From assembly GCA_043825735.1 (NCBI GenBank), contig JBDRRP010000107.1, positions 62,001 to 126,000 on the forward strand: a stretch of DNA of 64,000 nt, in the 5' to 3' direction. Position numbers and translations under genes: made by a program. The stretch is from Pseudomonadota bacterium. Lineage in GTDB: Bacteria; Desulfobacterota; Desulfobacteria; Desulfobacterales; JBDRRP01. Positions 1 to 64,000 of this stretch are shown here, piece after piece; the stretch's first letter is position 1; the number at the start of each line of letters is the position of its first letter. Under the pieces are notes generated by a model that worked only from the letters and a program-made list of their open reading frames with translations, had not been told where the DNA came from and searched no databases.

Positions 1-80
1 CGTATTTGTTGTCATTTCGAGCTAACCTCCGTGTAAAATATGTGATCGCAGCCGGTTTCCCCCCCTGGAGTCCGGCTGGG

Positions 81-656
81 TCATCCGGCGCTGCCCCCGT
101 GTTCCTTCTGGCATTCCTTCATCGCGTGAAAAACCGCTGCAAAAACATCCGTGAGTCGGAGGATGCCGGTAATCTTGTCACCCCGGGCGACCAGCAGAGA
201 CTGGTGATGGCCCATGACCAGTTGATGAACGGCCTGGTCCAGGGACGCGCCTTCCTCCACGTACTCGCCTTCTGACGGGGTGTACATGATGTTTCGGGCT
301 CTGGTTTGAAGGGCTTTGCGGCACAAGTCCATCAGCGGTGTCGACCACATGCCATAGCTCTTGATCAAGGATACCGTGAATTCTTTGGAAAAGCCGAAGT
401 TGTGCATCCCTTTCTGACCGGCCATTTCAGCGTATTTGGGTTCGAGCGCCTTGAGCACGTCCAGTTGGCTGATCTTGCCGACCACGCGGCCGTCTGCATT
501 CAGTACCAGGATGGCCCGGTGCCGATAACGGGTGTGATCGAATTCCTCCTGGGCCTTTTCCAGTGTGGAGACGGCTTCGAAAAGTGTGGCGTCTTCATGC
601 ACCGTTGCGTATTCCGACAACGGCACCATCAGGTCTTTAACGATAAATGTCTGCAC
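81..656 (-). CDS. CBS-domain pair protein
   Basis: 191 aa; two CBS-like repeats (VKDLMVP...ATLFEAV...GRVVGKISQLDVL and ASLDQAVHQL...ITGILRLTDVF); AGGAGG SD upstream. Confidence 0.85.
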   Translation of the reverse strand: MQTFIVKDLMVPLSEYATVHEDATLFEAVSTLEKAQEEFDHTRYRHRAILVLNADGRVVGKISQLDVLKALEPKYAEMAGQKGMHNFGFSKEFTVSLIKSYGMWSTPLMDLCRKALQTRARNIMYTPSEGEYVEEGASLDQAVHQLVMGHHQSLLVARGDKITGILRLTDVFAAVFHAMKECQKEHGGSAG

Positions 657-967
657 TCTGCCTCCTTCTTGCCAAATGATCGTTTCGTTTTCACAGACGG
701 TTTATGGTTTCCCGGGGCACCGCCGGGATAGATTCGCTCTCAATAAAAAAAGCGGTGCCGGTCAGGGTCGGCAATCTCAGTATTGCGCCGGCCAATGGCC
801 CCACCGCTTCATGTTACATAATGGATGGCCTTTTCCTGTGGATATGGTCCTCCATGAAAGGCGAAATCATTATCATGGGAGAATTCAAATAGCAACGCGT
901 GAAGGCGAAAAACACCTTAGTTTATTGCTTTTTATCACTTTGGGCTGTTAAAAACTCTAGTGAGCAC

Positions 968-1747
968 TCAGCTCAAAACGCGATTTTCGAGCCAGTCGAA
1001 AACGGCGCGGCCCTGGGCGGCGGGATCTGATTTACCGGTCATCGCGGCGACGGCCTCCTCCCGCTGCGTCGCGTCGTTAAGGCGCACGGTCGAGTCAACC
1101 AGCCTGAGGGCATTGTCGATGCGGCTGAAGGCGACCAGCGGGCCGAAGGCGACCGGGGCGTCGCCGATGCGCCCGGTCTGGCCGGTGATGTCGTGGTGGG
1201 GCACCTGGAGCGCTTTGGGCGGCGCGGTGAACCCCAGTATTTCGCTGAACAGCGCCAAGGCGTCGGTGACGCCTTCGGTGTAGCCGTTTTCCAATGAGCG
1301 TGCCCCTATGGCGGCAATCTCATGGATGTCGGCCGGTTTCCAGTCGAGGTTCAGATCGGCCAGGCAGGTTTCCTGCACCCGCCGGACCGTGTCGGCCTGA
1401 CGGCTCGTCACGACATCGGTGTCCACCAGGATTTTTCGGATATTGCGCAGGTTGACCATCTCCTTGACCGTGGGGCTTTTGCGCATTTCTACATCTTCCA
1501 CCGAGGTGTGGTACAGGGGCAGGTCGTTGTCGAGCACCAGCACCTCATGACGGGTGGCGTCCCCGTCGGGCACGTAAAGGTCATTGTCTCGCCGGCGCAG
1601 GCGCTGGTAGCCGGCCATCTCAAGAAGGGCGATCATGTTTTCGCGGTCCACATGGCGTTCGCTGCCCGGCGGGCGCAGGGAGGTGATGACGGCGGCCGCC
1701 ATTTTGTCGATAGCCATTTTTTTGCGCAGATTGTCGATGAAGCTCAT
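968..1747 (-). CDS. hypothetical protein
   Basis: Long ORF with GC-rich codon pattern; start placed at MSFIDNLRKK (AAGGA SD upstream); no family recognised. Confidence 0.7.
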   Translation of the reverse strand: MSFIDNLRKKMAIDKMAAAVITSLRPPGSERHVDRENMIALLEMAGYQRLRRRDNDLYVPDGDATRHEVLVLDNDLPLYHTSVEDVEMRKSPTVKEMVNLRNIRKILVDTDVVTSRQADTVRRVQETCLADLNLDWKPADIHEIAAIGARSLENGYTEGVTDALALFSEILGFTAPPKALQVPHHDITGQTGRIGDAPVAFGPLVAFSRIDNALRLVDSTVRLNDATQREEAVAAMTGKSDPAAQGRAVFDWLENRVLS

Positions 1748-2344
1748 TGGGGGTATCCTTGATGACAATGGGGCAGGGAAATTTTGATTTCAGGCGCCTG
1801 TTCCATGATGCGCCGCATACCGCGGCGGGTCTGGATATACATCGCCCATTGTGTATGGCATGAAAGCGTCTCCTTGTGCCTATCATAACGGTTGTGGCGG
1901 GCGAGGGCAACCATGGGCACCAAGTCTATGGCAATCTTGACGCCGCCGGGGTTTTTGGCTATAGCTCCGTGACAATGCACTCCCGGCATGGTGGCGCCTG
2001 GATGAATGCTCGTTGTTTCTTGACTACTGCGCTTCTCGCAGGGCCTGAACGAAAGCGGTTGTTGCCGGCGCCACAATTTTTAGTTGCGGCCGATGGCCGT
2101 AATTTAAAGCCGCCTGATTCGCAGGTGGGCGTTCATTCCAGCGGGTTGCTTGCTTATCGACGCCCGTCACATTCCTTCCGAAGCAGTGAAGAACGGTCAC
2201 TTCCCGGCGAACTGAGGACGGTAGACGACTATTTCATGGGGTGTGCCCCAAAAGGGGCGCCTGTGGTGGGGTGCGGCGTAGAGCAGCGTGCCTGGCGCCT
2301 GAATCTACCAATCCCGGATGGACACAAGATATGGAGAGGATGCT

Positions 2345-3625
2345 ATGTCAGAGACGTTGAAAATCGAATACAACGGGAAAACTTTTGAGTTGCCGGTCAT
2401 TACCGGTTCGGAAGGCGAGAAAGCCGTCGATATCTCCCGCCTTCGGCAGGAGACCGGATTTATCACCTACGACCCGGGATATGCCAATACCGGCTCGTGC
2501 AAGAGCACCATTACCTTTATGGATGGCGAAAAAGGCATCCTGCGCTACCGGGGCATCCCGGTGGAACAGCTTGCCAAGCACTCCAGCTTTGTCGAAACCA
2601 CTTACCTGCTGATTCACGGCCTGCTGCCCAAACGCCGGGAGCTCAACCACTTTTCAGTGCTGCTTAACGACCACAGCCTGGTCCACGAGGACATGCGGGA
2701 TTTTTTTCAGAACTTCCCCCGCGCCTCTCACCCGATGGCGGTGCTCTCGTCCATGGTCAATGCGCTGCGCAGCTTCTATCCGGAGCTGCATACGCTGGAG
2801 GAGGAAATGGACATGACCGTCACCCGCCTGCTGTCCAAGGTGCGGACCATGGCGGCGTTGTCTTACAAAATTTCCCGGGGCCACAAAGTGGTATACCCAC
2901 GGCCGGACCTTTCCTACTGTGCCAATTTTCTCAACATGATGTTCGACACCCCGGTGCGCCCTTACGTCATCGACAACGATTTGACCAAGGCACTGAACGT
3001 GTTCTGGATCCTGCACGCGGACCACGAGCAGAACTGCTCCACGAGCGCCGTCCGGCTGGTGGGCAGCGGCCGGGTGACCCTCTACGCCGCCATCTCCGCA
3101 GGTATTGCCGCGCTGTGGGGCCCTTTGCACGGAGGGGCCAACCAGGCCGTTGTGGAGATGCTCCAGCGTCTGGCTGACAGTGGCGAGTCCGTCGAAAGCC
3201 TTGTAGCGCGGGCCAAGGACAAAAACGACCCGTTCCGGCTCATGGGCTTCGGGCACCGGGTGTACAGAACTTACGACCCCCGGGCGCGGATCATGAAAGC
3301 GGTCTGCGATACGGTGATAGAAAAACTCAACATCAAAGATCCGTTGCTGGATCTGGCAAAGGCGCTGGAGGAAGTGGCGCTGGAAGATGCCTACTTCATC
3401 GACCACCATCTCTATCCAAACGTCGATTTTTACAGCGGCATCGTGCTGCGGGCGCTGGGCATTCCCACCAACATGTTTCCGGTGATGTTTGCCATCGGCC
3501 GGCTGCCCGGGTGGATTGCCCAGTGGAAGGAGAGCATGGACGACCCTGAGTGGCGCCTGTGTCGGCCGCGCCAGGTCTACATCGGCCCGCCCGAGCGCAA
3601 CTATATCGATATCGACGAGCGGTAA
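2345..3625 (+). CDS. gltA: citrate synthase (type II-like)
   Basis: Motifs DPGYANTGSCKS, HADHEQNCSTS, GPLHGGAN, LMGFGHRVY, YPNVDFYSG. Confidence 0.97.
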   Translation: MSETLKIEYNGKTFELPVITGSEGEKAVDISRLRQETGFITYDPGYANTGSCKSTITFMDGEKGILRYRGIPVEQLAKHSSFVETTYLLIHGLLPKRRELNHFSVLLNDHSLVHEDMRDFFQNFPRASHPMAVLSSMVNALRSFYPELHTLEEEMDMTVTRLLSKVRTMAALSYKISRGHKVVYPRPDLSYCANFLNMMFDTPVRPYVIDNDLTKALNVFWILHADHEQNCSTSAVRLVGSGRVTLYAAISAGIAALWGPLHGGANQAVVEMLQRLADSGESVESLVARAKDKNDPFRLMGFGHRVYRTYDPRARIMKAVCDTVIEKLNIKDPLLDLAKALEEVALEDAYFIDHHLYPNVDFYSGIVLRALGIPTNMFPVMFAIGRLPGWIAQWKESMDDPEWRLCRPRQVYIGPPERNYIDIDER

Positions 3626-3747
3626 CGCTAACCGGTTTTGGACAAAGTGTGGTATTGGGAGCGCTGCCGTTTTGTTTTCGACGACAGATACCGCGGCTCA
3701 CCCAATCGAGGCCGCGCTGCTGGAGATTGCACAGAAGGTGCAACGCT

Positions 3748-6636
3748 ATGAATGATGCCACACCGCTGTACAACAGCCGGGTGATCAAGATCTGGGTAGA
3801 ATACCTGCAGAAGCGCCATCCGGATGTCGATTGCGATCAGATCCTCAGAGATGCCGGGATGACACCCCAGGAGGTCGAGGATCCGGGCCATTGGTTTACG
3901 CAGGCGCAGACGGACCGTTTCCACGAACGCGTCCGAGAGCGGACCGGCGATGCCCTGATTGCCAGAAAGACCGGTCGCTATCTGCCTTTCTGCCAAAGCG
4001 CCCGCTACATGAATCAGTTTGTCATAGGGTTTTTGAGCCCAAAATTCGTCTATTTGCGCCTCAGCAAGGTATCCTCACACTTGACGCGCGGTGCGGTGGT
4101 CTCCACCCGGCAGGTTGCCCGAAACACGGTCGAGATCGTTTCGGTTCCGGCATCGTTTGTCTCCGAAAAACCCTACCAGTGCGAGAACCGGACCGGGATG
4201 TTCGAAGCCATCCCCCAGTTTTTCAATGGGAGCCCGGCAACGGTGTCTCATCCTGAATGCGTGCACCGCGGTGATGACCGGTGCCGCTACGAGATTTCCT
4301 GGAAACCGTCAGAGACCGCCACGATGCGGCGCGCGCGCAGCCTCATCGCGCTTTTCGGGTTGATGGCGTGCTTTTTCTCCTTTTTTGTCCTTTCCTTCAG
4401 CCACTGGCTTCTGGCCGTATTGTCCTATGGGGTGGTGACCATGGGCATCGGAGCCATCGTCAGCGATAAGGAAAACCGACGGTTGGCCCGTGCGCTGCAT
4501 GCGCAGAGTGATCAGGCCAGCACCTACATGGAGGAGATGAATCTGCAGTATAATAAGGCCCTGCTCATTCAGGAGATCGGTGAGGCGACGGCCAATATTT
4601 TAGAGCAGGGCGAGCTGATCGCTGCGGTGACTCAGGCCATGCGAAAAGGACTCGATTTTGACCGGGGCCTCATCATGCTGGCGAACGAAACCCGCACGCG
4701 CCTGTGCTTTGCCGGAGGGTATGGATACGATGATGCCTTAAAAGAGGTGGTCATTGGGGCCGAATTCAAGCTGGGCAACCCGGATTCCAAGGGGGCTTTT
4801 GTCAAGGCATTTGAAAAGCAGGAAGCCTCTCTGATCGAAGACATCAAGGCGGTCGCCGGCGATTTGTCCACCCGCAGCCGCACGTTTGCCGGGCTCATCG
4901 GGACGCAATCGCTGATCTGTGTGCCCATCGTATACAAAAAAAGATCCCTGGGCGTGCTGGCCGTGGACAACGTGAAAAGCAGGCGACCGCTGCGGCAAAG
5001 CGATGTCAGCATCCTGAGCGGGATCGCCGCTCAGATTGCCGTGGGCCTTATTAATACACATGCCATCCAAGTTGTCATTGAAAGCGAGAAGAAGTACCGG
5101 GAACTGGTGGAGAACGCCAACAGCATCATCCTGCGCCGAAGACCCGACGGGACGATCACATTTTTCAATGAATTTGCCCAGCGTCGGTTCGGCTACCGCG
5201 CAGACGATATCATTGGAAAGAACATTTTCGGAATCCTTTTGCCGGATACGATAGCGGAACGCAAGTCACTCGATGCGCTGATTTCAGAGCTGCATGAGAC
5301 GCCCGACAAGCATATCGTCAAGGAGACCCAGACACGTCTTTCCACAGGTGAATCCATATGGATCGCATGGACGCACCGACCGATTCTGTCCGCAGACGGC
5401 AGTATTCACGAAATTCTTTGCATCGGGACGGACATCACCCAGTTGAAGCACGCCCAAACTGAGAAAAAAGAACTCGTGGCCAGCCTGCACCGGGCCCAGA
5501 AAATGGAAGCACTCGGCACCTTGGCCGGTGGGGTGGCTCACGATCTGAACAACGTGTTGGCCGGTGTGGTCAGCTATCCCGATCTGCTCATGCTGCAACT
5601 GCCGGAAGACAGCCCGCTGCGCAAACCGGTGGCCACCATCAAGCGCTCTGGTGAAAAAGCGGCGGCCATCGTCCAGGACCTCTTGACGCTGGCCCGCAGA
5701 GGGGTGGCTGTGGCCGACATTATCAACCTCAACGACATCGTCACCGATTACCTGAAAAGCCCCGAGCATACTGCCCTGAAGCGCTGGCATCCGGACGTCG
5801 CCTTCCGGGTTGAGATCGACCACACGCTGTATAACATTACGGGCAGTACGGTTCACTTGTCCAAAACGCTGATGAATCTGATGTCCAATGCGGCGGAAGC
5901 CATGGAAGCGGGGGGCGAGGTGGTTGTCAAAACAATGAATCGTTATGTGGATCGGCCGCTTCGTGGGTATGACGAAGTAGAGGAAGGCAACTATAGCGCG
6001 CTTGTGGTGAGCGATACGGGCGTGGGAATCACGGCGGAAGATCTGGACCGGATTTTTGAGCCGTTTTACACCAAGAAAAAAATGGGACGCAGCGGTACCG
6101 GGCTGGGGATGGCCGTCGTGTGGGGGACCGTCAAGGACCACAACGGCTATATCGATATCGACAGCCGGGTGGGCGGCGGCACGACCTTTACACTTTTTTT
6201 CCCTGCGACGCGCCGGGAACTGTCGGCCATACAGGAAGATGCCTTGCGGCTCGAGTCCCTCCGGGGAGATGGGCAAACGATCCTGGTCATCGATGACATG
6301 AAGGACCAGCAGGAGGTCGCAAGGAACGTACTGGAGTGCCTGGGATATGTCGTTGCCACGGCAGACAGCGGTGAACAGGCGCTCGATTATCTTCGCCGCC
6401 ATAGTGCGGATCTGCTGATACTCGACATGATCATGGACTCGGGCATGGATGGGCTGGAAACGTTTACGCGGGTGCGCAGCATCGTTCCTGACCAGAAAGC
6501 GGTAATTGTCAGCGGATTTGCCGAGACAGACAAAGTCCGGAAGGTGCAGGCGCTGGGGGCCGGTGTGTACGTGAAAAAACCGTATTCGGTTGAAACGATC
6601 GGACTGGCCATCCGCAATGCACTTTCACAAAGGTAA
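3748..6636 (+). CDS. hybrid sensor histidine kinase (N-terminal V4R/H-NOX-like ligand domain, 2 TM, GAF, PAS, HisKA, HATPase, REC)
   Basis: H-box AGGVAHDLNN, G-boxes DTGVGI / GTGLGMAVV, REC domain LLILDMIM...KPY; N-terminal YQCENRTG...HPECVHRGDDRCRYEISW resembles V4R; hydrophobic stretch before the GAF domain. Confidence 0.9.
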   Translation: MNDATPLYNSRVIKIWVEYLQKRHPDVDCDQILRDAGMTPQEVEDPGHWFTQAQTDRFHERVRERTGDALIARKTGRYLPFCQSARYMNQFVIGFLSPKFVYLRLSKVSSHLTRGAVVSTRQVARNTVEIVSVPASFVSEKPYQCENRTGMFEAIPQFFNGSPATVSHPECVHRGDDRCRYEISWKPSETATMRRARSLIALFGLMACFFSFFVLSFSHWLLAVLSYGVVTMGIGAIVSDKENRRLARALHAQSDQASTYMEEMNLQYNKALLIQEIGEATANILEQGELIAAVTQAMRKGLDFDRGLIMLANETRTRLCFAGGYGYDDALKEVVIGAEFKLGNPDSKGAFVKAFEKQEASLIEDIKAVAGDLSTRSRTFAGLIGTQSLICVPIVYKKRSLGVLAVDNVKSRRPLRQSDVSILSGIAAQIAVGLINTHAIQVVIESEKKYRELVENANSIILRRRPDGTITFFNEFAQRRFGYRADDIIGKNIFGILLPDTIAERKSLDALISELHETPDKHIVKETQTRLSTGESIWIAWTHRPILSADGSIHEILCIGTDITQLKHAQTEKKELVASLHRAQKMEALGTLAGGVAHDLNNVLAGVVSYPDLLMLQLPEDSPLRKPVATIKRSGEKAAAIVQDLLTLARRGVAVADIINLNDIVTDYLKSPEHTALKRWHPDVAFRVEIDHTLYNITGSTVHLSKTLMNLMSNAAEAMEAGGEVVVKTMNRYVDRPLRGYDEVEEGNYSALVVSDTGVGITAEDLDRIFEPFYTKKKMGRSGTGLGMAVVWGTVKDHNGYIDIDSRVGGGTTFTLFFPATRRELSAIQEDALRLESLRGDGQTILVIDDMKDQQEVARNVLECLGYVVATADSGEQALDYLRRHSADLLILDMIMDSGMDGLETFTRVRSIVPDQKAVIVSGFAETDKVRKVQALGAGVYVKKPYSVETIGLAIRNALSQR

Positions 6637-6709
6637 CGGCATGAGCGGTGAAGCACCACGAGGGCCGCGTGCCGCCGGCTTTTTTGCCTGAACGGGTATC
6701 CGCAAAACC

Positions 6710-8794
6710 ATGTCACCTGCCAGCGTCCGGAACGGTTTTTGGGGTGTGCCGCATCTCGATGTGCCGGCATCTGAGATCGCCCGGGGCTCACCAATCAGTA
6801 GAAAACACCTGATCAATATCCTGAATTTCATCCATTTCACCGATGGCAGCCTCACCGCCGTTTACCGGCATTCGGTAGACCAATATGCGATGGCGGTTCG
6901 TGTTCGGCCCCTGCCGTGCACCGGTGTCGACGTCATTTGCCGTTGGGCGGTGCCCGATGCCGGCCTTGAAGACGTCGACCCGTTTTATCTGGATTATTTG
7001 CTGGTGTCCGACGACGTCCACAGACTGTGGGTCAAACCGGAAACGGTCGAGACCAGCGCCGAGGGGCTTCGGCTCCGACTGCCTGAAAATGGCATTCGAT
7101 TGGCGCCGTCCCCGTGCGTCTGGTGCAGGAACCCGCTGTTGCGCGCTACGGTTTTTCTAAACGGCATCTCATTTCCGGGGCGCCTTCTGAATTACACGGC
7201 CGATGCCTTCCGGATCGATATCGACTTTGCCTTGTCGCAGAACGCCCACTGGATCCGTTTGGATGCGATGGCTTATGTGGTACTGTCCGACGAAAAAGAC
7301 ACCTACTACTCTGGAGCATGCCGGATTGACGGCGAACTGCCTTCCGGAAGGTCCAGTCAGTTGCTGCTTACGGTGATCGCCGATGGCGGCGGTCGATTCA
7401 AGCCGAAGATCTATCGCAGCAAAAGGGTCACCCTGCATCCGGCGCCGGACGCCGTTTTTCAGCATCCGCTGAGCTTGCGTGACTACGTGCTGAGGGTCGA
7501 GGACCTCTCTGGTTCCGGGTTTTCCGTGGTTATGGACGCAGGGCTGGAGGAGTTGTTTGTCGGATTGATTATCCCCGGCATCCGGCTGGATGTCTCCGGT
7601 GAATGCCTGGTACGGTGCAAGGGGCAGGTCGTCAATACCTGCTGCACCGTTCGCGAGGGGGCGGGGCACCAGGTACGGTTCGGAATTGCCATCCTGGACA
7701 TCGATGTCCAGGAGCATATGCAGCTGCAGAAAGTGGTCCAGCAGGCCGGAAATCCCAATGCCTATATGAACGGCCGCCTCGACCTTAATGCGCTATGGCG
7801 TTTTTTCTTCGAGAGCGGCTTTATTTATCCGGAGAAGTATAGCGCGTTGGCAGACCGGAAACACCAGATCAAAAAGATCTACGATGCGCTGTATCTGGGG
7901 CAGCCGAATTTTGCCCGCCATTTTATCTACCAAAAGGACGGGGCAATCCTTGGACATGGCGCTTTACTGCGTTCCTATGCGAACGCCTGGATGATTCATC
8001 ACCATGCGGCGCTCCTGGCCCATTCTACACGCGCCGGGTTGTCCATTCTCGACCAGATCGGCCAGTTCATCAATGAATCCCATAAATTGACCGCCATGCA
8101 CATGGACTACATATTTATGTTTTACCGCCCGGACAATAAATTTCCCCACCGGGTTTTCGGCGAGTCGGCGCGCCATGCGGGCGATCCGTCGAAAAGTTCC
8201 CTGGATCAATTCGCCTATGGACATTTTTCCCAGAGGGATACCGGGTCGCGAAACTTGCCGCAGGGCTGGGAGCTCGTTGATGCGCATTTGGACGATCTGC
8301 TCTCTCTGAAGGTTTTCTATGATAGCCGCTCCGGCGGTTTGATGATAAGCGCCTTCGATCTGATGCCTGATGGAGAAGGCTTTGACGAATTGTCGATGGA
8401 GTATGGCAGGATCGGACTCACGCGCCGGCGGCAGCTGTTTGCGCTCAGAAGAGAATCCCGGCTTAAAGTGTTCTTCGAGGTCAACCTGGCGGATAACGGC
8501 ATGAACATGTCGGATCTGATGAACTGCGTCAGGTCTTTTCTCGTCGATACTGACGACTTGAACACGGAAATTCTGGCGGCGGCACTGGCCCGCCTGGCGG
8601 ATCACTTTGTGGGCGGCAAGATGCCGGTGATGGCGTTTCCGGCTGAAGCATCGGCTCTGCTGCCGTTCACTGGATCGCGCCGTTACGTGCTTTGGATCAT
8701 GAATCTGCAGCATACCGACACGTATTTTGCTTTTGTGCATCGTCTCGCCCGGTTTTTGGGGCCCGCGGAGCGGCATCCGGCGACGGGGTCATGA
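6710..8794 (+). CDS. PilZ-domain protein with C-terminal GNAT-like region
   Basis: PilZ motifs RSKR and DLSGSGF; C-terminal LWRFFFESGFIYPEKY...HFIYQKDGAILGH...WMIHHHAA looks acyltransferase-like (inference). Confidence 0.7.
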   Translation: MSPASVRNGFWGVPHLDVPASEIARGSPISRKHLINILNFIHFTDGSLTAVYRHSVDQYAMAVRVRPLPCTGVDVICRWAVPDAGLEDVDPFYLDYLLVSDDVHRLWVKPETVETSAEGLRLRLPENGIRLAPSPCVWCRNPLLRATVFLNGISFPGRLLNYTADAFRIDIDFALSQNAHWIRLDAMAYVVLSDEKDTYYSGACRIDGELPSGRSSQLLLTVIADGGGRFKPKIYRSKRVTLHPAPDAVFQHPLSLRDYVLRVEDLSGSGFSVVMDAGLEELFVGLIIPGIRLDVSGECLVRCKGQVVNTCCTVREGAGHQVRFGIAILDIDVQEHMQLQKVVQQAGNPNAYMNGRLDLNALWRFFFESGFIYPEKYSALADRKHQIKKIYDALYLGQPNFARHFIYQKDGAILGHGALLRSYANAWMIHHHAALLAHSTRAGLSILDQIGQFINESHKLTAMHMDYIFMFYRPDNKFPHRVFGESARHAGDPSKSSLDQFAYGHFSQRDTGSRNLPQGWELVDAHLDDLLSLKVFYDSRSGGLMISAFDLMPDGEGFDELSMEYGRIGLTRRRQLFALRRESRLKVFFEVNLADNGMNMSDLMNCVRSFLVDTDDLNTEILAAALARLADHFVGGKMPVMAFPAEASALLPFTGSRRYVLWIMNLQHTDTYFAFVHRLARFLGPAERHPATGS

Positions 8795-9604
8795 CGGTTT
8801 CGGTTTTCTCCCCCGGCAGGCGATCATCGGTGTGTATGCGAAACGGGCTTCGTCGGAGAAGGATCGGGTGAAGTCCTTGAAGAATTCATCATACCCGCCG
8901 GGGTATTCCGCCTCGAACGGGTAGCCGGACTGCCTTGCCGCGACTTCGATCTTCTTGCGCCAGTTGAATGCTTCTGCATCGTTCAGGGGGCCGAATATCA
9001 AGTGGCGGGCGCTCAGGTGCACATCGATGTCCGTATATTTCATGTCGTAAAGATACCGGTAGAGTTTACGCCCCGCATACGGGTCGAAATCCGTATGCTT
9101 CGTCAGGGTGCGCATGACCCCTTCTATGGTTCGGGTCAGTCGCTCAGAAAACCCGTAGTGGCACAAGCAGTTGTTGTCGAGGTCGATGAGGCACAAAATG
9201 CCACCGGGGCGCAGAAGGGTCGACAGATTCTCAATGATAGCGCGACTGGTGGACCCGAAGTATTCCAATATGAAGCGGACCCAGATGAAATCGAATGTGC
9301 CGATATCTTCGATTGGCGTCACGAAATCGCGGTGGACAAACCGGAGACCGGCCCCCCCATAATGCTTTCGGGCATATGCGATACGATCAGCGGAGATGTC
9401 GATGCCCACCGCCTCACCGGTCGGCCCTGTGATTTTGTGGAGCTCGGCGGTCGTCTTTCCCGTACCGCAACCGATATCCGCTGCTCGGTGGCCGGGCGCC
9501 AAACCCGCCCATTGAGCCTGCCGGATGACCACCTGGCTGTCAGTCTTCAGCTCCAAGCGTTCAATTTCGTCCTCATTTTCCATAATATATCGGTTGGTAG
9601 CCAT
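8789..9604 (-). CDS. class I SAM-dependent methyltransferase
   Basis: Motif I ADIGCGTG, VGIDIS, FDFIWVRF, LRPGG. Confidence 0.92.
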   Translation of the reverse strand: MATNRYIMENEDEIERLELKTDSQVVIRQAQWAGLAPGHRAADIGCGTGKTTAELHKITGPTGEAVGIDISADRIAYARKHYGGAGLRFVHRDFVTPIEDIGTFDFIWVRFILEYFGSTSRAIIENLSTLLRPGGILCLIDLDNNCLCHYGFSERLTRTIEGVMRTLTKHTDFDPYAGRKLYRYLYDMKYTDIDVHLSARHLIFGPLNDAEAFNWRKKIEVAARQSGYPFEAEYPGGYDEFFKDFTRSFSDEARFAYTPMIACRGRKPKPS

Positions 9605-9826
9605 TGCGCCTGCGCTGTTATGGGTTTCTGTGAGAACTTCTCCAAAGCACAGAAACCCCACGAGGGCAACGACAATCGGGCTCCGTGATCCGTCCACCGG
9701 CGCTCTGCGGGTTTGGGTTTTTTGTGATTGCGGGAGCGGCCCTGCGGATTTGACATCCCATCCAAATGGGCATAAAAATACCCTCCTTCTTTCTGCTCAT
9801 GGTGCCGGTTCACCAACGGAGGTGTT

Positions 9827-11443
9827 ATGCCCATCGACGTCATCATCATCGCCGATGCCGGAGCATCCAGTTTCTCAGCGACCAATCCGCTGAAGCTCAC
9901 GCTTGATGGATGCACCGCCGACATTCAGACTGTCATGAACTATGTCGAAAACGACGGCCGCATCACACCGCCCGTTGCCGGAGACGGCATCCTGAGTTGG
10001 GCAGCGGCCCCCAAATTGAACGGGATCTCGCTAACCAACGTTCTGTCCAGGCACCACATCCGAGCGGAGATCATCGACAGTTACCTCACCGAGAGAGACC
10101 GGTTCAACGAGATGCTCCTTAAGTCGCCGGCGGCGGTGGTGATTTCAACGACGTTTATCACCGATAAGGAAACCCTCAGAATCATGGCCGCCGACATCCG
10201 CTCTGCAGCGCCGGATATCACCATCATCGCGGGGGGGGCGTTTGTGTATACGTCCTATCTGTTGATGCGGAGATCCTCTGGCAAGGACTACGATACGGAC
10301 TCGGGAAAAAAGCAATTTCTTTTTCTTGAAACCGCGGATGAGCCGGATATCGATCTTTATGTGGTGAGTCTTCGCGGCGAGCGCATTCTGCTGCAGGCGC
10401 TCGAAAACCTGATGCAGAACAGGCCTTACAAGAGCCTACCCAATACTGCGCACCGCTCGGGAGCCGGTTATGACTTCAGCCCCCGCGTCGATGACATCTC
10501 GCGTGTCGAAGATGTGCCGATCGACTGGGATCAGATGCCCGATACCGTATTCCGATCCGGTGTGGTCTCATTACAGGCCAGCACGGGGTGTACTTCCCAC
10601 TGCGCGTTCTGTAATTTTTCAAAAGACCCGCGGATGAACCGCATCAAACCCCTTGATGAGATGGTCGCTGAGATGAAGGCCGTTGCACGGCGGGGTGTGA
10701 AATACGTTTGGTTTACGGACGACAACTTTCGGCTGGGGCGAAAAGATCTTGCCGCCGTATGCCGGCGCATAGCCGAGGAAGGGCTTGGCCTCAAGTGGAT
10801 GACCTTCATCCGGGCCGGCGCCATCGAGGATGTGGATGTGCAGCTCCTGGTCGAGGCCGGCTGCACGGAGGTCCAGATGGGATTGGAATCGGGAGACCCA
10901 CAGGTTCTGAAAAACATGAACAAAATGGCAGACCCGGCACTCTACGACAGGGTGCTGCGCAAACTACTTTCCGCCGGTATCAACTGCTCATGCTATTTTC
11001 TGTTCGGTTTTCCCGGAGAGACGGCCGAAACTGCCCGCCGGACGCGAGCGTTTTTAAAGGCGCTGGACGCATTGCCCTATGACGGCAGCCTCTCGTGGTC
11101 GCTGTTTCCCTTCTTTCTCATCCCCATGAGTCCTGTTTATGAGCCAGAGATGCGGAAAATCTACGGTTTGACCGGTTACATGGAACACTGGCGGCACCGG
11201 ACCATGGATTCGAAAACCGCCAGCCGGGAGCTCATTGCGACATTTCTTGCCCTTGAGAACTCGGGCCCCATTTATCGCGGCGACAACCTGGATATTCTTG
11301 AACGGCTCGGAACCGCCGTTCGGAAGCGATTTCATGCTGCCCGTCACGCACTTTCCAAACAGGCCTACCGGGGGTCTCTGGACCCGGTGGACGTCATCAG
11401 GGCGTTCCGGGCCGTGCTCCCCTCAGATGTTTTCAAAAAATGA
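9827..11443 (+). CDS. B12-binding-domain radical SAM protein (class B methylase-like)
   Basis: CTSHCAFC (CxxxCxxC), FTDDNF, GLESGD, GFPGET; N-terminal cobalamin-binding-like region (IIAGG); GGAGG SD. Confidence 0.9.
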   Translation: MPIDVIIIADAGASSFSATNPLKLTLDGCTADIQTVMNYVENDGRITPPVAGDGILSWAAAPKLNGISLTNVLSRHHIRAEIIDSYLTERDRFNEMLLKSPAAVVISTTFITDKETLRIMAADIRSAAPDITIIAGGAFVYTSYLLMRRSSGKDYDTDSGKKQFLFLETADEPDIDLYVVSLRGERILLQALENLMQNRPYKSLPNTAHRSGAGYDFSPRVDDISRVEDVPIDWDQMPDTVFRSGVVSLQASTGCTSHCAFCNFSKDPRMNRIKPLDEMVAEMKAVARRGVKYVWFTDDNFRLGRKDLAAVCRRIAEEGLGLKWMTFIRAGAIEDVDVQLLVEAGCTEVQMGLESGDPQVLKNMNKMADPALYDRVLRKLLSAGINCSCYFLFGFPGETAETARRTRAFLKALDALPYDGSLSWSLFPFFLIPMSPVYEPEMRKIYGLTGYMEHWRHRTMDSKTASRELIATFLALENSGPIYRGDNLDILERLGTAVRKRFHAARHALSKQAYRGSLDPVDVIRAFRAVLPSDVFKK

Positions 11444-11496
11444 TCCCCGCTTAGTCACTGCTCTCAGGGTAGACCGATTCGCAGCACTGAATGTAA

Positions 11497-11580
11497 ACCA
11501 CGAAGGACACGAAGCGCACGAAGAAAACCCAGAAAACAGGAGGGTTATAATACCTTCGTGTTCTTCGTGCACTTCGTGGT
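11497..11580. repeat. short palindromic intergenic element (REP/MITE-like)
   Basis: ACCACGAAGGACACGAAGCGCACGAAG ... CTTCGTGTTCTTCGTGCACTTCGTGGT: three CACGAAG units inverted, between convergent genes. Confidence 0.8.
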
Positions 11581-11592
11581 GATCAATAAATG

Positions 11593-12903
11593 CTACGCTT
11601 TTTTAGGCAGCACCAGGTTGAGTACGACGCCGAGAATGCCGGCAAGACCGATGCCGCCCAGGGTGAATTCGCCGATGGAGAGCACCATGCCGCCGATGCC
11701 GCAGACCAGAATCAGCGCCACGATGGACAGATTGCGGGCTTCGGTGAGATCTTCGCCGGCTCTGACCAGCGTATTGAGTCCGATCACCGTGATGGCGCCA
11801 AAGAGCAGCAGCATGATACCGCCCATGACCGGCACCGGAATCGTCTGCAGCAGGGCGCCGACCTTGCCGATGAAGGCCAGCAAGATGGCGAAGATGGCCG
11901 CCCAGGTCATGATGCCGGGATTGAAGGCCCGCGTGAGGGTGACCGCGCCGGTCACCTCCGAGTAGGTCGTGTTGGGCGGCCCGCCAAGAAACGACGCTAA
12001 CGATGTGGCGATGCCGTCACCCATCATCGTGCGGTGGATGCCCGGGTTTTTCACAAAATCCTTTCCGGTGACGTTGCCGATGGCCAGGATGTCCCCGAAG
12101 TGTTCTATGGCCGGTGCAATCGCCACCGGTACGATGAAGATAATCGCCTCAAGGTTCCATGTCGGTAGGGTGAACTTGGGAACGGCAAACCACGGGGCGT
12201 CCGCCAGGGGTTTGAAGCTCACCAGGGCCGGCGCCGTGTAATTGCCCAGTTTGCCCGGGTCGAAGGCGGCCTGGACGGCCGCGGAGATCCCGGCGGCATC
12301 GAGCACCACTGCAGTGATATAGCCGGCGAGTACGCCGATGAGGATGGGTATCAGTTTGAACCACCCTTTGCCCAGCAGGGAGGCGACGATGGTGGTGAGC
12401 AGCGATACCCCCGCCACGATCATCGCGGTTTTTCCCGGGACCAGCCATGCGGCGCCGTTGCCGGTGCGTCCCATGGCCATGTGGACGGCCACCGGTGCCA
12501 GAACGAGCCCGATCACCATGATGACTGGTCCGACTACGACCGGAGGCAGTACTTTGTGAAGAAACTCAGGACCGAAGGCTTTGATGCAAAGGCTCAGCGC
12601 GATGTAGACAACGCCCGCCGCCACCAGACCGCACATGGTGCCGGGAATGCCCCATGTCTGCACCCCGTAAATGATGGGGGCGATGAAGGCAAATGATGAG
12701 GCAAGGAAAATGGGGACCATTCTTTTTGTGATGGCCTGGAAGATCAGTGTGCCGGCCCCGGCGGTGAACAGCGCCACATTGGGATCCAGCCCGGTAAGCA
12801 GGGGGACCAGCACCAGTGCGCCGAAGGCGACAAAAAGCATCTGCGCGCCCAGAAGGGCGTCTTTGGGCTGAAAACGGTATTCGGTTGAATGGACATCGCT
12901 CAT
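11593..12903 (-). CDS. uraA: uracil permease (NCS2 family)
   Basis: QMLFVAFGALVLVP, PIFLASSFAFI, EHFGD, PNTTYSE; directly downstream of upp. Confidence 0.93.
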   Translation of the reverse strand: MSDVHSTEYRFQPKDALLGAQMLFVAFGALVLVPLLTGLDPNVALFTAGAGTLIFQAITKRMVPIFLASSFAFIAPIIYGVQTWGIPGTMCGLVAAGVVYIALSLCIKAFGPEFLHKVLPPVVVGPVIMVIGLVLAPVAVHMAMGRTGNGAAWLVPGKTAMIVAGVSLLTTIVASLLGKGWFKLIPILIGVLAGYITAVVLDAAGISAAVQAAFDPGKLGNYTAPALVSFKPLADAPWFAVPKFTLPTWNLEAIIFIVPVAIAPAIEHFGDILAIGNVTGKDFVKNPGIHRTMMGDGIATSLASFLGGPPNTTYSEVTGAVTLTRAFNPGIMTWAAIFAILLAFIGKVGALLQTIPVPVMGGIMLLLFGAITVIGLNTLVRAGEDLTEARNLSIVALILVCGIGGMVLSIGEFTLGGIGLAGILGVVLNLVLPKKA

Positions 12904-12928
12904 TAACTTCTCCTCTTGCGAACTGGCG

Positions 12929-13555
12929 CTATTTCGTGCCGAAAATCTTGTCCCCGGCATCGCCCAACCCGGGAATGATATACCCGATATCGTTTAGTTT
13001 TTCGTCGATCGCCGCCACGTAGATATCCACGTCCGGGTGGGCGGCCTCAAGTCGCTTCAGTCCTTCCGGCGCCGCCACCAGAAACAGACCCCGGATTTGC
13101 AGACAACCGGCGCGCTTGAGCATGTCGATGGTGGCGATGAGGGTGCCGCCGGTGGCCAGCATGGGGTCGAGGATCAGGGCGATACGCTCTTCCATCTGAC
13201 TGGTCATTTTTTCGTAGTACCGCACCGGTTCAAGGGTGTCTTCATTGCGATAAAGACCCACCACGCTGACTTTGGCCGAAGGGATCAGCTGGAGGACGCC
13301 GGTCATCATTCCCAGGCCGGCCCTGAGGATGGGGACAACGGTGATTTTTTTGCCTTTGATGCGCTCGACGGTGACCGGACCGGCCCACCCCTGGATGGTC
13401 CTGTTTTCCATTTCCAGGTCCTTGGTGGCTTCGTAGGTCAAAAGACTGGCCAACTCCGAGGCAAGATCACGAAAATCCTTGGTTGAAATATCATCCTGGC
13501 GCATCAGACCGAGTTTGTGCCGGATGAGGGGATGGGTAACGACCATAACGGGCAT
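12929..13555 (-). CDS. upp: uracil phosphoribosyltransferase
   Basis: [40 protein letters not shown]. Confidence 0.98.
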
Positions 13556-13912
13556 GGGGCCTCCTTATCGTAAGGGTGTGCACTGGGCCTTCGGGCGGGG
13601 GACGGACAAGCCTCTTCCGGGGGACGCAAAATACCGTCACCCGTCACTGTGCAGGAGCCAGCAAGTGCTTAACCGTGGTCCGTTGAAGTCTCGGAGGTGA
13701 AATCGGAAAGGGGAGTCTGCTCACACCGCCGCCGCCAATTTGTGGGCAGGTCTATATGCAAAATGATGGGGTGTGTCAATAGAACACACCCCATATGATG
13801 CGTTTCGCATTCAGCAAGTTTCTGGAAACCGGCGTGCAATACCCCGCGGGCATCCTTAATGTCTCAGGCGCACACGTGCCCTGAGGGCCGGCGGCTGTTT
13901 TTCAACAGCCGA

Positions 13913-14218
13913 CTAGAAGCTTCCCAAAGGGCGGACAAAGGTGTATTTTGCCGGTTCAACCACCAGGGCCTGGCCGGCTGCATCAATGTTTCCGCCGGCT
14001 GCGGAAAACGGGGCGGAAATGACGTATACACAGGCTCCCAGAACCATTCCGACAAAACTGGCCGGGCGCAGCAGCAGAACATCCGCTGTCATGGATTCTG
14101 CGGTTGGTTCGATCTGTTTGACAGAGGGGTTTCGGGCCAGCGCGGGCTGCGCCAGGGTCAGCAGCAACACGGCAGCGCAGAGCACACAGATTACCGTACG
14201 ACGGGAAATTGGGCGCAT
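13913..14218 (-). CDS. small exported hypothetical protein
   Basis: AAGGAGG SD, N-terminal signal-peptide-like segment, C-terminus LVVEPAKYTFVRPLG. Confidence 0.75.
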   Translation of the reverse strand: MRPISRRTVICVLCAAVLLLTLAQPALARNPSVKQIEPTAESMTADVLLLRPASFVGMVLGACVYVISAPFSAAGGNIDAAGQALVVEPAKYTFVRPLGSF

Positions 14219-14469
14219 ATTGTCCTCCTTGGATAGTATCCGATTGAAAGGCCCCGCCGATTTGCTCATGATGAAACCCCCATATCTGGTTGGCACGGCA
14301 TGTGAGGCATACCAGATAGTGTTGGTGGTCGGGGCGAAAACAGCATAAATACCCGATATTGATAAAAAAATACGGTAGTCAGGCGCCGATGTCAAGGAAA
14401 AAGACCATTTGGCGGCCGGCTACCCGCAGCTCCGGCGGAATTGTTTTTTGCGGCTATGAGAGGCCAACG

Positions 14470-16908
14470 ATGACCGAGGCCCATATCGAAGTGGCGGTGG
14501 TGCTTCCGCTCCACAGCACATTCACCTACCACGTACCCGATCACCTCCGGCTCGGACTGCACATCGGCAGTCGGTTGCTGGTGCCTTTCGGGCGTCGGCG
14601 GGTATCCGGTTTTGTGCTGGGGGCGGCTTCTGCCGACCCTGCCATGGGTATCCGTGATGTCATATCGGTACTCGACGACATTCCGCTCTTTCCTGAATCG
14701 ATGGTGCCCCTGTTCCGCTGGGCGGCCAGCTACTATCTTTATCCCATCGGTGAAGTGATCAAAACCGCCCTGCCCGGAGGGATCGGTGTATCCGAGACGA
14801 CGCTTTACACGCTGCTCGATGCCGGCAGGGATGCGCTGGCGCAAGGGCAGGGTGCCCCCCCGGACCAGGCCATTCTCAATGCCCTGAAGTCCCGGCCCTT
14901 GAATCGGCGGCAAATCAGCAGTGCGTGTGCTGCCCAGGTCCGCAGAGACCGGATGCACGCGATGGTCGCCCGGGGCTGGGTGACGGCAGAGCAGGGGCGA
15001 TGCGGGGACCGCGTACGTACGAAGCGTATTGCCATGGTGGGTCTTCCGGCGGCAGCCACGGCATTTTCACCACTGACCCTTTCGGCCAAACGCCGGCAGG
15101 TGGTGCAGACCCTTTCCGAGTTGGAAACCGTCTCCATTCCGGATCTGTGCCGTGCGGCCGGTACAACGGCCTCGCTGATCCGGCAGATGATTGCCGCCGG
15201 ACAACTCACACTGATGGAAACCGCGGTGTATCGGGATCCCTTCGGCGATGCCGTCACACCGGATGAGGATCTGGAACTCAACGGCGAGCAGCAAGTGGCT
15301 TTGGACACGGTCGCCGAGCGCCTCAACGCGGGTTTTCATCCCTTTTTGCTGGCCGGTGTGACCGGAAGCGGAAAGACCGAGATTTATCTGCAACTGGCCC
15401 GGCGCATGCTGGACGCCGGGCGCTCGGTGGTGGTGCTGGTTCCTGAGATCGCCCTCATTTCACAGATGGAGCGACGGTTTAGGGCGCGATTGGCCGAGCG
15501 CATCGCGGTATTGCACAGCGGGCTTTCCGACGGTGAGCGCTACGACCAGTGGATGATGATTCGCCGGGCCCCGGCCACTGTGGTCGTCGGTGCCCGGTCA
15601 GCCATCTGGGCGCCGGTAGCGAACCTCGGACTCATCATCGTCGATGAGGAGCATGACGGCTCCTACAAGCAGGACGGGGGGCTCAGATACAACGGGCGGG
15701 ATCTGGCCGTGGTGCGGGCGCGCCAGACCGGTTGCCCGGTGATTCTGGGCTCGGCCACGCCGTCGGTGCAGTCCGTCCACAACGCCGCCACCGGAAAGTA
15801 CACCGAACTGCGCTTGACGCGGCGCGTGGCCGAGCGCCCCCTGCCGGAGATTCGAATCGTGGATCTCAAAACGATCCGTGACGAGCGGGGCATCCGCCGC
15901 CATCTTTCAGAGCCGCTGCGCACGGCCATCCGTGAAACCCTGGATCGGGGGCAGCAGTCCCTGCTGTTTCTCAACCGGCGCGGTTATGCCACCTACCCGG
16001 TCTGCAGCGCCTGCGGCACCGCCATCCGGTGCCGGCATTGCGACATTACGCTGACCCTGCACCGGGGGGCCGGGCGCTACCGCTGTCATTACTGCGGGTT
16101 TTCCCTGCCGGCCGCGGCGCCCTGCTCCCAGTGCGGTTCCGACAGGATGCTGGGACTGGGGTTGGGTACGGAGAAGCTTCAGGAGGCCGTTGCCGCATTG
16201 TACCCGGACGCTCGGGTGGAACGGATGGACCGGGACACGACCGCACGCAAGGGAAGTCTGCTCAAAATGCTCCGGCAACTACGCCGGGGGGACATCGATA
16301 TCCTCATCGGCACCCAGATGGTGGCCAAAGGGCACGATTTTCCCAACATCACGCTGGTGGGGATCGTCTGTGCGGATGTCACGCTGAGCGTGCCCGATTT
16401 TCGCGCCGGAGAGCGCACCTTTCAACTGCTGGCCCAGGTGGCGGGTCGCACCGGCCGCGGCGATGTGCCCGGGCGCGTCGTGCTGCAGACCTTCAATCCC
16501 GACCATTTCACCATTACCGCCGCCCGGACGCAGGATTTCCGTGTGTTTTACCGCGAAGAAATCGAGCACCGGAAGATGCTGGCCTATCCGCCCTTCACGC
16601 GTCTGGTGCTTCTTGAAATCTCCGGGACCATTCCTGAGCAGACTGCGGAGACCTCCGAGCGCATGGGACGGGCGTTGCGCGCCATGGTGACCGGCAGCAG
16701 TCAGTTCTCACAGTTGGCGGTACTGGGTCCGGTGGAAGCCTCACTGGCACGGATCGCCGGTCGCCACCGATGGCATATTCTGCTCAAAGGCCGACATGCC
16801 GGCACTCTGAACCGGTTGATGCGGACCATGATGAGCGAGAATGCCAATCTGTTTCAGGATTCAAAGGTGCGGGTGGTCACCGATATGGATCCGATGGCCA
16901 TGGCTTGA
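14470..16908 (+). CDS. priA: primosomal protein N' (replication restart helicase)
   Basis: GVTGSGKTE, DEEHD, LNRRGY, four CxxC zinc motifs, GTQMVAKGHDF, QVAGRTGR. Confidence 0.97.
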   Translation: MTEAHIEVAVVLPLHSTFTYHVPDHLRLGLHIGSRLLVPFGRRRVSGFVLGAASADPAMGIRDVISVLDDIPLFPESMVPLFRWAASYYLYPIGEVIKTALPGGIGVSETTLYTLLDAGRDALAQGQGAPPDQAILNALKSRPLNRRQISSACAAQVRRDRMHAMVARGWVTAEQGRCGDRVRTKRIAMVGLPAAATAFSPLTLSAKRRQVVQTLSELETVSIPDLCRAAGTTASLIRQMIAAGQLTLMETAVYRDPFGDAVTPDEDLELNGEQQVALDTVAERLNAGFHPFLLAGVTGSGKTEIYLQLARRMLDAGRSVVVLVPEIALISQMERRFRARLAERIAVLHSGLSDGERYDQWMMIRRAPATVVVGARSAIWAPVANLGLIIVDEEHDGSYKQDGGLRYNGRDLAVVRARQTGCPVILGSATPSVQSVHNAATGKYTELRLTRRVAERPLPEIRIVDLKTIRDERGIRRHLSEPLRTAIRETLDRGQQSLLFLNRRGYATYPVCSACGTAIRCRHCDITLTLHRGAGRYRCHYCGFSLPAAAPCSQCGSDRMLGLGLGTEKLQEAVAALYPDARVERMDRDTTARKGSLLKMLRQLRRGDIDILIGTQMVAKGHDFPNITLVGIVCADVTLSVPDFRAGERTFQLLAQVAGRTGRGDVPGRVVLQTFNPDHFTITAARTQDFRVFYREEIEHRKMLAYPPFTRLVLLEISGTIPEQTAETSERMGRALRAMVTGSSQFSQLAVLGPVEASLARIAGRHRWHILLKGRHAGTLNRLMRTMMSENANLFQDSKVRVVTDMDPMAMA

Positions 16909-16994
16909 CACTGATGGGGGCATTGCCTACTGTACTGGGTCGGTTGTTGTCACCGGATATCGTTAATTTTTTAAACAAAGAGAGGATGCTTCCC

Positions 16995-17705
16995 ATGACA
17001 TCCGTTAAGAGGTGGTTCGCTGTCGCCGCGATTTTGCTGCTGGCGGTGGCGACGGCGGTTGCCGGCCCAGCGGTGCCGGGTTCGCGGCCGCAGATCCATT
17101 TTCCGGATCAGAGTCATTTATTTCCACCGGTGATCGAAGGCGACACCGCCGCTCACGATTTTGTGATTGAAAACTATGGGACGGCGCCGTTGGAGATTAT
17201 CCGGGTGCGCACCGACTGAGGATGCACTGCCACCGATTATGACAGGCAGATCCCTGCCGGCGGCAGGGGAAAAATAACGGTAAGCGTCAGCACCTCGGGG
17301 CATGGCGGCACCACTTTGCGTAAACGGGTGACAGTATTTTCAAATGATCCGCAGCGGCCGGAAACGACCCTGAACATTCAGATTCCTGTGGCACCGGCGA
17401 TTCTGGTCGTCCCCGACCGTATCCGATTTGACGGCACTGCCGGAGACCCGCTGATGGTCCAGGTGCGCATTTCTCCGGCGCCGGGCCTTTCAGTGAATTT
17501 TACCGCGGTGCATGCCCGGTTCGGGAAAGATATCCAGTTCACCCTGGATCCACTGCCCGGCGCATCGCCGCCGGTCTTCTTGCTCACGGTGACGTGTACC
17601 GTGGCTGGGCCCGGGCGGGTGGAGGACACGATCACCATCTTCACCGACAGCCCCAGGAAACCGAAGATCTCCATACCGGTCTCCGGTTTCATCCAACAAC
17701 GATGA
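16995..17705 (+). CDS. secreted DUF1573-like Ig-fold protein with in-frame UGA (predicted selenoprotein, U-G-C)
   Basis: ORFs ending at 17219 and starting at 17316 are in the same frame; TGA 17217-17219 in ...VRTD-U-GCTA... sits at the first Cys of the family CGC motif; homology-like sequence continues (IPAGGRGKI...KRVTVFSNDP); signal peptide. Confidence 0.85.
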
Positions 17706-17715
17706 CAGGATTGCC

Positions 17716-18339
17716 ATGAAAGCGCCGGTCTACGACGCCGTCATCTTCGATTGTGACGGCGTCATGTTCGATACCACCGAGGCCAACCAGGCCTATTACA
17801 ACGCCGTGCTCTCGCATTTCGGCAAACCGCTGCTGACGCCCTCGCAGTTTGCCTATATCCATTCCCACACGGTGGATGACAGTATCGCCCACCTTTTTGA
17901 GGCGCCGGAGGCCGCAGCAAACGCGCACGCGTACCGCAAAGCCATGAGCTACCTGCCGTTTATCACGCACATGCAACCGGAGCCGGGTCTGGTGCCGCTG
18001 CTGACGCGTCTCAGGCCCGCCTGCCGCACCGCCATCGCCACCAACCGTACCGACACCATGGCCCGCGTGCTGGCGCAGTTCGGTCTCACCGCGCTGTTCG
18101 ATATGGTGGTGTGCGCCCACGACGTGCCGCGGCCCAAACCGGCGCCGGATCCATTGATGCACATTCTCGCCGCCTTCGGGATAGAACCCGGGCAGGCGCT
18201 GTTCATCGGCGATTCGGCGGTGGACGAAGGGGCCGCGGCGGCGGCCGGCGTGCCGTTCGCCGCCTATGCCAATCCTTCCCTGAACGCCGAATACCACGTC
18301 AACCGCCTGTCGCAGATCGCCGACATCTGCTTTCCATAA
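17716..18339 (+). CDS. HAD-family hydrolase (phosphoglycolate phosphatase-like)
   Basis: IFDCDGV, ATNR, KPAPD, IGDSAVD. Confidence 0.92.
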   Translation: MKAPVYDAVIFDCDGVMFDTTEANQAYYNAVLSHFGKPLLTPSQFAYIHSHTVDDSIAHLFEAPEAAANAHAYRKAMSYLPFITHMQPEPGLVPLLTRLRPACRTAIATNRTDTMARVLAQFGLTALFDMVVCAHDVPRPKPAPDPLMHILAAFGIEPGQALFIGDSAVDEGAAAAAGVPFAAYANPSLNAEYHVNRLSQIADICFP

Positions 18340-18371
18340 ACGCTCCAGCGCGCTGTTCAAAGGAGAAAAAT

Positions 18372-19775
18372 ATGGCCACCGCTCCCCTTACGATTCGCGG
18401 CGATGCCGTCGCCGAGGTTATCGCCGCCCGTTTTTCTGACCGCCAGGCCATCAACTGCTATATCGGATCCAATGCCGCCACCCCCACCAGCCTCATCGAA
18501 TCTTTGACACGATCGGTGACCGCGGGCACGCCGTCGCTGCCGTTCATGAGGATGGTCCACATCCTCCTGCAGGGGCCGGTGCCGTATGTGGCCGAGGGAC
18601 TCCAGGACCGCATCCAGGCCTATTCCATATTTTCCGGAGGGGAGGTCCGACAGGCGGCCAATCAGGGGCGTGCCTTCTACTTGCCGTGCACCCTGGCAGG
18701 CATCGCCGGCCTGCTGGGTCATGGCCAGCGCTACCAGCCCGATGTGGTGCTCATGAAAGTCTCCCAGCACCCGTTGACCGGTGAATACAGCCTCGGCTTG
18801 TCCGTGGAGGCCATGCACACGGCCATCGATCACGCCAAGATCGTCATCGCCGAGCTGGACCCCTCAATGCCCTTCACCCAGGGCCAGAGCCTGGTGGATC
18901 AGCAGTCCATCGATTTTCTCGTCACCGAAGGCGTAAAGCCGGTCTACACCTTCGATGCGCCCGATTTCGACAACCTGCCGCCGGCCGAGCGGCGCATCGG
19001 CGCTCTGATCACGGAGCACTTCATCCGGGACGGGGTGACCCTGCAGGTGGGCATCGGAAAAATCCCGGACGCCGTGGTGGGTACTATCCGCGACGCCGCG
19101 CCCAAAGACCTGGGGGTTCAGACCGAGCTCTACGGCGACGGCCTGATGCTGCTCCAGCAGGCGGGCATTGTGACCAACCGCCGGAAAAAAGCCAATATGG
19201 GCTACAGCACCACCAGCCTTGTCATGGGCTCCCAGGCGCTTTACGACTACGTGAACCAGCGCTCCGGGGTGCAGATGCGGCCGTGCGCCTACACCAACGG
19301 CTACGAGACCATCCGCCAAAACCGTCCCTTCATTTCAATCAACACCGCCATGGGGATCGATCTGTTCGGCAACGTCTGGGCCGATTTCGTGGACCCTCGG
19401 CGATACTACAGTGGGGTCGGGGGGCAGCCCGACTTCATCCGGGCGGTTAACGATCCGGCCATCGGCACCCCCATCATCGCCATCAAAAGCATTACCGAAA
19501 AAGGGGCTTCCAAAATCGTTCCCATGCACCCGGCGGGGATCAGTCTCACTGCGTCGGCCTATGACGGGCTGGTGCTGGTCACCGAATACGGCATCGCCGA
19601 CCTGCGGGGCCTGACCCTGGGCAACAAGGCGCTGGCCATCGCCTGCGTGGCCCACCCTAGCGCGCGGGAGGCGATGCTCAAACAGATTCATGACGATCCC
19701 ATTTTCACCAAACCGCGGTTTTACCGGCCGGGGCAGACGCCCTACGGCGTGATTTTGCCTGAGGGGAGGGGCTGA
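18372..19775 (+). CDS. acetyl-CoA hydrolase/transferase family (4-hydroxybutyrate CoA-transferase-like)
   Basis: TLQVGIGKIPDAV, LGVQTE, SGVGGQPDF, VTEYGIADLRG. Confidence 0.9.
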   Translation: MATAPLTIRGDAVAEVIAARFSDRQAINCYIGSNAATPTSLIESLTRSVTAGTPSLPFMRMVHILLQGPVPYVAEGLQDRIQAYSIFSGGEVRQAANQGRAFYLPCTLAGIAGLLGHGQRYQPDVVLMKVSQHPLTGEYSLGLSVEAMHTAIDHAKIVIAELDPSMPFTQGQSLVDQQSIDFLVTEGVKPVYTFDAPDFDNLPPAERRIGALITEHFIRDGVTLQVGIGKIPDAVVGTIRDAAPKDLGVQTELYGDGLMLLQQAGIVTNRRKKANMGYSTTSLVMGSQALYDYVNQRSGVQMRPCAYTNGYETIRQNRPFISINTAMGIDLFGNVWADFVDPRRYYSGVGGQPDFIRAVNDPAIGTPIIAIKSITEKGASKIVPMHPAGISLTASAYDGLVLVTEYGIADLRGLTLGNKALAIACVAHPSAREAMLKQIHDDPIFTKPRFYRPGQTPYGVILPEGRG

Positions 19776-19783
19776 AGCCGCTT

Positions 19784-20005
19784 TCACTGGTTGCCGAGGC
19801 CGTTTTGCGCCCCGCAGTCCGGGCATTGCCAGGTGATCCCGTTGCACGACATGCCCCAGAAGTTTTCTTCCATGCATTCCTGGCAGATCCCGAACCCGCA
19901 GCGGCAGGCCCAGCAGAAGACCCCCGCGGTACCGCACAGATGACAGCTGGTTGGCTTTTTTTGACGGCGCTGCCGGTATGCCGTGTCTGGGCGTTCGGAT
20001 GTCAT
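19784..20005 (-). CDS. small Cys-rich putative zinc-binding protein
   Basis: 73 aa with 10 Cys (CHLC, CWACRC, CQEC, C, CPDC); GAAGGGG SD-like upstream. Confidence 0.7.
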   Translation of the reverse strand: MTSERPDTAYRQRRQKKPTSCHLCGTAGVFCWACRCGFGICQECMEENFWGMSCNGITWQCPDCGAQNGLGNQ

Positions 20006-20246
20006 TGGAATACTTCCCCTTCGGGTTCTGCGTTGCCGATGTGACGGGTGATTTCCTGCGCGCTAGTGAGCATCCTGCCCGTTGGCATGGGGATCGCTTC
20101 CTTGTTGACGGGTCGGGTACGTGGTATGTCTCGTTCTAAAAGGGCCAAAAGGGTCCATAAACCAGCCTCTATCTTGAGTCAAGACACACCGGTGAGCCCG
20201 GGTGCCGTGGTGGCTCTCGCCCGTTTCCCAGGCAACAGGATATGAC

Positions 20247-22925
20247 ATGACTTCACAGCGCACCGTTTACCTGATCGACGGCACGGCCTACATTCACCGC
20301 GCTTTCCATGCGATTCGCGATCTTTCCAACTCAAAGGGGATGCCCACCAACGCGGTTTTCGGCTACAGTCGGATGCTGCTTGCTCTGGTGGAGCAGAAAA
20401 AACCGGATCTCATCGGCGTCTGTTTCGACAGCAAGGGGCCTACGTTTCGCCACGACGCGTATCCGGAGTACAAGGCCAACCGCCCGCCCATGCCCGAGGA
20501 GATGGCCCAGCAGATTCCATGGATCAAGCAGGTGACCGAAGGCTTTCGCATTCCCATCATCGAGCTGCCCGGCTACGAAGCCGACGATCTCATCGGGACC
20601 CTGTCCGCGCAGGCCCAGGCACAAGGCTTCAAGGTGGTCATGGTGACCGGCGATAAGGATTTTGTCCAGCTGGTGACGCCGGCGGCGGTTATCTGGGATC
20701 CCATGAAAGAGACCACCATCGACACCGATGTGGTGAAAAACACCTACGGATTGACGCCGGCCCAGATGGTCGATGTCCAGGGGCTCTCCGGTGATACGAC
20801 GGACAATATCCCGGGGGTTCCCGGTATCGGTCCAAAGACGGCCGTCGATCTCATCGTCGCCTTCGGATCCATGGATGGGGTGTATGCGCACCTGGAATCC
20901 ATCAAAAAGCCCAAACAGAAAGAAAACCTGAGCCGGTTCAGGGACCAGGCGTTTCTCAGCCGTCGCCTGGTCACCATCGCCACCGATGCCCCGGTGCGCT
21001 TCGACCCTGAAGCGTTTGAGCGCAGTGCGCCCGATAGCCAGACACTCTGCGATCTTTTTCAGCAACTGGAGTTTCGTCAGCTTCAGTCGGCCTTTTCTCC
21101 GACGGCGCCGTCGGTGGAAAAACGCTACGCGGCGGTGACGACCCTGACGCAGCTCGATGCCCTGGTGGCGACATTGACGTCAGCCGATATCATCGCCGTA
21201 GATACCGAGACGACTTCCCAGCATCCCATGCTGGCCCGGTTGGTGGGGATTTCTCTGAGCACCGAGACCGACGCGGCGCTCTACATCCCCTGCGGACATA
21301 CACAGGACGCCGCCCCGGCGCAATTGCCGCTGGAAACGGTGATTGCGCGGCTCAAACCGGTTTTGGAAAACCCAAGGATTGCCAAGGTCGGGCAGAATAT
21401 CAAGTACGACTGGATCGTGCTCATGAACCACGGCATCGCACTGGATGGCGTCGTCTTCGACACCATGCTGGCCTCATACCTGCTCAATCCTTCCAAACGG
21501 GCCCACAACCTGGACCAGATCGCCCTGGATTTTCTAGGGCACCGGACCATCCGTTTTGAAGAGGTCGCCGGCAAGGGCAAGGATGCGGTCACCTTCGATC
21601 GGGTGCCGCTCGCAGCCGCGATGCCGTATGCCTGTGAAGATGCCGACATCACCCTGAGCGCCTACCGCGTACTGCTGCCGATGCTCGCCGAGCACGGTCT
21701 CGATGAGTTGATGACCACTATTGAGGTGCCGCTGGTGCCGGTATTGGCGCGAATGGAGCGCGCCGGTGTGCGTGTGGACAGGGCGCGGCTAAAGCAGTTG
21801 TCCGAAGTTTTCGCTTCTCAGTTGGACAAGATCGAAACAGAGATCCACCATCTGGCCGGTGAAGACTTCAACATCAACTCTTCCCAGCAACTGGGCCGCA
21901 TACTCTTTGAGGTCCTCGGACTTCCCATGGTGAAAAAGACCAAGAAGAAAACCGCCTACTCAACCGATGTGGAGGTGCTCACCGTGCTGGCAGAGCGCCA
22001 TGACCTGCCGGCCATGGTGCTGCGCCACCGAACACTGTCAAAACTGAAGTCGACCTATACCGATGCCCTTCAGGAGCTGATCCATCCGGAGACCGGACGC
22101 ATTCACACATCCTTCAACCAGACCGTGGCCGCCACGGGCCGGCTGAGCAGCTCGGACCCCAATCTGCAAAATATTCCCATCCGTACCGAAGAGGGCCGGA
22201 TGATCCGGGAGGCGTTTATCCCGCGGGAGGGATGGACACTGGTTTCCGCCGATTATTCACAGATCGAGCTGCGGTTGATGGCCCACTGCTCAGAGGACCC
22301 CATTTTGATCCGGTCATTTCAAGAGGGCGAGGATGTCCATGAGCGCACCGCCATGGAAGTCTTTCAGCTGCTTCCGGGCATGGTGACCGACGATCTGCGC
22401 CGGCAGGCCAAGGTCATCAATTTCGGGATCATTTACGGGATGAGCCCCTTCGGGCTGTCCAAGGCGCTGGGGATCAGTCAGAAGATGGCGCGCACGTACA
22501 TCGATCACTACTTTAATCGTTATGCGGGGGTGAAGCGCTACATTGACGAAACCATTGCCGAGGGCCGAAAGACCGGCCAGACAACGACCCTGCTAGGGCG
22601 TATTCGGCTCTTGCCCGATATCGCCGCTGCCAACAGGAGCGTGCGGGAGTTTGCCGAACGCACCGCGGTGAACACGCCGATTCAGGGGACTGCCGCCGAT
22701 CTGATCAAGCTGGCCATGATCCGCGTGGACACCGCGTTTCGGGAGGCAGGGATGGCATCGGCCATGCTGCTGTCGGTCCATGATGAGATCGTGTTTGAAT
22801 CACCACCGGAAGAAGTGGATGCGGCCATGGACCGGGTTCGCCGAATCATGGAGTCGGTGTGGGCGCTACGGGTGCCCCTGAGCGTCAACATCGGCCGGGG
22901 AGACAACTGGGCCGATATCCATTAG
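20247..22925 (+). CDS. polA: DNA polymerase I
   Basis: 5'-3' exo LIDG...YKANR...EADD; 3'-5' exo DTETT; polymerase TGRLSSSDPNLQNIP, DYSQIELR, VHDE. Confidence 0.98.
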   Translation: MTSQRTVYLIDGTAYIHRAFHAIRDLSNSKGMPTNAVFGYSRMLLALVEQKKPDLIGVCFDSKGPTFRHDAYPEYKANRPPMPEEMAQQIPWIKQVTEGFRIPIIELPGYEADDLIGTLSAQAQAQGFKVVMVTGDKDFVQLVTPAAVIWDPMKETTIDTDVVKNTYGLTPAQMVDVQGLSGDTTDNIPGVPGIGPKTAVDLIVAFGSMDGVYAHLESIKKPKQKENLSRFRDQAFLSRRLVTIATDAPVRFDPEAFERSAPDSQTLCDLFQQLEFRQLQSAFSPTAPSVEKRYAAVTTLTQLDALVATLTSADIIAVDTETTSQHPMLARLVGISLSTETDAALYIPCGHTQDAAPAQLPLETVIARLKPVLENPRIAKVGQNIKYDWIVLMNHGIALDGVVFDTMLASYLLNPSKRAHNLDQIALDFLGHRTIRFEEVAGKGKDAVTFDRVPLAAAMPYACEDADITLSAYRVLLPMLAEHGLDELMTTIEVPLVPVLARMERAGVRVDRARLKQLSEVFASQLDKIETEIHHLAGEDFNINSSQQLGRILFEVLGLPMVKKTKKKTAYSTDVEVLTVLAERHDLPAMVLRHRTLSKLKSTYTDALQELIHPETGRIHTSFNQTVAATGRLSSSDPNLQNIPIRTEEGRMIREAFIPREGWTLVSADYSQIELRLMAHCSEDPILIRSFQEGEDVHERTAMEVFQLLPGMVTDDLRRQAKVINFGIIYGMSPFGLSKALGISQKMARTYIDHYFNRYAGVKRYIDETIAEGRKTGQTTTLLGRIRLLPDIAAANRSVREFAERTAVNTPIQGTAADLIKLAMIRVDTAFREAGMASAMLLSVHDEIVFESPPEEVDAAMDRVRRIMESVWALRVPLSVNIGRGDNWADIH

Positions 22926-23194
22926 GCGTAAATATTGAGCAGTTGGCCCACTGACGGCGGTCCGAGCAGCACGGCGCTGCTGCGGCGATCGTAGATCTGG
23001 GCGGGTTCGGCAGGCGCGGCATCGGCAGCCCAGTCCATGTAGGGATCGATGATATAGTTCAGGCGCTTCCGGGGCTGGCGTTCACCCGCGTCATGCAGGT
23101 CCTCCCGGGCTGTCCGGGCACGTGGCTCCTGGCCGATTCCTGGAATCGTCATAGGGATCAGCGGTATCACGTTATGTCGCAGTGCTACGATCAT
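22922..23194 (-). CDS. small hypothetical protein, possibly motility-associated
   Basis: GGAG SD before MIVALRHN; C-terminal GQLLNIYA resembles the G-x-x-L-D/N-x-Y-A tail of YjfB-like proteins; near flagellin. Confidence 0.5.
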   Translation of the reverse strand: MIVALRHNVIPLIPMTIPGIGQEPRARTAREDLHDAGERQPRKRLNYIIDPYMDWAADAAPAEPAQIYDRRSSAVLLGPPSVGQLLNIYA

Positions 23195-23496
23195 GGCTCC
23201 GGTAGTGGGTCTCTTATCTGTGCTGATACATGGGGAAGTTTCGGAAAACTCCCGTATATTAGACAAACTTTAAGCCTGTCGTCAATTAAAGATCGGTCTG
23301 TATGGACAAATATGGCTACCCCTTTAAAAGTGTGCAAAAAAAATATTGAGCAATGTTCATCGATTGCAGCAATATCTGAAATGTTACCGCAAGATAGTGC
23401 ACGATTTTGCCATCGTCCAGGGGTTAGTGATTACCATGTCAGCCGCTCCGGCGGTTTTCGCAGCGTCGATCTGCCAACCGGCGTGAAGAGGTGACC

Positions 23497-24555
23497 ATGA
23501 CAACTGCCCTCCCCATCCCGTCAATTCTCGTGGTGGATGATGACCCGGATATTTGTGACATGCTGACCGAGGGCATTGCCGCCCACGGCTACCGGTGCCG
23601 CTCGGTGTCGGATGCCGAGTCCGCCGTGACCGCCGTTGCGCGTCAGCGGGTCGACGTTGTGGTCACCGACATCCGCATGCCGGGAATGAGCGGCATCGAA
23701 CTGTGTCGCGCCGTACGGGCCAGCACCGCCGCTGATGTCATCATCATGACCGGGTTTACCCAGGATGTCACCTATGAGGAAATGGTGGCCAACGGCGCCT
23801 CCGATTTCATTCAAAAACCCGTATCTTTGGCCGAATTCATGGCCCGCTTGAAGCGGGTGATCGGTGAGCGCGCCCTCCGAGCCGAACGCAACCATGCCCT
23901 CGAGGATATCCAGTGGAACCTGGCGCGTTTTCAAAGAGCGATGGATGGTATCATCCATGCCATGTGCCGTGCGGTCGAGATGCGAGATCCTTATACCGCC
24001 GGTCATCAGGAGCGGGTCGCACGGCTGGCCGCCGGGATCGGCGAATCCATCGGGCTGGATGCCGACCGGGTATACGGCATTCGCATGGTCGGTCGGATCC
24101 ATGACATCGGCAAAATCATCATCCCCTCGGAGATACTTTGCAAACCCGGGGAGTTGTCGGCGCCCGAGTTTGAAATCATTAAAACCCATTCCCGGGCCGG
24201 CAGCGACATCCTCAGCACCATCGAGTTTCCATGGCCCCTGGCCCAGGTGGTGCTCCAGCATCACGAGCGGCTGGACGGATCGGGATACCCAGCCGGTCTC
24301 ACCGGCGAAGACATCCTCATGGAAGCGCGCGTACTGTCGGTGGCCGACGTGTTCGAGACCATGTCCACTCACCGCCCCTACCGGCCGGCGCTGGGGATGC
24401 CCCGCGCGTTGGTCGAACTGGAGACCAACCGCGGCCGCCTCTACGACGCCGCGGTCGTTGATGCCTGTGTCGATCTGGTGCGGCGGCCAACATTTTCGCT
24501 GGACGAAAAAAAATGGGAAGCTTCCGTTCTGGAGGCTTCCCATTCTCGCCGGTGA
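23497..24555 (+). CDS. response regulator with HD-GYP c-di-GMP phosphodiesterase domain
   Basis: REC VVDDD...TDIRMP...KP; HDIGK, HHERLDGSGYP, RPYR. Confidence 0.93.
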   Translation: MTTALPIPSILVVDDDPDICDMLTEGIAAHGYRCRSVSDAESAVTAVARQRVDVVVTDIRMPGMSGIELCRAVRASTAADVIIMTGFTQDVTYEEMVANGASDFIQKPVSLAEFMARLKRVIGERALRAERNHALEDIQWNLARFQRAMDGIIHAMCRAVEMRDPYTAGHQERVARLAAGIGESIGLDADRVYGIRMVGRIHDIGKIIIPSEILCKPGELSAPEFEIIKTHSRAGSDILSTIEFPWPLAQVVLQHHERLDGSGYPAGLTGEDILMEARVLSVADVFETMSTHRPYRPALGMPRALVELETNRGRLYDAAVVDACVDLVRRPTFSLDEKKWEASVLEASHSRR

Positions 24556-24594
24556 CAGCGTATTGCTGCTGTCAGAGCCTTCGGGACTGTTCGG

Positions 24595-25437
24595 TTAGAA
24601 CAGTCGCAGTACGGATTGAGCGGCCTGAGAGGCCATGCTCAACGACGTGGTGCTCAGCTGTTGCCGGGTCTGGAGCATCAGCATGTTGGCGCCTTCTTCA
24701 TTCATATCGGCATTGACCAGGTTGGCCGCGCCTTCTTCCAGGGTGTTGATCATCTGGGAGGTAAATTCCTGGCGCGTGGTGATGGTCGACAGGGCGTTGG
24801 AAAGCTCTTTGCTCTTGGTACGCAGGGTGGCGCGGGCCGAATCCAGGTCGGCGATGGCCGAGGTGACCAGCGCGTCGGTGGTCCAAACGCCGGAGGCCGA
24901 GTCGATGGACATACCGGTAGCATCGGCGTCGAAACCGATCACTTTCAGGTTGGCATCTCCGGCGTTCTCGGAGAACTCCACCGTCATGGTGGAACCCTGC
25001 AGGAAGTTGAGGCCCTTGTAGCCCGAATCCTGTGCCAGTTCATCGATCTGGCTGCGCAGGGTCTCGAACTGCACCAGCAGGGCGCTGCGGTCCTTGTAGT
25101 CCTGGGCAGTGGTGGTGGCCGTGGCGTCGATGGCCAGAGCGGACTGGGCCGTGGACTTGGCCGAGGCGATCAGATCGGTGATGGCCTCGATACCGGTGTT
25201 GGCCGCCTTGACGGTTTGACTCGCTTCGCCCATTTCATCCTTGCGCTGGGCCAGGTCGCCGGAGCGCTGGCGGTGTCCCTGGGCGGCGAAAAAGTTGATG
25301 GGGTCATCCAGAGCCGTCTGAACTTTCAGCCCGGAGCTCAACCGCGAAGCGGTCTTGTCCATCATCTTGGCTGTCGCTTGAGAATCGAAAAGGCTCTGAC
25401 GCATACCGGCTGTGAGTGTGATGTTGGGAAGTGCCAT
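24595..25437 (-). CDS. flagellin (short, 280 aa)
   Basis: N-terminal RLSSGLKV..ALDDP, C-terminal ADMNEEGANMLMLQTRQQL...SVLRLF. Confidence 0.93.
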   Translation of the reverse strand: MALPNITLTAGMRQSLFDSQATAKMMDKTASRLSSGLKVQTALDDPINFFAAQGHRQRSGDLAQRKDEMGEASQTVKAANTGIEAITDLIASAKSTAQSALAIDATATTTAQDYKDRSALLVQFETLRSQIDELAQDSGYKGLNFLQGSTMTVEFSENAGDANLKVIGFDADATGMSIDSASGVWTTDALVTSAIADLDSARATLRTKSKELSNALSTITTRQEFTSQMINTLEEGAANLVNADMNEEGANMLMLQTRQQLSTTSLSMASQAAQSVLRLF

Positions 25438-25501
25438 GATACATTACCTCCTAAAAAGTGTTTTTGGTTGACGGCGTTCTGCCGCTTGGCAGGAGGTAAT
25501 G

Positions 25502-25516
25502 GCAAATCGTGTGCCA
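25502..25516 (-). promoter_or_regulatory. sigma-54 promoter of flagellin
   Basis: Minus strand TGGCAC-ACGAT-TTGC matches the -24/-12 consensus exactly, about 65 nt upstream of the ATG. Confidence 0.85.
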
Positions 25517-26005
25517 TCCGGACCAGGAATTCAATAATTCTCGTATTTACGGACTCTTATCATTTTTACGGAATGGGGGAGGGTCAAAAGCTTGGCGGTC
25601 AGTGGGAATAAACTGCCGCTTTTAGGAGAAAAATTTTCCGCGGGCGGCATCGGTGGCCGGTGATGGCGCCATCCAATTTGACCGTGCGGGGTCAATGGTG
25701 TCGAAGGGTCGGGGGGCGGTAGGTCAAAGCGAAGGGAACCGCAATGCTCGCTGCGCCGGCCCGCACTTTCGGGATTCCTCGGACTGTTCGTCTGGAACCC
25801 GGTACGAAGCAGCGGGTTTCCAAGACAAATAGCACCGCTATTCCTCCGGGTTCCGAAATGCTCTGGCCTTGCTCTGAACTAAAATCCACCATTTCTGAAT
25901 GGACACTAATGAAGGTGCTGGGGCTGCCCGGGTGGGTGAGGGGGTATGCGACCGACACAGCCTGATAACGGCGGTCCTGGAAATGGGACCGCCGGGGCCG
26001 AGAGG

Positions 26006-26314
26006 TCAGACCTTCTCGTTGAGGATCGATTCCTTGAGCATGTTGAAGGCGATCTTTTGGCCATCGACACGGTAGGTCCCCTGGGCCAGTTGGTTTCTGA
26101 TGGCCGCCACCTTGTCCTCGCGGACATCGGGTACATCGGCCAGTGCTTTTTCCGTGCGCTGGAGGGACTTCGCCTCTTCGGAGAGTTCCACCGTGTCGCC
26201 CTTGGGGCGAGGCGGTGTTTGGTGCTGTTCCATCGGCGCCACTTGCTGAGGCTTCTCGACTTGTTTGACGTACTGACTGACATTGGCGTTAATATTTTTG
26301 CTGGTGATTTCCAT
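26006..26314 (-). CDS. flgM: anti-sigma-28 factor FlgM
   Basis: DTVELSEEAK, DVREDKVAAIRNQLAQGTYRVDGQKIA. Confidence 0.9.
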   Translation of the reverse strand: MEITSKNINANVSQYVKQVEKPQQVAPMEQHQTPPRPKGDTVELSEEAKSLQRTEKALADVPDVREDKVAAIRNQLAQGTYRVDGQKIAFNMLKESILNEKV

Positions 26315-26369
26315 ATCGACTCCGGGGGCAGAGGTTATTGTTTCGTTCACTGGCACTATTCTAATGACA

Positions 26370-26396
26370 TCATCGGCAAACTCAACAAATACTTAA
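26370..26396 (-). promoter_or_regulatory. sigma-28 (FliA) promoter of flgM
   Basis: Minus strand TTAA-N15-GCCGATGA vs consensus TAAA-N15-GCCGATAA. Confidence 0.75.
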
Positions 26397-26755
26397 GTAT
26401 TTTTTTGGGGTTATCTATGAAAATGATGTTTTCAGTGACCGCCTGTCGTCGCGTCTCGCCGGCGTTCGTGCCAGCATTTCTTTACGCCGGATCCGATCAC
26501 GCTGCGGTGGCGTCTCAATCATAGCTCGGCGGAATGGGCAGGTCTATACCTTGTTTGACAGCACTAAAACGGGCGTTGACAGGGTTCAGCGTTCCCCGAT
26601 GTCCGGCTCATGGTCGTTTCAATGGATTTCTTCTCGCCGGCCCCTATAAACAGGGCATTTGGATGTTGACATCGGTTTTCGGCTCCTGTAGGGTCCCCAC
26701 AATCACACCATGGCTGCGTTTCAGCATGCCGTAACAACAAAAGGGGGGGGCTCAG

Positions 26756-27028
26756 ATGACAAAGGCAGAACTCATTGAACTCATGGCCAAGGAAGCGAAC
26801 CTGTCCAAGGTCGCTGCGGGTGCCGCGTTGGATTCCTTCATGGCAAATGTCGGCAAGGCACTGAAGAAAAAAGACGGCAAGGTGACGCTTGTGGGTTTCG
26901 GCACCTTCCAGAAAATGCGCCGCAAGGCCCGTAAAGGCCGCAATCCCCAGACCGGTGACGTGATCAAGATCAAGGCGTCCAACGTCATCAAGTTCAAACC
27001 CGGAAAAAAACTGCGCGATGCCATATAG
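26756..27028 (+). CDS. hup: DNA-binding protein HU
   Basis: MTKAELI, VTLVGFGTF, RKGRNPQTG, FKPGKKLRDAI. Confidence 0.96.
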   Translation: MTKAELIELMAKEANLSKVAAGAALDSFMANVGKALKKKDGKVTLVGFGTFQKMRRKARKGRNPQTGDVIKIKASNVIKFKPGKKLRDAI

Positions 27029-27051
27029 ATGATTTTAGTACAAATTTTTAC

Positions 27052-27086
27052 GGCCCGGGCTTCTGTGGAAGTCCGGGCCTTTTTTT
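27052..27086 (+). terminator. intrinsic terminator after hup
   Basis: GGCCCGGGCTTC-TGTG-GAAGTCCGGGCC followed by T7. Confidence 0.9.
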
Positions 27087-27338
27087 GGGGCGTCTTCCAT
27101 TGTTTCTACGGCCGATAGCGATGTACACCCGGCATCGTTGTTTATATGGAACGTGTTTATGACAATGGCTCAATAGGGGACAGTGACGGCAATGGGCGCT
27201 GGTTCAGAGTCAAGGAAAATGGATTCTGTGCCGATAAGGAATACAGGACGCCATTGCGGCGGGGAAGCCTGCCGGGCGGATGCCCGTCCGTGAGCATGAC
27301 GGGCAGGATGTTCAAATCTTTTAACGACACGGTGCATT

Positions 27339-27836
27339 ATGGGAAGCGCTGCGCAATCCAAGCGACCTTTAAAAGAGACCCTGGTGGATTTGCTGATGTA
27401 TCTGCCGTTGTTTGGCGGGATGCCCTCGAACGACCTCAATACGCTTGCCGCCCACATGTCTTTTTTCGAATTGGAGCCCGGTGAGATTCTGTTCAGGGAA
27501 GGGGACCCAGGCGAGAGCGTCTGCTTCGTGGTTCAGGGGGGGCTTGACGTGCTCAAGGAAGGCGGCGCTTCCGGAGCGTCGGCGGTGATTGCCACGGTAC
27601 CCCGGTACCGGTCCATCGGGGAAATGTCGGTGATCGACAACACCCCGCGATCTGCCACCGTAAAGGCCCGGGTCAAAACGGCCATGGTATCCCTGTCCAA
27701 GTCTGGTTTCGATGAACTGCTCGAACAGCACCCGCGCATCGGTATCCACATCCTGAAGCAGATCGCCAGGCTCATCAGCATGAATCTGCGAAAGACGTCC
27801 AGCCGGCTGGCGGATTATATGCTTCCCTTAACCTAG
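27339..27836 (+). CDS. stand-alone cyclic-nucleotide-binding domain protein
   Basis: LFREGDPG, IGEMSVID..PRSATVKA; no HTH. Confidence 0.9.
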   Translation: MGSAAQSKRPLKETLVDLLMYLPLFGGMPSNDLNTLAAHMSFFELEPGEILFREGDPGESVCFVVQGGLDVLKEGGASGASAVIATVPRYRSIGEMSVIDNTPRSATVKARVKTAMVSLSKSGFDELLEQHPRIGIHILKQIARLISMNLRKTSSRLADYMLPLT

Positions 27837-27878
27837 AACACTTGCCAAAATGATGTCCCCTTTCATCCCCAAGTTCTT

Positions 27879-27954
27879 ATCGGGGTCGGGATCGCTATCG
27901 GGATCGAAATCGATGTTTCTCAAGGTCGATAGCGATACCGATAGCGATTTCGAT
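27879..27954. repeat. hexamer-based inverted repeat (NTCGNN)n / (NNCGAT)n intergenic element
   Basis: ATCGGGGTCGGGATCGCTATCGGGATCGAAATCGAT ... GTCGATAGCGATACCGATAGCGATTTCGAT between convergent genes. Confidence 0.75.
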
Positions 27955-27988
27955 ATTCATCAGTGCAGGGTTTATCCCCGCCCGTTTT

Positions 27989-29689
27989 TTATGGCGCCAT
28001 CTCATAAGCGTCGACCCGGCTGTAGACATGATCCTTCCAGATCCGTTCGAAGCGAGCCGGGTCGGCCGCCGGTGCCCGGACGATGCCGCGGCACGACTCG
28101 CGCTGGGCGTCGCTGAGTCCCGGTGTCAGGTACAGCGCGGTGGCATAACGGGTGAAGTCGCGCACCATTACGTCGAAAATCTGCTCCAGCACATCGTCGG
28201 AAACGTTTTCCATGCGATACTTTTCGATAATGAGTTGGCCGTAGGCCACCAGGGTGAACATCTCGCCCAGGGTCAGCAGATAGCTCATGTCCTTTTGCTG
28301 GTCCACCGAGGGGCCGGCCGTCATGAGCATGCTCTTGAGGCCGTCGATCTGTTCCTTGAACACGGTGACGTTGGGTAGATCGACGCTGCCATAGGCGATC
28401 GCGTAATCGTGGAACTGGATTTTGCCCAGTCCCTTGGTCGGTCCCTGACGGAACAGAAAATCATCGTTGACGGCATCGATGCGCCGCGGGATTTCAGGAA
28501 ACTCGGCAGGGTTGAAGAAATAGTTGGCCATGAATTTGACGATGAGGGCCATGTTGACGTGGACCGTTCCTTCAAGTTTGGGCAGGGCACGAATGTCTGA
28601 GGCGGCGTTTTCGAAGTAGACGTCTTTTTCAAAACCGCGGGCGGCAATGACATCCCAGAGCAGGTTGATGACTTCCTCGCCCTGGGTGGTCACTTTCATT
28701 TTCACAATGGGGTTGTAAAGCAGGTAACGCCGGTCTTCAGCGCAGCCCGATCGCATGTAGTCCGAGGCACGGGTGGCAAACATTTTCATGGCCGTCAGGC
28801 GCGTGTAGGCGTCCACGAAAATCTGTCGGATGTGGGGGAAATCGGTGACGAACTTGCCGTAGAGATTGCGGTGAGCGGCATGGTTGACGGCTTCGTAAAA
28901 GGCGTGGGTGCAGATGCCGATGGAGGCCCATCCCAGGTTGTATTTGCCCACATTGATGGTGTTAAGGGCCGAGTCCCAGGCCTCGCGCCCCGTCGAGAGG
29001 ATGTCGGCCTCGGTGACTGGGTAGCCGCTCAGCGCGTATTCGGCCACGTAGCTTTGCCACTCCACCACGTTTTTCACGAGCTCATAGTTCTCATGGGTCG
29101 GGTCGGCGGCGAAGAAGACATATTCGCCGGTTTCCGAGTTTTTCCCGAATGTGGATACGATGGCGGCCTTGTTGGCATTGCCGATGTAATACTTCCCACC
29201 ATCGGCCACATACCGGCCTTCGGCCAGCGGCGTGAGGGTCATGTCCGAGGAGTAGAGATCCGCGCCGTGGGCTTTTTCCGACAGACCGAAGGCGAAAATG
29301 GCGCCGTCTTCGAGAAGCCGGGCGGTTTTCTTCTTGATCTCCTCGTTGCCGCTCATCCACAGGGGGCCAAGTCCGAGGATGGACACCTGCCAGGTATACC
29401 AGTAGGCCAGGCCATAGAATCCCAGGATTTCGTTGAAGTCGCAGATGCGGGCGGTATCCCAGCGTTTGTCCGGATCACCGTCGGCGTAATCGCTCGGAGT
29501 GAGCAGGGTGGCGAAGATGCGGTTTTCCTTTTGGAAGTTAAGGAAGTCGTCGTACCAGACACGGTGGTGGTAGTCGTGTTTGAGTTTGGCCTTTCCCTGG
29601 GCTTCGAAAAAGGCGATGGTTTTTTCCATGATCTCTCTGGAGCGTTCGTCCAGGTGGTCGTAGGTGGCGGTTTTCGGGTTGAGCAGCAT
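27989..29689 (-). CDS. acyl-CoA dehydrogenase
   Basis: FAFGLSEKAHGAD, GGKYYIGNA, LPKLEGTVHVN; GGGAG SD. Confidence 0.92.
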   Translation of the reverse strand: MLLNPKTATYDHLDERSREIMEKTIAFFEAQGKAKLKHDYHHRVWYDDFLNFQKENRIFATLLTPSDYADGDPDKRWDTARICDFNEILGFYGLAYWYTWQVSILGLGPLWMSGNEEIKKKTARLLEDGAIFAFGLSEKAHGADLYSSDMTLTPLAEGRYVADGGKYYIGNANKAAIVSTFGKNSETGEYVFFAADPTHENYELVKNVVEWQSYVAEYALSGYPVTEADILSTGREAWDSALNTINVGKYNLGWASIGICTHAFYEAVNHAAHRNLYGKFVTDFPHIRQIFVDAYTRLTAMKMFATRASDYMRSGCAEDRRYLLYNPIVKMKVTTQGEEVINLLWDVIAARGFEKDVYFENAASDIRALPKLEGTVHVNMALIVKFMANYFFNPAEFPEIPRRIDAVNDDFLFRQGPTKGLGKIQFHDYAIAYGSVDLPNVTVFKEQIDGLKSMLMTAGPSVDQQKDMSYLLTLGEMFTLVAYGQLIIEKYRMENVSDDVLEQIFDVMVRDFTRYATALYLTPGLSDAQRESCRGIVRAPAADPARFERIWKDHVYSRVDAYEMAP

Positions 29690-29788
29690 GGCGTTCTCCC
29701 TTCTAATCTCTCCTGTATCGTGATTTCTGGCCTGAAATATAGATGAACCTGCATGCGCCGGGCAGCCGGTGGCGGCAGACTCATCAAA

Positions 29789-29805
29789 GTTCGCATACGA
29801 ACCAA
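29789..29805. promoter_or_regulatory. putative MarR operator upstream of the acyl-CoA dehydrogenase
   Basis: Palindrome GTTCG-CATA-CGAAC; the 16-mer TTCGCATACGAACCAA recurs at 30327-30342. Confidence 0.7.
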
Positions 29806-29872
29806 GATTGGCGCCACTTGCATAGCGAGCGGGGTTCTTCTGCTCGGCGGCGGGCCGAGATTTCAATCTGGG

Positions 29873-30316
29873 TCACCCCGTGTGAGGGCCGTCCTGCATC
29901 AGGTCCCGTAGCATGCGTTTTAACAGCGCCTGTTCCCCCAACGGCAGTACGGCCAGTAGATCCGCGTTGGCGCGCTGGCGCAAGGCGATGAGTTCGTTTT
30001 TGAGGCCGGCGGACTTATTGGCCGTGTAGAGTCGCTGCACGCGCCCGTCGCTGGGATCTCGCCGTTTTTCAATCCACTCGCCGTCCACCAATCGGTCGAT
30101 GACGCCAGAAAGGGTGGCCTTGTCGAGCACGAGCATCTTGCCTAGTTCGGCCGCTGTCTGCCCCTCCTGGTACCAGAGCCCCTCCAGCACCAGGTGCTGA
30201 AGGTTGGTCAGACCGTAGGGGGCCAGTTGGGCTTTGAAAATACCGTGGGCCCGCTGGTAGGCCTTGGCCAATAGGAAAATGGTGCAGTCCGGTAGTGGCT
30301 TTTGCAGTGTCGTCAT
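29873..30316 (-). CDS. MarR-family transcriptional regulator
   Basis: YGLTNLQ, LDKATLSGVIDRL, RDPSDGRV. Confidence 0.92.
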   Translation of the reverse strand: MTTLQKPLPDCTIFLLAKAYQRAHGIFKAQLAPYGLTNLQHLVLEGLWYQEGQTAAELGKMLVLDKATLSGVIDRLVDGEWIEKRRDPSDGRVQRLYTANKSAGLKNELIALRQRANADLLAVLPLGEQALLKRMLRDLMQDGPHTG

Positions 30317-30326
30317 GGGGAATCCC

Positions 30327-30342
30327 TTCGCATACGAACCAA
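30327..30342. promoter_or_regulatory. putative MarR autoregulatory operator
   Basis: TTCGCATACGAACCAA immediately upstream of the marR ATG; identical to 29790-29805. Confidence 0.7.
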
Positions 30343-30539
30343 TAGCGGACTCGCCGTCAATTGTCAATATTCGAGTCATTGTTCTGCAGTATTGAATATG
30401 CCAATGACGGCGCAGAAGAATATCAATATTATCGTTTTGACAATCAGCGGCCGATTTTCCAGTATCCCATGCCGAAAGCCATGATTGCAGGCCTCAGCGC
30501 CGTCGGCTGTGGCGCTGTTGGTTGGAATGGCCTTTTTTA

Positions 30540-30631
30540 AGGGGCAACGGTGCTGGGCACCCCGCGGTCTTCAAAACCGTCGGCCTCGTCTAATTAACGA
30601 GGAGGAGGTTCGATTCCCCTTGCCCCTTCCA
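30540..30631 (+). tRNA. non-canonical UCA-anticodon tRNA (selC*/tRNA-ReC type; 8/4 fold, U73; predicted Cys acceptor)
   Basis: Acceptor AGGGGCAA/TTGCCCCT (8 bp) + T discriminator + encoded CCA; D arm GGTGC-TGG-GCACC; anticodon arm GCGGT-CTTCAAA-ACCGT; variable arm CCTCGT/ACGAGG; T stem GG(A bulge)GG-TTCGATT-CCCC (4 bp). Confidence 0.9.
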
Positions 30632-30651
30632 CTTCTTTTCATCGGACACCC

Positions 30652-32577
30652 ATGGAACAGCATTACACGATCGGATTCGCCGGTCATGTCGATCACGGTA
30701 AAACGACACTGGTAAGGTGCCTGACAGGCATCGATACCGATCGGCGGCCCGAAGAAAAGCGCCGGGGCCTGTCGATAGAGGCGGGCGTGGCCCCGCTGCG
30801 TCTGCCGTCCGGTCGCACCGTGGCGGTGGTGGATGTCCCCGGTCACGTCGATTTTTTAAAAAACACCATCCGGGGGCTCAACGGCATCGATCTGGGCGTT
30901 CTGGTTATCGCCGCCGACGATGGCGTCATGCCGCAGACCTTGGAGCATCTTGAAATCATGAAGTTCTTCAAGGCATCTTCAGGGCTGGTGGTTCTGAGCA
31001 AGACGGATCTGGTGGACGATGAAACGGTGGACATCGCTGAGCTGGAAGTAAAAGACCTGCTCGACGGCACCTTTTTAGACCACCGGATCATTTCCCGATT
31101 CACGGCGAAACAACCGGAGCGCACCGCTGAAATCCTTGCGCGTATCGACGTCATGCTGAGCGCGCTTCCGGTCAAAAATGTGCAAAAGCCGTTTCGGTTG
31201 TGGATCGATCAGACAAAACGCATTCCCGGTCACGGGACCGTTGTGAGCGGGACCGTTGCCTCCGGAGTCGTCGCTGCAGGAGATGAGATCGTGCTCTTGC
31301 CGGCTGGAAAGAAAACGCGCGTGCGCTCACTGGAATCGCATGGCATGCCGGTATCCCACGCCATCGCAGGACAACGGGTCGGCATCAACCTGCACGGGAT
31401 TTCCATCATCGAAGCCTGCCGGGGAATGAGTCTGGCCCCACCCGATGCCCTTCTGCCGACATTTATGCTCAATGCGGATGTGCACACCGTCGCAACGGCA
31501 AAGCAAGGCATCAATCACAGGCAGCGTGTAAAGCTCTATCTGGGGACCTCGGTCACCACGGCGCTGGCGATTGTGATGACCGGAGATCGCCTTGACCCGG
31601 GGGAAACCGGTCTCGTCCAGTTTAGACTGACCAGACCGGTGGCGGCATTGCCACAGGACGCGTTCGTGGTTTCACCGATGAATCTGAATACCGTGATCGC
31701 CGGCGGCCGTGTGCTCGAGGCGCCCCGTGAAAAGTATCGGGCCGCCAAAGCCGGTGCGATCGTCCCGTTGCTCTCGGCGCTTAAAGACAGCGACGTGGAT
31801 GCCTACGTCACACGCAGCTTCGATGCCGACCGGGGCCATTTCATTACCGCGAAGGGACTTTCGGAAAAGACCGGGCTGCCGCAGTTGGGGTTCGAGCGGC
31901 GCATTACCGCGAAGGTCCAAAAAGGAGAGCTGGTTTACTTTAAAAACCGCGGTGCCATCAGCGCAAGCCATCTGTCCGATCTCGGGCATGAAATCCGGCA
32001 GGTCGTCACGGACGCTTTCCAGAAAGACCCACTCAAAAGAAACGTCACAGCGGCGGAGATTGCCGAGCGGTTGGGCCACCCGGTATCGGAAGCGGTGCTT
32101 GCCATCGCCGTGGCGTCGCTGTGCAAAGCGGGCAAGCTGAGCCGGTTCGAAGGCGGGCTTTTGCTTCCCAATACCGAATCCATGATGGATGCTGAGCGGG
32201 AGGCGCTCAAATTGCTTCTGCTCGATTTTGCGCGGCAGTCCGTACTGGTCCCATTCAGTGCCGATACGTTCTGTAAACTGAACAACGGGCGCTACGATAA
32301 GAAAGATGTCGGCCAGCTGCTCAATTTCATGTCGGTCAGAAAACTGCTGGTGCGGTTGAATGACGGCCGATTCCTGTCACCGGAAGCCATCGAGACCATC
32401 AAGGTGCGGGTGGAAAAGGCGATCGCGGCGCGCGGATTCATCACAGTGGGCGACTGCAAGGAACTGCTCGGCTACGGGCGCTGGGGCGGCACCCACGTGC
32501 TCGACTACCTGAACCACATCGGGTTTACCGTGCGCCGGCAAGACAAACACGTGCTCAAGGCGGCGACCCGATCGTGA
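30652..32577 (+). CDS. selB: SelB-type elongation factor, divergent paralog (SelB*)
   Basis: [26 protein letters not shown]-terminal winged-helix region ending [19 protein letters not shown]; non-canonical IDQ and GRW motifs. Confidence 0.9.
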
Positions 32578-33827
32578 GCATCCACGTCCTTAACACGCTT
32601 TCCCGTTGCAAGGTCCCACTGGTTCCCATAGCACCGGGCAGGCTGAAGATCTATCTGTGCGGCCCGACCGTCTATGACGATCCCCATCTCGGCCATGCCC
32701 GCTCGGCGGTCGTCTTCGACGTGATTGTCCGCTATCTGAGGGCGCTCGGTTTTGCGGTGACCTATGTGCGCAACATTACCGATATCGACGACAAGATCAT
32801 CACCCGGGCGCATGCGCTGGGGCAGGACTACCGGCACCTGGGCGCGCGATGCACCGCCCGCTATCGATCCGCCATGGCTCGACTGAACACTTGCTCCCCC
32901 GATGCCGAACCCAGGGCCACGGCCCATATCCGGCCGATCCAGGGGGCCATTGCCCGGCTGATTCAAAACGGGCATGCCTATCCGGCAGGCGGCGATGTGT
33001 ATTTTTCCGTCGCCTCCTTTCCGCGTTATGGCCGGCTTTCGGGGAGCGCCGCCCCCCGGCCGATGCGGGACGCCGGCGGGAACGATGGCACCCCCAAACG
33101 CCACCCGGCTGATTTCGCCTTGTGGAAAAGCGCCTTTGCCGGAGAACCGTCCTGGCCAAGCCCCTGGGGTCCGGGGCGTCCCGGTTGGCATATCGAGTGC
33201 TCGGCCATGAGTGCGCACCTTCTGGGAGATGTCTTCGATATCCACGGCGGTGGTGCGGACCTGATATTTCCCCATCACGAAAACGAGATCGCCCAGTCGG
33301 AGAGCATTTCCGGGCAAACACCGGCAGTGTACTGGCTGCACCACGGCATGGTCACCGTCCACGGGGAGAAGATGTCCAAGTCGACGGGCAACGGATTGAA
33401 CCTGCTGGATCTGCTGGCGCGCCATCATCCGGATGCGCTGCGACTGCTGCTGCTCTCCAAGCGATACCGGCACCCGTTGGCGGTATCGGATGCCGCAATG
33501 GCCTCTGCGGACGGAAGCGCCGCGCGGCTTAACCGGTTGTTCGCACACCCCGCCGTGCCGGCCCGATTGTACGACCCTGACGGGGCGGGAAAAAGTTTTC
33601 TTTGGACACGGTTTTGCAGCGCCATGAACGATGACTTCAACTTTCCCATGGCGATTTCGGTGGTGTTCGACGGCGTCAGGCTGCTTTACCGGCGGTGGCA
33701 TCTGCGGCCGGCGGCCGGCGCCTTTGCGGGCGATGAAGACCCGGCGCGCCTGCTCTGTGACCTGACGTTCATCTGCAGGGATATCCTCGGACTCCGGATA
33801 AACGACGAAGACCCGTGTTCTCCGTGA
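32574..33827 (+). CDS. cysS: cysteinyl-tRNA synthetase lacking the C-terminal anticodon-binding domain (CysRS*)
   Basis: CGPTVYDDPHLGHAR, PGWHIECSAM, DLIFPHHENE, KMSKS, DDFN; ends at ...DILGL (417 aa); GTGA overlap with the selB stop. Confidence 0.9.
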   Translation: MSIHVLNTLSRCKVPLVPIAPGRLKIYLCGPTVYDDPHLGHARSAVVFDVIVRYLRALGFAVTYVRNITDIDDKIITRAHALGQDYRHLGARCTARYRSAMARLNTCSPDAEPRATAHIRPIQGAIARLIQNGHAYPAGGDVYFSVASFPRYGRLSGSAAPRPMRDAGGNDGTPKRHPADFALWKSAFAGEPSWPSPWGPGRPGWHIECSAMSAHLLGDVFDIHGGGADLIFPHHENEIAQSESISGQTPAVYWLHHGMVTVHGEKMSKSTGNGLNLLDLLARHHPDALRLLLLSKRYRHPLAVSDAAMASADGSAARLNRLFAHPAVPARLYDPDGAGKSFLWTRFCSAMNDDFNFPMAISVVFDGVRLLYRRWHLRPAAGAFAGDEDPARLLCDLTFICRDILGLRINDEDPCSP

Positions 33828-33930
33828 CTGGTGATCACAATGCCATCAGGGCCGCCGGTTTTTGACACTAAACTGGAGCTTCATAGAGAAGCGGAAAAAA
33901 CTATTGGAATAACACCCAAAGGAGAAGATC

Positions 33931-35208
33931 ATGAGTGACGACTATCGTTCGATGTGGACGGATCTGGGGCTCGACCTCGATGCGCACGATGCGCTGCTGG
34001 GCGTTCTCGGCAAAGGGTATCAGGACATTTTTCTCAGCCAGAAGGACCGACCCGAGGGGATGGGATATTTTGACTTCGTGATGAGCGAGGTTCACGGGCT
34101 CCGGATCAAGGAGCTTTTAGACGAGAAAGCCGCCGGCCGCAAGATCATCGGTTCTTACTGCGTCTTTGTTCCGGAGGAGATCGTGCTGGCGGCCAACGCC
34201 ACTCTGGTGGGGCTGTGCTCCGGCGCCGATTTCGCCACGGAGGATGTGGAAAAACTGCTGCCGCGAAACACCTGCGCTCTCATCAAGTCCTCCTTCGGCT
34301 TTAAACTCGGCAAGGTCTGCCCGTATCTGGAAAGCGCCGACATGATCGTCGGCGAGAACACCTGCGACGGGAAGAAAAAAGCCTATGAGACGCTGGGCCA
34401 TCTGGTGGGCAATCTCTATGTCATGGACCTGCCCCAGGTGAAGTCCGGTGGCGGCAGGGCGCTGCTCAAGGCAGAATACGGGCGCTTCAAGACGGCCGTG
34501 GAAGCGTTGACCGCTGTTGCCGTCACCGCTGATTCCCTGAAGCAGGCCATTCGGACGGTCAATGCGAAGCGTGCCGCTATCCATCGGATCTCGTCTCTGC
34601 GAAAAGCGGATCCGGCACCGATCTCGGGTCTGGATGCCCTGTTGGCGAACCAGGTTTTCTTTTACGACAACCCTGCCAGATTTACGGAATCTGTAAACAA
34701 GATCTGTGATGAGCTGGAACAGCGGATTGAAAATAAAAAGGGCGTTTTTCCGGCAAACACTCCCCGCATTCTCGTGTCCGGGTGCCCCCAGGCAGTACCC
34801 AATTGGAAACTGCCCATGATTGTGGAATCCGTCGGTGCGGTAATTGTGGGCGAGGAATCTTGCGTGGGCGAACGCGGTACTCGCAACCTGACCGATGACT
34901 CGGGTGAAACGGTGGATGAAATGTTGGACGCCATCGTTGACCGTTATTTCCAAGTGGACTGCGCTATTTTTACCCCCAATCCGGACCGCCTGGCCCATAT
35001 CCAGGAAATGGTCGCCGCTTACAAAGCCGACGGGGTGATCCACTACGGTCTGCAGTTCTGCCAGCCCTATCTCATGGAATCCATGCCCGTGGAAAAAGCC
35101 TTGGAGGAAAAGAGTATCCCCTGCCTGCGCATCGAGACCGATTACAGCATGGAGGATGTCGGCCAGTTGAAGACACGCGTTGAAGCGTTTGTCGAGCAGC
35201 TTCGCTAA
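33931..35208 (+). CDS. 2-hydroxyacyl-CoA dehydratase-family protein (double-cubane cluster reductase-like)
   Basis: YCVFVPEE, LPRNTCALIKS, ENTCDGKKK, SGCP, EESCVGER, QFCQ, IETDYS...TRVEAF. Confidence 0.88.
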   Translation: MSDDYRSMWTDLGLDLDAHDALLGVLGKGYQDIFLSQKDRPEGMGYFDFVMSEVHGLRIKELLDEKAAGRKIIGSYCVFVPEEIVLAANATLVGLCSGADFATEDVEKLLPRNTCALIKSSFGFKLGKVCPYLESADMIVGENTCDGKKKAYETLGHLVGNLYVMDLPQVKSGGGRALLKAEYGRFKTAVEALTAVAVTADSLKQAIRTVNAKRAAIHRISSLRKADPAPISGLDALLANQVFFYDNPARFTESVNKICDELEQRIENKKGVFPANTPRILVSGCPQAVPNWKLPMIVESVGAVIVGEESCVGERGTRNLTDDSGETVDEMLDAIVDRYFQVDCAIFTPNPDRLAHIQEMVAAYKADGVIHYGLQFCQPYLMESMPVEKALEEKSIPCLRIETDYSMEDVGQLKTRVEAFVEQLR

Positions 35209-35230
35209 GACATAAGGAAGGCAGACGAAG

Positions 35231-35992
35231 ATGCTTTTTGCCGGAATAGATATCGGCTCTCGCACCATCGAACTGGTGGTGGTGGATGACGCGGGTAAAA
35301 TAAAAGCCGGTCTTCAGGCGGACACCGGCTTTGACCCGATAGCCGAAGCAAAAAAGTTGGTGGATGGCGTCCGCTACGATCGAATTATGGCCACCGGCTA
35401 TGGTCGCAACCTGTTCGAGATCTCTTTTGACGCGCCAACGGTCACCGAAATCAAAGCCCATGCCAGGGGCGCCCGGGTGTTTTTCCCTGATACCCGAACC
35501 GTGCTGGATATCGGCGGGCAGGACAGCAAGGCCATTGCACTCTTTGAAAACGGCAAAGTGAAAAAATTCGAAATGAACGACCGGTGCGCCGCTGGCACCG
35601 GTAAATTCCTGGAGATTATGGCAAAAACGCTGGGATATGACATCGAAGCATTCGGACGGGAAGCGCTGCTTGCCGAAAATGATCTCAATATTTCCAGTAT
35701 GTGCACGGTATTTGCCGAATCCGAGGTCACCTCTTTGATCGCCAGGGGCCAACGGCCCCGGGAAATCGCGAGGGGCTTGCATGCCAGCGTCGTTCGCCGG
35801 GCAGTCGGCATGCTCAACCGCGTCTCCTCCGAGGGTGCGATCGTCTTCACCGGCGGGGTGGCGAAAAACCCCTGCATGCTTGCCCTTCTCGAAGAAAAAC
35901 TGGGCCGAACGGTGCTTGTGCCGAAAGACCCGCAAATGATGGGGGCGCTGGGAGCGTCCCTTCTGGCGAGTGAACTCCCTTCATGTGGATAG
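35231..35992 (+). CDS. ATP-dependent activase (BadF/BadG/BcrA/BcrD, HgdC-type)
   Basis: GIDIGS, ATGYGR, DIGGQDSK, MNDRCAAGTGKFLE, SMCTVFAESEV. Confidence 0.93.
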   Translation: MLFAGIDIGSRTIELVVVDDAGKIKAGLQADTGFDPIAEAKKLVDGVRYDRIMATGYGRNLFEISFDAPTVTEIKAHARGARVFFPDTRTVLDIGGQDSKAIALFENGKVKKFEMNDRCAAGTGKFLEIMAKTLGYDIEAFGREALLAENDLNISSMCTVFAESEVTSLIARGQRPREIARGLHASVVRRAVGMLNRVSSEGAIVFTGGVAKNPCMLALLEEKLGRTVLVPKDPQMMGALGASLLASELPSCG

Positions 35993-36921
35993 ACAGATTT
36001 CAACGCCTGGGATTGCTGATTTTTCTTTTTCTCATGAGCGCCTTTTTTGGCTGTATGTCTCCATATTTTGCGACCTGGGAAAACCTTGCCAACATTCTGG
36101 TGCAGTCGGCGGTGCTAATCATCGTCGGCATCGGAATGATCCTGGTGATCGCAACCGCCGGCATCGATCTTTCCATAGGCTCCGTCCTGGCATTGAGCGG
36201 CATTGTCATGGCCGCCTCGATGAAAGCCGGGCTCGGTATTCTCGCTGGTATTTTCGCGGGTGTCCTGACGGGTGTCTTGATGGGGCTTTTCAACGGGCTG
36301 GGCACCGCCGTGCTCGGCATTTCCCCCTTTATCGTCACATTGGGTGCCGCTGGAATATACAGAGCTCTGGCCCTCATCGCCACCGATGCACGGCCGATCT
36401 ACGGACTTCCGGTTGCATTTCGTGTCGTCGCCACCGGGCACCTGGGTCCTTTCCCCCTGCCGGCCGTTTTTGCGTTTGCCGTGGTGGGCCTCGCTGCGCT
36501 GATCATCGGATGGACCCGGTTCGGCATCAACGTGCGGGCCGTCGGGGACAATGCAGTGGGCGCTTTTCGAATGGGGGTACCCGTTCGGGGGGTGCTGATT
36601 TCGGTGTACATGATTTCGGGTGCCACCGCAGCCCTGGCCAGCATTGTGGTTACGGCGAGATTGAATACTGCCGAGGCCATCGCAGGGCTTGGCATGGAAC
36701 TGGAGGCCATCGCCGCAGTGGTTATGGGCGGAACCAGCTTTTTCGGCGGAGAATCCAGCATCAGCGGGACGCTGTTGGGCGCCCTGATCATCGGCACTCT
36801 GGCCAACGGGCTGACCCTTGTCAACGTGCCATCCTATTACCAGCAACTGGTGATCGGAGCTGTGTTCATACTGGCCGTCATGGCCGACAAAATGAGAAGG
36901 CAGGCAACAAACACCTTTTGA
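35983..36921 (+). CDS. monosaccharide-type ABC transporter permease (RbsC-like)
   Basis: GIDLSIGS, PFIVTLG, ELEAIAAVVMGGTS. Confidence 0.93.
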   Translation: MWIDRFQRLGLLIFLFLMSAFFGCMSPYFATWENLANILVQSAVLIIVGIGMILVIATAGIDLSIGSVLALSGIVMAASMKAGLGILAGIFAGVLTGVLMGLFNGLGTAVLGISPFIVTLGAAGIYRALALIATDARPIYGLPVAFRVVATGHLGPFPLPAVFAFAVVGLAALIIGWTRFGINVRAVGDNAVGAFRMGVPVRGVLISVYMISGATAALASIVVTARLNTAEAIAGLGMELEAIAAVVMGGTSFFGGESSISGTLLGALIIGTLANGLTLVNVPSYYQQLVIGAVFILAVMADKMRRQATNTF

Positions 36922-36936
36922 AAGGAGCGGTACATC

Positions 36937-37648
36937 ATGAAGTCTGAACGGACAGAAGTATTGGGGGCTGTGATCGCAGCCGTTCTGATCGTGGGCCTCG
37001 TCCTCTGCACCGTCGTATCGGCAGCGGAATACTCCAGATGGCAAAAAGTCCGATCCGAAGCTTTTTCCAAACTGGGAGATATTCCTCACGCCGGCAAGCC
37101 GCTGCGCATCGGCGCCATTATCATCACCGAGGCCAATCCCTTCTGGGTGACCGTCAAAGAGGGCTATATTGCTGCGGCCAACGATCTCGGTGTGCAAATG
37201 GACGTCCAGGCGGCCCCCCAGGAAAACAGTATCGCGGCCCAGTTGGATATCATGGAAAACATGGTGGCAAAGCACTACGACGCCATCGCGGCCCACAGCA
37301 TCACCCGCCACAATCTCATCCCGGGTCTGGTGAAGGCGGCCCAACAGGGAATTCCCACCATTACCGACAGTATCCGTGATGGCCCTGGCCGCGGTTTCGG
37401 CCGTCGAAGATAAGGGCAAAAAGGGGCAGGTCATGGTCGTCGGCATCGACTTCATCGCACAGGCAAAAGATGCGATTAAAGAGGGAAGACTCACGGCGTC
37501 AGTCGCACAGGCCCCTTTCATCATCGGGGAGCTGTGCACCCGGGCAGCCGTGAAAGCGGCAGCCGGCCAAAAAGTGCCCAGGGAACTGTATATCCCGGTC
37601 GTTCTGGTCACCGCCGACAACGTCGGCGAATTCAGCGACTGGAAATAG
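36937..37648 (+). pseudogene. sugar ABC substrate-binding protein (RbsB-like) with internal deletion and frameshift
   Basis: N-half (NPFWVTVKEG...GIPTITD) jumps at about 37376 into another frame encoding the C-terminal end (MALAA...VVGID...ASVAQAP); the middle of the domain is missing. Confidence 0.8.
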
Positions 37649-37676
37649 TCCTGCAGCCGGATGAGCATGAAAGACA

Positions 37677-38429
37677 ATGCCCGAACCGCTCGTGTACATG
37701 AAGGACATCCAAAAAGACTTCGGAGGCAAGACCGCCCTGGATCGGGCCGATCTTTCCCTTTACGAGGGGGAAATCCTTGGCCTGGTGGGTGACAACGGGG
37801 CGGGAAAATCTACGATGCTCAAGGTTCTCTCCGGCGTTCTGAACCGAAACGCCGGAGAGATCTTTATGGCGGGCGAAAAGATCCACATCGATTCTCCGGT
37901 CCATTCGAGAAATTTGGGCATAGAGATGGTGTTTCAGGATCTCTCGCTTTGCGAGAGCCTGACCGTTTGGGAAAATGTCTACCTGGGCCGCTATGCGATC
38001 CGGTCCGCTTTCAAACACCTGGCACCGATCCTGGACAAGCGTGAAATGGCGCGGCGCACGGTCGACGCCCTGGCGGAGATGGGAATCTCCCTGCCCGATG
38101 TCGGCGTTCCGGTTCGCAATCTGTCCGGGGGCGAAAGGCAGGCCGTGGCCATATGCCGCTGCCTGCTGTTCCATCCCCGGGTCATTTTATTGGACGAACC
38201 CACGGCCAGCATGGCCCACTGGGAGCAGCAGAAGGTGTTGGAACTGGTTCGCGCGTTCAAGGCCCGGGGATGTTCCGTTATCATGGTCACCCACAACCTC
38301 GGGCAGTTGTTTCAGGTGGCGGACCGAACGGTGGTCATGAGAGAGGGCCGGAGCATATGGCAGGGGGCAATGACGGACCTGACCCAGGACGATCTGGTGC
38401 GGATGATGTTTCTTGGAAAACAGGGATGA
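37677..38429 (+). CDS. sugar ABC transporter ATP-binding protein
   Basis: GDNGAGKST, LSGGERQ, LLDEPT, H-loop VTHN. Confidence 0.95.
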   Translation: MPEPLVYMKDIQKDFGGKTALDRADLSLYEGEILGLVGDNGAGKSTMLKVLSGVLNRNAGEIFMAGEKIHIDSPVHSRNLGIEMVFQDLSLCESLTVWENVYLGRYAIRSAFKHLAPILDKREMARRTVDALAEMGISLPDVGVPVRNLSGGERQAVAICRCLLFHPRVILLDEPTASMAHWEQQKVLELVRAFKARGCSVIMVTHNLGQLFQVADRTVVMREGRSIWQGAMTDLTQDDLVRMMFLGKQG

Positions 38430-38797
38430 CAACCTTGGATCTGCCGCAGCTTCCGGATGAATTCGAAGCCTTAGGCAACTGGACGGCCATGATCCGCAAG
38501 CTGCAGCGATTTTTAGAAGAAACCTTTGACAGAAAAGCTTCGGACCGGGGCATCGAAGCAGCCGTCAAGGGAACAAACCACAAGAATCGAATCATGAGAA
38601 AATGTTTCGATTTCGCCGCCCTTCATCCCCCGTTGATCAGCTGGCAGGAAATGTACGACCTGGTTTTTTTGGCACTACCGTGCACGGCAGAGGACTTTAT
38701 CCCCATTGTCGAGCCCCTGATGGAAAAGCTTGAACGGAGAAAAACGGAAGGATTTCATTACGGCCGAGCCGATTCTCCCATTTGTAATGACGGATGA
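38426..38797 (+). pseudogene. internal fragment of a second 2-hydroxyacyl-CoA dehydratase/double-cubane-family gene
   Basis: LDLPQ...KLQRFLEE...IEAAVKGTN...PPLIS aligns by eye with MDLPQ...LKQAIRTVN...PAPIS of 33931-35208; both ends missing. Confidence 0.65.
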
Positions 38798-38801
38798 AAA
38801 T

Positions 38802-39035
38802 ATGGACCTGAAACCAAGCCAGCACTTGAACTTTGTATTCGTCTGCCCGGAATGCAACCGTGTTTTTGAAACCGCCGCGTTCAGCATCGTTGACAACCGG
38901 GGAGTGGTCACCGATGCCGACGGCAACAAAGCGCTGGATGCGACGGTGGCCCTGAACGATCCGTGTCCGTATTGCGGGCAGCGGCATGTTTACCCGGCCA
39001 GTGAGCTGTTGTGCCCATTCAGGGGCGCGCAGTGA
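38802..39035 (+). CDS. small CxxC...CxxC metal-binding protein
   Basis: CPEC and CPYC motifs, C-terminal LCPF; directly upstream of selD. Confidence 0.7.
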   Translation: MDLKPSQHLNFVFVCPECNRVFETAAFSIVDNRGVVTDADGNKALDATVALNDPCPYCGQRHVYPASELLCPFRGAQ

Positions 39036-39105
39036 TTGAATTGATCCGAAAAACCCCTCCAGGCCCTGTCACGGGTTCTGGAGACCCCACATAAGGAGGC
39101 TGCGC

Positions 39106-40158
39106 GTGGGAACCCTTAAGAACAAGCGTTTGACCGAAACGGTGTCCGGCGCCGGCTGAGCGTCCAAACTCTCTCCGGGGGACCTGGACAACGCGCTGTG
39201 CGGCCTTGATTTTCCCACTGATGAAAACGTCCTTGTCGGACTGGAGCGTGCCGACGATGCCGGCGTGTACCGGATCAGCGATGAGATCGCGCTCATTCAG
39301 ACGGTGGATTTTTTCACTCCGGTGGTGGACGACCCGCACGCCTTCGGCCGGATCGCCGCCGCCAATGCGCTCAGCGACGTCTACGCAATGGGCGGCGTGC
39401 CCAAAACCGCCATGAACCTGGTGGCTTTTCCCGTGAAGGAGATGGACCTTTCGGTGCTGCGGCAGATCATCCAGGGCGGCATCGACACGCTTCGCGAGGC
39501 GGGCGTGGTGCTCATCGGCGGCCACAGCATTGAGGACAAGGAGCTGAAGTATGGCCTGTCCGTTACGGGTCTCATCCATCCTGACCGGGTGCTGACCAAA
39601 AAGGCGCTGCGCGCCGAAGACGCGCTGATCCTCACCAAGCCGCTCGGAACCGGCGTGATCAACACGGCCATCAAGGCCCGCATGGTATCGCCGGACCTGG
39701 TGGATCGGATTACCCGGCTCATGGCGACGCTGAACCGGTGTGCTGCCGAAGTCATGGCCGATTTCCCGGTCACCGCCTGTACGGACGTCACCGGTTTTGG
39801 GCTTTTGGGGCACCTTGCAGAGATGGTCGAAGGCTCCGGTTGCGGTGCGTCGCTCTCCGCCGGGCGGATTCCGATAATGGCCGAAGCCCTTGATTTCGCC
39901 CGCATGGGACTCATCCCCGCCGGCGCCTACCGCAACCGCGCTTTCCGGGAGGCGATGATCACTGTCGATGCCGGGGTGGATCGGGCCGTGGCCGATCTGT
40001 GCTTTGATCCCCAGACCTCCGGCGGGCTGCTCATGGCGGTGCCAACGGCGCAGGCGGGTGATCTGGTGTCGGCACTGCGGGCCGCCGGCGTGCCCGATGC
40101 AGCGCTCATCGGCCATGTCCTGCCGGGGCCGGCGGAAGTGATCCGTGTGATGGTTTAA
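39106..40158 (+). CDS. selD: selenide, water dikinase (Sec-containing)
   Basis: AAGGAGG SD + GTG; ...VSGAG-TGA(39157-39159)-ASKL...; DDAG, TVDFF, ANALSDVYAMGG, TDVTGFGL, DPQTSGGL. Confidence 0.96.
39162..39189 (+). promoter_or_regulatory. putative SECIS of selD
   Basis: GTCCA...TGGAC outer stem enclosing a pyrimidine/G-run upper stem, immediately 3' of the UGA. Confidence 0.6.
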
Positions 40159-40172
40159 CGGGTGGTGCTTGG

Positions 40173-40235
40173 TTCTGGAGGGCCACGCGCCGTCGTGGCC
40201 GCGAATCGAACGCGAGGGACCGCGTCCCTCCAGAA
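40173..40235. repeat. REP-like palindromic element
   Basis: TTCTGGAGGG...CCCTCCAGAA terminal inverted repeat with internal GCCACG/CGTGGC hairpin. Confidence 0.6.
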
Positions 40236-40447
40236 GGCTTTGACCCGTCGGGGTGTCTGGGTGTCATGATCCCGGGGCGGGCCATGACCGCGACCGCGCG
40301 CGTGATGGCCGGCGGCAACACGATAAAAGGGCGGCGGCAGTCTAATACCCGTTGCGGCGCGGCTGAAACGAAGTTCCGGCATGATGCCTCTGCTTGAGCC
40401 AGGTGCATCAACAAATATTCCATTTTTCCGTAGAGGAGGTTCATCCC

Positions 40448-41047
40448 ATGAAAGAAATCGATGCCAGGGGGCTGGCTTGTCCGGCGCCTGTTTTGATGGC
40501 CAAAGCCGCTGTGGAAAACGAAGGGGCGCCGGAGGTGACGGTACTGGTGGACAACGCGGCCTCACAGCAGAACGTTCAGCGGTTTCTGGAAAGCCGTGGT
40601 TTTGAAACGCTCCTGGCGCAGGAGGGTGACAATTTCCGGGTGACCGGCCGCGGCAACGGCAAGCCGCAGGCGGCGGCGCAGCCGGCAGCTGCCGCTCCGG
40701 CTCCCGGCGCGCGCCGGCTCATGGTCATGGCGGCCACCGACCGCATCGGCGCCGGCGATGACGTTCTTGGTAAAAAACTCATGGTCAACTTTATCCGGAC
40801 CTTGAACGAAATGGGCCCGGATCTCTGGCGGCTGGTGTTCGTCAACAGCGGCGTTTCGCTGACTATCGACGACTCCCCGGTGCTCGATGCCTTGAAGGCG
40901 CTGAAAGACGCCGGCGTGATCATTCTTGTGTGCGGCACCTGCCTGGATCACTTCAAGCTCCTGGAGCGGAAACAGGTGGGCGTGACCACCAACATGCTCG
41001 ACATCGTCACGGCCATGCAACTGGCCGACTCGGTGATCAACCTGTAA
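40448..41047 (+). CDS. yedF: selenium metabolism protein YedF (TusA-like + DsrE-like)
   Basis: IDARGLACPAPV (TusA CPxP), FVNSGV, VCGTCLDHF, VGVTTNMLDI; follows selD. Confidence 0.9.
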   Translation: MKEIDARGLACPAPVLMAKAAVENEGAPEVTVLVDNAASQQNVQRFLESRGFETLLAQEGDNFRVTGRGNGKPQAAAQPAAAAPAPGARRLMVMAATDRIGAGDDVLGKKLMVNFIRTLNEMGPDLWRLVFVNSGVSLTIDDSPVLDALKALKDAGVIILVCGTCLDHFKLLERKQVGVTTNMLDIVTAMQLADSVINL

Positions 41048-41153
41048 GCAGCTTCTCATGCTGCGAAGCGGCCTGCTTTTCCGGATAGGCACAATTCACC
41101 AGTTAAGGGTTTGTCTGTTTCGCAGGGGAGGGGAGGGGCTACACCAAGAAACC

Positions 41154-41666
41154 GTGATACGATCGATCCATAGAACGCCCAAATTCGACAAATGCCTGGC
41201 CGGGCTGGAATTTGCCGGAAAGAAAGCGGCCGTTGCCGCCGGAAAGGCCCGTGATATCATCGACGGCATCGCCCGCTATGGCAGCATACCGCCGAAATAT
41301 GTCGCCGAGACCACAAAGCACGGCGAGAGGCGCATCAGAAACTGCGTGAAGTACGATCTGGGCGGCGGCTACCGGATGGTGACCGTCAAACGGGAAGCGG
41401 GCCTTCACCTGGTGTTTATCGGGACCCATGACGAGGTCCAGCGGTGGATCCAGAACAAGAAGAACCGTCGCATCGAAGTACCGGATGAAAACCTGCCGGC
41501 CATCGAAGCAAGCGCCGTCGATATCCCGATCCAAGCAGCTTTCTCTCCTCCGCAGGATCATGCCCATAGCGACTTCGAAGACCTTTCCGTGGTGCCCGAC
41601 GACCGGCTGTTGAGGCGGATATTTTGCGGCATAGCCGGGTGCGCCGCCGATCGCGGCGACCGGTAG
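41154..41666 (+). CDS. hypothetical protein, RelE/ParE-like fold suspected
   Basis: HRTPKFDKCL...KYDLGGGYRMVTV...VFIGTHDEV pattern resembles RelE-fold domains; start uncertain (41058 or 41154). Confidence 0.55.
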   Translation: MIRSIHRTPKFDKCLAGLEFAGKKAAVAAGKARDIIDGIARYGSIPPKYVAETTKHGERRIRNCVKYDLGGGYRMVTVKREAGLHLVFIGTHDEVQRWIQNKKNRRIEVPDENLPAIEASAVDIPIQAAFSPPQDHAHSDFEDLSVVPDDRLLRRIFCGIAGCAADRGDR

Positions 41667-42013
41667 TGGGAGAAGGGCGAAAGCACGCTCTCCGGTTAAA
41701 GGGCATGGATTTTACCTAAAGAAGTCCACCGGAGACCGCCGCTCACTGCGTCGCCGCCACGGTTCGATTTTTACAAAGAATGCACCAAGGTGAGGCGCAT
41801 TGGAATGGATTATAGACACTCCCTGACGTTTGTGCGTCATCTGAACAGACCAATGATAGGCGGTTGTCCACAGGGTGCCTGGGCAAATCTGAATGGATCA
41901 CTTTCGAGGAATGAGTATCGGAAATGACCGTAATGAAAAATAAAGGATTGGATCGGTAAGCTCGATCTTTCCGGGGACAGTGAAAGTTGCGCATAGGATA
42001 ATCATTGTTGAAT

Positions 42014-42120
42014 CTATTCCTCATTGTAAACATCCATACGAAGTCCCCTGATGGGCATTGGCAATTCGGGGCTTACATCACAGGGCAGTCCCCCAGCTTC
42101 GAGAAACAGCACCTCGTTCT
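42014..42120 (-). pseudogene. GAF-domain gene remnant paralogous to the adjacent kinase
   Basis: Translates NEVLFLEAGGLPCDVSPELPMPIRGLR vs NEVLFLDAGGMPCDVDPNLPMPIRGFR in 42306-45593. Confidence 0.8.
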
Positions 42121-42305
42121 TGTATGGCTTCGCATAAGCGAGTACCCAATTCGTCCCTGATTATTGATTTTGCTGCCAGTTTCTGTATCTCTTGAACCAT
42201 CGTTTCTTTTAAAGCATCGTTGAACATGTTTATCTCATATCTTCATTACAGAAATCCGATAACGCAAATGTCTTCACGAAAAATCATATACTTAAACGCT
42301 CAACA

Positions 42306-45300
42306 TCAGGATTTCTTTTGAGTTCCGACTTTGGCTTCATCAAGCACTTTCCTGATCGTTTTGGCCATTTCCGCTTTAACGATCGGTTTCATTAGAAAGC
42401 CTTTGACGCCGATACTTGCAGCCTTCACCGGATCAAGTCTTTCGCTGAATCCAGTGCAAATGATTATCGGGATATTGGGCCTGATGTCAATCAACTGGTG
42501 GGCCAATTGTTCGCCTGTCATGTTAGGCATAGACATGTCGGAAATGACCAGGTCAAATCCGTCGGGGTTTGCTTTGAACGCTTCAAGGGCCTCCAAGCTG
42601 TTTACACGCATGGTCACCTTGTACCCGAGTCGTTCAAGCATTTGTTTTTCCAACTTGGATATCGCCTCTTCATCGTCTATCAGAAGAATTCGTTCATGTC
42701 CTAACGAGACGTCTTCTTCCCTCCCGACTGATTCAGATGCCTCATCTTTCGCCATCATGGGCAGGTAGACGCTGAAAGTCGATCCTTTTCCGAATTCGCT
42801 GCGGACCTTTATATCACCGTGATGCTCTTTTACGATTCCATAGACGACAGCCAACCCCAGACCAGTGCCCTTTCCTTGCTCCTTAGTGGTGAAATAGGGC
42901 TCGAAGATTTTTTCCAGAATTGGAGGGGCGATGCCGACACCCGTGTCGGAAACGGACAGTACCGCATATCTGCAGGGTTCCAAGGCGCCGGGGGGAAGTT
43001 CATCAACCCCCAAGATCACCTCCTTCAAATGGATGGATATCTCACCGCTCGACGTTTCTACAGCGTGATAGGCGTTGGTGATTAGGTTCATCGCAATCTG
43101 ATGGATCTGGGTGGGGTCTGCCAAAACCATGCTGCAATCGTGTTGAATATCCTGTGTGATGTTTATGTTTGCAGGAATCGTCGAACGGCTCAACTTGATA
43201 ACCTCCTTCAATACATGCTGAATACGAACGGGTATCATTTTCTGGTCGGATTGGCGGCTGAAAGCAAGAATCTGTTTCACCAGATCACTCCCCCTTCTGC
43301 CAGCCTTGAAAATCTCTTTGGTATTTTCGTATTCCACACTTCCGGGTGCAAAATCCTCCATCAGCATTTCGGACAGACCGACGATGGGAAAAAGTATATT
43401 ATTGAAATCATGGGCTATGCCGCCTGCCAGGTTGCCGATGGATTCCATTTTCTGGGCTTGCAGCAGTCTTTTCTCCATGTTTTTCATTTCAGTAATATCA
43501 GTGGCGACTTGGAGTCGAACCATTCTGCCGTCCATCCAATCAATGGCCCTGTCATGGTTGATGTACCAGCGACCGGTGACGGGATTCTTATCCTGCCATA
43601 CCGCAGCACCGACCGCATTGCCGTTTGCATCGAGAAGTCGATCGTTCGTGCAGTGAGGGCAGGGAGTTTTCTCGTTTCTGAAAGCCGCATAACATGCCTC
43701 CCCGGTCAGGTCTCGACCGTACGCATTTTTCATAGTCTTGTTCATGAACAGAATTTCGTGTGTTTCCATATCTGCGACATACACCGTGGCATCAATGCCG
43801 TCCAAAACCGTGAGAAATCTTTTATGGGCATCTTTTAGCTCTTTCTCTGATCGTTTTCGTTCGGTTATGTCAAGCGAAACGGACAAAACTGCGGGGACTT
43901 TCGAAGGACCGAAATCAATTGGTTTGAGCGTGTTGGAAAACCATGTGTCGCCTTTTTGTAAATGAACCAAAACTTCCTGGGAAGATGGTTCATTTGACGA
44001 ATAAACTTCTTGGTATTTCCCAATAAGCTGCTCAGCTTGATTTTCGGGTAAGAATTGCCGGATGTTTTTTCCGGTTATATCATCCAATTTCCCGTCGGAC
44101 AAATTGCGGGCAGCGTTTCGATTGGCATAAAGAAAAACACCGTTCAGATCGATTACGGAAAGCGTTTCAAACATCGTCTCGGTAAGTTGCCGATATTTGA
44201 GATCGCTTTCTTTCAACTCATTTTCATGCCGCTGGCGCTCGCTGACGTCGATACCAAGGCAGGTTACATCCAATATCTCCCCCCGTGCATCCTTTGTCAG
44301 CACATTAGACCATGCGATGGTTCTCAATTCGCCATTTCTTGTCAGAATCTCGTTTTCATAGCCAGTAAATTCAGACGCGTCCTTTTTCCTGAGTACAGTT
44401 CTGAACACACCCCGGATTTCTTCTCTGATCGGTTCCGGAATGAACATGTCAAACCAGTTTTGGCCGATCACCTCGTTAACCGACCAACCCGTGAGGGATA
44501 AGAAATGTTCGTTCGCAAAGACAATTTCGCCCTTTGGATTCAGCGAAATTCCGACTTGCGGGGTCTTGGTGAGTATATTACGCCATTTGCGCTCCGAATC
44601 GGTCAGCGCTTCCACGGTCTGTTTGAATTCGGTAATGTCTAACCCGATACCATCCCAGATGATGCTTCCGTCATCTAACTTTCTGGGGATGGATGATGCA
44701 GAAATCCAGACAGTTTCGCCATTTTTCTTATGGACACGATGTTCAACATTGTATGGCGTCAATGCTGCGGCGGAGTTCATTATCGCCTCATGGACGATAC
44801 CGGCGTCCGGTTGCGGTATTAGGTCGAACACAATGTTTGCGTCAGCCATAACATCGGTTGCACTGACACCAAACAGCCCGATACAGTTCTCTCCTATGTA
44901 TTCGAATCGAAAATTTCCGTTTGGGGCGAGAAGGAATTGATAAGCTGTTCCGGGAAGATTCGAGACAAGATGCCGGTATTTTGTTTCACTATCCCTTAAT
45001 GAATCTTGCGACTTAGCATAGGTAAGCGCTACAGCAGCCAAATCACCCAGGATTTTCGATAAATAAACGTCCTTCTCATTGAACCCCCCGGGTTTGTTGG
45101 CAATTCCAATGATCCCTACCGTTTTTTCCTCAATGCTCAGGGGAGCGAAAAGGACGTTATCAAGTCTCACATGCCCTTCCGGCATATATTTCATCCACGG
45201 GCTCTCTGAAAAAGCGTTGTCGTAGACCACATCATTTGTTTTATAGGCGATTTCTCTAAAGCCCCTTATCGGCATGGGAAGATTCGGATCGACGTCACAC

Positions 45301-45593
45301 GGCATTCCACCCGCATCTAAAAAAAGCACCTCGTTCTCTTCACCATTTTCAGAAAGAAGGGAGACATATCCTGAACGCGCACCTGTAAGCTGCTTGCATA
45401 GCGCGAATATTTCCTCGGCGGCATCGTCGAATGTTTCACATAGCGGAATATACCGGAATGCCTCCATAAGAGCAGAGAGCATCTCCGGCGAATATTTTAA
45501 TCCTGATTTCCCTGTCTCATATTGCTCGACTTGTCGTTCAAGTTCCGCAATCCGTTTCTCTAACTCTTCATAGGTGGGCTTTGAACTCATCAT
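42306..45593 (-). CDS. cytoplasmic hybrid sensor kinase (GAF, multiple PAS, HisKA, HATPase, REC)
   Basis: GGIAHDFNN, DTGVGI, GTGLGLAVV, REC DLVISDMSMP...KP; several PAS-PAC ends (DITE/DVSE). Confidence 0.93.
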   Translation of the reverse strand: MMSSKPTYEELEKRIAELERQVEQYETGKSGLKYSPEMLSALMEAFRYIPLCETFDDAAEEIFALCKQLTGARSGYVSLLSENGEENEVLFLDAGGMPCDVDPNLPMPIRGFREIAYKTNDVVYDNAFSESPWMKYMPEGHVRLDNVLFAPLSIEEKTVGIIGIANKPGGFNEKDVYLSKILGDLAAVALTYAKSQDSLRDSETKYRHLVSNLPGTAYQFLLAPNGNFRFEYIGENCIGLFGVSATDVMADANIVFDLIPQPDAGIVHEAIMNSAAALTPYNVEHRVHKKNGETVWISASSIPRKLDDGSIIWDGIGLDITEFKQTVEALTDSERKWRNILTKTPQVGISLNPKGEIVFANEHFLSLTGWSVNEVIGQNWFDMFIPEPIREEIRGVFRTVLRKKDASEFTGYENEILTRNGELRTIAWSNVLTKDARGEILDVTCLGIDVSERQRHENELKESDLKYRQLTETMFETLSVIDLNGVFLYANRNAARNLSDGKLDDITGKNIRQFLPENQAEQLIGKYQEVYSSNEPSSQEVLVHLQKGDTWFSNTLKPIDFGPSKVPAVLSVSLDITERKRSEKELKDAHKRFLTVLDGIDATVYVADMETHEILFMNKTMKNAYGRDLTGEACYAAFRNEKTPCPHCTNDRLLDANGNAVGAAVWQDKNPVTGRWYINHDRAIDWMDGRMVRLQVATDITEMKNMEKRLLQAQKMESIGNLAGGIAHDFNNILFPIVGLSEMLMEDFAPGSVEYENTKEIFKAGRRGSDLVKQILAFSRQSDQKMIPVRIQHVLKEVIKLSRSTIPANINITQDIQHDCSMVLADPTQIHQIAMNLITNAYHAVETSSGEISIHLKEVILGVDELPPGALEPCRYAVLSVSDTGVGIAPPILEKIFEPYFTTKEQGKGTGLGLAVVYGIVKEHHGDIKVRSEFGKGSTFSVYLPMMAKDEASESVGREEDVSLGHERILLIDDEEAISKLEKQMLERLGYKVTMRVNSLEALEAFKANPDGFDLVISDMSMPNMTGEQLAHQLIDIRPNIPIIICTGFSERLDPVKAASIGVKGFLMKPIVKAEMAKTIRKVLDEAKVGTQKKS

Positions 45594-46023
45594 TTCTTCC
45601 CAATTTGGCTACCAAGAAAGTTGCGCATACTTGCATTATCCTTGATTGCTGCAAGGCTCAAGGATTCCGATGGGATGGTATTCAGAACCATAACAGGGCT
45701 TGGCCAGCGGTGGTCAGAGGCCGATTTTATGGCGTATTTCATGATATGTGATGATGGTTGCTGAGTGCAATCAGAAAATGAAGTACGGAAGTAGGATTTG
45801 AAGAATGGTGCCAACAAACCTCGGTTCAGTTGGCTTTACAGGGTGGCCGTATAGTTTGCCGCCCCGATAATATTACGGAATCATGAGGATTTTGAACCTT
45901 GAAACAAGTATTCTGCTGTTAAAACCTTTTCAAGCCGTAAACACTGAATCGAAGACTGGAAGTGAGGCACAAGCGGAAAGCGGAAAACGCTGGCAGGCGG
46001 TTTCGGCGCTTTGTTCGCAGATG

Positions 46024-46356
46024 TTACTTTCCCTGGATCAATCTTTTCAAGAGGATATCTTCAACATTGCGCCGGGAATCTATGAGCGAGAGAACATAGA
46101 TCTTATGTTCTGTAATTCTGTATATTAGTCGCCATGGAGGGATGACCAATTCCCGGTACTGCGATATGCCCTGGTCTTGTAGCTCGGGGACTACACGGCC
46201 TCTCTCAGGAAGGGTATAAAGGCTTGCGGTTTCATTTTTTATTTTTCTAAGTATTTTTAATGCGTTGTCTGGACTTTCCAACGAAATGAATGCAATGATT
46301 TCCTTTAGATCATTTTCGGCCACTTTCGCCCAGGCAACCTGATATTTTAAAATCAT
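46024..46356 (-). CDS. type II toxin, RelE/ParE family
   Basis: AENDLKEI, PERGRVVPE, YRELVIPPWRLIYRI. Confidence 0.9.
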   Translation of the reverse strand: MILKYQVAWAKVAENDLKEIIAFISLESPDNALKILRKIKNETASLYTLPERGRVVPELQDQGISQYRELVIPPWRLIYRITEHKIYVLSLIDSRRNVEDILLKRLIQGK

Positions 46357-46634
46357 TAAAGGTTTTCTTTCAGCGAAACCTCAAGTTCAGAGAATACATC
46401 CTTTTGGAGCTTAACCTCGCCATTGCGAACATCATCTTCCCCCTGAGATATCAGTTTTAGCAAACCAATTGCATTGCGCATATTTTCATAGCTTTCAGGA
46501 TCTTGAAGAACGGCTCGGGGCTCACCGTTTTGGGTAATAATAACTGGGCGATGGGTTTCATTGATCTGGTTCAACAAAATGGCAGCTTTTGATTTTAGAT
46601 AAGTAACTGGTATTATGTCTTTTTTAATATTCAT
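46356..46634 (-). CDS. type II antitoxin, Phd/YefM family
   Basis: IIPVTYLK, PVIITQNGEPRAVL; overlaps the toxin start. Confidence 0.9.
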   Translation of the reverse strand: MNIKKDIIPVTYLKSKAAILLNQINETHRPVIITQNGEPRAVLQDPESYENMRNAIGLLKLISQGEDDVRNGEVKLQKDVFSELEVSLKENL

Positions 46635-47018
46635 TTGTCACCTCCGGTCCGCATATGGTACCAAATTCGGATCGATTGTCAATGCTGATTTTTTACGGCG
46701 ACTCATGAATGTGGCTGCATGAGCCACCCATTTTACTATCTCATCCACCAAATATCCTCACCACCGTTGGCTGAACTTCAGCACCGAGGACTATCGCCAC
46801 TATAGCGCGCCCAAAAAAGTTCAGGCACAACCGGACAATGTGAGTGGCATTTCTCGCCGGGAACTACCCTGTGAGTCAACTGCGATTTAGGATCTCAGGG
46901 TCTTCTCCCATTGAGTTGGGGAAAAGGGTTCGAGGGTTGCGCCGATACGGCTTAACAGCGGCAAGGGGCCAGGGGTTCAAGTGACGGCATTGGGCGGTAT
47001 TAATTACTCTTGCGGCCT

Positions 47019-47453
47019 TTACAAAAAGCGGACATCCAACCCTGCCGATGCGGCCAACCCGGACTGACGCTCATCCAGGGTGATGAACCGGCGGGCTTCT
47101 GTGGACAAGGCCACGGCTACATGAAGAATATCCAAGGAACGTGACCCGAACGCCTTGGAATGCCGAACGGACAATTCGATGGCACGGTTGAAAACGTCGG
47201 TCCATTCCACCTGTGGCCGGAAATAGATACCGGTTGTCTTGTGCTTTTCCATAAGTTCACGGACACGTGCGGCATCATCTTCGCTGATTTCATCTCTGAA
47301 ACGTTTCAGGGCGATAGCATTCAAAAACTCAAGTTCATGGAACAGTGTCAGCGGGATGGCTTCGTTGGTAGCTCTCAACCAGGCGGCGGCTTCCCGTGAA
47401 AATGTCTCTCTGAAATAGAGTTTCACGATCACGCTGGTATCGAGATAGATCAT
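47019..47453 (-). CDS. type II toxin, VapC/PIN domain
   Basis: IYLDTSVIVK, RSLDILHVA, FITLDERQ. Confidence 0.92.
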   Translation of the reverse strand: MIYLDTSVIVKLYFRETFSREAAAWLRATNEAIPLTLFHELEFLNAIALKRFRDEISEDDAARVRELMEKHKTTGIYFRPQVEWTDVFNRAIELSVRHSKAFGSRSLDILHVAVALSTEARRFITLDERQSGLAASAGLDVRFL

Positions 47454-47684
47454 TTAGAACCGATCTGCCCTGCCTTCACGGACCAGGTCGCTGACAGGAG
47501 TACCGTTTACCGCTATGGCCTCTGCATAAAAGTCAGGCCAATCGATGTCGGACTTCGGACCCAGTGCCGTCAGCTTGGCCACCGGTTTCCCGTGGCGTGT
47601 GATGGTGATTTCATCCCCGGCATGGATCGATTTCAAAATAAGGCTGAAATTTTTTTGAACATCCCCGACTGTCGCCGTTTTCAT
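47454..47684 (-). CDS. type II antitoxin, Phd family
   Basis: KTATVGDVQKNFS, ITITRHGKPVAKL. Confidence 0.9.
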   Translation of the reverse strand: MKTATVGDVQKNFSLILKSIHAGDEITITRHGKPVAKLTALGPKSDIDWPDFYAEAIAVNGTPVSDLVREGRADRF

Positions 47685-47741
47685 TTTTTCCTCCGTTGTT
47701 TACGTAAAAATTATGCGTAAATGGCGAGCCTGTCAAGGGTG

Positions 47742-48275
47742 TCAGTCGGTATGCATGAGAATGCCGCGCTCCCGGGCGATGGCGGCGATCTCGGCAATGG
47801 GCTGGATCGTTCCCACCTCGTTGTTGGCGTGCATGACGCTGACGAGCACGGTTTCGGGGCGGATGGCGCGGCGAACCGCTTCGGGGTCCACCCTGCCGGC
47901 GCCGTCGACCGGGACCACCGTGGTGGCGACCCCGCGGGTCTCCAGATAGCGGCAGACCTCGAGGATCGCCGGGTGCTCCACGGCGGAGGTGATGATGTGG
48001 GCGCCGCGAGCCGCCGCCGGTTCGGCCACGCCGCAAAGGGCGTGGTTGTTGGATTCCGTACCGCCGCTGGTGAAGATCACCTGCGCCGGCGTTGCGCCGA
48101 ACATGGCTGCCACCTGCCGGCGGGCCGCGTCGACCGCCTTTTTGGGGGCGATGCCGTACCAGTGGCTGCTGGACGGATTGCCGAACTCTGTTTCCAAAAA
48201 CGGGCGCATGGCCGCAACGACCTGCGGATCGAGCGGTGTCGTGCCGTTATAGTCCAGATAAATGGGTGTCACCAT
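47742..48275 (-). pseudogene. truncated cysteine desulfurase (IscS/NifS family), N-terminal part only
   Basis: IYLDYNGTTP, FGNPSS, FTSGGTESNN, SAVEHPA, HANNEVGTIQ; stops at HTD before the PLP-binding Lys and the catalytic Cys. Confidence 0.85.
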
Positions 48276-48671
48276 AACGCCTCCTCGTGTTTCAATGGTT
48301 CATCAGGGATATTATATGCCGCTGCCGAAAGTGTTAACCGTGAAGCGCCGTGTGTCGGGCCGGCGGCGGGTTGTCTGACGGCAAGGTTGTTACCGGAAAC
48401 GCATCGATGCCGGAGCGGCATCCGGTGCATCGGTCCAGGCGGATGTAGCGGGCCATTTTCCGGAATGGGTATGGCATCGGGACAGGCGATCTTTCAGGCT
48501 GCCGGCACCTGACGACCCGGGCAGGTGCTATTAAAGCTGGCTCAGGTAGAGCCGAAAGATCGTTTTATGGGGATCGGCTTTCGCCAATGCTACTGCGGAC
48601 AGGTAAACCCCGCACTATATGCCGAAGTGCCGCCGCGGATGATCCGCGGCGGCCCAGGCAATTTGTATGTT

Positions 48672-49394
48672 CTAGTCAAAGGCCATGCCCGTCTTCCACA
48701 CTTCCCACACCTTGCCCACCAGATCCGGACCCGGTTTGAGGGTCTGCTTCCCAGGCTTCCAGCCGGAAGGCGTGGCCTCTTTGCCGCCGCTGGCCCTCAC
48801 CAGTTGAAATGCCTGCACCTGGCGAAAGGTCTCCATCACGTTTCGTCCCACCGGCGGGGTCAACACTTCATAGCCCTGCACGTTGCCGTCCGGGTCGATG
48901 ATGAAACGGCCTCGGGCTTCCACGCCGGCAGCCTCGTCGAAAACGCCGTACACGCGTCCCACCTTACCACCGGTATCCGAAAGCATCGGGAAGGGGACGC
49001 CGCCGTCCACCATTTTGGAGAGTTCATGATCATTCCACATCTTGTGGACGAAAACACTGTCGATGCTCATGGAAAGCACATTGACACCGAGGCCCTGAAA
49101 CGCCTTGTATTTTTCGGCAACTGCCGAAATCTCCGTGGCTCAGACGAAGGTGAAATCCCCCGGGTAGAAACAAAGCAGCACCCATTGGCCGATATATTCC
49201 GAAAGAGACAAGGAAACAAATTTGCCATTATGATACCCCGGTGCCGAAAAATCCGGTGCTTTCTGGCCGACCATGATCATGGCGCCGCCCTCCTTTTTGG
49301 GTTGAAGTTGAGGTGTGTCTGTTGCGTCTTTCGCCGGTGCTCCCACGGGCCCCCCGGTGGGTCTGGCGCATCCAACTGTCATCTCTTTCGCCAT
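48672..49394 (-). CDS. prxU: selenocysteine-containing peroxiredoxin
   Basis: FYPGDFTFV-TGA(49142-49140)-ATE at the peroxidatic position; frame continues to VGRN...WKPG; N-terminal VGCARPTGG extension. Confidence 0.93.
49112..49129 (-). promoter_or_regulatory. SECIS hairpin of prxU
   Basis: TTTCGGC-AGTT-GCCGAAA perfect 7-bp stem starting 10 nt after the UGA, G in loop. Confidence 0.8.
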
Positions 49395-49476
49395 ACACGC
49401 CTCCTTTCCTTCATGAAATGGTATCTTATAAAACAATCCAACGCCCTGCAATCATTGCATAAGCCAAAAAAAAAGA

Positions 49477-49923
49477 TCAGTCGTAAGTGGCGCGGGTCGC
49501 TGCATCGCTCATGGTCGGCGTGACAAACGGTTCCCATGCCGGGTTTTCCCAAGTGCCGAGTCGCGTATGCATATCGAGATACTTTTTCGGGATGGGATGC
49601 GTGCCGACAACGACCCTGATGCCATAGCGTTTTTCAAGAAAGGACTTGAATGTATCGATATGGGGGCACGGCGGGTAGCCGACCAGCAGCCCGGTAGCCA
49701 GATGAATCACCGCTGCGCCGTTTTTGACCATCTCATCGCCAGCGTATTCTATGTTCCCTCCGGGACAGCCGTCGCAGGTCGTAAAACCGACCAGCTCAAC
49801 GTCGGTGTCCTTATAAATACTGAAAGCACCTTCCCTGTTTCTCATTGCCCGAAAACACTTCCCGCCCGCGCAGCGCCGGTAGCGGTCACAGATCACAATT
49901 CCGATTTTTGTCTTTGAACTCAT
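49477..49923 (-). CDS. CGGC-domain metal-binding protein
   Basis: ICDRYRRCAGGKC, TCDGCPG, IHLAT, PCPH, GTH. Confidence 0.85.
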   Translation of the reverse strand: MSSKTKIGIVICDRYRRCAGGKCFRAMRNREGAFSIYKDTDVELVGFTTCDGCPGGNIEYAGDEMVKNGAAVIHLATGLLVGYPPCPHIDTFKSFLEKRYGIRVVVGTHPIPKKYLDMHTRLGTWENPAWEPFVTPTMSDAATRATYD

Positions 49924-50037
49924 AGCGATTCCTTCCAAGTCTTAAGCAGGACGTGCGGCAATTTATGAGCATATGCCGATAACTAAGCCTATCTTGATTT
50001 GCCGTCAAGGAAAAAACAGTATTTGCGGATCGAAGCG

Positions 50038-51240
50038 CTATGCCCGAGCGATCTCCGGCATGGCCCGTTTCATCTGCCGCAGGGCCTGACGGATGCGGTG
50101 CTCGTTTTCGACCAGGGCCAGCCGCAGCCAGCCTTCACCTTCCTCGCCGAAGCCGATGCCCGGGGAAACGGCGACGTTGGCCTTTTCCATCATTTCCATG
50201 GCAAAGGCCATCGAGCCCATCTGCCGGATCGGCTCGGGCATGGGGACCCACACGAACATGCCGGCCTTGGGCTTTTCCACGGGCCAGCCCATGCGCTCGA
50301 GCCCCTCGCACATGATGTCCCGGCGCAATTGGTACTTTGCCACCTGCTCGGCGATTTCGGCCTCGCACTGCCTGAGGGCCACGATGCCGGCCACCTGGAT
50401 GGCGGAGAAGATGCCGTAGTCGTAGTAGCCCTTGATCTTGGCCAGTGCACCGACGATCCGGTTGTTGCCGACGCAATAGCCCAGCCGCCAACCGGCCATG
50501 TTGTAGGTCTTGGAAAAGCTGCCGAACTCCACGCCCACGTCCCGCGCGCCGGGGGCTTCAAGGAAACTGGGCGGCTTGTAGCCGTCAAAGGCGATCTTGG
50601 CATAGGCGAAATCGTGAATCACCATGAAACCGTATTTTTTGGCCAGTTTCACCACTTCGACAAAAAGGTCCAGGCTGCCGCAGGTGGCCGTCGGGTTGTG
50701 GGGGTAGTTGAGGATGAGCACTTTTGGCCGGGGAAAGACGTGCCGGCACATGTCAGCGATGCGTTTTAGAAAGACTTCGTCTTCGTCGATGAGCAGCCGG
50801 ATGGCGCTGCCGCCGGCGATGATGGCCGCATAGACGTGAATGGGAAAGGCCGGCGCCGGCACCAGCACCGTATCGCCGGGGCCGATCAGCGCCAGGCACA
50901 GATGGCTGATGCCTTCCTTGGAGCCGATGGTCATGATGGTCTCGGCGTCTTCATCGAGGCCAACGCCGTAATCTTTCTCATAGGACAGCGTGATCTCCCG
51001 GCGCAGGTGCTTTAACCCGTCGGCCGCCGGGTATCGGTGGATCTTGGGATCCTGAGCCATTTCGGCAAGTTTGTCGGTGACGGCGGCCGGTGCCGGGTCG
51101 ACGGGGTTTCCCATTCCCAGATCGATGACATCATCGCCCTTCCAGCGTTTTTCCATTCTCTTTTTGTTGATCATGCCAAAGAGATAGGGCGGCAGCTGGT
51201 CCATTCTTCTGGCGAAAGTGATGGGGTGCTCGTAATCCAT
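50038..51240 (-). CDS. alaC: PLP-dependent class I/II aminotransferase, AlaC-like (alanine transaminase)
   Basis: LPPYLF, MGNP, TIGSKEG, PIHVY, SKTYNMAGWR, YYDYG, LALVENEHRIRQA match AlaC/YfdZ motifs as I recall them; Ala-rich leader peptide upstream. Confidence 0.75.
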   Translation of the reverse strand: MDYEHPITFARRMDQLPPYLFGMINKKRMEKRWKGDDVIDLGMGNPVDPAPAAVTDKLAEMAQDPKIHRYPAADGLKHLRREITLSYEKDYGVGLDEDAETIMTIGSKEGISHLCLALIGPGDTVLVPAPAFPIHVYAAIIAGGSAIRLLIDEDEVFLKRIADMCRHVFPRPKVLILNYPHNPTATCGSLDLFVEVVKLAKKYGFMVIHDFAYAKIAFDGYKPPSFLEAPGARDVGVEFGSFSKTYNMAGWRLGYCVGNNRIVGALAKIKGYYDYGIFSAIQVAGIVALRQCEAEIAEQVAKYQLRRDIMCEGLERMGWPVEKPKAGMFVWVPMPEPIRQMGSMAFAMEMMEKANVAVSPGIGFGEEGEGWLRLALVENEHRIRQALRQMKRAMPEIARA

Positions 51241-51270
51241 GGCGTTTCCTCCTTGTTTGGCCCTAAATGT

Positions 51271-51303
51271 AAAACCCCGGGCTTCGGCATGGCCGACCCG
51301 GGG
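51271..51303 (-). terminator. attenuator terminator upstream of the aminotransferase
   Basis: CCCCGGG-TCGGC-CAT-GCCGA-AG-CCCGGGG-TTTT, about 30 nt before the ATG. Confidence 0.8.
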
Positions 51304-51372
51304 CTGATTTAGGCAAAGGCGCCGCGGGCCGAGTCAGCCAGCCCGTAGCGATGTGGCGCGTCCTGAAGTGGT

Positions 51373-51453
51373 TCAGTCGACGGCCGTCGCTGGGGCTGGC
51401 CCCCTGGCAGCGGCCGCCGCGGCGGTCGTTATGGGTGTCGGGTAGATCATCAT
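51373..51453 (-). CDS. Ala-rich leader peptide MMIYPTPITTAAAAAARGPAPATAVD
   Basis: GGGAG SD; 26 codons with six consecutive and nine total Ala codons; lies between promoter and terminator. Confidence 0.8.
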   Translation of the reverse strand: MMIYPTPITTAAAAAARGPAPATAVD

Positions 51454-51494
51454 CGGGTGTCCGCTCCCGTTTCGGTCGCGTGAAATATAAAATT

Positions 51495-51524
51495 ACTATA
51501 AAAAGAAATCCGCTGCGGTGTCAA
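51495..51524 (-). promoter_or_regulatory. sigma-70 promoter for leader + aminotransferase
   Basis: TTGACA-N18-TATAGT. Confidence 0.7.
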
Positions 51525-51613
51525 TGGGGGCCGGCGGCCTTGAGCGGATACCGGGCTTTGGCGTTGGCGGATCTGAAAGCCGGATCGCCAAATAGACCCA
51601 TTCTTGATGAGCA

Positions 51614-52009
51614 CTATTTTAATCTGCGGAAGCGCCAGTCGATCTTCTTCCTCTCCAGATATGCTTCGAACGCTTTGCAGGTAGTAAAGACCATTTTATA
51701 GGCGGATTCATCGGTTTCATACTCGCAAAAGGCATTTGACCCGGGATAATCGCGGCAGATACGAGGACGGTCAGCGTAATCGGTGCAACCGTTGTTTTTG
51801 GAAAGATTTTCGCAGACCGAAGTAAACGCGATATTCCAGGTGTTGTGTTGATCGACGAATACCCAGACATCGCGGTGTAAAAGATACCATCGTATGTTGT
51901 CGTAGTCTCTCTTGCATGTCGGCTTGCCGAGTTCGAGCGCCATGTAGCGGCAGCATCGCGCTTTACAGGCGACACAGTCTGCATCCCGGCGCTTCCGCGC
52001 ATTGCCCAT
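51614..52009 (-). CDS. YkgJ/UPF0153 Cys-cluster protein
   Basis: CVACKARCC, CENL, CTDYADRPRICRDYP; TTGACA-N17-TATAAA upstream. Confidence 0.85.
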   Translation of the reverse strand: MGNARKRRDADCVACKARCCRYMALELGKPTCKRDYDNIRWYLLHRDVWVFVDQHNTWNIAFTSVCENLSKNNGCTDYADRPRICRDYPGSNAFCEYETDESAYKMVFTTCKAFEAYLERKKIDWRFRRLK

Positions 52010-52437
52010 CGGAGCACTCCATCTCAAAATTAAAAATACGCTTATGCAGAAAGTTCCAGTTGGTCGCTACCCAAGGTGATTTTGAACCACGGAGCGGATT
52101 GAGTTTTTTATAGAGCAACATTGAACCCGTGTCAAATATGGGCAGGTGCTCGGGCGTCGCGCACGCCTGCACTGTAGTCGTATACATTGTCAGCATGCCG
52201 GGCGAGATAGCACATACCCCTGCTTCACATTATCACCGGTCGGTCATTCATTCCGGTTGCACTTCTTGACAGCGCAGCGAAAACTCTGGATAGTAAATGG
52301 AACCAGGCGGCCTCCGGGTGCGTATCGTGCATAGCCAATTTTCGGTATAAAACGGCCGCCCCCAAAAAACCGTCCGAAATCGAACCCGCTGCCGTCACGA
52401 CATCATCGGTGACCGAACGGCGATGCCAGGAAATTCC

Positions 52438-53973
52438 ATGCGCGAGCAATGCTATGCCGTCACCGCTGTCACTGAAATCGATCCCATCCGATCCGAGTTG
52501 AGGAAACGCTTCAGTAACATACGGGAAGTCTCCAGGGACGAAACATTCGAGGTTTTCGATTCCTTCGATTGGCGGCTGTATAACAAGGGGTGGCTCCTGC
52601 TGAAGGAAAAAGGGGGCTATGCCTTGATCGACCGCCGCTCCGGCCAAGGACGGTACCACCTCGCGGTGGATGACGGCCGAACACGTTCATTTCACTGGGA
52701 CTTTCCCGAATCAGACCTCTCCGCGGCGCTGGAAGCCGTTTTGGATATGCGGGCGTTGCTGCCACTGGGCAAAATCCATCGGCACAGGGTCCGGTACGAT
52801 CTGCTCAACCGTGACGAAAAAACCGTCGTGCGGCTGGCCATGGAAACCTTTTCAGGTAAGCGCACAGACGCGGCTGTCAGGCTTTTTCGGCTCATTCCGG
52901 TCCGCGGGTACGAAAAGGAGGCCCAAAAAGTGGCCGGCTGTTTGCAGTACGCGGGCCTGGGTCCCACGGATGAGGCGTTTCCGGTCCTCACTGTATTGGC
53001 GCTGCACGATCATCCGCCCGGAGTTTACTCGTCAAAAATCAACGTCTCCCTGCAACCGGCAATGCGCGCCGCCGAAGCTGTCCGGTGCATCCTGGGCGAT
53101 CTCGTTTCGGTAATTCAGATCAATCTGCCCGGTCTTTGCCAAGATATTGACATTGAGTTTCTGCATGATTTCAGAGTGGCAGTCCGGAGGGCGCGTTCGC
53201 TGTTGAGCCAAATGAAAGGCGTTCTCGATGTCGAGACGACAGCCACGCTTCAGCGGCGATTGAAAGTGCTTGGAAAAGCCACCGGAAACGTCAGGGATCT
53301 GGATGTGTATCTCCTGAAGGAGGCCGAATATTCAGGCGTGCTTCCGGATTTGCTGAAACCCGGCATCGGTTACCTCTTTGGTATGCTGAAGCGAAAACGG
53401 CGAAATGCGAGAGACCGAATGATCAAGGCCATGGGCGGGGTTGAAATCGCTGCCGCCCTTGTCGACCTCAAGGCCTTTGCAACAGAGGGTCACGGTCCGG
53501 CGATTATCGGTCCCCAAGGCAACCTTCCCATCGGCGAATTGGCCAAGTCGGCCATTTTCAAGCGATACCGACGGATCATCCAGCAGGGCGGAAGGATTTC
53601 AGACGCCACACTGGATGAAAAACTCCATGCCTTGCGCATTGAATGCAAAAAACTGCGTTACCTGCTGGAGTTTTTTGCTTCCCTATTTCCGAATGATGCG
53701 GTGCAGGTAATGATCAAGCAGCTCAAACAGCTTCAGGATAACTTGGGCGGTTTCAACGATTTGTCTGTCCAGCAGGCATTTATGCGTGACCGGCTCAACG
53801 CGCTCAGGCCGCAAACCGACCAGTTGGTTATACTGGCGGCTGCCACCGGCGCTTTGATTACCCACCTGCACACGGCGCAGCGCCGGGTTCGATCGCAGTC
53901 TTTAGATGCATTTGAGACATTCAGGGCGCCTGAGAACCAAGAAAGATTCACGACTTTATTTGACGGTGTTTAG
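52438..53973 (+). CDS. CHAD-domain (polyphosphate-binding) protein
   Basis: EFLHDFRVAVRRARS, VRDLDV, LHALRIECKKLRYLLEFF, LQDNLG..ND. Confidence 0.92.
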   Translation: MREQCYAVTAVTEIDPIRSELRKRFSNIREVSRDETFEVFDSFDWRLYNKGWLLLKEKGGYALIDRRSGQGRYHLAVDDGRTRSFHWDFPESDLSAALEAVLDMRALLPLGKIHRHRVRYDLLNRDEKTVVRLAMETFSGKRTDAAVRLFRLIPVRGYEKEAQKVAGCLQYAGLGPTDEAFPVLTVLALHDHPPGVYSSKINVSLQPAMRAAEAVRCILGDLVSVIQINLPGLCQDIDIEFLHDFRVAVRRARSLLSQMKGVLDVETTATLQRRLKVLGKATGNVRDLDVYLLKEAEYSGVLPDLLKPGIGYLFGMLKRKRRNARDRMIKAMGGVEIAAALVDLKAFATEGHGPAIIGPQGNLPIGELAKSAIFKRYRRIIQQGGRISDATLDEKLHALRIECKKLRYLLEFFASLFPNDAVQVMIKQLKQLQDNLGGFNDLSVQQAFMRDRLNALRPQTDQLVILAAATGALITHLHTAQRRVRSQSLDAFETFRAPENQERFTTLFDGV

Positions 53974-53982
53974 GTATCCATA

Positions 53983-54747
53983 ATGAAAACCATTGCTTTG
54001 TACAGCATCAAGGGCGGTGTCGGCAAGACAGCCGCTTGCGTCAATCTCGCCTATCTGGCCGCCAGCGGAAAGTCACCGACCCTGCTGTGTGATCTCGATC
54101 CGCAAGGCTCGTCGACCTTCTACTTCCGGATTCAACCGAAGAAAAATTATAGCGGCAGAAAATTCCTCAAAGGCGGAAAACCCGTGGACAAGGCCATTCG
54201 CGGCACCGATTTTTTGGGGCTCGACCTTCTTCCGGCGGATCTGTCATATCGCAACATGGATGTGATGCTGGACGGTTTTTCAAAATCGCGGAACCGATTG
54301 CGTGGATTGCTGGCCGGTTTCAAAGGTCGCTACGATTATGTCTTTCTGGATTGCCCGCCCAACATTACCCTGGTCAGCGAGAACGTGTTTGAGGCCGCTG
54401 ATGTCATTTTGGTGCCGCTGATCCCCACCACCCTCTCACTGGTGACCTATTCTAAACTCATCCGGTTCTTTAAGGAGACCGGTCTTGACCGGCGCAAACT
54501 GCATCCATTCATTTCGATGGTCGAACCCCGCAAGCAGATGCACCGTCAGTCGATTCGGGAAATCCTCGCTACCAAAACCCGCCTGCTGAAAACCTTCATC
54601 CCCTACAACGCCGATATCGAAAAAATGGGGTTCTACCGGGAGCCGCTGACGCATCGCCAGCCATCTTCCATCGGGGCGCTGGCATTTGCCAAACTGTGGA
54701 ACGAGGTCAAAGCCACAATCCCCAAAGAGAAACCCGATGCGCCTTGA
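53983..54747 (+). CDS. ParA/MinD-family ATPase (no ParB nearby)
   Basis: SIKGGVGKT, DLDPQG, LDCPP. Confidence 0.92.
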   Translation: MKTIALYSIKGGVGKTAACVNLAYLAASGKSPTLLCDLDPQGSSTFYFRIQPKKNYSGRKFLKGGKPVDKAIRGTDFLGLDLLPADLSYRNMDVMLDGFSKSRNRLRGLLAGFKGRYDYVFLDCPPNITLVSENVFEAADVILVPLIPTTLSLVTYSKLIRFFKETGLDRRKLHPFISMVEPRKQMHRQSIREILATKTRLLKTFIPYNADIEKMGFYREPLTHRQPSSIGALAFAKLWNEVKATIPKEKPDAP

Positions 54748-54883
54748 AATCGCGATAGAACTGTTCCCGGACCAGTTTGAATGTTTGTGGTCCCATACCG
54801 GTTTCCATGAGCGACGGGAAACACCCGATGACTCCTGAAGCATTGATCGATCCCGGTTTGTTCCGAAACACCCACGGCCCAGA

Positions 54884-55267
54884 CTACTTCTTTTTGTCTT
54901 TCTTCTTGCTGCCGGTTTTCTTAATTTTATCCGGCTTTTTTTTCCCTTTTTTCCCTTTTTTCTTCTTGTCTTTCTTGCTTTTCTTTTTTGACTTTTTTTC
55001 TTTCTTATTTTTCAGCTTTTTGATTTTCACCCGATCCGCCATCTCGGGGACAATATCGCCGTCACCCACTGCCGGGGCGCTTCCCGCCACCAGTTGAAGC
55101 GCATGTGCGATAACCTGCCGGGCCCTGGATGCCCCGAAACCCTCAACAGCCGACAATTTCTCATCGGTGGTTACGGCCAGGTCTTCAGCCGTGGCGAATC
55201 CCGCAGCTGTCAGTTTCTCTGCTGCGGCAGGTCCAATCCCCTTCACCATCAAAATTGAAATTGGCAA
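54884..55267 (-). CDS. helix-hairpin-helix protein with Lys-rich tail
   Basis: VKGIGPAAA and VEGFGASRA HhH motifs; C-terminal ~45 aa mostly Lys; AAGGAG SD + TTG. Confidence 0.85.
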   Translation of the reverse strand: MPISILMVKGIGPAAAEKLTAAGFATAEDLAVTTDEKLSAVEGFGASRARQVIAHALQLVAGSAPAVGDGDIVPEMADRVKIKKLKNKKEKKSKKKSKKDKKKKGKKGKKKPDKIKKTGSKKKDKKK

Positions 55268-55306
55268 TGGGTGCTCCTTTCATTGGTCTTGTTCGGCAGT
55301 TTTATT

Positions 55307-55477
55307 TCAACCGAGCTTTTGCGCCTTGCACAACGTGCCCTTCAACCGCGAAGAGCGCAAACACCGCGCACAGACATATTTGGACTTTCCCAGCAGTTCG
55401 GTCAAATCATCCCAGTTCTTTTTTACGTCCTCTTTGTCCCATTTGCACAATGACTTGTTTGTCAGTTTTTTATCCAT
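55307..55477 (-). CDS. 56-aa basic Cys-containing protein (below the ORF-track cutoff)
   Basis: GAAGGAGG SD; MDKKLTNKSLCKWDKEDVKKNWDDLTELLGKSKYVCARCLRSSRLKGTLCKAQKLG. Confidence 0.8.
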   Translation of the reverse strand: MDKKLTNKSLCKWDKEDVKKNWDDLTELLGKSKYVCARCLRSSRLKGTLCKAQKLG

Positions 55478-55606
55478 GGGTGCCTCCTTCCAGATTGGCG
55501 ATGACGCATGTTAACCATTGGCGGTCACGGTATCAAGCCGTTGGATGCAATCGCTGCGGTTGGTCGGCCGCCGTTTCCGGTGCATGCTGCAAATCATCAT
55601 TACCCT

Positions 55607-56146
55607 TCAACTGGGAGATTTGTTCTTTGGATAATCAAAGGAACTCGATACAAGGCGGTCCCTGCCGATCTGTCGCCATGATGTGGCTTCGAACGTGAGC
55701 GAAACGATGCCGGCAGTTGGAACGTTCGCGATTGGCTCTGGATAAAGCCCTTTAACCAATTCGGTGACACCCGGGTTGTGACCCACCAGCAGCACCTGAT
55801 GCCAACTGTCTTCAAAGCGGTGAACGGTATCCAGTAACCGGTCTGGTGCGGCGTGATATAGGGCGGTGTTGGGTCGTATGGCGTTGAGAGGCATCCCTAA
55901 AGTCTTGGCCACTGCAGCAGCGGTATCCATGGCCCGTCTGGCGTCGCTGCTGATAATGGCATCCAACGCCACGCCCTTTTTCTTCAGCCGTCTGGCCATT
56001 TCCGGTGCGGCCATTTTCCCGCGCTTGTTCAGGGGCCGCTGATGATCGATCAGATGCGGCGCTTTCCAACTGGACTTGGCATGTCTCATCAGAAGCAGTG
56101 TTTTCATAATCGTTTTTGGGAACGGGTCTTGGTGGTGGCAGCTCAT
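55607..56146 (-). CDS. sixA: SixA-like phosphohistidine phosphatase
   Basis: LMRHAKS, RPLN.RG, SSDARRA, VGHNP; start may be 56107. Confidence 0.9.
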
Positions 56147-58335
56147 TTGTTTTTCTTGGATTTTTTCTTTTTCTTGGAAGATCGCCCCCCGGGCGTAAGC
56201 GCGGATCCCCTTCCTGAAAGACTTGGATTGGTCATGAAGAATTGGTGGGCGCTGAACGGCTCCGGCTTGGCAGCGCTGCGACAGTAGGTGGCATCGGGCT
56301 GGAGGGTCCAGCTTTGCACATTGTCCTTCAGGTTGGCGACCATGATCTGATCCAGCACCTGCCGGAGCACCGTCGGGTTTTCGATCGGCACCATCGCCTC
56401 GATGCGCCTGTCAATGTTCCGGGGCATCCAATCGGCCGACGAGATATACACCTTGGCCTTGTCGGACGGCAGTTCATGCCCGTTACCGAAACAGGCGATC
56501 CGGGAATGCTCGAGAAACCGGCCGATGATTGATTTCACCTCGATATTGTCACTCATCCCGGGCACGCCCGGTCTAAGGCTGCAGATGCCGCGGGCCACGA
56601 TACGGATCTTGACGCCGGCACGGGAAGCCGCGTAGAGGGCGTCGATGACCTCCTCGTCGACCAAAGCGTTGACCTTTATCCAGATGCCTGCCGGCCGCCC
56701 CGCCTTGGCATATTCGATCTCCTTGTCGATGAGCCCAAAAATGAACGCCCGCATGGAAATTGGAGATATCACCACTTTTTTGAGATGGGTCGGTCGCGCA
56801 TATCCGGTCATGAAGTTGAAGATCTGCATCACGTCATCGCAGATATCCGGGTCACAGGTAAAGAACGACAGGTCGGCGTAAATTTTGGCCGTCACCGGGT
56901 GATAATTCCCCGTTCCCAGGTGAGCATAGGTCTTGAGTTTTTGACCTTCGCGCCGGATCACCAGGGAAAGCTTGGCGTGGGTTTTATACTCCATGAAGCC
57001 GAAGACCACCTGGGCGCCGCTGCGTTCCAGTTTCCTGGCAATGCCGATATTGGCCTCTTCGTCAAAGCGGGCCTTGAGCTCCACCATGGCGGTCACGCTT
57101 TTGCCCGCTTCGGCAGCCTCTACCAGCGCTTGAACAATGGGCGAATCTTCGCTCGTCCGGTACAGGGTCTGGCGGATGGCCACCACGTTCTTATCCTGGG
57201 AAGCCTGCCGCAGGAATTGAACCACCACATCGAAGCTTTCGTATGGGTGATGGACGAGAATGTCCTTTGCCTGGATTGCGGCCAGGCAATCGCCGCCGAA
57301 ATCCCGGATTCTTTCCGGAAACCGGGCGCGGTATGTCGGGAAGAGAAGGTCTGGGCGGTCTTCGATAACCAGTTCGCTGATATCGGCCAGGCCGATCATG
57401 CCATGGAAACAGAACACATCCTGTTTGGAGACATCCAACTGGGCCTGAATGAAATAGAGCAGCTCTTCGGAAATATTGTCGTCTACGGTCAGACGGACCA
57501 CATGGCCCCTTCGGCGTCGCTTCAAGGCACTTTCAAAAGTGCGCACCAGGTCTTCCGCTTCCTCGTCAATTTCCATTTCGCTGTCGCGGATCACTCTGAA
57601 GGTACCGCTGGACACCAGCCTGAAGGAAGGAAAGAGCAGGTCGAGGTGCATCAGGACGACCTTTTCCATCGCGATGAATCGGATGGCTTTTCCCGGAAGC
57701 CTGACAAATCGATCAAGTTGCGACGGCAAGATGACCAGCGCGATCAAATTTTCATCTTCCCCGTCCCTTTCGAGTTCCAGCACCAGACCAAAACCGAGAT
57801 TGGGAATGAAAGGGAAGGGATGGGCCGGATCCACGGCAATGGGGCTCAGAATGGGAAACATGTTCTGCCGGAACATGGTGGCGAGCCGGGTTTTGTCTGT
57901 ATCGGATACGTCCTCCGGGCTGACCAGTTGAATGCCTTCGGTGCGCATCTCCGCCAACAGGGTCTCCAGACAGCGATGCTGATCTGCCGCCAGTTCACTG
58001 ACTCTGGCGCCGATGGCCCGAAGCTGCTGCGTCGGCGTCATTCGGTCCGGATTGGCGCCCCTGACGCGAGATGCCACCTGGCCCTTCAACCCTGCCACGC
58101 GGACCATGTAAAACTCGTCGAGATTACTGGCAGAAATCGAAAGAAACCGCAGCCGTTCGAGCAGCGGATGCGCCGGGTTCATGGCTTCTTCATACACCCG
58201 GCGGTTGAATTCCAGCCAGGAAAGCTCCCGGTTGATGAAGCGGCCAGGCTTGTTCTCGGCCACATCATGTTTGATGTCGACATCCTGGAATCGATCCATC
58301 AATTCGGTTGATTTGGGACCCGTGGGTTCATTCAT
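56143..58335 (-). CDS. ppk1: polyphosphate kinase 1
   Basis: [62 protein letters not shown]. Confidence 0.97.
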
Positions 58336-58424
58336 CGCTCATTGTCCATTGATGCAACCTTCAGTCACGATGCAGCCATGACAGTATGCCAGCCCAGTTT
58401 CTGCAGCATAACAGAGACCATAGA

Positions 58425-58465
58425 TTAACACGATATTAACACGGATTGTGTTAAAATTAGGTTAG
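58425..58465. promoter_or_regulatory. putative Pho-box-like repeats upstream of ppk1
   Basis: TTAACAC-N4-TTAACAC (11-bp period) plus an inverted pair GTGTTAA / GGTTAG with the same period. Confidence 0.55.
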
Positions 58466-58732
58466 ATTGAATGATGGAAACTGTTTTTATTTTCGTTCTA
58501 TTCGTTGCTCCTTTGCTGATTCAGAATCGTCCGCGTGACGACAAAGCATGGCCGCAGGCGTTTTGTGCCCGCACCCGGGATGCCGCATTTCAGGATAGGG
58601 CGACAATGCAAGGGGATGATTGGCAGGCGCTCAGTGGTACTAAAAGCGGGGGGCATGTCGATACGGCATGCTTAAGAGCAATTGTGGACTCAGCGGAATC
58701 GAAAAGGCTCTGACGGTTTTGGAAAAAAAGAC

Positions 58733-59035
58733 CTATGCGTTGTAGATTTCCAAGGGCGCAACCACAGCGGGCACCCCGGTTGGGAGTTTTGAGGAACGGA
58801 CCCCATATCGGAGATACATTATCGTCGCCTTCAATTCTTCGACGCAGAGATCCTGACCACGGCTGATCTTGTTTCGGAAGGCACTTCGCTCGACTGCGGT
58901 GGCTTCGCGTTCTATAAGTTCGATGGCGTCCTGTAGACTTTTCCCTTTGAGTATGTTGGCGAGATCCTCACTGGCGCAGGTTTTCAAAACGGCAATCCCC
59001 CTTGTTCGATAGGTTCCACGGCCTAAATTTGGCAC
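58733..59035 (-). CDS. hypothetical protein
   Basis: 100-aa ORF, plausible helical composition; start uncertain. Confidence 0.5.
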   Translation of the reverse strand: MPNLGRGTYRTRGIAVLKTCASEDLANILKGKSLQDAIELIEREATAVERSAFRNKISRGQDLCVEELKATIMYLRYGVRSSKLPTGVPAVVAPLEIYNA

Positions 59036-59588
59036 ACCGGAATCCAGTCATGGATTTCTGATTTTTTAGACTGGCGAAACCATATAGCAATCCCGACTGT
59101 TATTCAATAACTCAAGAGGAAAAAACCTGAAAAAGAATTTATCTGAATGATATATTTGAATATAATACGCTACGAGGTTATCTCCAGCCATTGGTGCGAT
59201 TCCAGTATACGGGCGGGCCGCCGACAGGGCGCGATCGGCCGTATCGCGTTCAGTCTCCCCTATAAAAATCAAGTCTCTGTAAGTCTCAAACTGCCAAGGA
59301 GTGCTATTGGCGCGGTCCGGGCTACTGCGAGAAGGTCTGGGCCTCAATAACGGGGCGGCCGATGGGGCACCGGTCTGGAGGCAACCGTCAGCTCGCCCCT
59401 TGTTTTCATCCTTGTGCCCGATAAAAAGGAGTGGCGAAGGAGATGAGCGGGGGCAGACCTCCTCCGCCACGGAGGGAGCGGCTCCAGTGGAGGGCTGGAA
59501 CCAGAGAGTATATGCTGTTTATACCGTCGGTCTGTTACCCGCCCGTTCAATCGGAGTTAAATATCGGCGAATCGCATGACAAACTGAT

Positions 59589-59727
59589 AACCTTGATGAA
59601 ACCGTGAAAAGTGATTTTGAACCACAGAGACCGCAGTAAGTCTCAGAGAATATGCTGAATAATTAATAAGTTATCTCTGCGCTCTCTGTATCGATTTCAG
59701 ATTTCTACGGGACTGTCAACCTTGATG
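59589..59727. repeat. nested palindromic intergenic element
   Basis: AACCTTGATG at both ends; imperfect outer inverted repeat and inner ACAGAGA...CAGAGA / TCTCTG...CTCTCTGT inverted repeat. Confidence 0.55.
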
Positions 59728-59737
59728 TCCCATGTTC

Positions 59738-61576
59738 TTATGCGCTCTTGAGCCATCCGTCGTTCTCAGGAGACGGGCGGTTGTGGTGGGCCATCATCGC
59801 CCGGTAACCCTCTTCTCCCAGAAAACGCTTCACGATTCGCGCTTCGGTTCGGACCAGGTCCACCATGATCAGACCGTCCACGACGTTGGAAAATGCCCTG
59901 TCAAGGTTGAAACTCAGCAACGCTGCGTCGAGTTTAAGGTAGTGCTTGAGCAGGACCGGGATGCCCTTGCCGTCGTTTTCGATCTCCGAGACGAGAATGG
60001 ACACTTCCTCGGCGTCGTAGAAGGGGTCCGCCAACGACGTGAGCGAAAGGCGCCGGGGCTGCCGCGAGCGGGCCGGTGTTCTCGCGGAGACCAGCCGCGC
60101 GAGGTTCTCATCCATCCGTTTTTTACTGAGGTAACTTACCATGAGATCCCGGGACAATCGCTGATAGTCCTGGCTGATGCTCACCGGACCGAAGAGTTTT
60201 GTATAGTGGGGGTGTTGCTTTACAAACGCGGCGATGCCCTTCCACAACAGCGGCAGACTGTGGTGTTTCACCTGATACTCAGGCCGGATGAATGAGCGCC
60301 CCAGCTCGATGGCGGCTCCCAATGCAGACGGGAAATCACTCCGGTAGCGGAAAAGCGTAGACGTGTAAAGGCCCCGGATGCCGTACTTAGCCACGATGTC
60401 GTCAGCCAGCCCCATCCGGTAGGCACCCGCGATTTCTTCTCGGCGGGCATTCCAGAGGAACAGATGCTGATAGGTGTCGTCAAAGCGATCGATGTCAGCG
60501 GGGCGCCCGGTGCCTTCTCCGGCACCCCGAAATGTGATTTCACGCAGCCGGCCGATTTCCTGAAGGCAGTTAGGGATCTTGCCGGCCTCGGCAACATAGA
60601 CCGACAGACCGGTTGCCGTCGCCAGCAGCGAAGAAGGCGGCAGAGCTGCGATTTCTTCTGCCAGCAGTCTTGGCGGCACCGCCGGCGCGATGGCCTCAAG
60701 GCGGTCTTTGCGCCGCAGCCGGGCTATATAGCGGCGCATTACCGGGGTGCTCCCGCTGTCCCGGTTTTTCATGAAGTAGCACCGCTCCCGCAGCAGCAGT
60801 GTTCGATCCATGTCGGTGGCGGAGACGGCCAGTTTCTTCCAGGGAATAGGCCGTCCGATGCGAACGGCAAATGCACTGGTAGCGTTATTTTTCTTGTTGA
60901 CGAGTTCCCGGGGCAGCATTGCCGTGCGCAGGCGCGGGTGCAGCAGTCCCGCCGATTGAAAGAGCAGACTGTTACGCCCAGAAAAGAATACCGGCAGGGC
61001 GCTGGCCTCGGTGCGGCGGATGATGGCGCCTAGGTGCGGGCTCCACTGAGGGTCGATGACGGAGATGCAGGTAACGTGAAAGTGGGAAACTGCTCCGGAC
61101 GGGAATGCGATCAGGGCGCCGCCCGCTTTTACATGGCGCAGGGCGGCTTTAATGCCTGAGAGATTCCGCTGGGCGGCACCATGCCCGCCGAAAACATGAA
61201 CCGGGATCACTCGGTCCCTGATTTGGGGAATGCGCTGGAGCAGTTCATTTCCCAGCACCATGGCGTCCGGCCTGACCCGGAGCATGATCGCCAGCAGCAC
61301 CATCCCGTCAATGCCGCCGTACGGGTGATTTGACACGACCACCAATGGGCCGGTTACCGGGATTCTGGCCATATCTACTTCGGTAACGTGGTAGTGGATA
61401 CCCAACGCCTCGAGACCGGCTGCAAGAAACGCCGCACTGCCGTCCACTCCAGCGACACGGTCGAAGGCCTGGTTGACGCGGTGAATCGACATGATCCGCT
61501 CAATGATTGGAGAAAGTCGGCGCACGGGCGTCGGCAACGTGCTCGTCACATCGATAAGCTTGCGAGGTGTTGACAT
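59738..61576 (-). CDS. bifunctional acyltransferase (PlsC-like + GNAT), OlsF-like ornithine lipid synthase
   Basis: N-terminal SNHPYGGIDG and FPSG (PlsC-type); C-terminal EIGRLREITFR...DIDRFD...GAYR...ELGRSF (OlsB-type GNAT). Confidence 0.8.
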   Translation of the reverse strand: MSTPRKLIDVTSTLPTPVRRLSPIIERIMSIHRVNQAFDRVAGVDGSAAFLAAGLEALGIHYHVTEVDMARIPVTGPLVVVSNHPYGGIDGMVLLAIMLRVRPDAMVLGNELLQRIPQIRDRVIPVHVFGGHGAAQRNLSGIKAALRHVKAGGALIAFPSGAVSHFHVTCISVIDPQWSPHLGAIIRRTEASALPVFFSGRNSLLFQSAGLLHPRLRTAMLPRELVNKKNNATSAFAVRIGRPIPWKKLAVSATDMDRTLLLRERCYFMKNRDSGSTPVMRRYIARLRRKDRLEAIAPAVPPRLLAEEIAALPPSSLLATATGLSVYVAEAGKIPNCLQEIGRLREITFRGAGEGTGRPADIDRFDDTYQHLFLWNARREEIAGAYRMGLADDIVAKYGIRGLYTSTLFRYRSDFPSALGAAIELGRSFIRPEYQVKHHSLPLLWKGIAAFVKQHPHYTKLFGPVSISQDYQRLSRDLMVSYLSKKRMDENLARLVSARTPARSRQPRRLSLTSLADPFYDAEEVSILVSEIENDGKGIPVLLKHYLKLDAALLSFNLDRAFSNVVDGLIMVDLVRTEARIVKRFLGEEGYRAMMAHHNRPSPENDGWLKSA

Positions 61577-61776
61577 GGATGCCCCTCCGATCGTGTTATG
61601 TAGACTGCCGAGATTGTTTCCGGCGGACTGATGAGCTTGTACCCTCCTCCCGGGAGTTGAAGAACGTACTAAGAGAGGATGAGAATTGCGTAAGCCAACG
61701 CGATGACGGAGGTATATGCGGGGAAGGCGGCGGATGCCGATGCAGGAAAGCTGGCGGTGTATTCCCTATAAAACAA

Positions 61777-62169
61777 TTAGGATGTCAATTTATGTACACG
61801 GCATCTCATTCTCATTAAAGCGCAACGCAAAGCTGAGATTAACCCTTTTTTCTTCATGATAACTGAATCGCGTTTGAATATCAGTTCATAATCCTTGATT
61901 TGGCTAACCTTCATATCGAAGAGCGCGAAACTGGTGATGGCCCCGTTATGCTCAGCGCAAATTTCATTGTCCGAGGTCCCGTAACGAGCCATATTTTTAC
62001 ATAATTTGCACTCAACCGATAGCTCTTCACATGAAGCGCATCTGTATACATTTCTTGCTGCGGTGGAACTCTCGGTCAATCTATGTATTGTTTTTTTGAA
62101 ACACCACGAGCAGTAAGCCTGCACATGGATCTCTGATGTGGACTTTACAGGTGAGCTAATCTGAGTCAA
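61777..62169 (-). CDS. hypothetical Cys-rich protein (AT-rich region; may be a fragment)
   Basis: CSWC, CASC, CKLC, CAEH motifs. Confidence 0.5.
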   Translation of the reverse strand: MTQISSPVKSTSEIHVQAYCSWCFKKTIHRLTESSTAARNVYRCASCEELSVECKLCKNMARYGTSDNEICAEHNGAITSFALFDMKVSQIKDYELIFKRDSVIMKKKGLISALRCALMRMRCRVHKLTS

Positions 62170-62685
62170 AGAGTGCGCCTCATTTGATATTTTATCTGAG
62201 ATTCTAATTAGTTGTCAGGTAATGAGTGATGCCGGTATATATATTTACGCCAGTCATTCGTTTCGAAACAAAACAGCGCAGATGATGTAAAGTCAAGTTA
62301 GGATTCCGATAGAAGCACGAGCCGAACGTTACGAATTCACGGATTAGTCAATATCGGGAGCCAGCGGTGTTTCAGTCTCAAGTCGCGATTTATATCTGTT
62401 GCGACACCAACGACAGTTCTCGGCTGGGCGTCACACAACGCATCCGTTTTCTATAGACTAAGAGCGCAGACGAGGGCTAACGCTGAAGTTGAAAACCAGG
62501 CGGCATCCTCTAATATGGCGCTAACGCTTCTACTGTAATGGTATCGGACATCCGGACAGCATGTGGTTTGACCACTTTGACGAATTCTCCCCAACGGCTA
62601 ATCCAGCAAAGCAACTCAAGGAACCACCACCGATCACGAATATTGCCGAAAGCCAGCATACCGATACGGGTTTTTTGGAAAGGCA

Positions 62686-62976
62686 ATGGGCAAGACAAGC
62701 GTGAAAAAGAAAACGGCCTCGTTGCGATTGAAGCTGTGCAAACACTGCAAGGGGTTTATTCGTGCCGACTTTATGGCTCAGCATAACCGCGAGTTCCATT
62801 CCGGTTCTCAAAAAGGAAGCGGCAAGGTCAAAAAGGGGTGGGTGAGGAAAACCTGTTCAGAGTGCGGTGAAACCTATCTTGGCAGGAAAAACTACGATGG
62901 GGTGCCGCTATGCCTGGACTGCGGGGAGGACATATTTGAGGCCGGAAAGAGAGGCCCCAAGAGGAAAAAAAGATAA
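62686..62976 (+). CDS. small basic zinc-ribbon-like protein
   Basis: CKHC...H...H, CSEC, CLDC. Confidence 0.55.
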   Translation: MGKTSVKKKTASLRLKLCKHCKGFIRADFMAQHNREFHSGSQKGSGKVKKGWVRKTCSECGETYLGRKNYDGVPLCLDCGEDIFEAGKRGPKRKKR

Positions 62977-63113
62977 GTCATTCGCCGCTCAACCTTTCCT
63001 TATATATCGGATTTCGATAGCGTACCATCTGAACCGAGTGAAAGCATTCGCCATTGCTGAATTAGGGCAACCGTATTATCGTTTCCATGCAGAGCGGGGG
63101 CGGGTCTGTGAAG

Positions 63114-64000
63114 CTAATTCAGCGGTGCGGCGGACACTTGGCCGCTATATCGGTGGGATTCCTCCATCATTGGTTGTTCCAGTCTCAGGCGCAGGGCGTT
63201 GAGTCCTTCCAGGATATCGCCGAATGTTTCAAAGCTGTTGTCGATTTCATCTGCGGGAATTCGGCGGTCCGCCAGCGTAATGGCGGCCGTGACGGCCTCT
63301 TGGGCGTCACGGCGGCGATTCAAGTGATAGAAACTGAGCGCCATGCGGTAGGAGCACTCCGCCCGGTAGCCGGTCGCTGTCAGCGGGGCGGCCTCCAATC
63401 GTTCGGAAAGCGCCTTGAAATCGGAGAGGGCCGGCGCCCAGCGTCCCGACGCCTGCAGTGCGCGACCCCGGTAATACAGGTCGATGAGGCCGACCGAGCG
63501 TTTTTGCCGAACATTTTCTGCCAGCAGCGACAGCGCCTCCAGCGGATGGTTGTGGTCGATGAGTGCGGCAGCGAGATTGTAGCTGGTTTCGTGCGCCGAG
63601 TAAACGCCGTGGGCGACGACGAACCGCATCTGTTCGAGCCCGACTTCCCGGCGATCCGTCATCCAGAAAGCAATGTTGCTGATGAACTTGGACCGGGCGC
63701 TGCGCCAGTAGTTGTAAGTGCCGATGCCCATGTAGGCATCGTAGATCTGGGGCGCGGTGCGAAGCGCATGCTGAAGATTGTCGACGGCGCCCGTGATGTT
63801 GGTGAGCGCCGACATCCACTGGCCCCGCCGAAACCGATTAAGGGCGCGAAATCCCTTAGCCGCGCCGATAAAGACATGCAGCCAGGGGTCTTCGCCGGTT
63901 TCGAGCAGTGAGCGCCCTTTTTCGATAGCTGCATCCAGGTGCGCGTCCATGGCGGCCGTAAAACGATTTGTTCGGTATGTGTTCATCCAGCTCTGATAGG
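63114..64000 (-). CDS. TPR-like helical repeat protein, 5' end beyond the window
   Basis: Frame is open to the window edge; YDAYMGIGTYNYW and Ala/Tyr-rich helical repeats. Confidence 0.7.
   Translation of the reverse strand, partial: YQSWMNTYRTNRFTAAMDAHLDAAIEKGRSLLETGEDPWLHVFIGAAKGFRALNRFRRGQWMSALTNITGAVDNLQHALRTAPQIYDAYMGIGTYNYWRSARSKFISNIAFWMTDRREVGLEQMRFVVAHGVYSAHETSYNLAAALIDHNHPLEALSLLAENVRQKRSVGLIDLYYRGRALQASGRWAPALSDFKALSERLEAAPLTATGYRAECSYRMALSFYHLNRRRDAQEAVTAAITLADRRIPADEIDNSFETFGDILEGLNALRLRLEQPMMEESHRYSGQVSAAPLN

What the first reader, a model, noticed from the sequence alone, without database searches (positions are those of the whole stretch)
30540..33827. Dedicated UGA-to-cysteine recoding module: 8/4 tRNA(UCA, U73) + divergent SelB + anticodon-blind CysRS
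Seen: the tRNA has a UCA anticodon and a long variable arm like tRNA-Sec. But it has an 8-bp acceptor (A1:U72), a 4-bp T stem with a bulged A, and a U73 discriminator. It sits 20 nt before a selB paralog, which is translationally coupled (GTGA) to a 417-aa CysRS that keeps the HIGH/KMSKS and zinc motifs but ends before the anticodon-binding domain. Established: bacterial tRNA-Sec is 8/5 with G73; U73 is the main CysRS identity element; CysRS normally reads the GCA anticodon with the missing domain. From memory, this matches the rare selC*/tRNA-ReC, SelB*, CysRS* system reported by Mukai, Vargas-Rodriguez, Soll and colleagues, so it is rare rather than wholly new. Inference: a backup path that puts Cys at Sec codons when selenium is scarce. 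Standard pipelines would likely mislabel it as plain selC/selB/cysS.
Basis: partly seen in the sequence, partly recalled or inferred. Interest (0 to 1): 0.92.

Follow-up and report, generated by a model that had tools for sequence, protein, structure and literature searches.

The report
Cysteine-at-UGA recoding gene module
A selenocysteine-like tRNA sits beside its own elongation factor and its own cysteine-charging enzyme, a set that most likely puts cysteine at selenocysteine UGA codons; it is real, but this kind of system was described in 2017.

Summary
Window 30540-30631 is a 92-nt tRNA(UCA) with an 8-bp acceptor stem (A1:U72), a 4-bp T stem with a bulged A, U73 and an encoded CCA. Twenty nt downstream lies a SelB paralogue (30652-32577). 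Its stop overlaps (GTGA) the start of a 417-aa CysRS (32574-33827). This CysRS keeps HLGH, KMSKS and the Zn ligands, has lost the canonical CP1 motif, and ends before the anticodon-binding domain.

The genome also holds canonical selA, selB, selC (8/5, G73), tRNA-Cys(GCA) and a full-length cysS.

This is the Desulfobacterales selC*-selB*-cysS* system of Mukai et al. 2017 (PMC5389517). The tRNA differs at 4 of 92 nt from the tested Desulfococcus biacutus tRNA. It is a new member of a known kind.

New context found here:
- The module lies in a ~19.7-kb segment absent from a same-genus genome.
- It is linked to a double-cubane reductase, its activase, a UGA-containing selD and yedF.
- cysS* occurs only in genomes whose housekeeping CysRS is a divergent "type B".

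Cys insertion through SelB* in the native host remains untested.

The parts
30540..30631 (+). selC* / tRNAReC: 92-nt tRNA(UCA), 8/4 form, A1:U72, bulged A in the T stem, U73, encoded CCA
   Evidence: Covariation in the alignment of 26 homologues. 4 of 92 differences from the D. biacutus selC* tRNA printed in the supplement of PMC5389517 (compared by eye).
30652..32577 (+). selB*: SelB paralogue, 641 aa
   Evidence: Pfam and NCBIfam. 30% identity to the genome's canonical SelB. Falls on the SelB* side of a split with 100% SH-aLRT support. Pocket signature W184/Q187/S199/G244.
32574..33827 (+). cysS*: 417-aa CysRS without the anticodon-binding domain and without the canonical CP1 motif; its start overlaps the selB* stop (GTGA)
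   Evidence: Lies inside the CysRS* clade.
33931..35208 (+). Double-cubane-cluster reductase (NF040772, 468 bits), 103 nt after cysS*; conserved neighbour
   Evidence: Stands directly after selB* or cysS* in 13 of 34 loci at 76-90% identity.
35231..35992 (+). Acyl-CoA dehydratase-type activase (BcrAD_BadFG), partner of the reductase
39106..40158 (+). selD with in-frame TGA at 39157-39159 (motif GAG-U-ASK); start GTG 39106 behind AAGGAGG
   Evidence: Orthologues linked to the module in 4 other genomes carry the same in-frame stop.
40394..41047 (+). yedF (selenium metabolism sulfurtransferase-like protein, TIGR03527, 206 bits)
30363..50046 (.). ~19.7-kb segment present here and absent from the same-genus genome G062. 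It holds everything above plus ABC transporter genes (one broken), a hybrid histidine kinase, ParE/Phd and PIN genes.

Best explanation
This is a selC*(tRNAReC)-selB*-cysS* operon of the Desulfobacterales type. It is a self-contained second decoding route for selenocysteine UGA codons that inserts cysteine.

Proposed steps:
1. The tRNA is made with the selB*-cysS* message. This is inferred from the 20-nt spacing and the overlapping genes.
2. CysRS* charges the tRNA with Cys. It would use U73 and the A1:U72 pair through an altered CP1 region, and ignore the UCA anticodon because it has no anticodon-binding domain. This is inferred from the anatomy. It is supported by the published engineered ABD-deletion/PTVS variant acting on the near-identical D. 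biacutus tRNA.
3. The genome's housekeeping CysRS is of a divergent "type B" and is presumed not to serve this tRNA. This is inferred from a correlation across genomes.
4. The 8-bp acceptor stem directs Cys-tRNA to SelB*. Its aminoacyl pocket is remodelled and its C-terminal winged-helix part is kept, so it would deliver the tRNA to UGA codons followed by a SECIS hairpin. This is inferred.
5. Selenoproteins are then made as Cys forms when Sec-tRNA is short.

A likely prime client is the UGA-containing selD 5.3 kb downstream. Both selD genes of this genome need UGA decoding, so a Cys route would let selenophosphate synthesis restart without pre-existing selenium.
For: Anatomy of the three genes.

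Match to the published system (PMC5389517; passages and supplement):
- Same order, selC*-selB*-cysS*, with cysS* overlapping selB*.
- A1:U72 plus UCA.
- CysRS* without the ABD and with a changed CP1.
- tRNA 88 of 92 identical to the D. biacutus tRNA, for which opal suppression with Cys and the 8/4 form were shown.

tRNA structure. 98.3% of cells are paired, 12 pairs change on both sides, and 0 of 500 shuffles are as good. Pair 8:81 is kept by a G:C change where the 7/5 alternative 64:81 breaks.

Trees. SelB* splits from canonical SelB with 100% SH-aLRT support. The 11 CysRS* rows form one clade (94%) inside a type-A CysRS clade (98%).

SelB* pocket. E. coli D180/R181/R236 correspond to D186/Q187/R242 here. 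Q replaces R in 21 of 23 SelB*, while 21 of 23 canonical SelB keep R.

The canonical Sec and Cys machinery is all present elsewhere in the genome.

CysRS typing of 34 SelB*-bearing genomes. Of the 12 with a full-length cysS*, 11 have a type-B and none a type-A housekeeping CysRS. Of the 21 without cysS*, 18 have type A. The 34th, G378, has only truncated copies.

All 5 module-linked selD genes carry the in-frame TGA.
Against: No aminoacylation, SelB* binding or Cys-at-UGA measurement exists for this locus or for any native CysRS*/SelB* pair that I could read.

[quoted passage not shown] Their suppression assay worked through EF-Tu in E. coli, so the need for SelB* is unproven.

A 2026 paper still calls the partition between tRNASec and tRNAReC unclear (PMC13582414).

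The CysRS-type correlation has exceptions. G049 and G047 have type B without cysS*, and G336 is ambiguous. It also rests on related genomes, which are not independent.

The evidence for 8/4 over 7/5 from covariation is a single lineage.
Confidence: 0.75

Rival explanations
1. General opal suppressor. Cys-tRNA(UCA) is carried by EF-Tu and reads UGA codons without any SECIS. SelB* would only buffer or sequester the tRNA.
For: In E. coli the D. biacutus tRNA suppressed a UGA with EF-Tu recognition (PMC5389517 supplement text). No SelB*-hairpin interaction has been shown.
Against: The 8-bp acceptor stem is the known determinant that shifts a tRNA from EF-Tu to SelB (review PMC7609411). A SelB* gene follows the tRNA at about 20-23 nt in the loci whose coordinates I compared (window, L107, L109), and 31 of 33 loci have the tRNA just upstream of it. 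SelB* keeps a winged-helix C-terminus (SelB-wing_3 28 bits, cut-off 23) that is well conserved within the family. Unrestricted UGA read-through would be costly.
Confidence: 0.12
2. A second genuine tRNA-Sec route: the tRNA is serylated and converted to Sec (a tRNAReU-like case), with SelB* as a second Sec factor.
For: ARAGORN and Rfam score it as tRNA-Sec. It has a long variable arm.
Against: The discriminator is U73, not G73, while the genome's own selC has G73 and the 8/5 form. A dedicated CysRS is translationally coupled to SelB*. The tRNA is near-identical to the D. biacutus tRNA that was cysteinylated. The SelB* pocket lacks the R181 equivalent.
Confidence: 0.03
3. A decaying or inactive remnant: CysRS* is dead, as its silence in E. 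coli suggested.
For: The report of no activity in E. coli. Pseudogene versions exist in other genomes (supplement legend S15; truncated cysS* in G378; T-stem G-to-C change in G049).
Against: All three genes are intact here. HLGH, KMSKS and the Zn ligands are invariant or nearly so across 24 CysRS* sequences. 92 short-form clusters persist at 52-62% identity.
Confidence: 0.05
4. A non-translational use of Cys-tRNA or of the CysRS-like enzyme. Examples are an MshC-type cysteine ligase, or a Cys/Se donor for the adjacent double-cubane reductase, selD and yedF genes.
For: MshC is a CysRS homologue of similar length without an ABD. The module is tightly linked to selenium-metabolism genes.
Against: NCBIfam MshC scores 269 bits, far below its cut-off of 485, while cysS scores 408 against a cut-off of 340. 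The enzyme is coupled to an elongation factor and to a tRNA with a stop anticodon.
Confidence: 0.04

Closest known systems
selC* tRNACys(UCA)-selB*-cysS* locus of Desulfococcus biacutus and other Desulfobacterales (Mukai et al. 2017, NAR 45:2776, PMC5389517; passages and supplement read)
   Same: - Gene order, with cysS* overlapping selB*.
- 92-nt 8/4 tRNA with A51a bulge, A1:U72, U73 and UCA (88 of 92 nt identical).
- CysRS* without the ABD and without the canonical CP1 motif.
- A complete selABCD set elsewhere in the genome.
   Different: - The proteins are divergent: the best CysRS* match in 5.8 billion proteins is 62% identical. SelB* is 61% identical or less in the sampled genomes, although a 93% relative exists on a short metagenome contig.
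- The CP1 stretch reads PMRD/AGGN rather than the PTVS of D. biacutus.
- The locus lies in a family whose two other sampled genomes lack it.
- The linkage to the reductase, selD and yedF, and the link to CysRS type, are not described in the passages I read. Figures S14 and S15 are pictures that I could not see.
tRNAReC of Desulfotomaculum nigrificans (Vargas-Rodriguez et al. 2018, RNA Biol; not in the library; known to me from citations in PMC13582414 and from recall)
   Same: A Sec-like tRNA with Cys identity that recodes SECIS-UGA as Cys.
   Different: As I recall, that tRNA has a GCA anticodon and uses the host's normal CysRS and normal SelB. Here the tRNA has UCA and its own synthetase and factor.
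Canonical bacterial Sec system (selA, selB, selC, selD)
   Same: A long-armed tRNA(UCA) with an 8-bp acceptor stem, and a SelB-type factor with winged-helix domains.
   Different: Here the tRNA has U73 and the 8/4 form instead of G73 and 8/5. It is charged directly by a CysRS, with no SelA step. The SelB pocket residues are changed.
SelB-like factor MM1309 of Methanosarcina mazei that binds Cys-tRNACys (PMC4329189; title and start of abstract seen in the search listing)
   Same: A SelB-family GTPase that handles Cys-tRNA.
   Different: It is archaeal, has no Sec-like tRNA or dedicated CysRS beside it, and has an unknown role.

Membership tests
selC*/tRNAReC-SelB*-CysRS* system (Mukai et al. 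2017) | Sec-like tRNA with a long variable arm and the 8/4 acceptor/T arrangement with a bulged A in the T stem | tested here: met
   Sequence. 26-sequence alignment: acceptor pairs 1:88, 5:84, 6:83 and 8:81 change on both sides. The alternative 7/5 pair 64:81 breaks where 8:81 is kept. The T-stem pairs never vary, so the 4-bp T stem rests on the sequence and on the published experiment.
selC*/tRNAReC-SelB*-CysRS* system (Mukai et al. 2017) | U73 discriminator, and UCA anticodon with A1:U72 in cysS*-bearing genomes | tested here: met
   All 10 related loci with an adjacent cysS* have A1:U72 and UCA. The 3 loci with G1:C72 have no cysS*.
selC*/tRNAReC-SelB*-CysRS* system (Mukai et al. 2017) | selB* directly downstream of the tRNA, in a clade apart from canonical SelB | tested here: met
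   20-nt gap. 23 SelB* separate from 23 canonical SelB, including the genome's own, with 100% SH-aLRT support. The SelB* rows were chosen as the best hits to the query, so the labels are partly circular.
selC*/tRNAReC-SelB*-CysRS* system (Mukai et al. 2017) | cysS* overlapping selB*; CysRS* lacks the anticodon-binding domain and has a changed CP1 motif | tested here: met
   GTGA overlap. No PF23493 domain, and the protein ends near E. coli residue 410 of 461. The canonical M-x-[AG]-G-A-R-V stretch is replaced. The exact PTVS of D. biacutus is not present.
selC*/tRNAReC-SelB*-CysRS* system (Mukai et al. 2017) | Complete canonical selA/selB/selC/selD in the same genome | tested here: met
selC*/tRNAReC-SelB*-CysRS* system (Mukai et al. 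2017) | The tRNA is cysteinylated and inserts Cys at UGA | not testable with these tools
   Shown only for the D. biacutus tRNA with an engineered D. tiedjei CysRS in E. coli.
Canonical tRNA-Sec (selC) | G73 discriminator and 8/5 arrangement (Ser identity) | tested here: not met
   U73 and 8/4 here. The genome's other tRNA-Sec (C62) has G73 and 8/5.
Housekeeping CysRS | C-terminal anticodon-binding domain (CysS_C) that reads GCA | tested here: not met
   Absent here. Present in the genome's 478-aa CysRS and in its CysM-CysRS fusion.
MshC (Cys:GlcN-Ins ligase) | Score above the NCBIfam equivalog cut-off | tested here: not met
   269 bits against a cut-off of 485.

The most novel reading that the evidence does not exclude
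The three genes are the core of a larger, portable selenium-economy island: selC*-selB*-cysS*, a double-cubane reductase with its activase, a UGA-type selD, and yedF.

Its logic would be to restart selenium use from zero. SelB*, with a winged-helix end that differs from canonical SelB (GRWG where SelB has SRKY), would read a dedicated set of hairpins, first of all the one in the linked selD. This makes a Cys-SelD when no Sec-tRNA exists.

cysS* would be the relic of the original type-A housekeeping CysRS. It would have been kept only in lineages where a type-B CysRS, unable to charge this tRNA, took over housekeeping.
Probability: 0.3. Interest if true: 0.6.

Novelty: new member of a known kind. 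Interest (0 to 1): 0.45.

Why it matters
It is a natural, self-contained orthogonal set of tRNA, synthetase and elongation factor that reassigns a stop/Sec codon. That matters for how selenoproteomes survive selenium shortage, and for genetic-code engineering.

Standard pipelines name all three parts wrongly. As a result, UGA positions in such genomes may be called Sec when they can be Cys.

Two leads here make the open question of what tRNAReC is for more directly testable. One is the linkage to a UGA-type selD and to double-cubane reductase genes. The other is that cysS* is present only where the housekeeping CysRS is type B.

Tried and rejected
Expression.
- No RNA holder was listed for window 30400-33900.
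- Laying runs X1, X6 and X7 gave full cover only in the DNA run, which may be the source of this DNA.
- One RNA-library contig covers only 30601-31 and belongs to a relative's tRNA.
- None of this says anything about expression.

Promoter and terminator scan. One promoter-like site at 30404-30432, no more than the shuffles give. No terminator-like site between cysS* and the reductase gene.

Island mechanics. No copy of the tRNA 3' end elsewhere in the window. No flanking direct repeat. No integrase among the ORFs scanned. No G+C anomaly.

MshC reading: rejected.

Single-sequence fold. RNAfold prefers a 7-bp acceptor stem with A64:U81. The alignment favours 8:81, but through one lineage only.

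Genome-contig scan with the SelB* alignment. It returned mostly canonical SelB; only 4 of the 80 loci kept were at 40% identity or more. The genome search served instead.

SECIS of selD. By eye, a 6-bp hairpin with a GGA loop at about 39174-39188 recurs in the 5 linked selD genes. It overlaps a conserved peptide (PGDL) and RNAfold does not pick it for the window. It is a lead only.

Atlas search for the 202-aa ORF gave only unnamed families and a weak RelE/ParE-like fold resemblance.

Earlier findings of the scan were not open.

Vargas-Rodriguez et al. 2018 is not in the library.
Full report
**1. What is there**

ARAGORN finds a single tRNA in the 64-kb window, called tRNA-SeC(tca), at 30540-30631 on the + strand. 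Rfam's tRNA-Sec model scores it 57.1 bits against a gathering score of 47.

Read from the sequence:
- The first eight bases, AGGGGCAA, pair with UUGCCCCU, so the first pair is A1:U72.
- The next base is U73, and CCA is encoded.
- The T arm is GG(A)GG-UUCGAUU-CCCC, which gives four pairs and a bulged A.
- The variable arm has a 6-bp stem.

Twenty bases after the tRNA starts a 641-aa ORF (30652-32577). It carries GTP_EFTU, EF-Tu domain 2, the SelB beta-barrel and SelB-wing_3.

Its TGA stop (32575-32577) overlaps the GTG (32574) of a 417-aa ORF, giving GTGA. That ORF is a class-I CysRS catalytic domain (384 bits). It has only the first 25 of 57 positions of DALR_2 and no CysS_C anticodon-binding domain.

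The CysRS keeps HLGH (38-41), KMSKS (266-270), and C29, C209, H234 and E238. Naming these four as the zinc ligands is from recall. Against E. coli CysRS (1li5, 461 aa), residues 4-374 align to 3-369, so the protein ends about 50 residues short of the E. coli C-terminus.

**2. The rest of the genome**

The window is contig C107:62001-126000 of a 6.8-Mb assembly in 160 contigs, rated 100% complete. The assembly holds:
- A second tRNA-Sec above the Rfam cut-off (C62, 75.4 bits). It has an 8-bp acceptor stem, a 5-bp T stem and G73.
- A canonical SelB, 30% identical to the window's, with SelB-wing_2 and wing_3.
- selA at 537 bits.
- Two selD genes, each with one in-frame TGA.
- One tRNA-Cys(GCA) with G1:C72 and U73, among 49 tRNAs.
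- A 478-aa CysRS with CysS_C.
- An 851-aa ORF that fuses a CysK/CysM-type cysteine synthase to a complete CysRS.

**3. Comparison with what is known**

Mukai et al. 2017 (PMC5389517) describe this arrangement in a subgroup of Desulfobacterales. I read passages of the main text and the supplement's text and table. Their description covers:
- An (8/4) selC* tRNACys with a bulged A51a, U73, UCA and A1:U72.
- selB* directly downstream.
- A cysS* that overlaps selB*.
- A CysRS* that lacks the ABD and has a changed CP1 motif (PTVS instead of MSGA).
- A complete selABCD set elsewhere in the genome.

The D. biacutus tRNA printed in their supplementary table differs from the window's at 4 of 92 positions. 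These are position 9 and three bases of the variable loop. I compared them by eye.

They showed that this tRNA suppresses the UGA of a selD gene with Cys in E. coli when given an engineered ABD-deletion/PTVS CysRS. The 8-bp stem mattered and the bulge did not. The native CysRS* showed no activity in E. coli.

The name tRNAReC comes from Vargas-Rodriguez et al. 2018. That paper is not in the library. I know it from its citation in PMC13582414 and from recall. PMC13582414 (2026) still calls the partition between tRNASec and tRNAReC unclear.

**4. Tests of membership made here**

CysRS*.
- Of the 119 non-self clusters listed for the CysRS, 92 are 333-453 aa, 52-62% identical and carry no CysS_C annotation. 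The full-length forms start below them at about 50% identity.
- In a 30-sequence alignment the short forms all stop before the C-terminal domain. The canonical M-x-[AG]-G-A-R-V stretch of CP1 is replaced by a variable stretch, which here reads SAAPRPMRDAGGNDGT.
- NCBIfam scores cysS at 408 bits (cut-off 340) and MshC at 269 (cut-off 485). The protein is therefore not an MshC, and a pipeline would name it plain cysS.

SelB*.
- SelB* has more than 120 cluster relatives at 47-93% identity.
- In a tree of 23 of these with 23 canonical SelB, including the genome's own, the two groups split with 100% SH-aLRT support.

Distribution.
- In a sample of 400 other genomes of the same order, 33 have a SelB* at 41% identity or more.
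- Of 33 loci examined, 31 have a 92-nt tRNA(UCA) just upstream. One has a GCA version and one has none.
- Ten have cysS* next to selB*, all with A1:U72. The three G1:C72 loci have none.

tRNA structure.
- On 26 distinct tRNAs the 8/4 structure pairs 98.3% of cells, with 12 pairs changed on both sides. None of 500 shuffles reaches that.
- Pair 8:81 is kept by an A:U to G:C change in the lineage where the rival 7/5 pair 64:81 breaks. This is one event, so it is only weak support for 8/4. The published experiment carries that point.

**5. What distinguishes SelB***

Alignment to E. coli SelB (5lzb) puts D180, R181 and R236 at D186, Q187 and R242 of the window's protein. That these three form the Sec-binding pocket is from recall.

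| Feature | SelB* (23 sequences) | Canonical SelB (23 sequences) |
|---|---|---|
| Pocket motif | RLWIDQ(V/I)(K/R)[10 protein letters not shown] | RLP(V/I)DR(V/A)F..KGFGTV.TGT |
| R181 position | Q in 21 | R in 21 |
| Second pocket motif | GQRVG(I/V)NLH | GQR(T/V)A(I/V)N |
| Last winged helix | G(Y)GRWGG | SRKY |

The pocket is therefore remodelled in a family-wide way. The last winged helix keeps its scaffold (LDYLN..GFT.RR.DKH) but changes one motif. So SelB* probably still binds an RNA hairpin. Whether it binds the same hairpins as SelB is open.

**6. New context: the neighbourhood**

Against the same-genus genome G062, synteny runs from window 19781 to 30362 and resumes at 50047. About 19.7 kb here replaces about 3 kb of unrelated small genes there.

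G062 and the one other genome of the family have no SelB* and no second tRNA-Sec-like gene above the cut-off.

The segment holds, in order:
- selC*, selB* and cysS*.
- A double-cubane-cluster reductase (NF040772, 468 bits) and its activase.
- An ABC permease, a broken substrate-binding gene and an ATPase.
- A small Zn-ribbon ORF.
- selD, with TGA at 39157.
- yedF and a 202-aa ORF of no family.
- A hybrid histidine kinase.
- ParE/Phd and PIN genes.

I found no integrase, no repeat of the tRNA end and no G+C anomaly.

The reductase stands directly after selB* or cysS* in 13 of 34 loci, at 76-90% identity. That is far more conserved than SelB* itself, at 42-61%.

selD and yedF lie within 10 kb of the module in the window and in four further genomes of two other families. 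All five of these selD genes carry the in-frame stop at G-x-G-U.

The genome's two SelD proteins are only 48% identical, and both need UGA decoding.

Haft and Gwadz (bioRxiv 10.1101/2022.07.06.499078; sections 23-24 read) found 955 of 970 NF040772 proteins in SelD-bearing assemblies and had no explanation. The adjacency seen here is a gene-neighbourhood counterpart of that profile.

**7. New context: why a private CysRS**

I checked 14 "type A", 12 "type B" and 6 fusion sequences in a tree.
- CysRS* (11 rows) is one clade (94%) inside a clade with type A (98%).
- It is far from type B (100%, long branch), which includes this genome's housekeeping enzyme.
- Of the 12 genomes with a full-length cysS*, 11 have type B and none has type A. 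The twelfth is 87% complete.
- Of the 21 without cysS*, 18 have type A, two have only type B (G049, whose tRNA has a T-stem change, and G047, where no tRNA was found), and one is ambiguous.
- The remaining genome, G378, has truncated copies.
- G062, the congener without the module, also has type B, 84% identical to this genome's.

The simplest reading is that CysRS* descends from the type-A housekeeping enzyme. It would be kept where a type-B enzyme, presumed unable to charge this tRNA, does the housekeeping.

The caveats are that these genomes are kin, that I drew the groups partly by likeness to the query, and that there are exceptions. The legend of Mukai's Figure S14 colours the housekeeping CysRS of the cysS*-bearing genera apart, so the authors may have seen part of this. 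The figure itself is a picture that I could not read.

**8. Mechanism and verdict**

Shown here:
- The anatomy of the three genes.
- Membership in the family.
- The presence of the canonical machinery elsewhere in the genome.
- The island and its conserved neighbours.

Shown elsewhere, for the near-identical tRNA: Cys-dependent opal suppression and the importance of the 8-bp stem.

Inferred:
- Co-transcription of the tRNA with selB*-cysS*.
- Charging by the native CysRS*.
- Delivery by SelB* to hairpin-marked UGA codons.
- The role under selenium shortage, and the idea that the linked UGA-type selD is a prime client.

The finding is real and correctly interpreted. The neighbourhood and the CysRS-type pattern are modest additions that give testable hypotheses.

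Noticed in passing
own genome C121:~69.7-72.3 kb (locus L010:1252-3807, - strand): An 851-aa ORF fuses a CysK/CysM-type cysteine synthase (cysKM 361 bits, cut-off 344) to a complete CysRS with its ABD (cysS 358 bits, cut-off 340). Long-frame CysRS matches of the same kind (about 760-840 aa) turn up in most of the 34 other genomes of the order that I searched and form their own clade.
   Followed up: partly
window 33931-35992, and loci L108-L112, L114, L116, L117, L131, L027-L029, L180-L183: A double-cubane-cluster reductase (NF040772) and its activase stand directly after selB* or cysS* in 13 of 34 loci at 76-90% identity, often with selD and yedF nearby. This is a gene-neighbourhood link between this enzyme family of unknown substrate and selenium metabolism. 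It fits the SelD co-occurrence reported by Haft and Gwadz in 2022.
   Followed up: partly
window 39106-40158 and own genome C73:10878-11801 (L023): Two selD paralogues, only 48% identical, both with an in-frame TGA at the catalytic position (GAG-U-ASK and TCG-U-AAK). No Cys-type selD was found in the genome with the selD model.
   Followed up: partly
window 36937-37648: The periplasmic binding protein gene of the ABC transporter is in two frames (36937-37413 and 37376-37648). They match profile positions 2-85 and 194-258 of Peripla_BP_4, so the middle is missing and the gene looks broken.
   Followed up: no
window 41058-41666; also L180, L181, L108, L110, L121, L029: A 202-aa ORF with no Pfam or NCBIfam family recurs beside selC*-selB* loci at 34-40% identity. 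The Atlas finds only unnamed Thermodesulfobacteriota families and a weak RelE/ParE-like fold resemblance (TM 0.43-0.45), which is a lead only.
   Followed up: partly
window 46024-46634 and 47019-47453 (- strand): A ParE-toxin/Phd-antitoxin pair and a PIN-domain gene lie inside the variable 19.7-kb segment.
   Followed up: no
locus L120 (G368:C40:940809-945719): A tandem duplication: two identical selC* tRNAs, each followed by a SelB* gene. The second SelB* matches in two pieces (1-152 and 175-376) and runs off the locus.
   Followed up: no
locus L132 (G049, a one-contig genome): The selC* tRNA has a G-to-C change that breaks a T-stem pair. The genome has a type-B CysRS but no cysS*. This may be a decaying copy, like the pseudogenes mentioned in the legend of Figure S15 of PMC5389517.
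   Followed up: no
window 42045-42120 and 45262-45337: An imperfect 76-nt direct repeat (72% identity) lies at the two ends of the hybrid histidine kinase gene.
   Followed up: no
window 30601-30631, RNA-library run X6: One 371-base contig of a metatranscriptome library from the same study as the likely source sample carries the 3' part of a related, non-identical selC*-type tRNA. It may be DNA carry-over, and it shows nothing about this locus.
   Followed up: no

Follow-up and report, generated by a model that had tools for sequence, protein, structure and literature searches.

In the four-segment attenuators of trp, thr and leu, a stalled ribosome masks segment 1 and so frees the antiterminator. 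In the his attenuator, the OFF partner of the relay is the pairing C:D, which is also present in the fold of the E. coli leader made here. Alanine, for its part, affects attenuation at ilvB in E. coli. The available part of one account of the his attenuator gives B:C together with D:E as the read-through state, E:F as the terminating hairpin, and A:B as the element that sets the default when the leader is not translated (PMC4046918). In mycobacteria, the uORF of whiB7 is alanine-enriched, and stalling and antitermination there raise the alanine aminotransferase AspC under alanine starvation (PMC10274678); this uORF is long and diverse, senses many amino acids as well as antibiotics, and acts via a transcription factor, according to the available portions of two papers (PMC10274678; PMC11550727). 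At mgtL, slow translation likewise blocks an attenuating hairpin (PMC6460261, in the part available).

Here we describe a leader in a window of 64,000 nt (positions 62,001-126,000 of contig JBDRRP010000107.1, assembly GCA_043825735.1; all coordinates below are window positions unless a contig or locus is named). Our reading, to which we give a probability of about three in four, is that it is a ribosome-read attenuator that measures charged alanyl-tRNA through a five-segment relay and controls a single aminotransferase gene of the AlaC family. A first-pass annotation had proposed that alanine is the control amino acid of a leader-peptide attenuator here, and this is borne out by conservation and by covarying helices. 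Like the his leader (hisL) of Salmonella and E. coli, as described in the part of the source available, the locus has a short leader in which one amino acid is repeated in a run, its segments 1-5 correspond to B-F, and a stalled ribosome would leave B (segment 1) free. The alternation is also of the his type, with 1:2 and 3:4 against 2:3 and 4:5 in place of B:C and D:E against C:D and E:F. Because segments 1-5 map onto B-F, the relay itself is not new, and the class of mechanism is a textbook one; on sequence evidence, what we have is a conserved, alanine-specific version of it. In contrast to his, the control amino acid is alanine rather than histidine, a single gene is controlled, no match to the Rfam His_leader was found, and 48 of 67 alanine leaders have a U tract (at least 5 U in 8 nt) after 2:3, whereas the E. 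coli his sequence is without one after its middle hairpin.

Other systems share less. With trp, thr and leu the locus has in common a leader peptide with control codons, alternative hairpins, an intrinsic terminator and predicted induction on starvation, but its covarying helices require five segments and an unmasked segment 1. With whiB7/wblC, as far as the available parts of those papers go, it shares an alanine-enriched uORF attenuator linked to an alanine aminotransferase; unlike whiB7, the leader here is short, has one alanine run, and lies in cis directly before the transaminase gene. A search of the accessible full-text literature returned no dedicated alanine-run leader directly before a transaminase gene and no attenuator paper for this phylum, and alanine goes unmentioned in the accessible part of PMC1262725. 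The first-pass view that no alanine attenuator had been described must be narrowed: the available part of the whiB7 work (PMC10274678) describes one, though an indirect one.

A conserved alanine-run leader before one enzyme clade

The leader lies on the minus strand. It begins with a sigma-70-type promoter, TTGACA-N18-TATAGT (51495-51524), which matches 11 of 12 consensus positions. When both strands of 50800-52200 are searched, 2 promoter-like sites appear (0.8 expected from shuffled sequences), and this one is the better match; the transcript would start near 51488. A promoter directly 5' of the short leader ORF recurs among relatives: 66 of the 67 leaders have TTGAC at most 140 nt 5' of the uORF, compared with 8 of 63 control stretches. 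A Shine-Dalgarno-like GGGAG (51464-51468) stands 10 nt 5' of the first ATG, and such a word is found in just 37 of the 67 leaders of our alignment A2 (see below). The leader ORF itself (51373-51453), which is presumably translated, has 26 codons and reads MMIYPTPITTAAAAAARGPAPATAVD. Homologous peptides are 13-31 aa long (median 23), contain 30% alanine over the 67 leaders, and are variable outside the alanine run.

The control codons of the window copy are six alanine codons, GCC GCG GCG GCC GCT GCC (51406-51423). Over the 67 leaders all four alanine codons are used (GCC 151, GCG 107, GCA 51, GCT 22), and the last four codons form 37 distinct strings; a few leaders have interrupted runs, with 16 non-alanine codons (Thr, Ser, Gly and others) against 331 alanine codons within the runs. 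What is conserved is a run of one amino acid in which synonymous positions are free. An ATG is present in the alanine frame in 60 of 67 leaders, partly by construction, and in the other two frames in 8 and 6; an in-frame ATG with an alanine run was seen in all five leaders found by an RNA model outside alignment A2. Downstream, the aminotransferase gene has its Shine-Dalgarno AGGAGG at 51248-51253 and its ORF at 50038-51240. The promoter, the leader's ribosome-binding site, the 26-codon ORF, the mixed-codon run and the aminotransferase signals all lie where the first-pass annotation had put them. On the other side of the promoter, 5' of it, a Cys-rich ORF of 129-137 aa (51614-52027, minus strand) has no Pfam or NCBIfam match; we take it to be YkgJ-like.

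Relatives of the enzyme were gathered from 60 related genomes, 300 genomes of the order, and genome and metagenome collections. They split into a close group of about 57-88% identity and a distant group of about 43-56%; the named records of the close group come from Desulfobacterales, Desulfobulbales, Syntrophobacterales, Syntrophales and unclassified relatives, and one cultured carrier is placed in Thermodesulfobacteriota. Desulfogranum marinum DSM 2058 (L045) and Desulforhabdus sp. TSK (L047) are among the cultured carriers. We screened for uORFs with at least 4 Ala in 6 residues, setting aside 17 loci with short upstream DNA. Such uORFs were present at 76 of 115 loci with at least 60% identity (loci include duplicates), at 2 of 10 with 55-60% and at 2 of 84 with 40-55%; among the 76, the covariance model finds no RNA match at two, L049 and L050. 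As background, the same threshold is reached by 36 of 1749 ORF-free upstream regions of the source genome, which has a GC content of 57.5%, and the present locus is the only one among the 1749 with six of six Ala. In a FastTree phylogeny of 157 non-redundant proteins, the leader-bearing enzymes form one Desulfobacterota clade of 73 tips (support 1.0), in which 47 tips have the leader, 20 do not, and 6 have too little upstream sequence; outside the clade, an alanine-run leader precedes 0 of 82 fetched tips. The run is thus conserved in relatives (47 of 67 scorable orthologs), as the proposed attenuator demands, and these comparisons establish both the leader and its link to the enzyme clade.

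For the RNA alignment we took 77 leaders, which 90% dereplication reduced to 67 (alignment A2). L049, L050 and L165 were excluded by hand, while L004 (ATAT) and L010 (AASA), whose runs are interrupted, had to be put in by hand. Run on 99 loci outside the alignment, the A2 covariance model recovered a further 4 full and 2 partial leaders, each of them in the close group. A scan of 151 whole genomes of the order with it yielded 16 full-length matches (59-129 bits), every one of which precedes this aminotransferase; 15 were already known, mostly from the training set, and one (L267) is new. At the locus L117 (1382-1454), hairpins 2:3 and 4:5 are kept, and the leader ORF and segment 1 are lost; this is possibly a decaying attenuator.

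Five segments and four covarying helices

Segment 1 (51378-51400, core 51392-51400, minus strand as are all segments) lies within the leader ORF. Segment 2 (51337-51350) pairs with segment 1 in the ON state or with segment 3 in the OFF state. Segment 3 (51320-51332, TCGGCCCGCGGCG) in turn pairs with segment 2 (OFF) or with segment 4 as an antiterminator (ON), and segments 4 (51293-51304) and 5 (51274-51286) are the 5' and 3' arms of the predicted terminator. The resulting scheme, in which ON is 1:2 with 3:4 and OFF is 2:3 with 4:5, is supported by covariation over the 67 leaders. The tail after hairpin 2:3 is weak in the window (51313-51319, 4 U in 8 nt), and the U-rich tail of 4:5, TTTTACATTT (51265-51274), has 5 U in 8 nt. 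Both are weaker than the family norm; at least 5 U in 8 nt follow 4:5 in 61 of 67 leaders. The transcript is predicted to end near 51268.

Helix counts were made on alignment A2, which was itself not fitted to any structure. In helix 1:2, 81% of core cells are paired, and the whole helix, whose upper part is poorly aligned (58%), has 121 compensatory cells against 65.8 in shuffles. Helix 3:4 is 83% paired, with 66 compensatory cells against 30.6, and 2:3 and 4:5 together are 89% paired, with 131 against 37.4. None of the 500 shuffles reaches any of these three counts, and slid registers fall far below them; because the leader sequences are related, these shuffle counts are not probabilities. 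One position covaries in step through all five segments (columns 43, 119, 151, 187 and 222), and the RNAalifold consensus of the alignment is 2:3 with 4:5. Compensatory changes thus support mutually exclusive helices, one of them overlapping the leader ORF. Conserved alanine runs and covarying stems are both found upstream of orthologs.

In the window itself, the 253-nt leader is more stable than 200 of 200 shuffles (z -3.38). Helix 1:2 forms a 64-nt hairpin with a folding energy of -37.7 kcal/mol (z -7.2), the terminator hairpin 4:5 has -25.0 kcal/mol (z -4.55), and the other two helices have -18.6 and -18.4 kcal/mol, with 3:4 alone at z -1.66. The first-pass annotation had read GCCAGCCC (51393-51400), GGGCTGGC (51337-51344) and CAGCCC (51301-51306) correctly from the sequence. 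The complementarity of the first two is real, although the helix they belong to is far larger than the 8 bp assumed; segment 3 was overlooked, which left the wiring incomplete. The terminator hairpin is where it had been placed, but its U tract is only modest, and a simple terminator scan did not list it. Hairpin and U tract together have the form of an intrinsic terminator, and we predict that 4:5 acts as one.

Two further pairings were examined. Pairing of the alanine run with segment 1 is predicted in 35 of 67 leaders; in the one register tested, between the run and distal segment 1, there is no covariation. Pairing of the alanine run with segment 3, which amounts to 9.1 bp in the window and is strong in 10 of 67 leaders, was rejected: it is no better than in synonymous recodings (stronger in 29 of 67, weaker in 36). 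A covarying equivalent of his A:B, sought in one register over the 67 leaders, was not found. An Rfam search at the locus returned no family, His_leader included, at gathering score or by E-value; a snoRNA match of 11.6 bits is a chance one.

The aminotransferase and the sister leaders

The controlled gene (50038-51240, minus strand) encodes a class I PLP aminotransferase of 400 aa that belongs to the AlaC family and to a separate Desulfobacterota clade within it. Its best family is the alanine transaminase PRK08175 (NCBIfam), at 494.8 bits with the equivalog cut-off of 647 not reached, and it falls below every other NCBIfam equivalog cut-off as well. The best structure match is 2x5d, and among characterised enzymes E. 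coli AlaC comes closest, with 49.6% identity; the listed E. coli matches all fall on alaC, at a median of one place in each genome. The clade enzyme and AlaC share their family and their PLP and substrate-site motifs. The source genome encodes a second AlaC-family gene (C131:1435-3933, L252), directly 5' of a homoserine dehydrogenase gene and divergent from a purM-like ORF. This hom-linked paralog is closer to E. coli AlaC (58.5%, 637.6 bits), the clade enzyme being about 49% identical to both, and no alanine leader stands before it. Among 125 positions conserved jointly in the clade, AlaC and the hom-linked group, 108 agree and 17 differ; clade-specific changes include F132 for Y and G271 for S. 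An alanine dehydrogenase is also encoded in the genome.

The first-pass annotation had favoured an alanine transaminase over an LL-DAP aminotransferase. DapL models place the enzyme below all listed cut-offs, and a separate DapL in the genome passes TIGR03542 at 571.5 bits; because the genome has this separate DapL above a curated cut-off, the LL-DAP reading is disfavoured. That half of the claim stands, and the other half is softer, since the enzyme is assigned to AlaC by nearest family only and below the cut-off. Taken together, family and leader make it quite probable that the enzyme makes alanine.

No conserved downstream partner gene was found, the largest neighbour clusters holding 2 of 31 ORFs. 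A peroxiredoxin-like ORF at 48672-49394 (minus strand) has an in-frame TGA at the usual catalytic Cys, in the context FYPGDFTFV-U-ATE, which we take to be the peroxiredoxin catalytic-Cys motif; the ORF is probably a selenoprotein. A tRNA-Sec lies at 30539-30628. A cysteine-desulfurase-like ORF (named by eye; 47742-48275, minus strand) ends after HTD at 177 aa; a promoter and an antitoxin/PIN-type pair (about 47019-47680) come directly after it, and an insertion seems to have cut it short. At 46024-46634 (minus strand) there is another toxin-antitoxin-like pair, by eye of Phd type and RelE/ParE type.

The alanine-leader model also detected leaders of other specificity. The same layout, with two U-tailed hairpins in tandem and similar segment sequences, occurs in the phylum with Trp, Phe/Tyr and Leu leaders; the control codons and the genes differ. 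Among 16 mostly weak, partial model matches in 150 genomes of the phylum, 12 are rich in Trp, Phe or Tyr, 1 is rich in Leu and 3 are without an assignable leader, and all 14 inspected of the 29 partial matches in the order have aromatic-rich leaders. The downstream genes that we scanned encode DAHP synthase, TrpB2, ADH synthase, LeuA, TrpE, a PRK06836 aminotransferase, DAHP synthase-prephenate dehydratase and one periplasmic binding protein (L233); the rest were named by eye. The named sister attenuators are mostly 5' of enzymes for their own amino acid. Because the layout is shared with leaders that match biosynthetic genes, the polarity is fixed as biosynthetic, and the model matches suggest, at the level of sequence similarity, a common origin of the sister and alanine leaders.

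Two of the sister leaders are in the source genome. At C64:51673-51751 (plus strand, L228), a Tyr/Phe-rich leader, MEQCFSSSNYYYFSYYFQAVLPGMR, is followed by two U-tailed hairpins and then a DAHP synthase gene, and shows the five-segment layout. At C136, near 71256 (plus strand), a Trp leader, MKDRTTILPGRFWWWRGWLTPPAAGQG, is followed by two U-tailed hairpins and then a TrpE-like ORF (named by eye). L229 and L230 are weak model matches in the same genome. Across the phylum, L231-L246 and L272-L285 make up a family of attenuators with two hairpins, whose leaders are of the Trp, Phe/Tyr or Leu kind. Those of the Phe type have a hairpin that surrounds the Phe codons and uses the beginning of segment 1, much as A:B does in his. 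A scan of the source genome for tandem U-tailed hairpins gave 22 pairs and missed the present leader, whose first tail is weak.

Ribosome position and rival readings

The segment-1 core begins 7 nt past the last alanine codon in 57 of 67 leaders, a fixed spacing with a simple consequence: while it is still within the run, a ribosome does not cover segment 1. When alanine is plentiful, the ribosome would pass the alanine codons onto segment 1; segments 2 and 3 would then pair, segment 4 would be left unpaired, and the terminator 4:5 would form. In most relatives a U tract comes after 2:3, so that 2:3 may act as a second terminator. With alanine short, the ribosome would wait in the run, and the unmasked segment 1 would capture segment 2; segment 3 would take segment 4, both terminator hairpins would be prevented, and the enzyme gene would be transcribed, its product presumably making alanine from pyruvate. 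In a subgroup of leaders (L010, L044, L144, L151, L152, L156-L158, L165, L215, L216 and L267), the stop codon coincides with the end of the segment-1 core, which would place a ribosome at the stop on top of segment 1.

We modelled these states by snapshot folding, with transcripts that end where segment 4 ends and a ribosome footprint of 30 nt. The antiterminator 3:4 has a probability above 0.5 in 47 of 67 leaders with the ribosome mid-run, in 24 with it on the last alanine codon, in 4 when it is four codons further on and in 8 when it is at the stop; without a ribosome the figure is 20, and the window copy is not among them. Compared with four codons later, the mid-run state gives a higher probability in 52 leaders and a lower one in none. 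For the full-length leader at equilibrium, in contrast, the terminator is favoured in every ribosome position (48-61 of 67) and no switch is seen; thus, any switch rests on the order of folding. The method has its limits: the E. coli his leader, our positive control, is known to switch but did not do so in the snapshots, and in 14 scored leaders of other amino acids the method gave a switch in 9 and none in 5, which makes it weak evidence either way. Support for the wiring thus comes more from covariation and spacing than from folding energies. Also counting against our main reading are the 20 of 67 clade enzymes that have no leader, the weak U tails of the window copy, the sub-cut-off score of the enzyme with its 17 differing positions, and the closer AlaC relative and alanine dehydrogenase encoded elsewhere in the genome.

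The spacing and the snapshots reverse one part of the first-pass annotation, which had the stalled ribosome masking segment 1: a stalled ribosome would free it, and an elongating one would mask it. The trp-type logic behind that claim, in which segment 2, set free by the masking, pairs with the 5' arm of the terminator, predicts the same output, read-through on alanine shortage, which stands under the corrected wiring. The 6-nt complementarity of segment 2 to CAGCCC is also present in the window, yet it does not behave like a conserved helix. Its cells are paired in 71.0% of cases against 70.6% in shuffles, with 2 compensatory cells against 4.0, and 22 of 66 leaders break it at a position that covaries in the other helices. 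It folds like a shuffle (z -0.08), and its mean probability is at most 0.04 in every snapshot. With segment 1 outside a ribosome stalled mid-run and covarying helices that need five segments, we consider trp-type wiring very improbable. Still more so, to our minds, is a GC-rich run that is an RNA motif or a chance feature before plain tandem terminators. The 57.5% GC of the genome, the consensus fold of 2:3 with 4:5 and the retention of both hairpins without a leader in L117 are what such a reading would expect, but a promoter sits just 5' in 66 of 67 leaders, third codon positions vary, both alternative helices (1:2 and 3:4) covary, and pairing of the alanine codons with segment 3 does no better than synonymous recodings.

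Two other readings accept the attenuator and question what it serves. Phenicols and oxazolidinones stall ribosomes after alanine, so the leader might sense such drugs, or a general slowing of translation, rather than alanine supply. The breadth of stresses answered by whiB7-type leaders (PMC10274678, in the part available) and the interruption of a few runs would suit this; the short leader with its one tight run and fixed spacing, a regulated gene that is a transaminase and no resistance gene, and sister leaders that swap in the Trp, Phe/Tyr or Leu codons matching their genes would not, and we give it scarcely any weight, slightly less than trp-type wiring. The other reading, which we hold to be unlikely, is that alanyl-tRNA is read as modelled and the enzyme is not a glutamate-pyruvate transaminase, either because it uses another amino donor or because it serves a pathway in which alanine is a proxy for pyruvate or nitrogen. 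Scores below every equivalog cut-off, a clade of its own at about 49% to AlaC and the paralog, the changes at F132 and G271, and the other alanine routes in the genome all leave room for it. Against it stand the match to AlaC alone among E. coli genes, the agreement at 108 of 125 jointly conserved positions, the lack of any conserved downstream partner hinting at another pathway, and the named sister attenuators, which mostly precede enzymes of their own amino acid.

If the alanine attenuator, read through five segments, is correct, alanine joins the amino acids that have a dedicated in-cis leader-peptide attenuator, and the leader offers a substrate hypothesis for an aminotransferase clade that databases leave unnamed. 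The corrected wiring predicts that removal of segment 1 would turn the gene OFF, whereas the trp model predicts the opposite. The layout held in common with aromatic and leucine leaders may provide a handle on how specificity changes and on the role of the second terminator. More tentatively, and with more doubt than belief on our part, a single Desulfobacterota chassis of five segments and two terminators may have been reprogrammed by swaps of control codons (Trp, Phe/Tyr, Leu and Ala), the alanine version having a single origin, at the point where a second paralog of the AlaC family took on alanine supply as its dedicated role. If so, sulfate reducers would have, in the charging of alanyl-tRNA, a direct readout at their pyruvate node.
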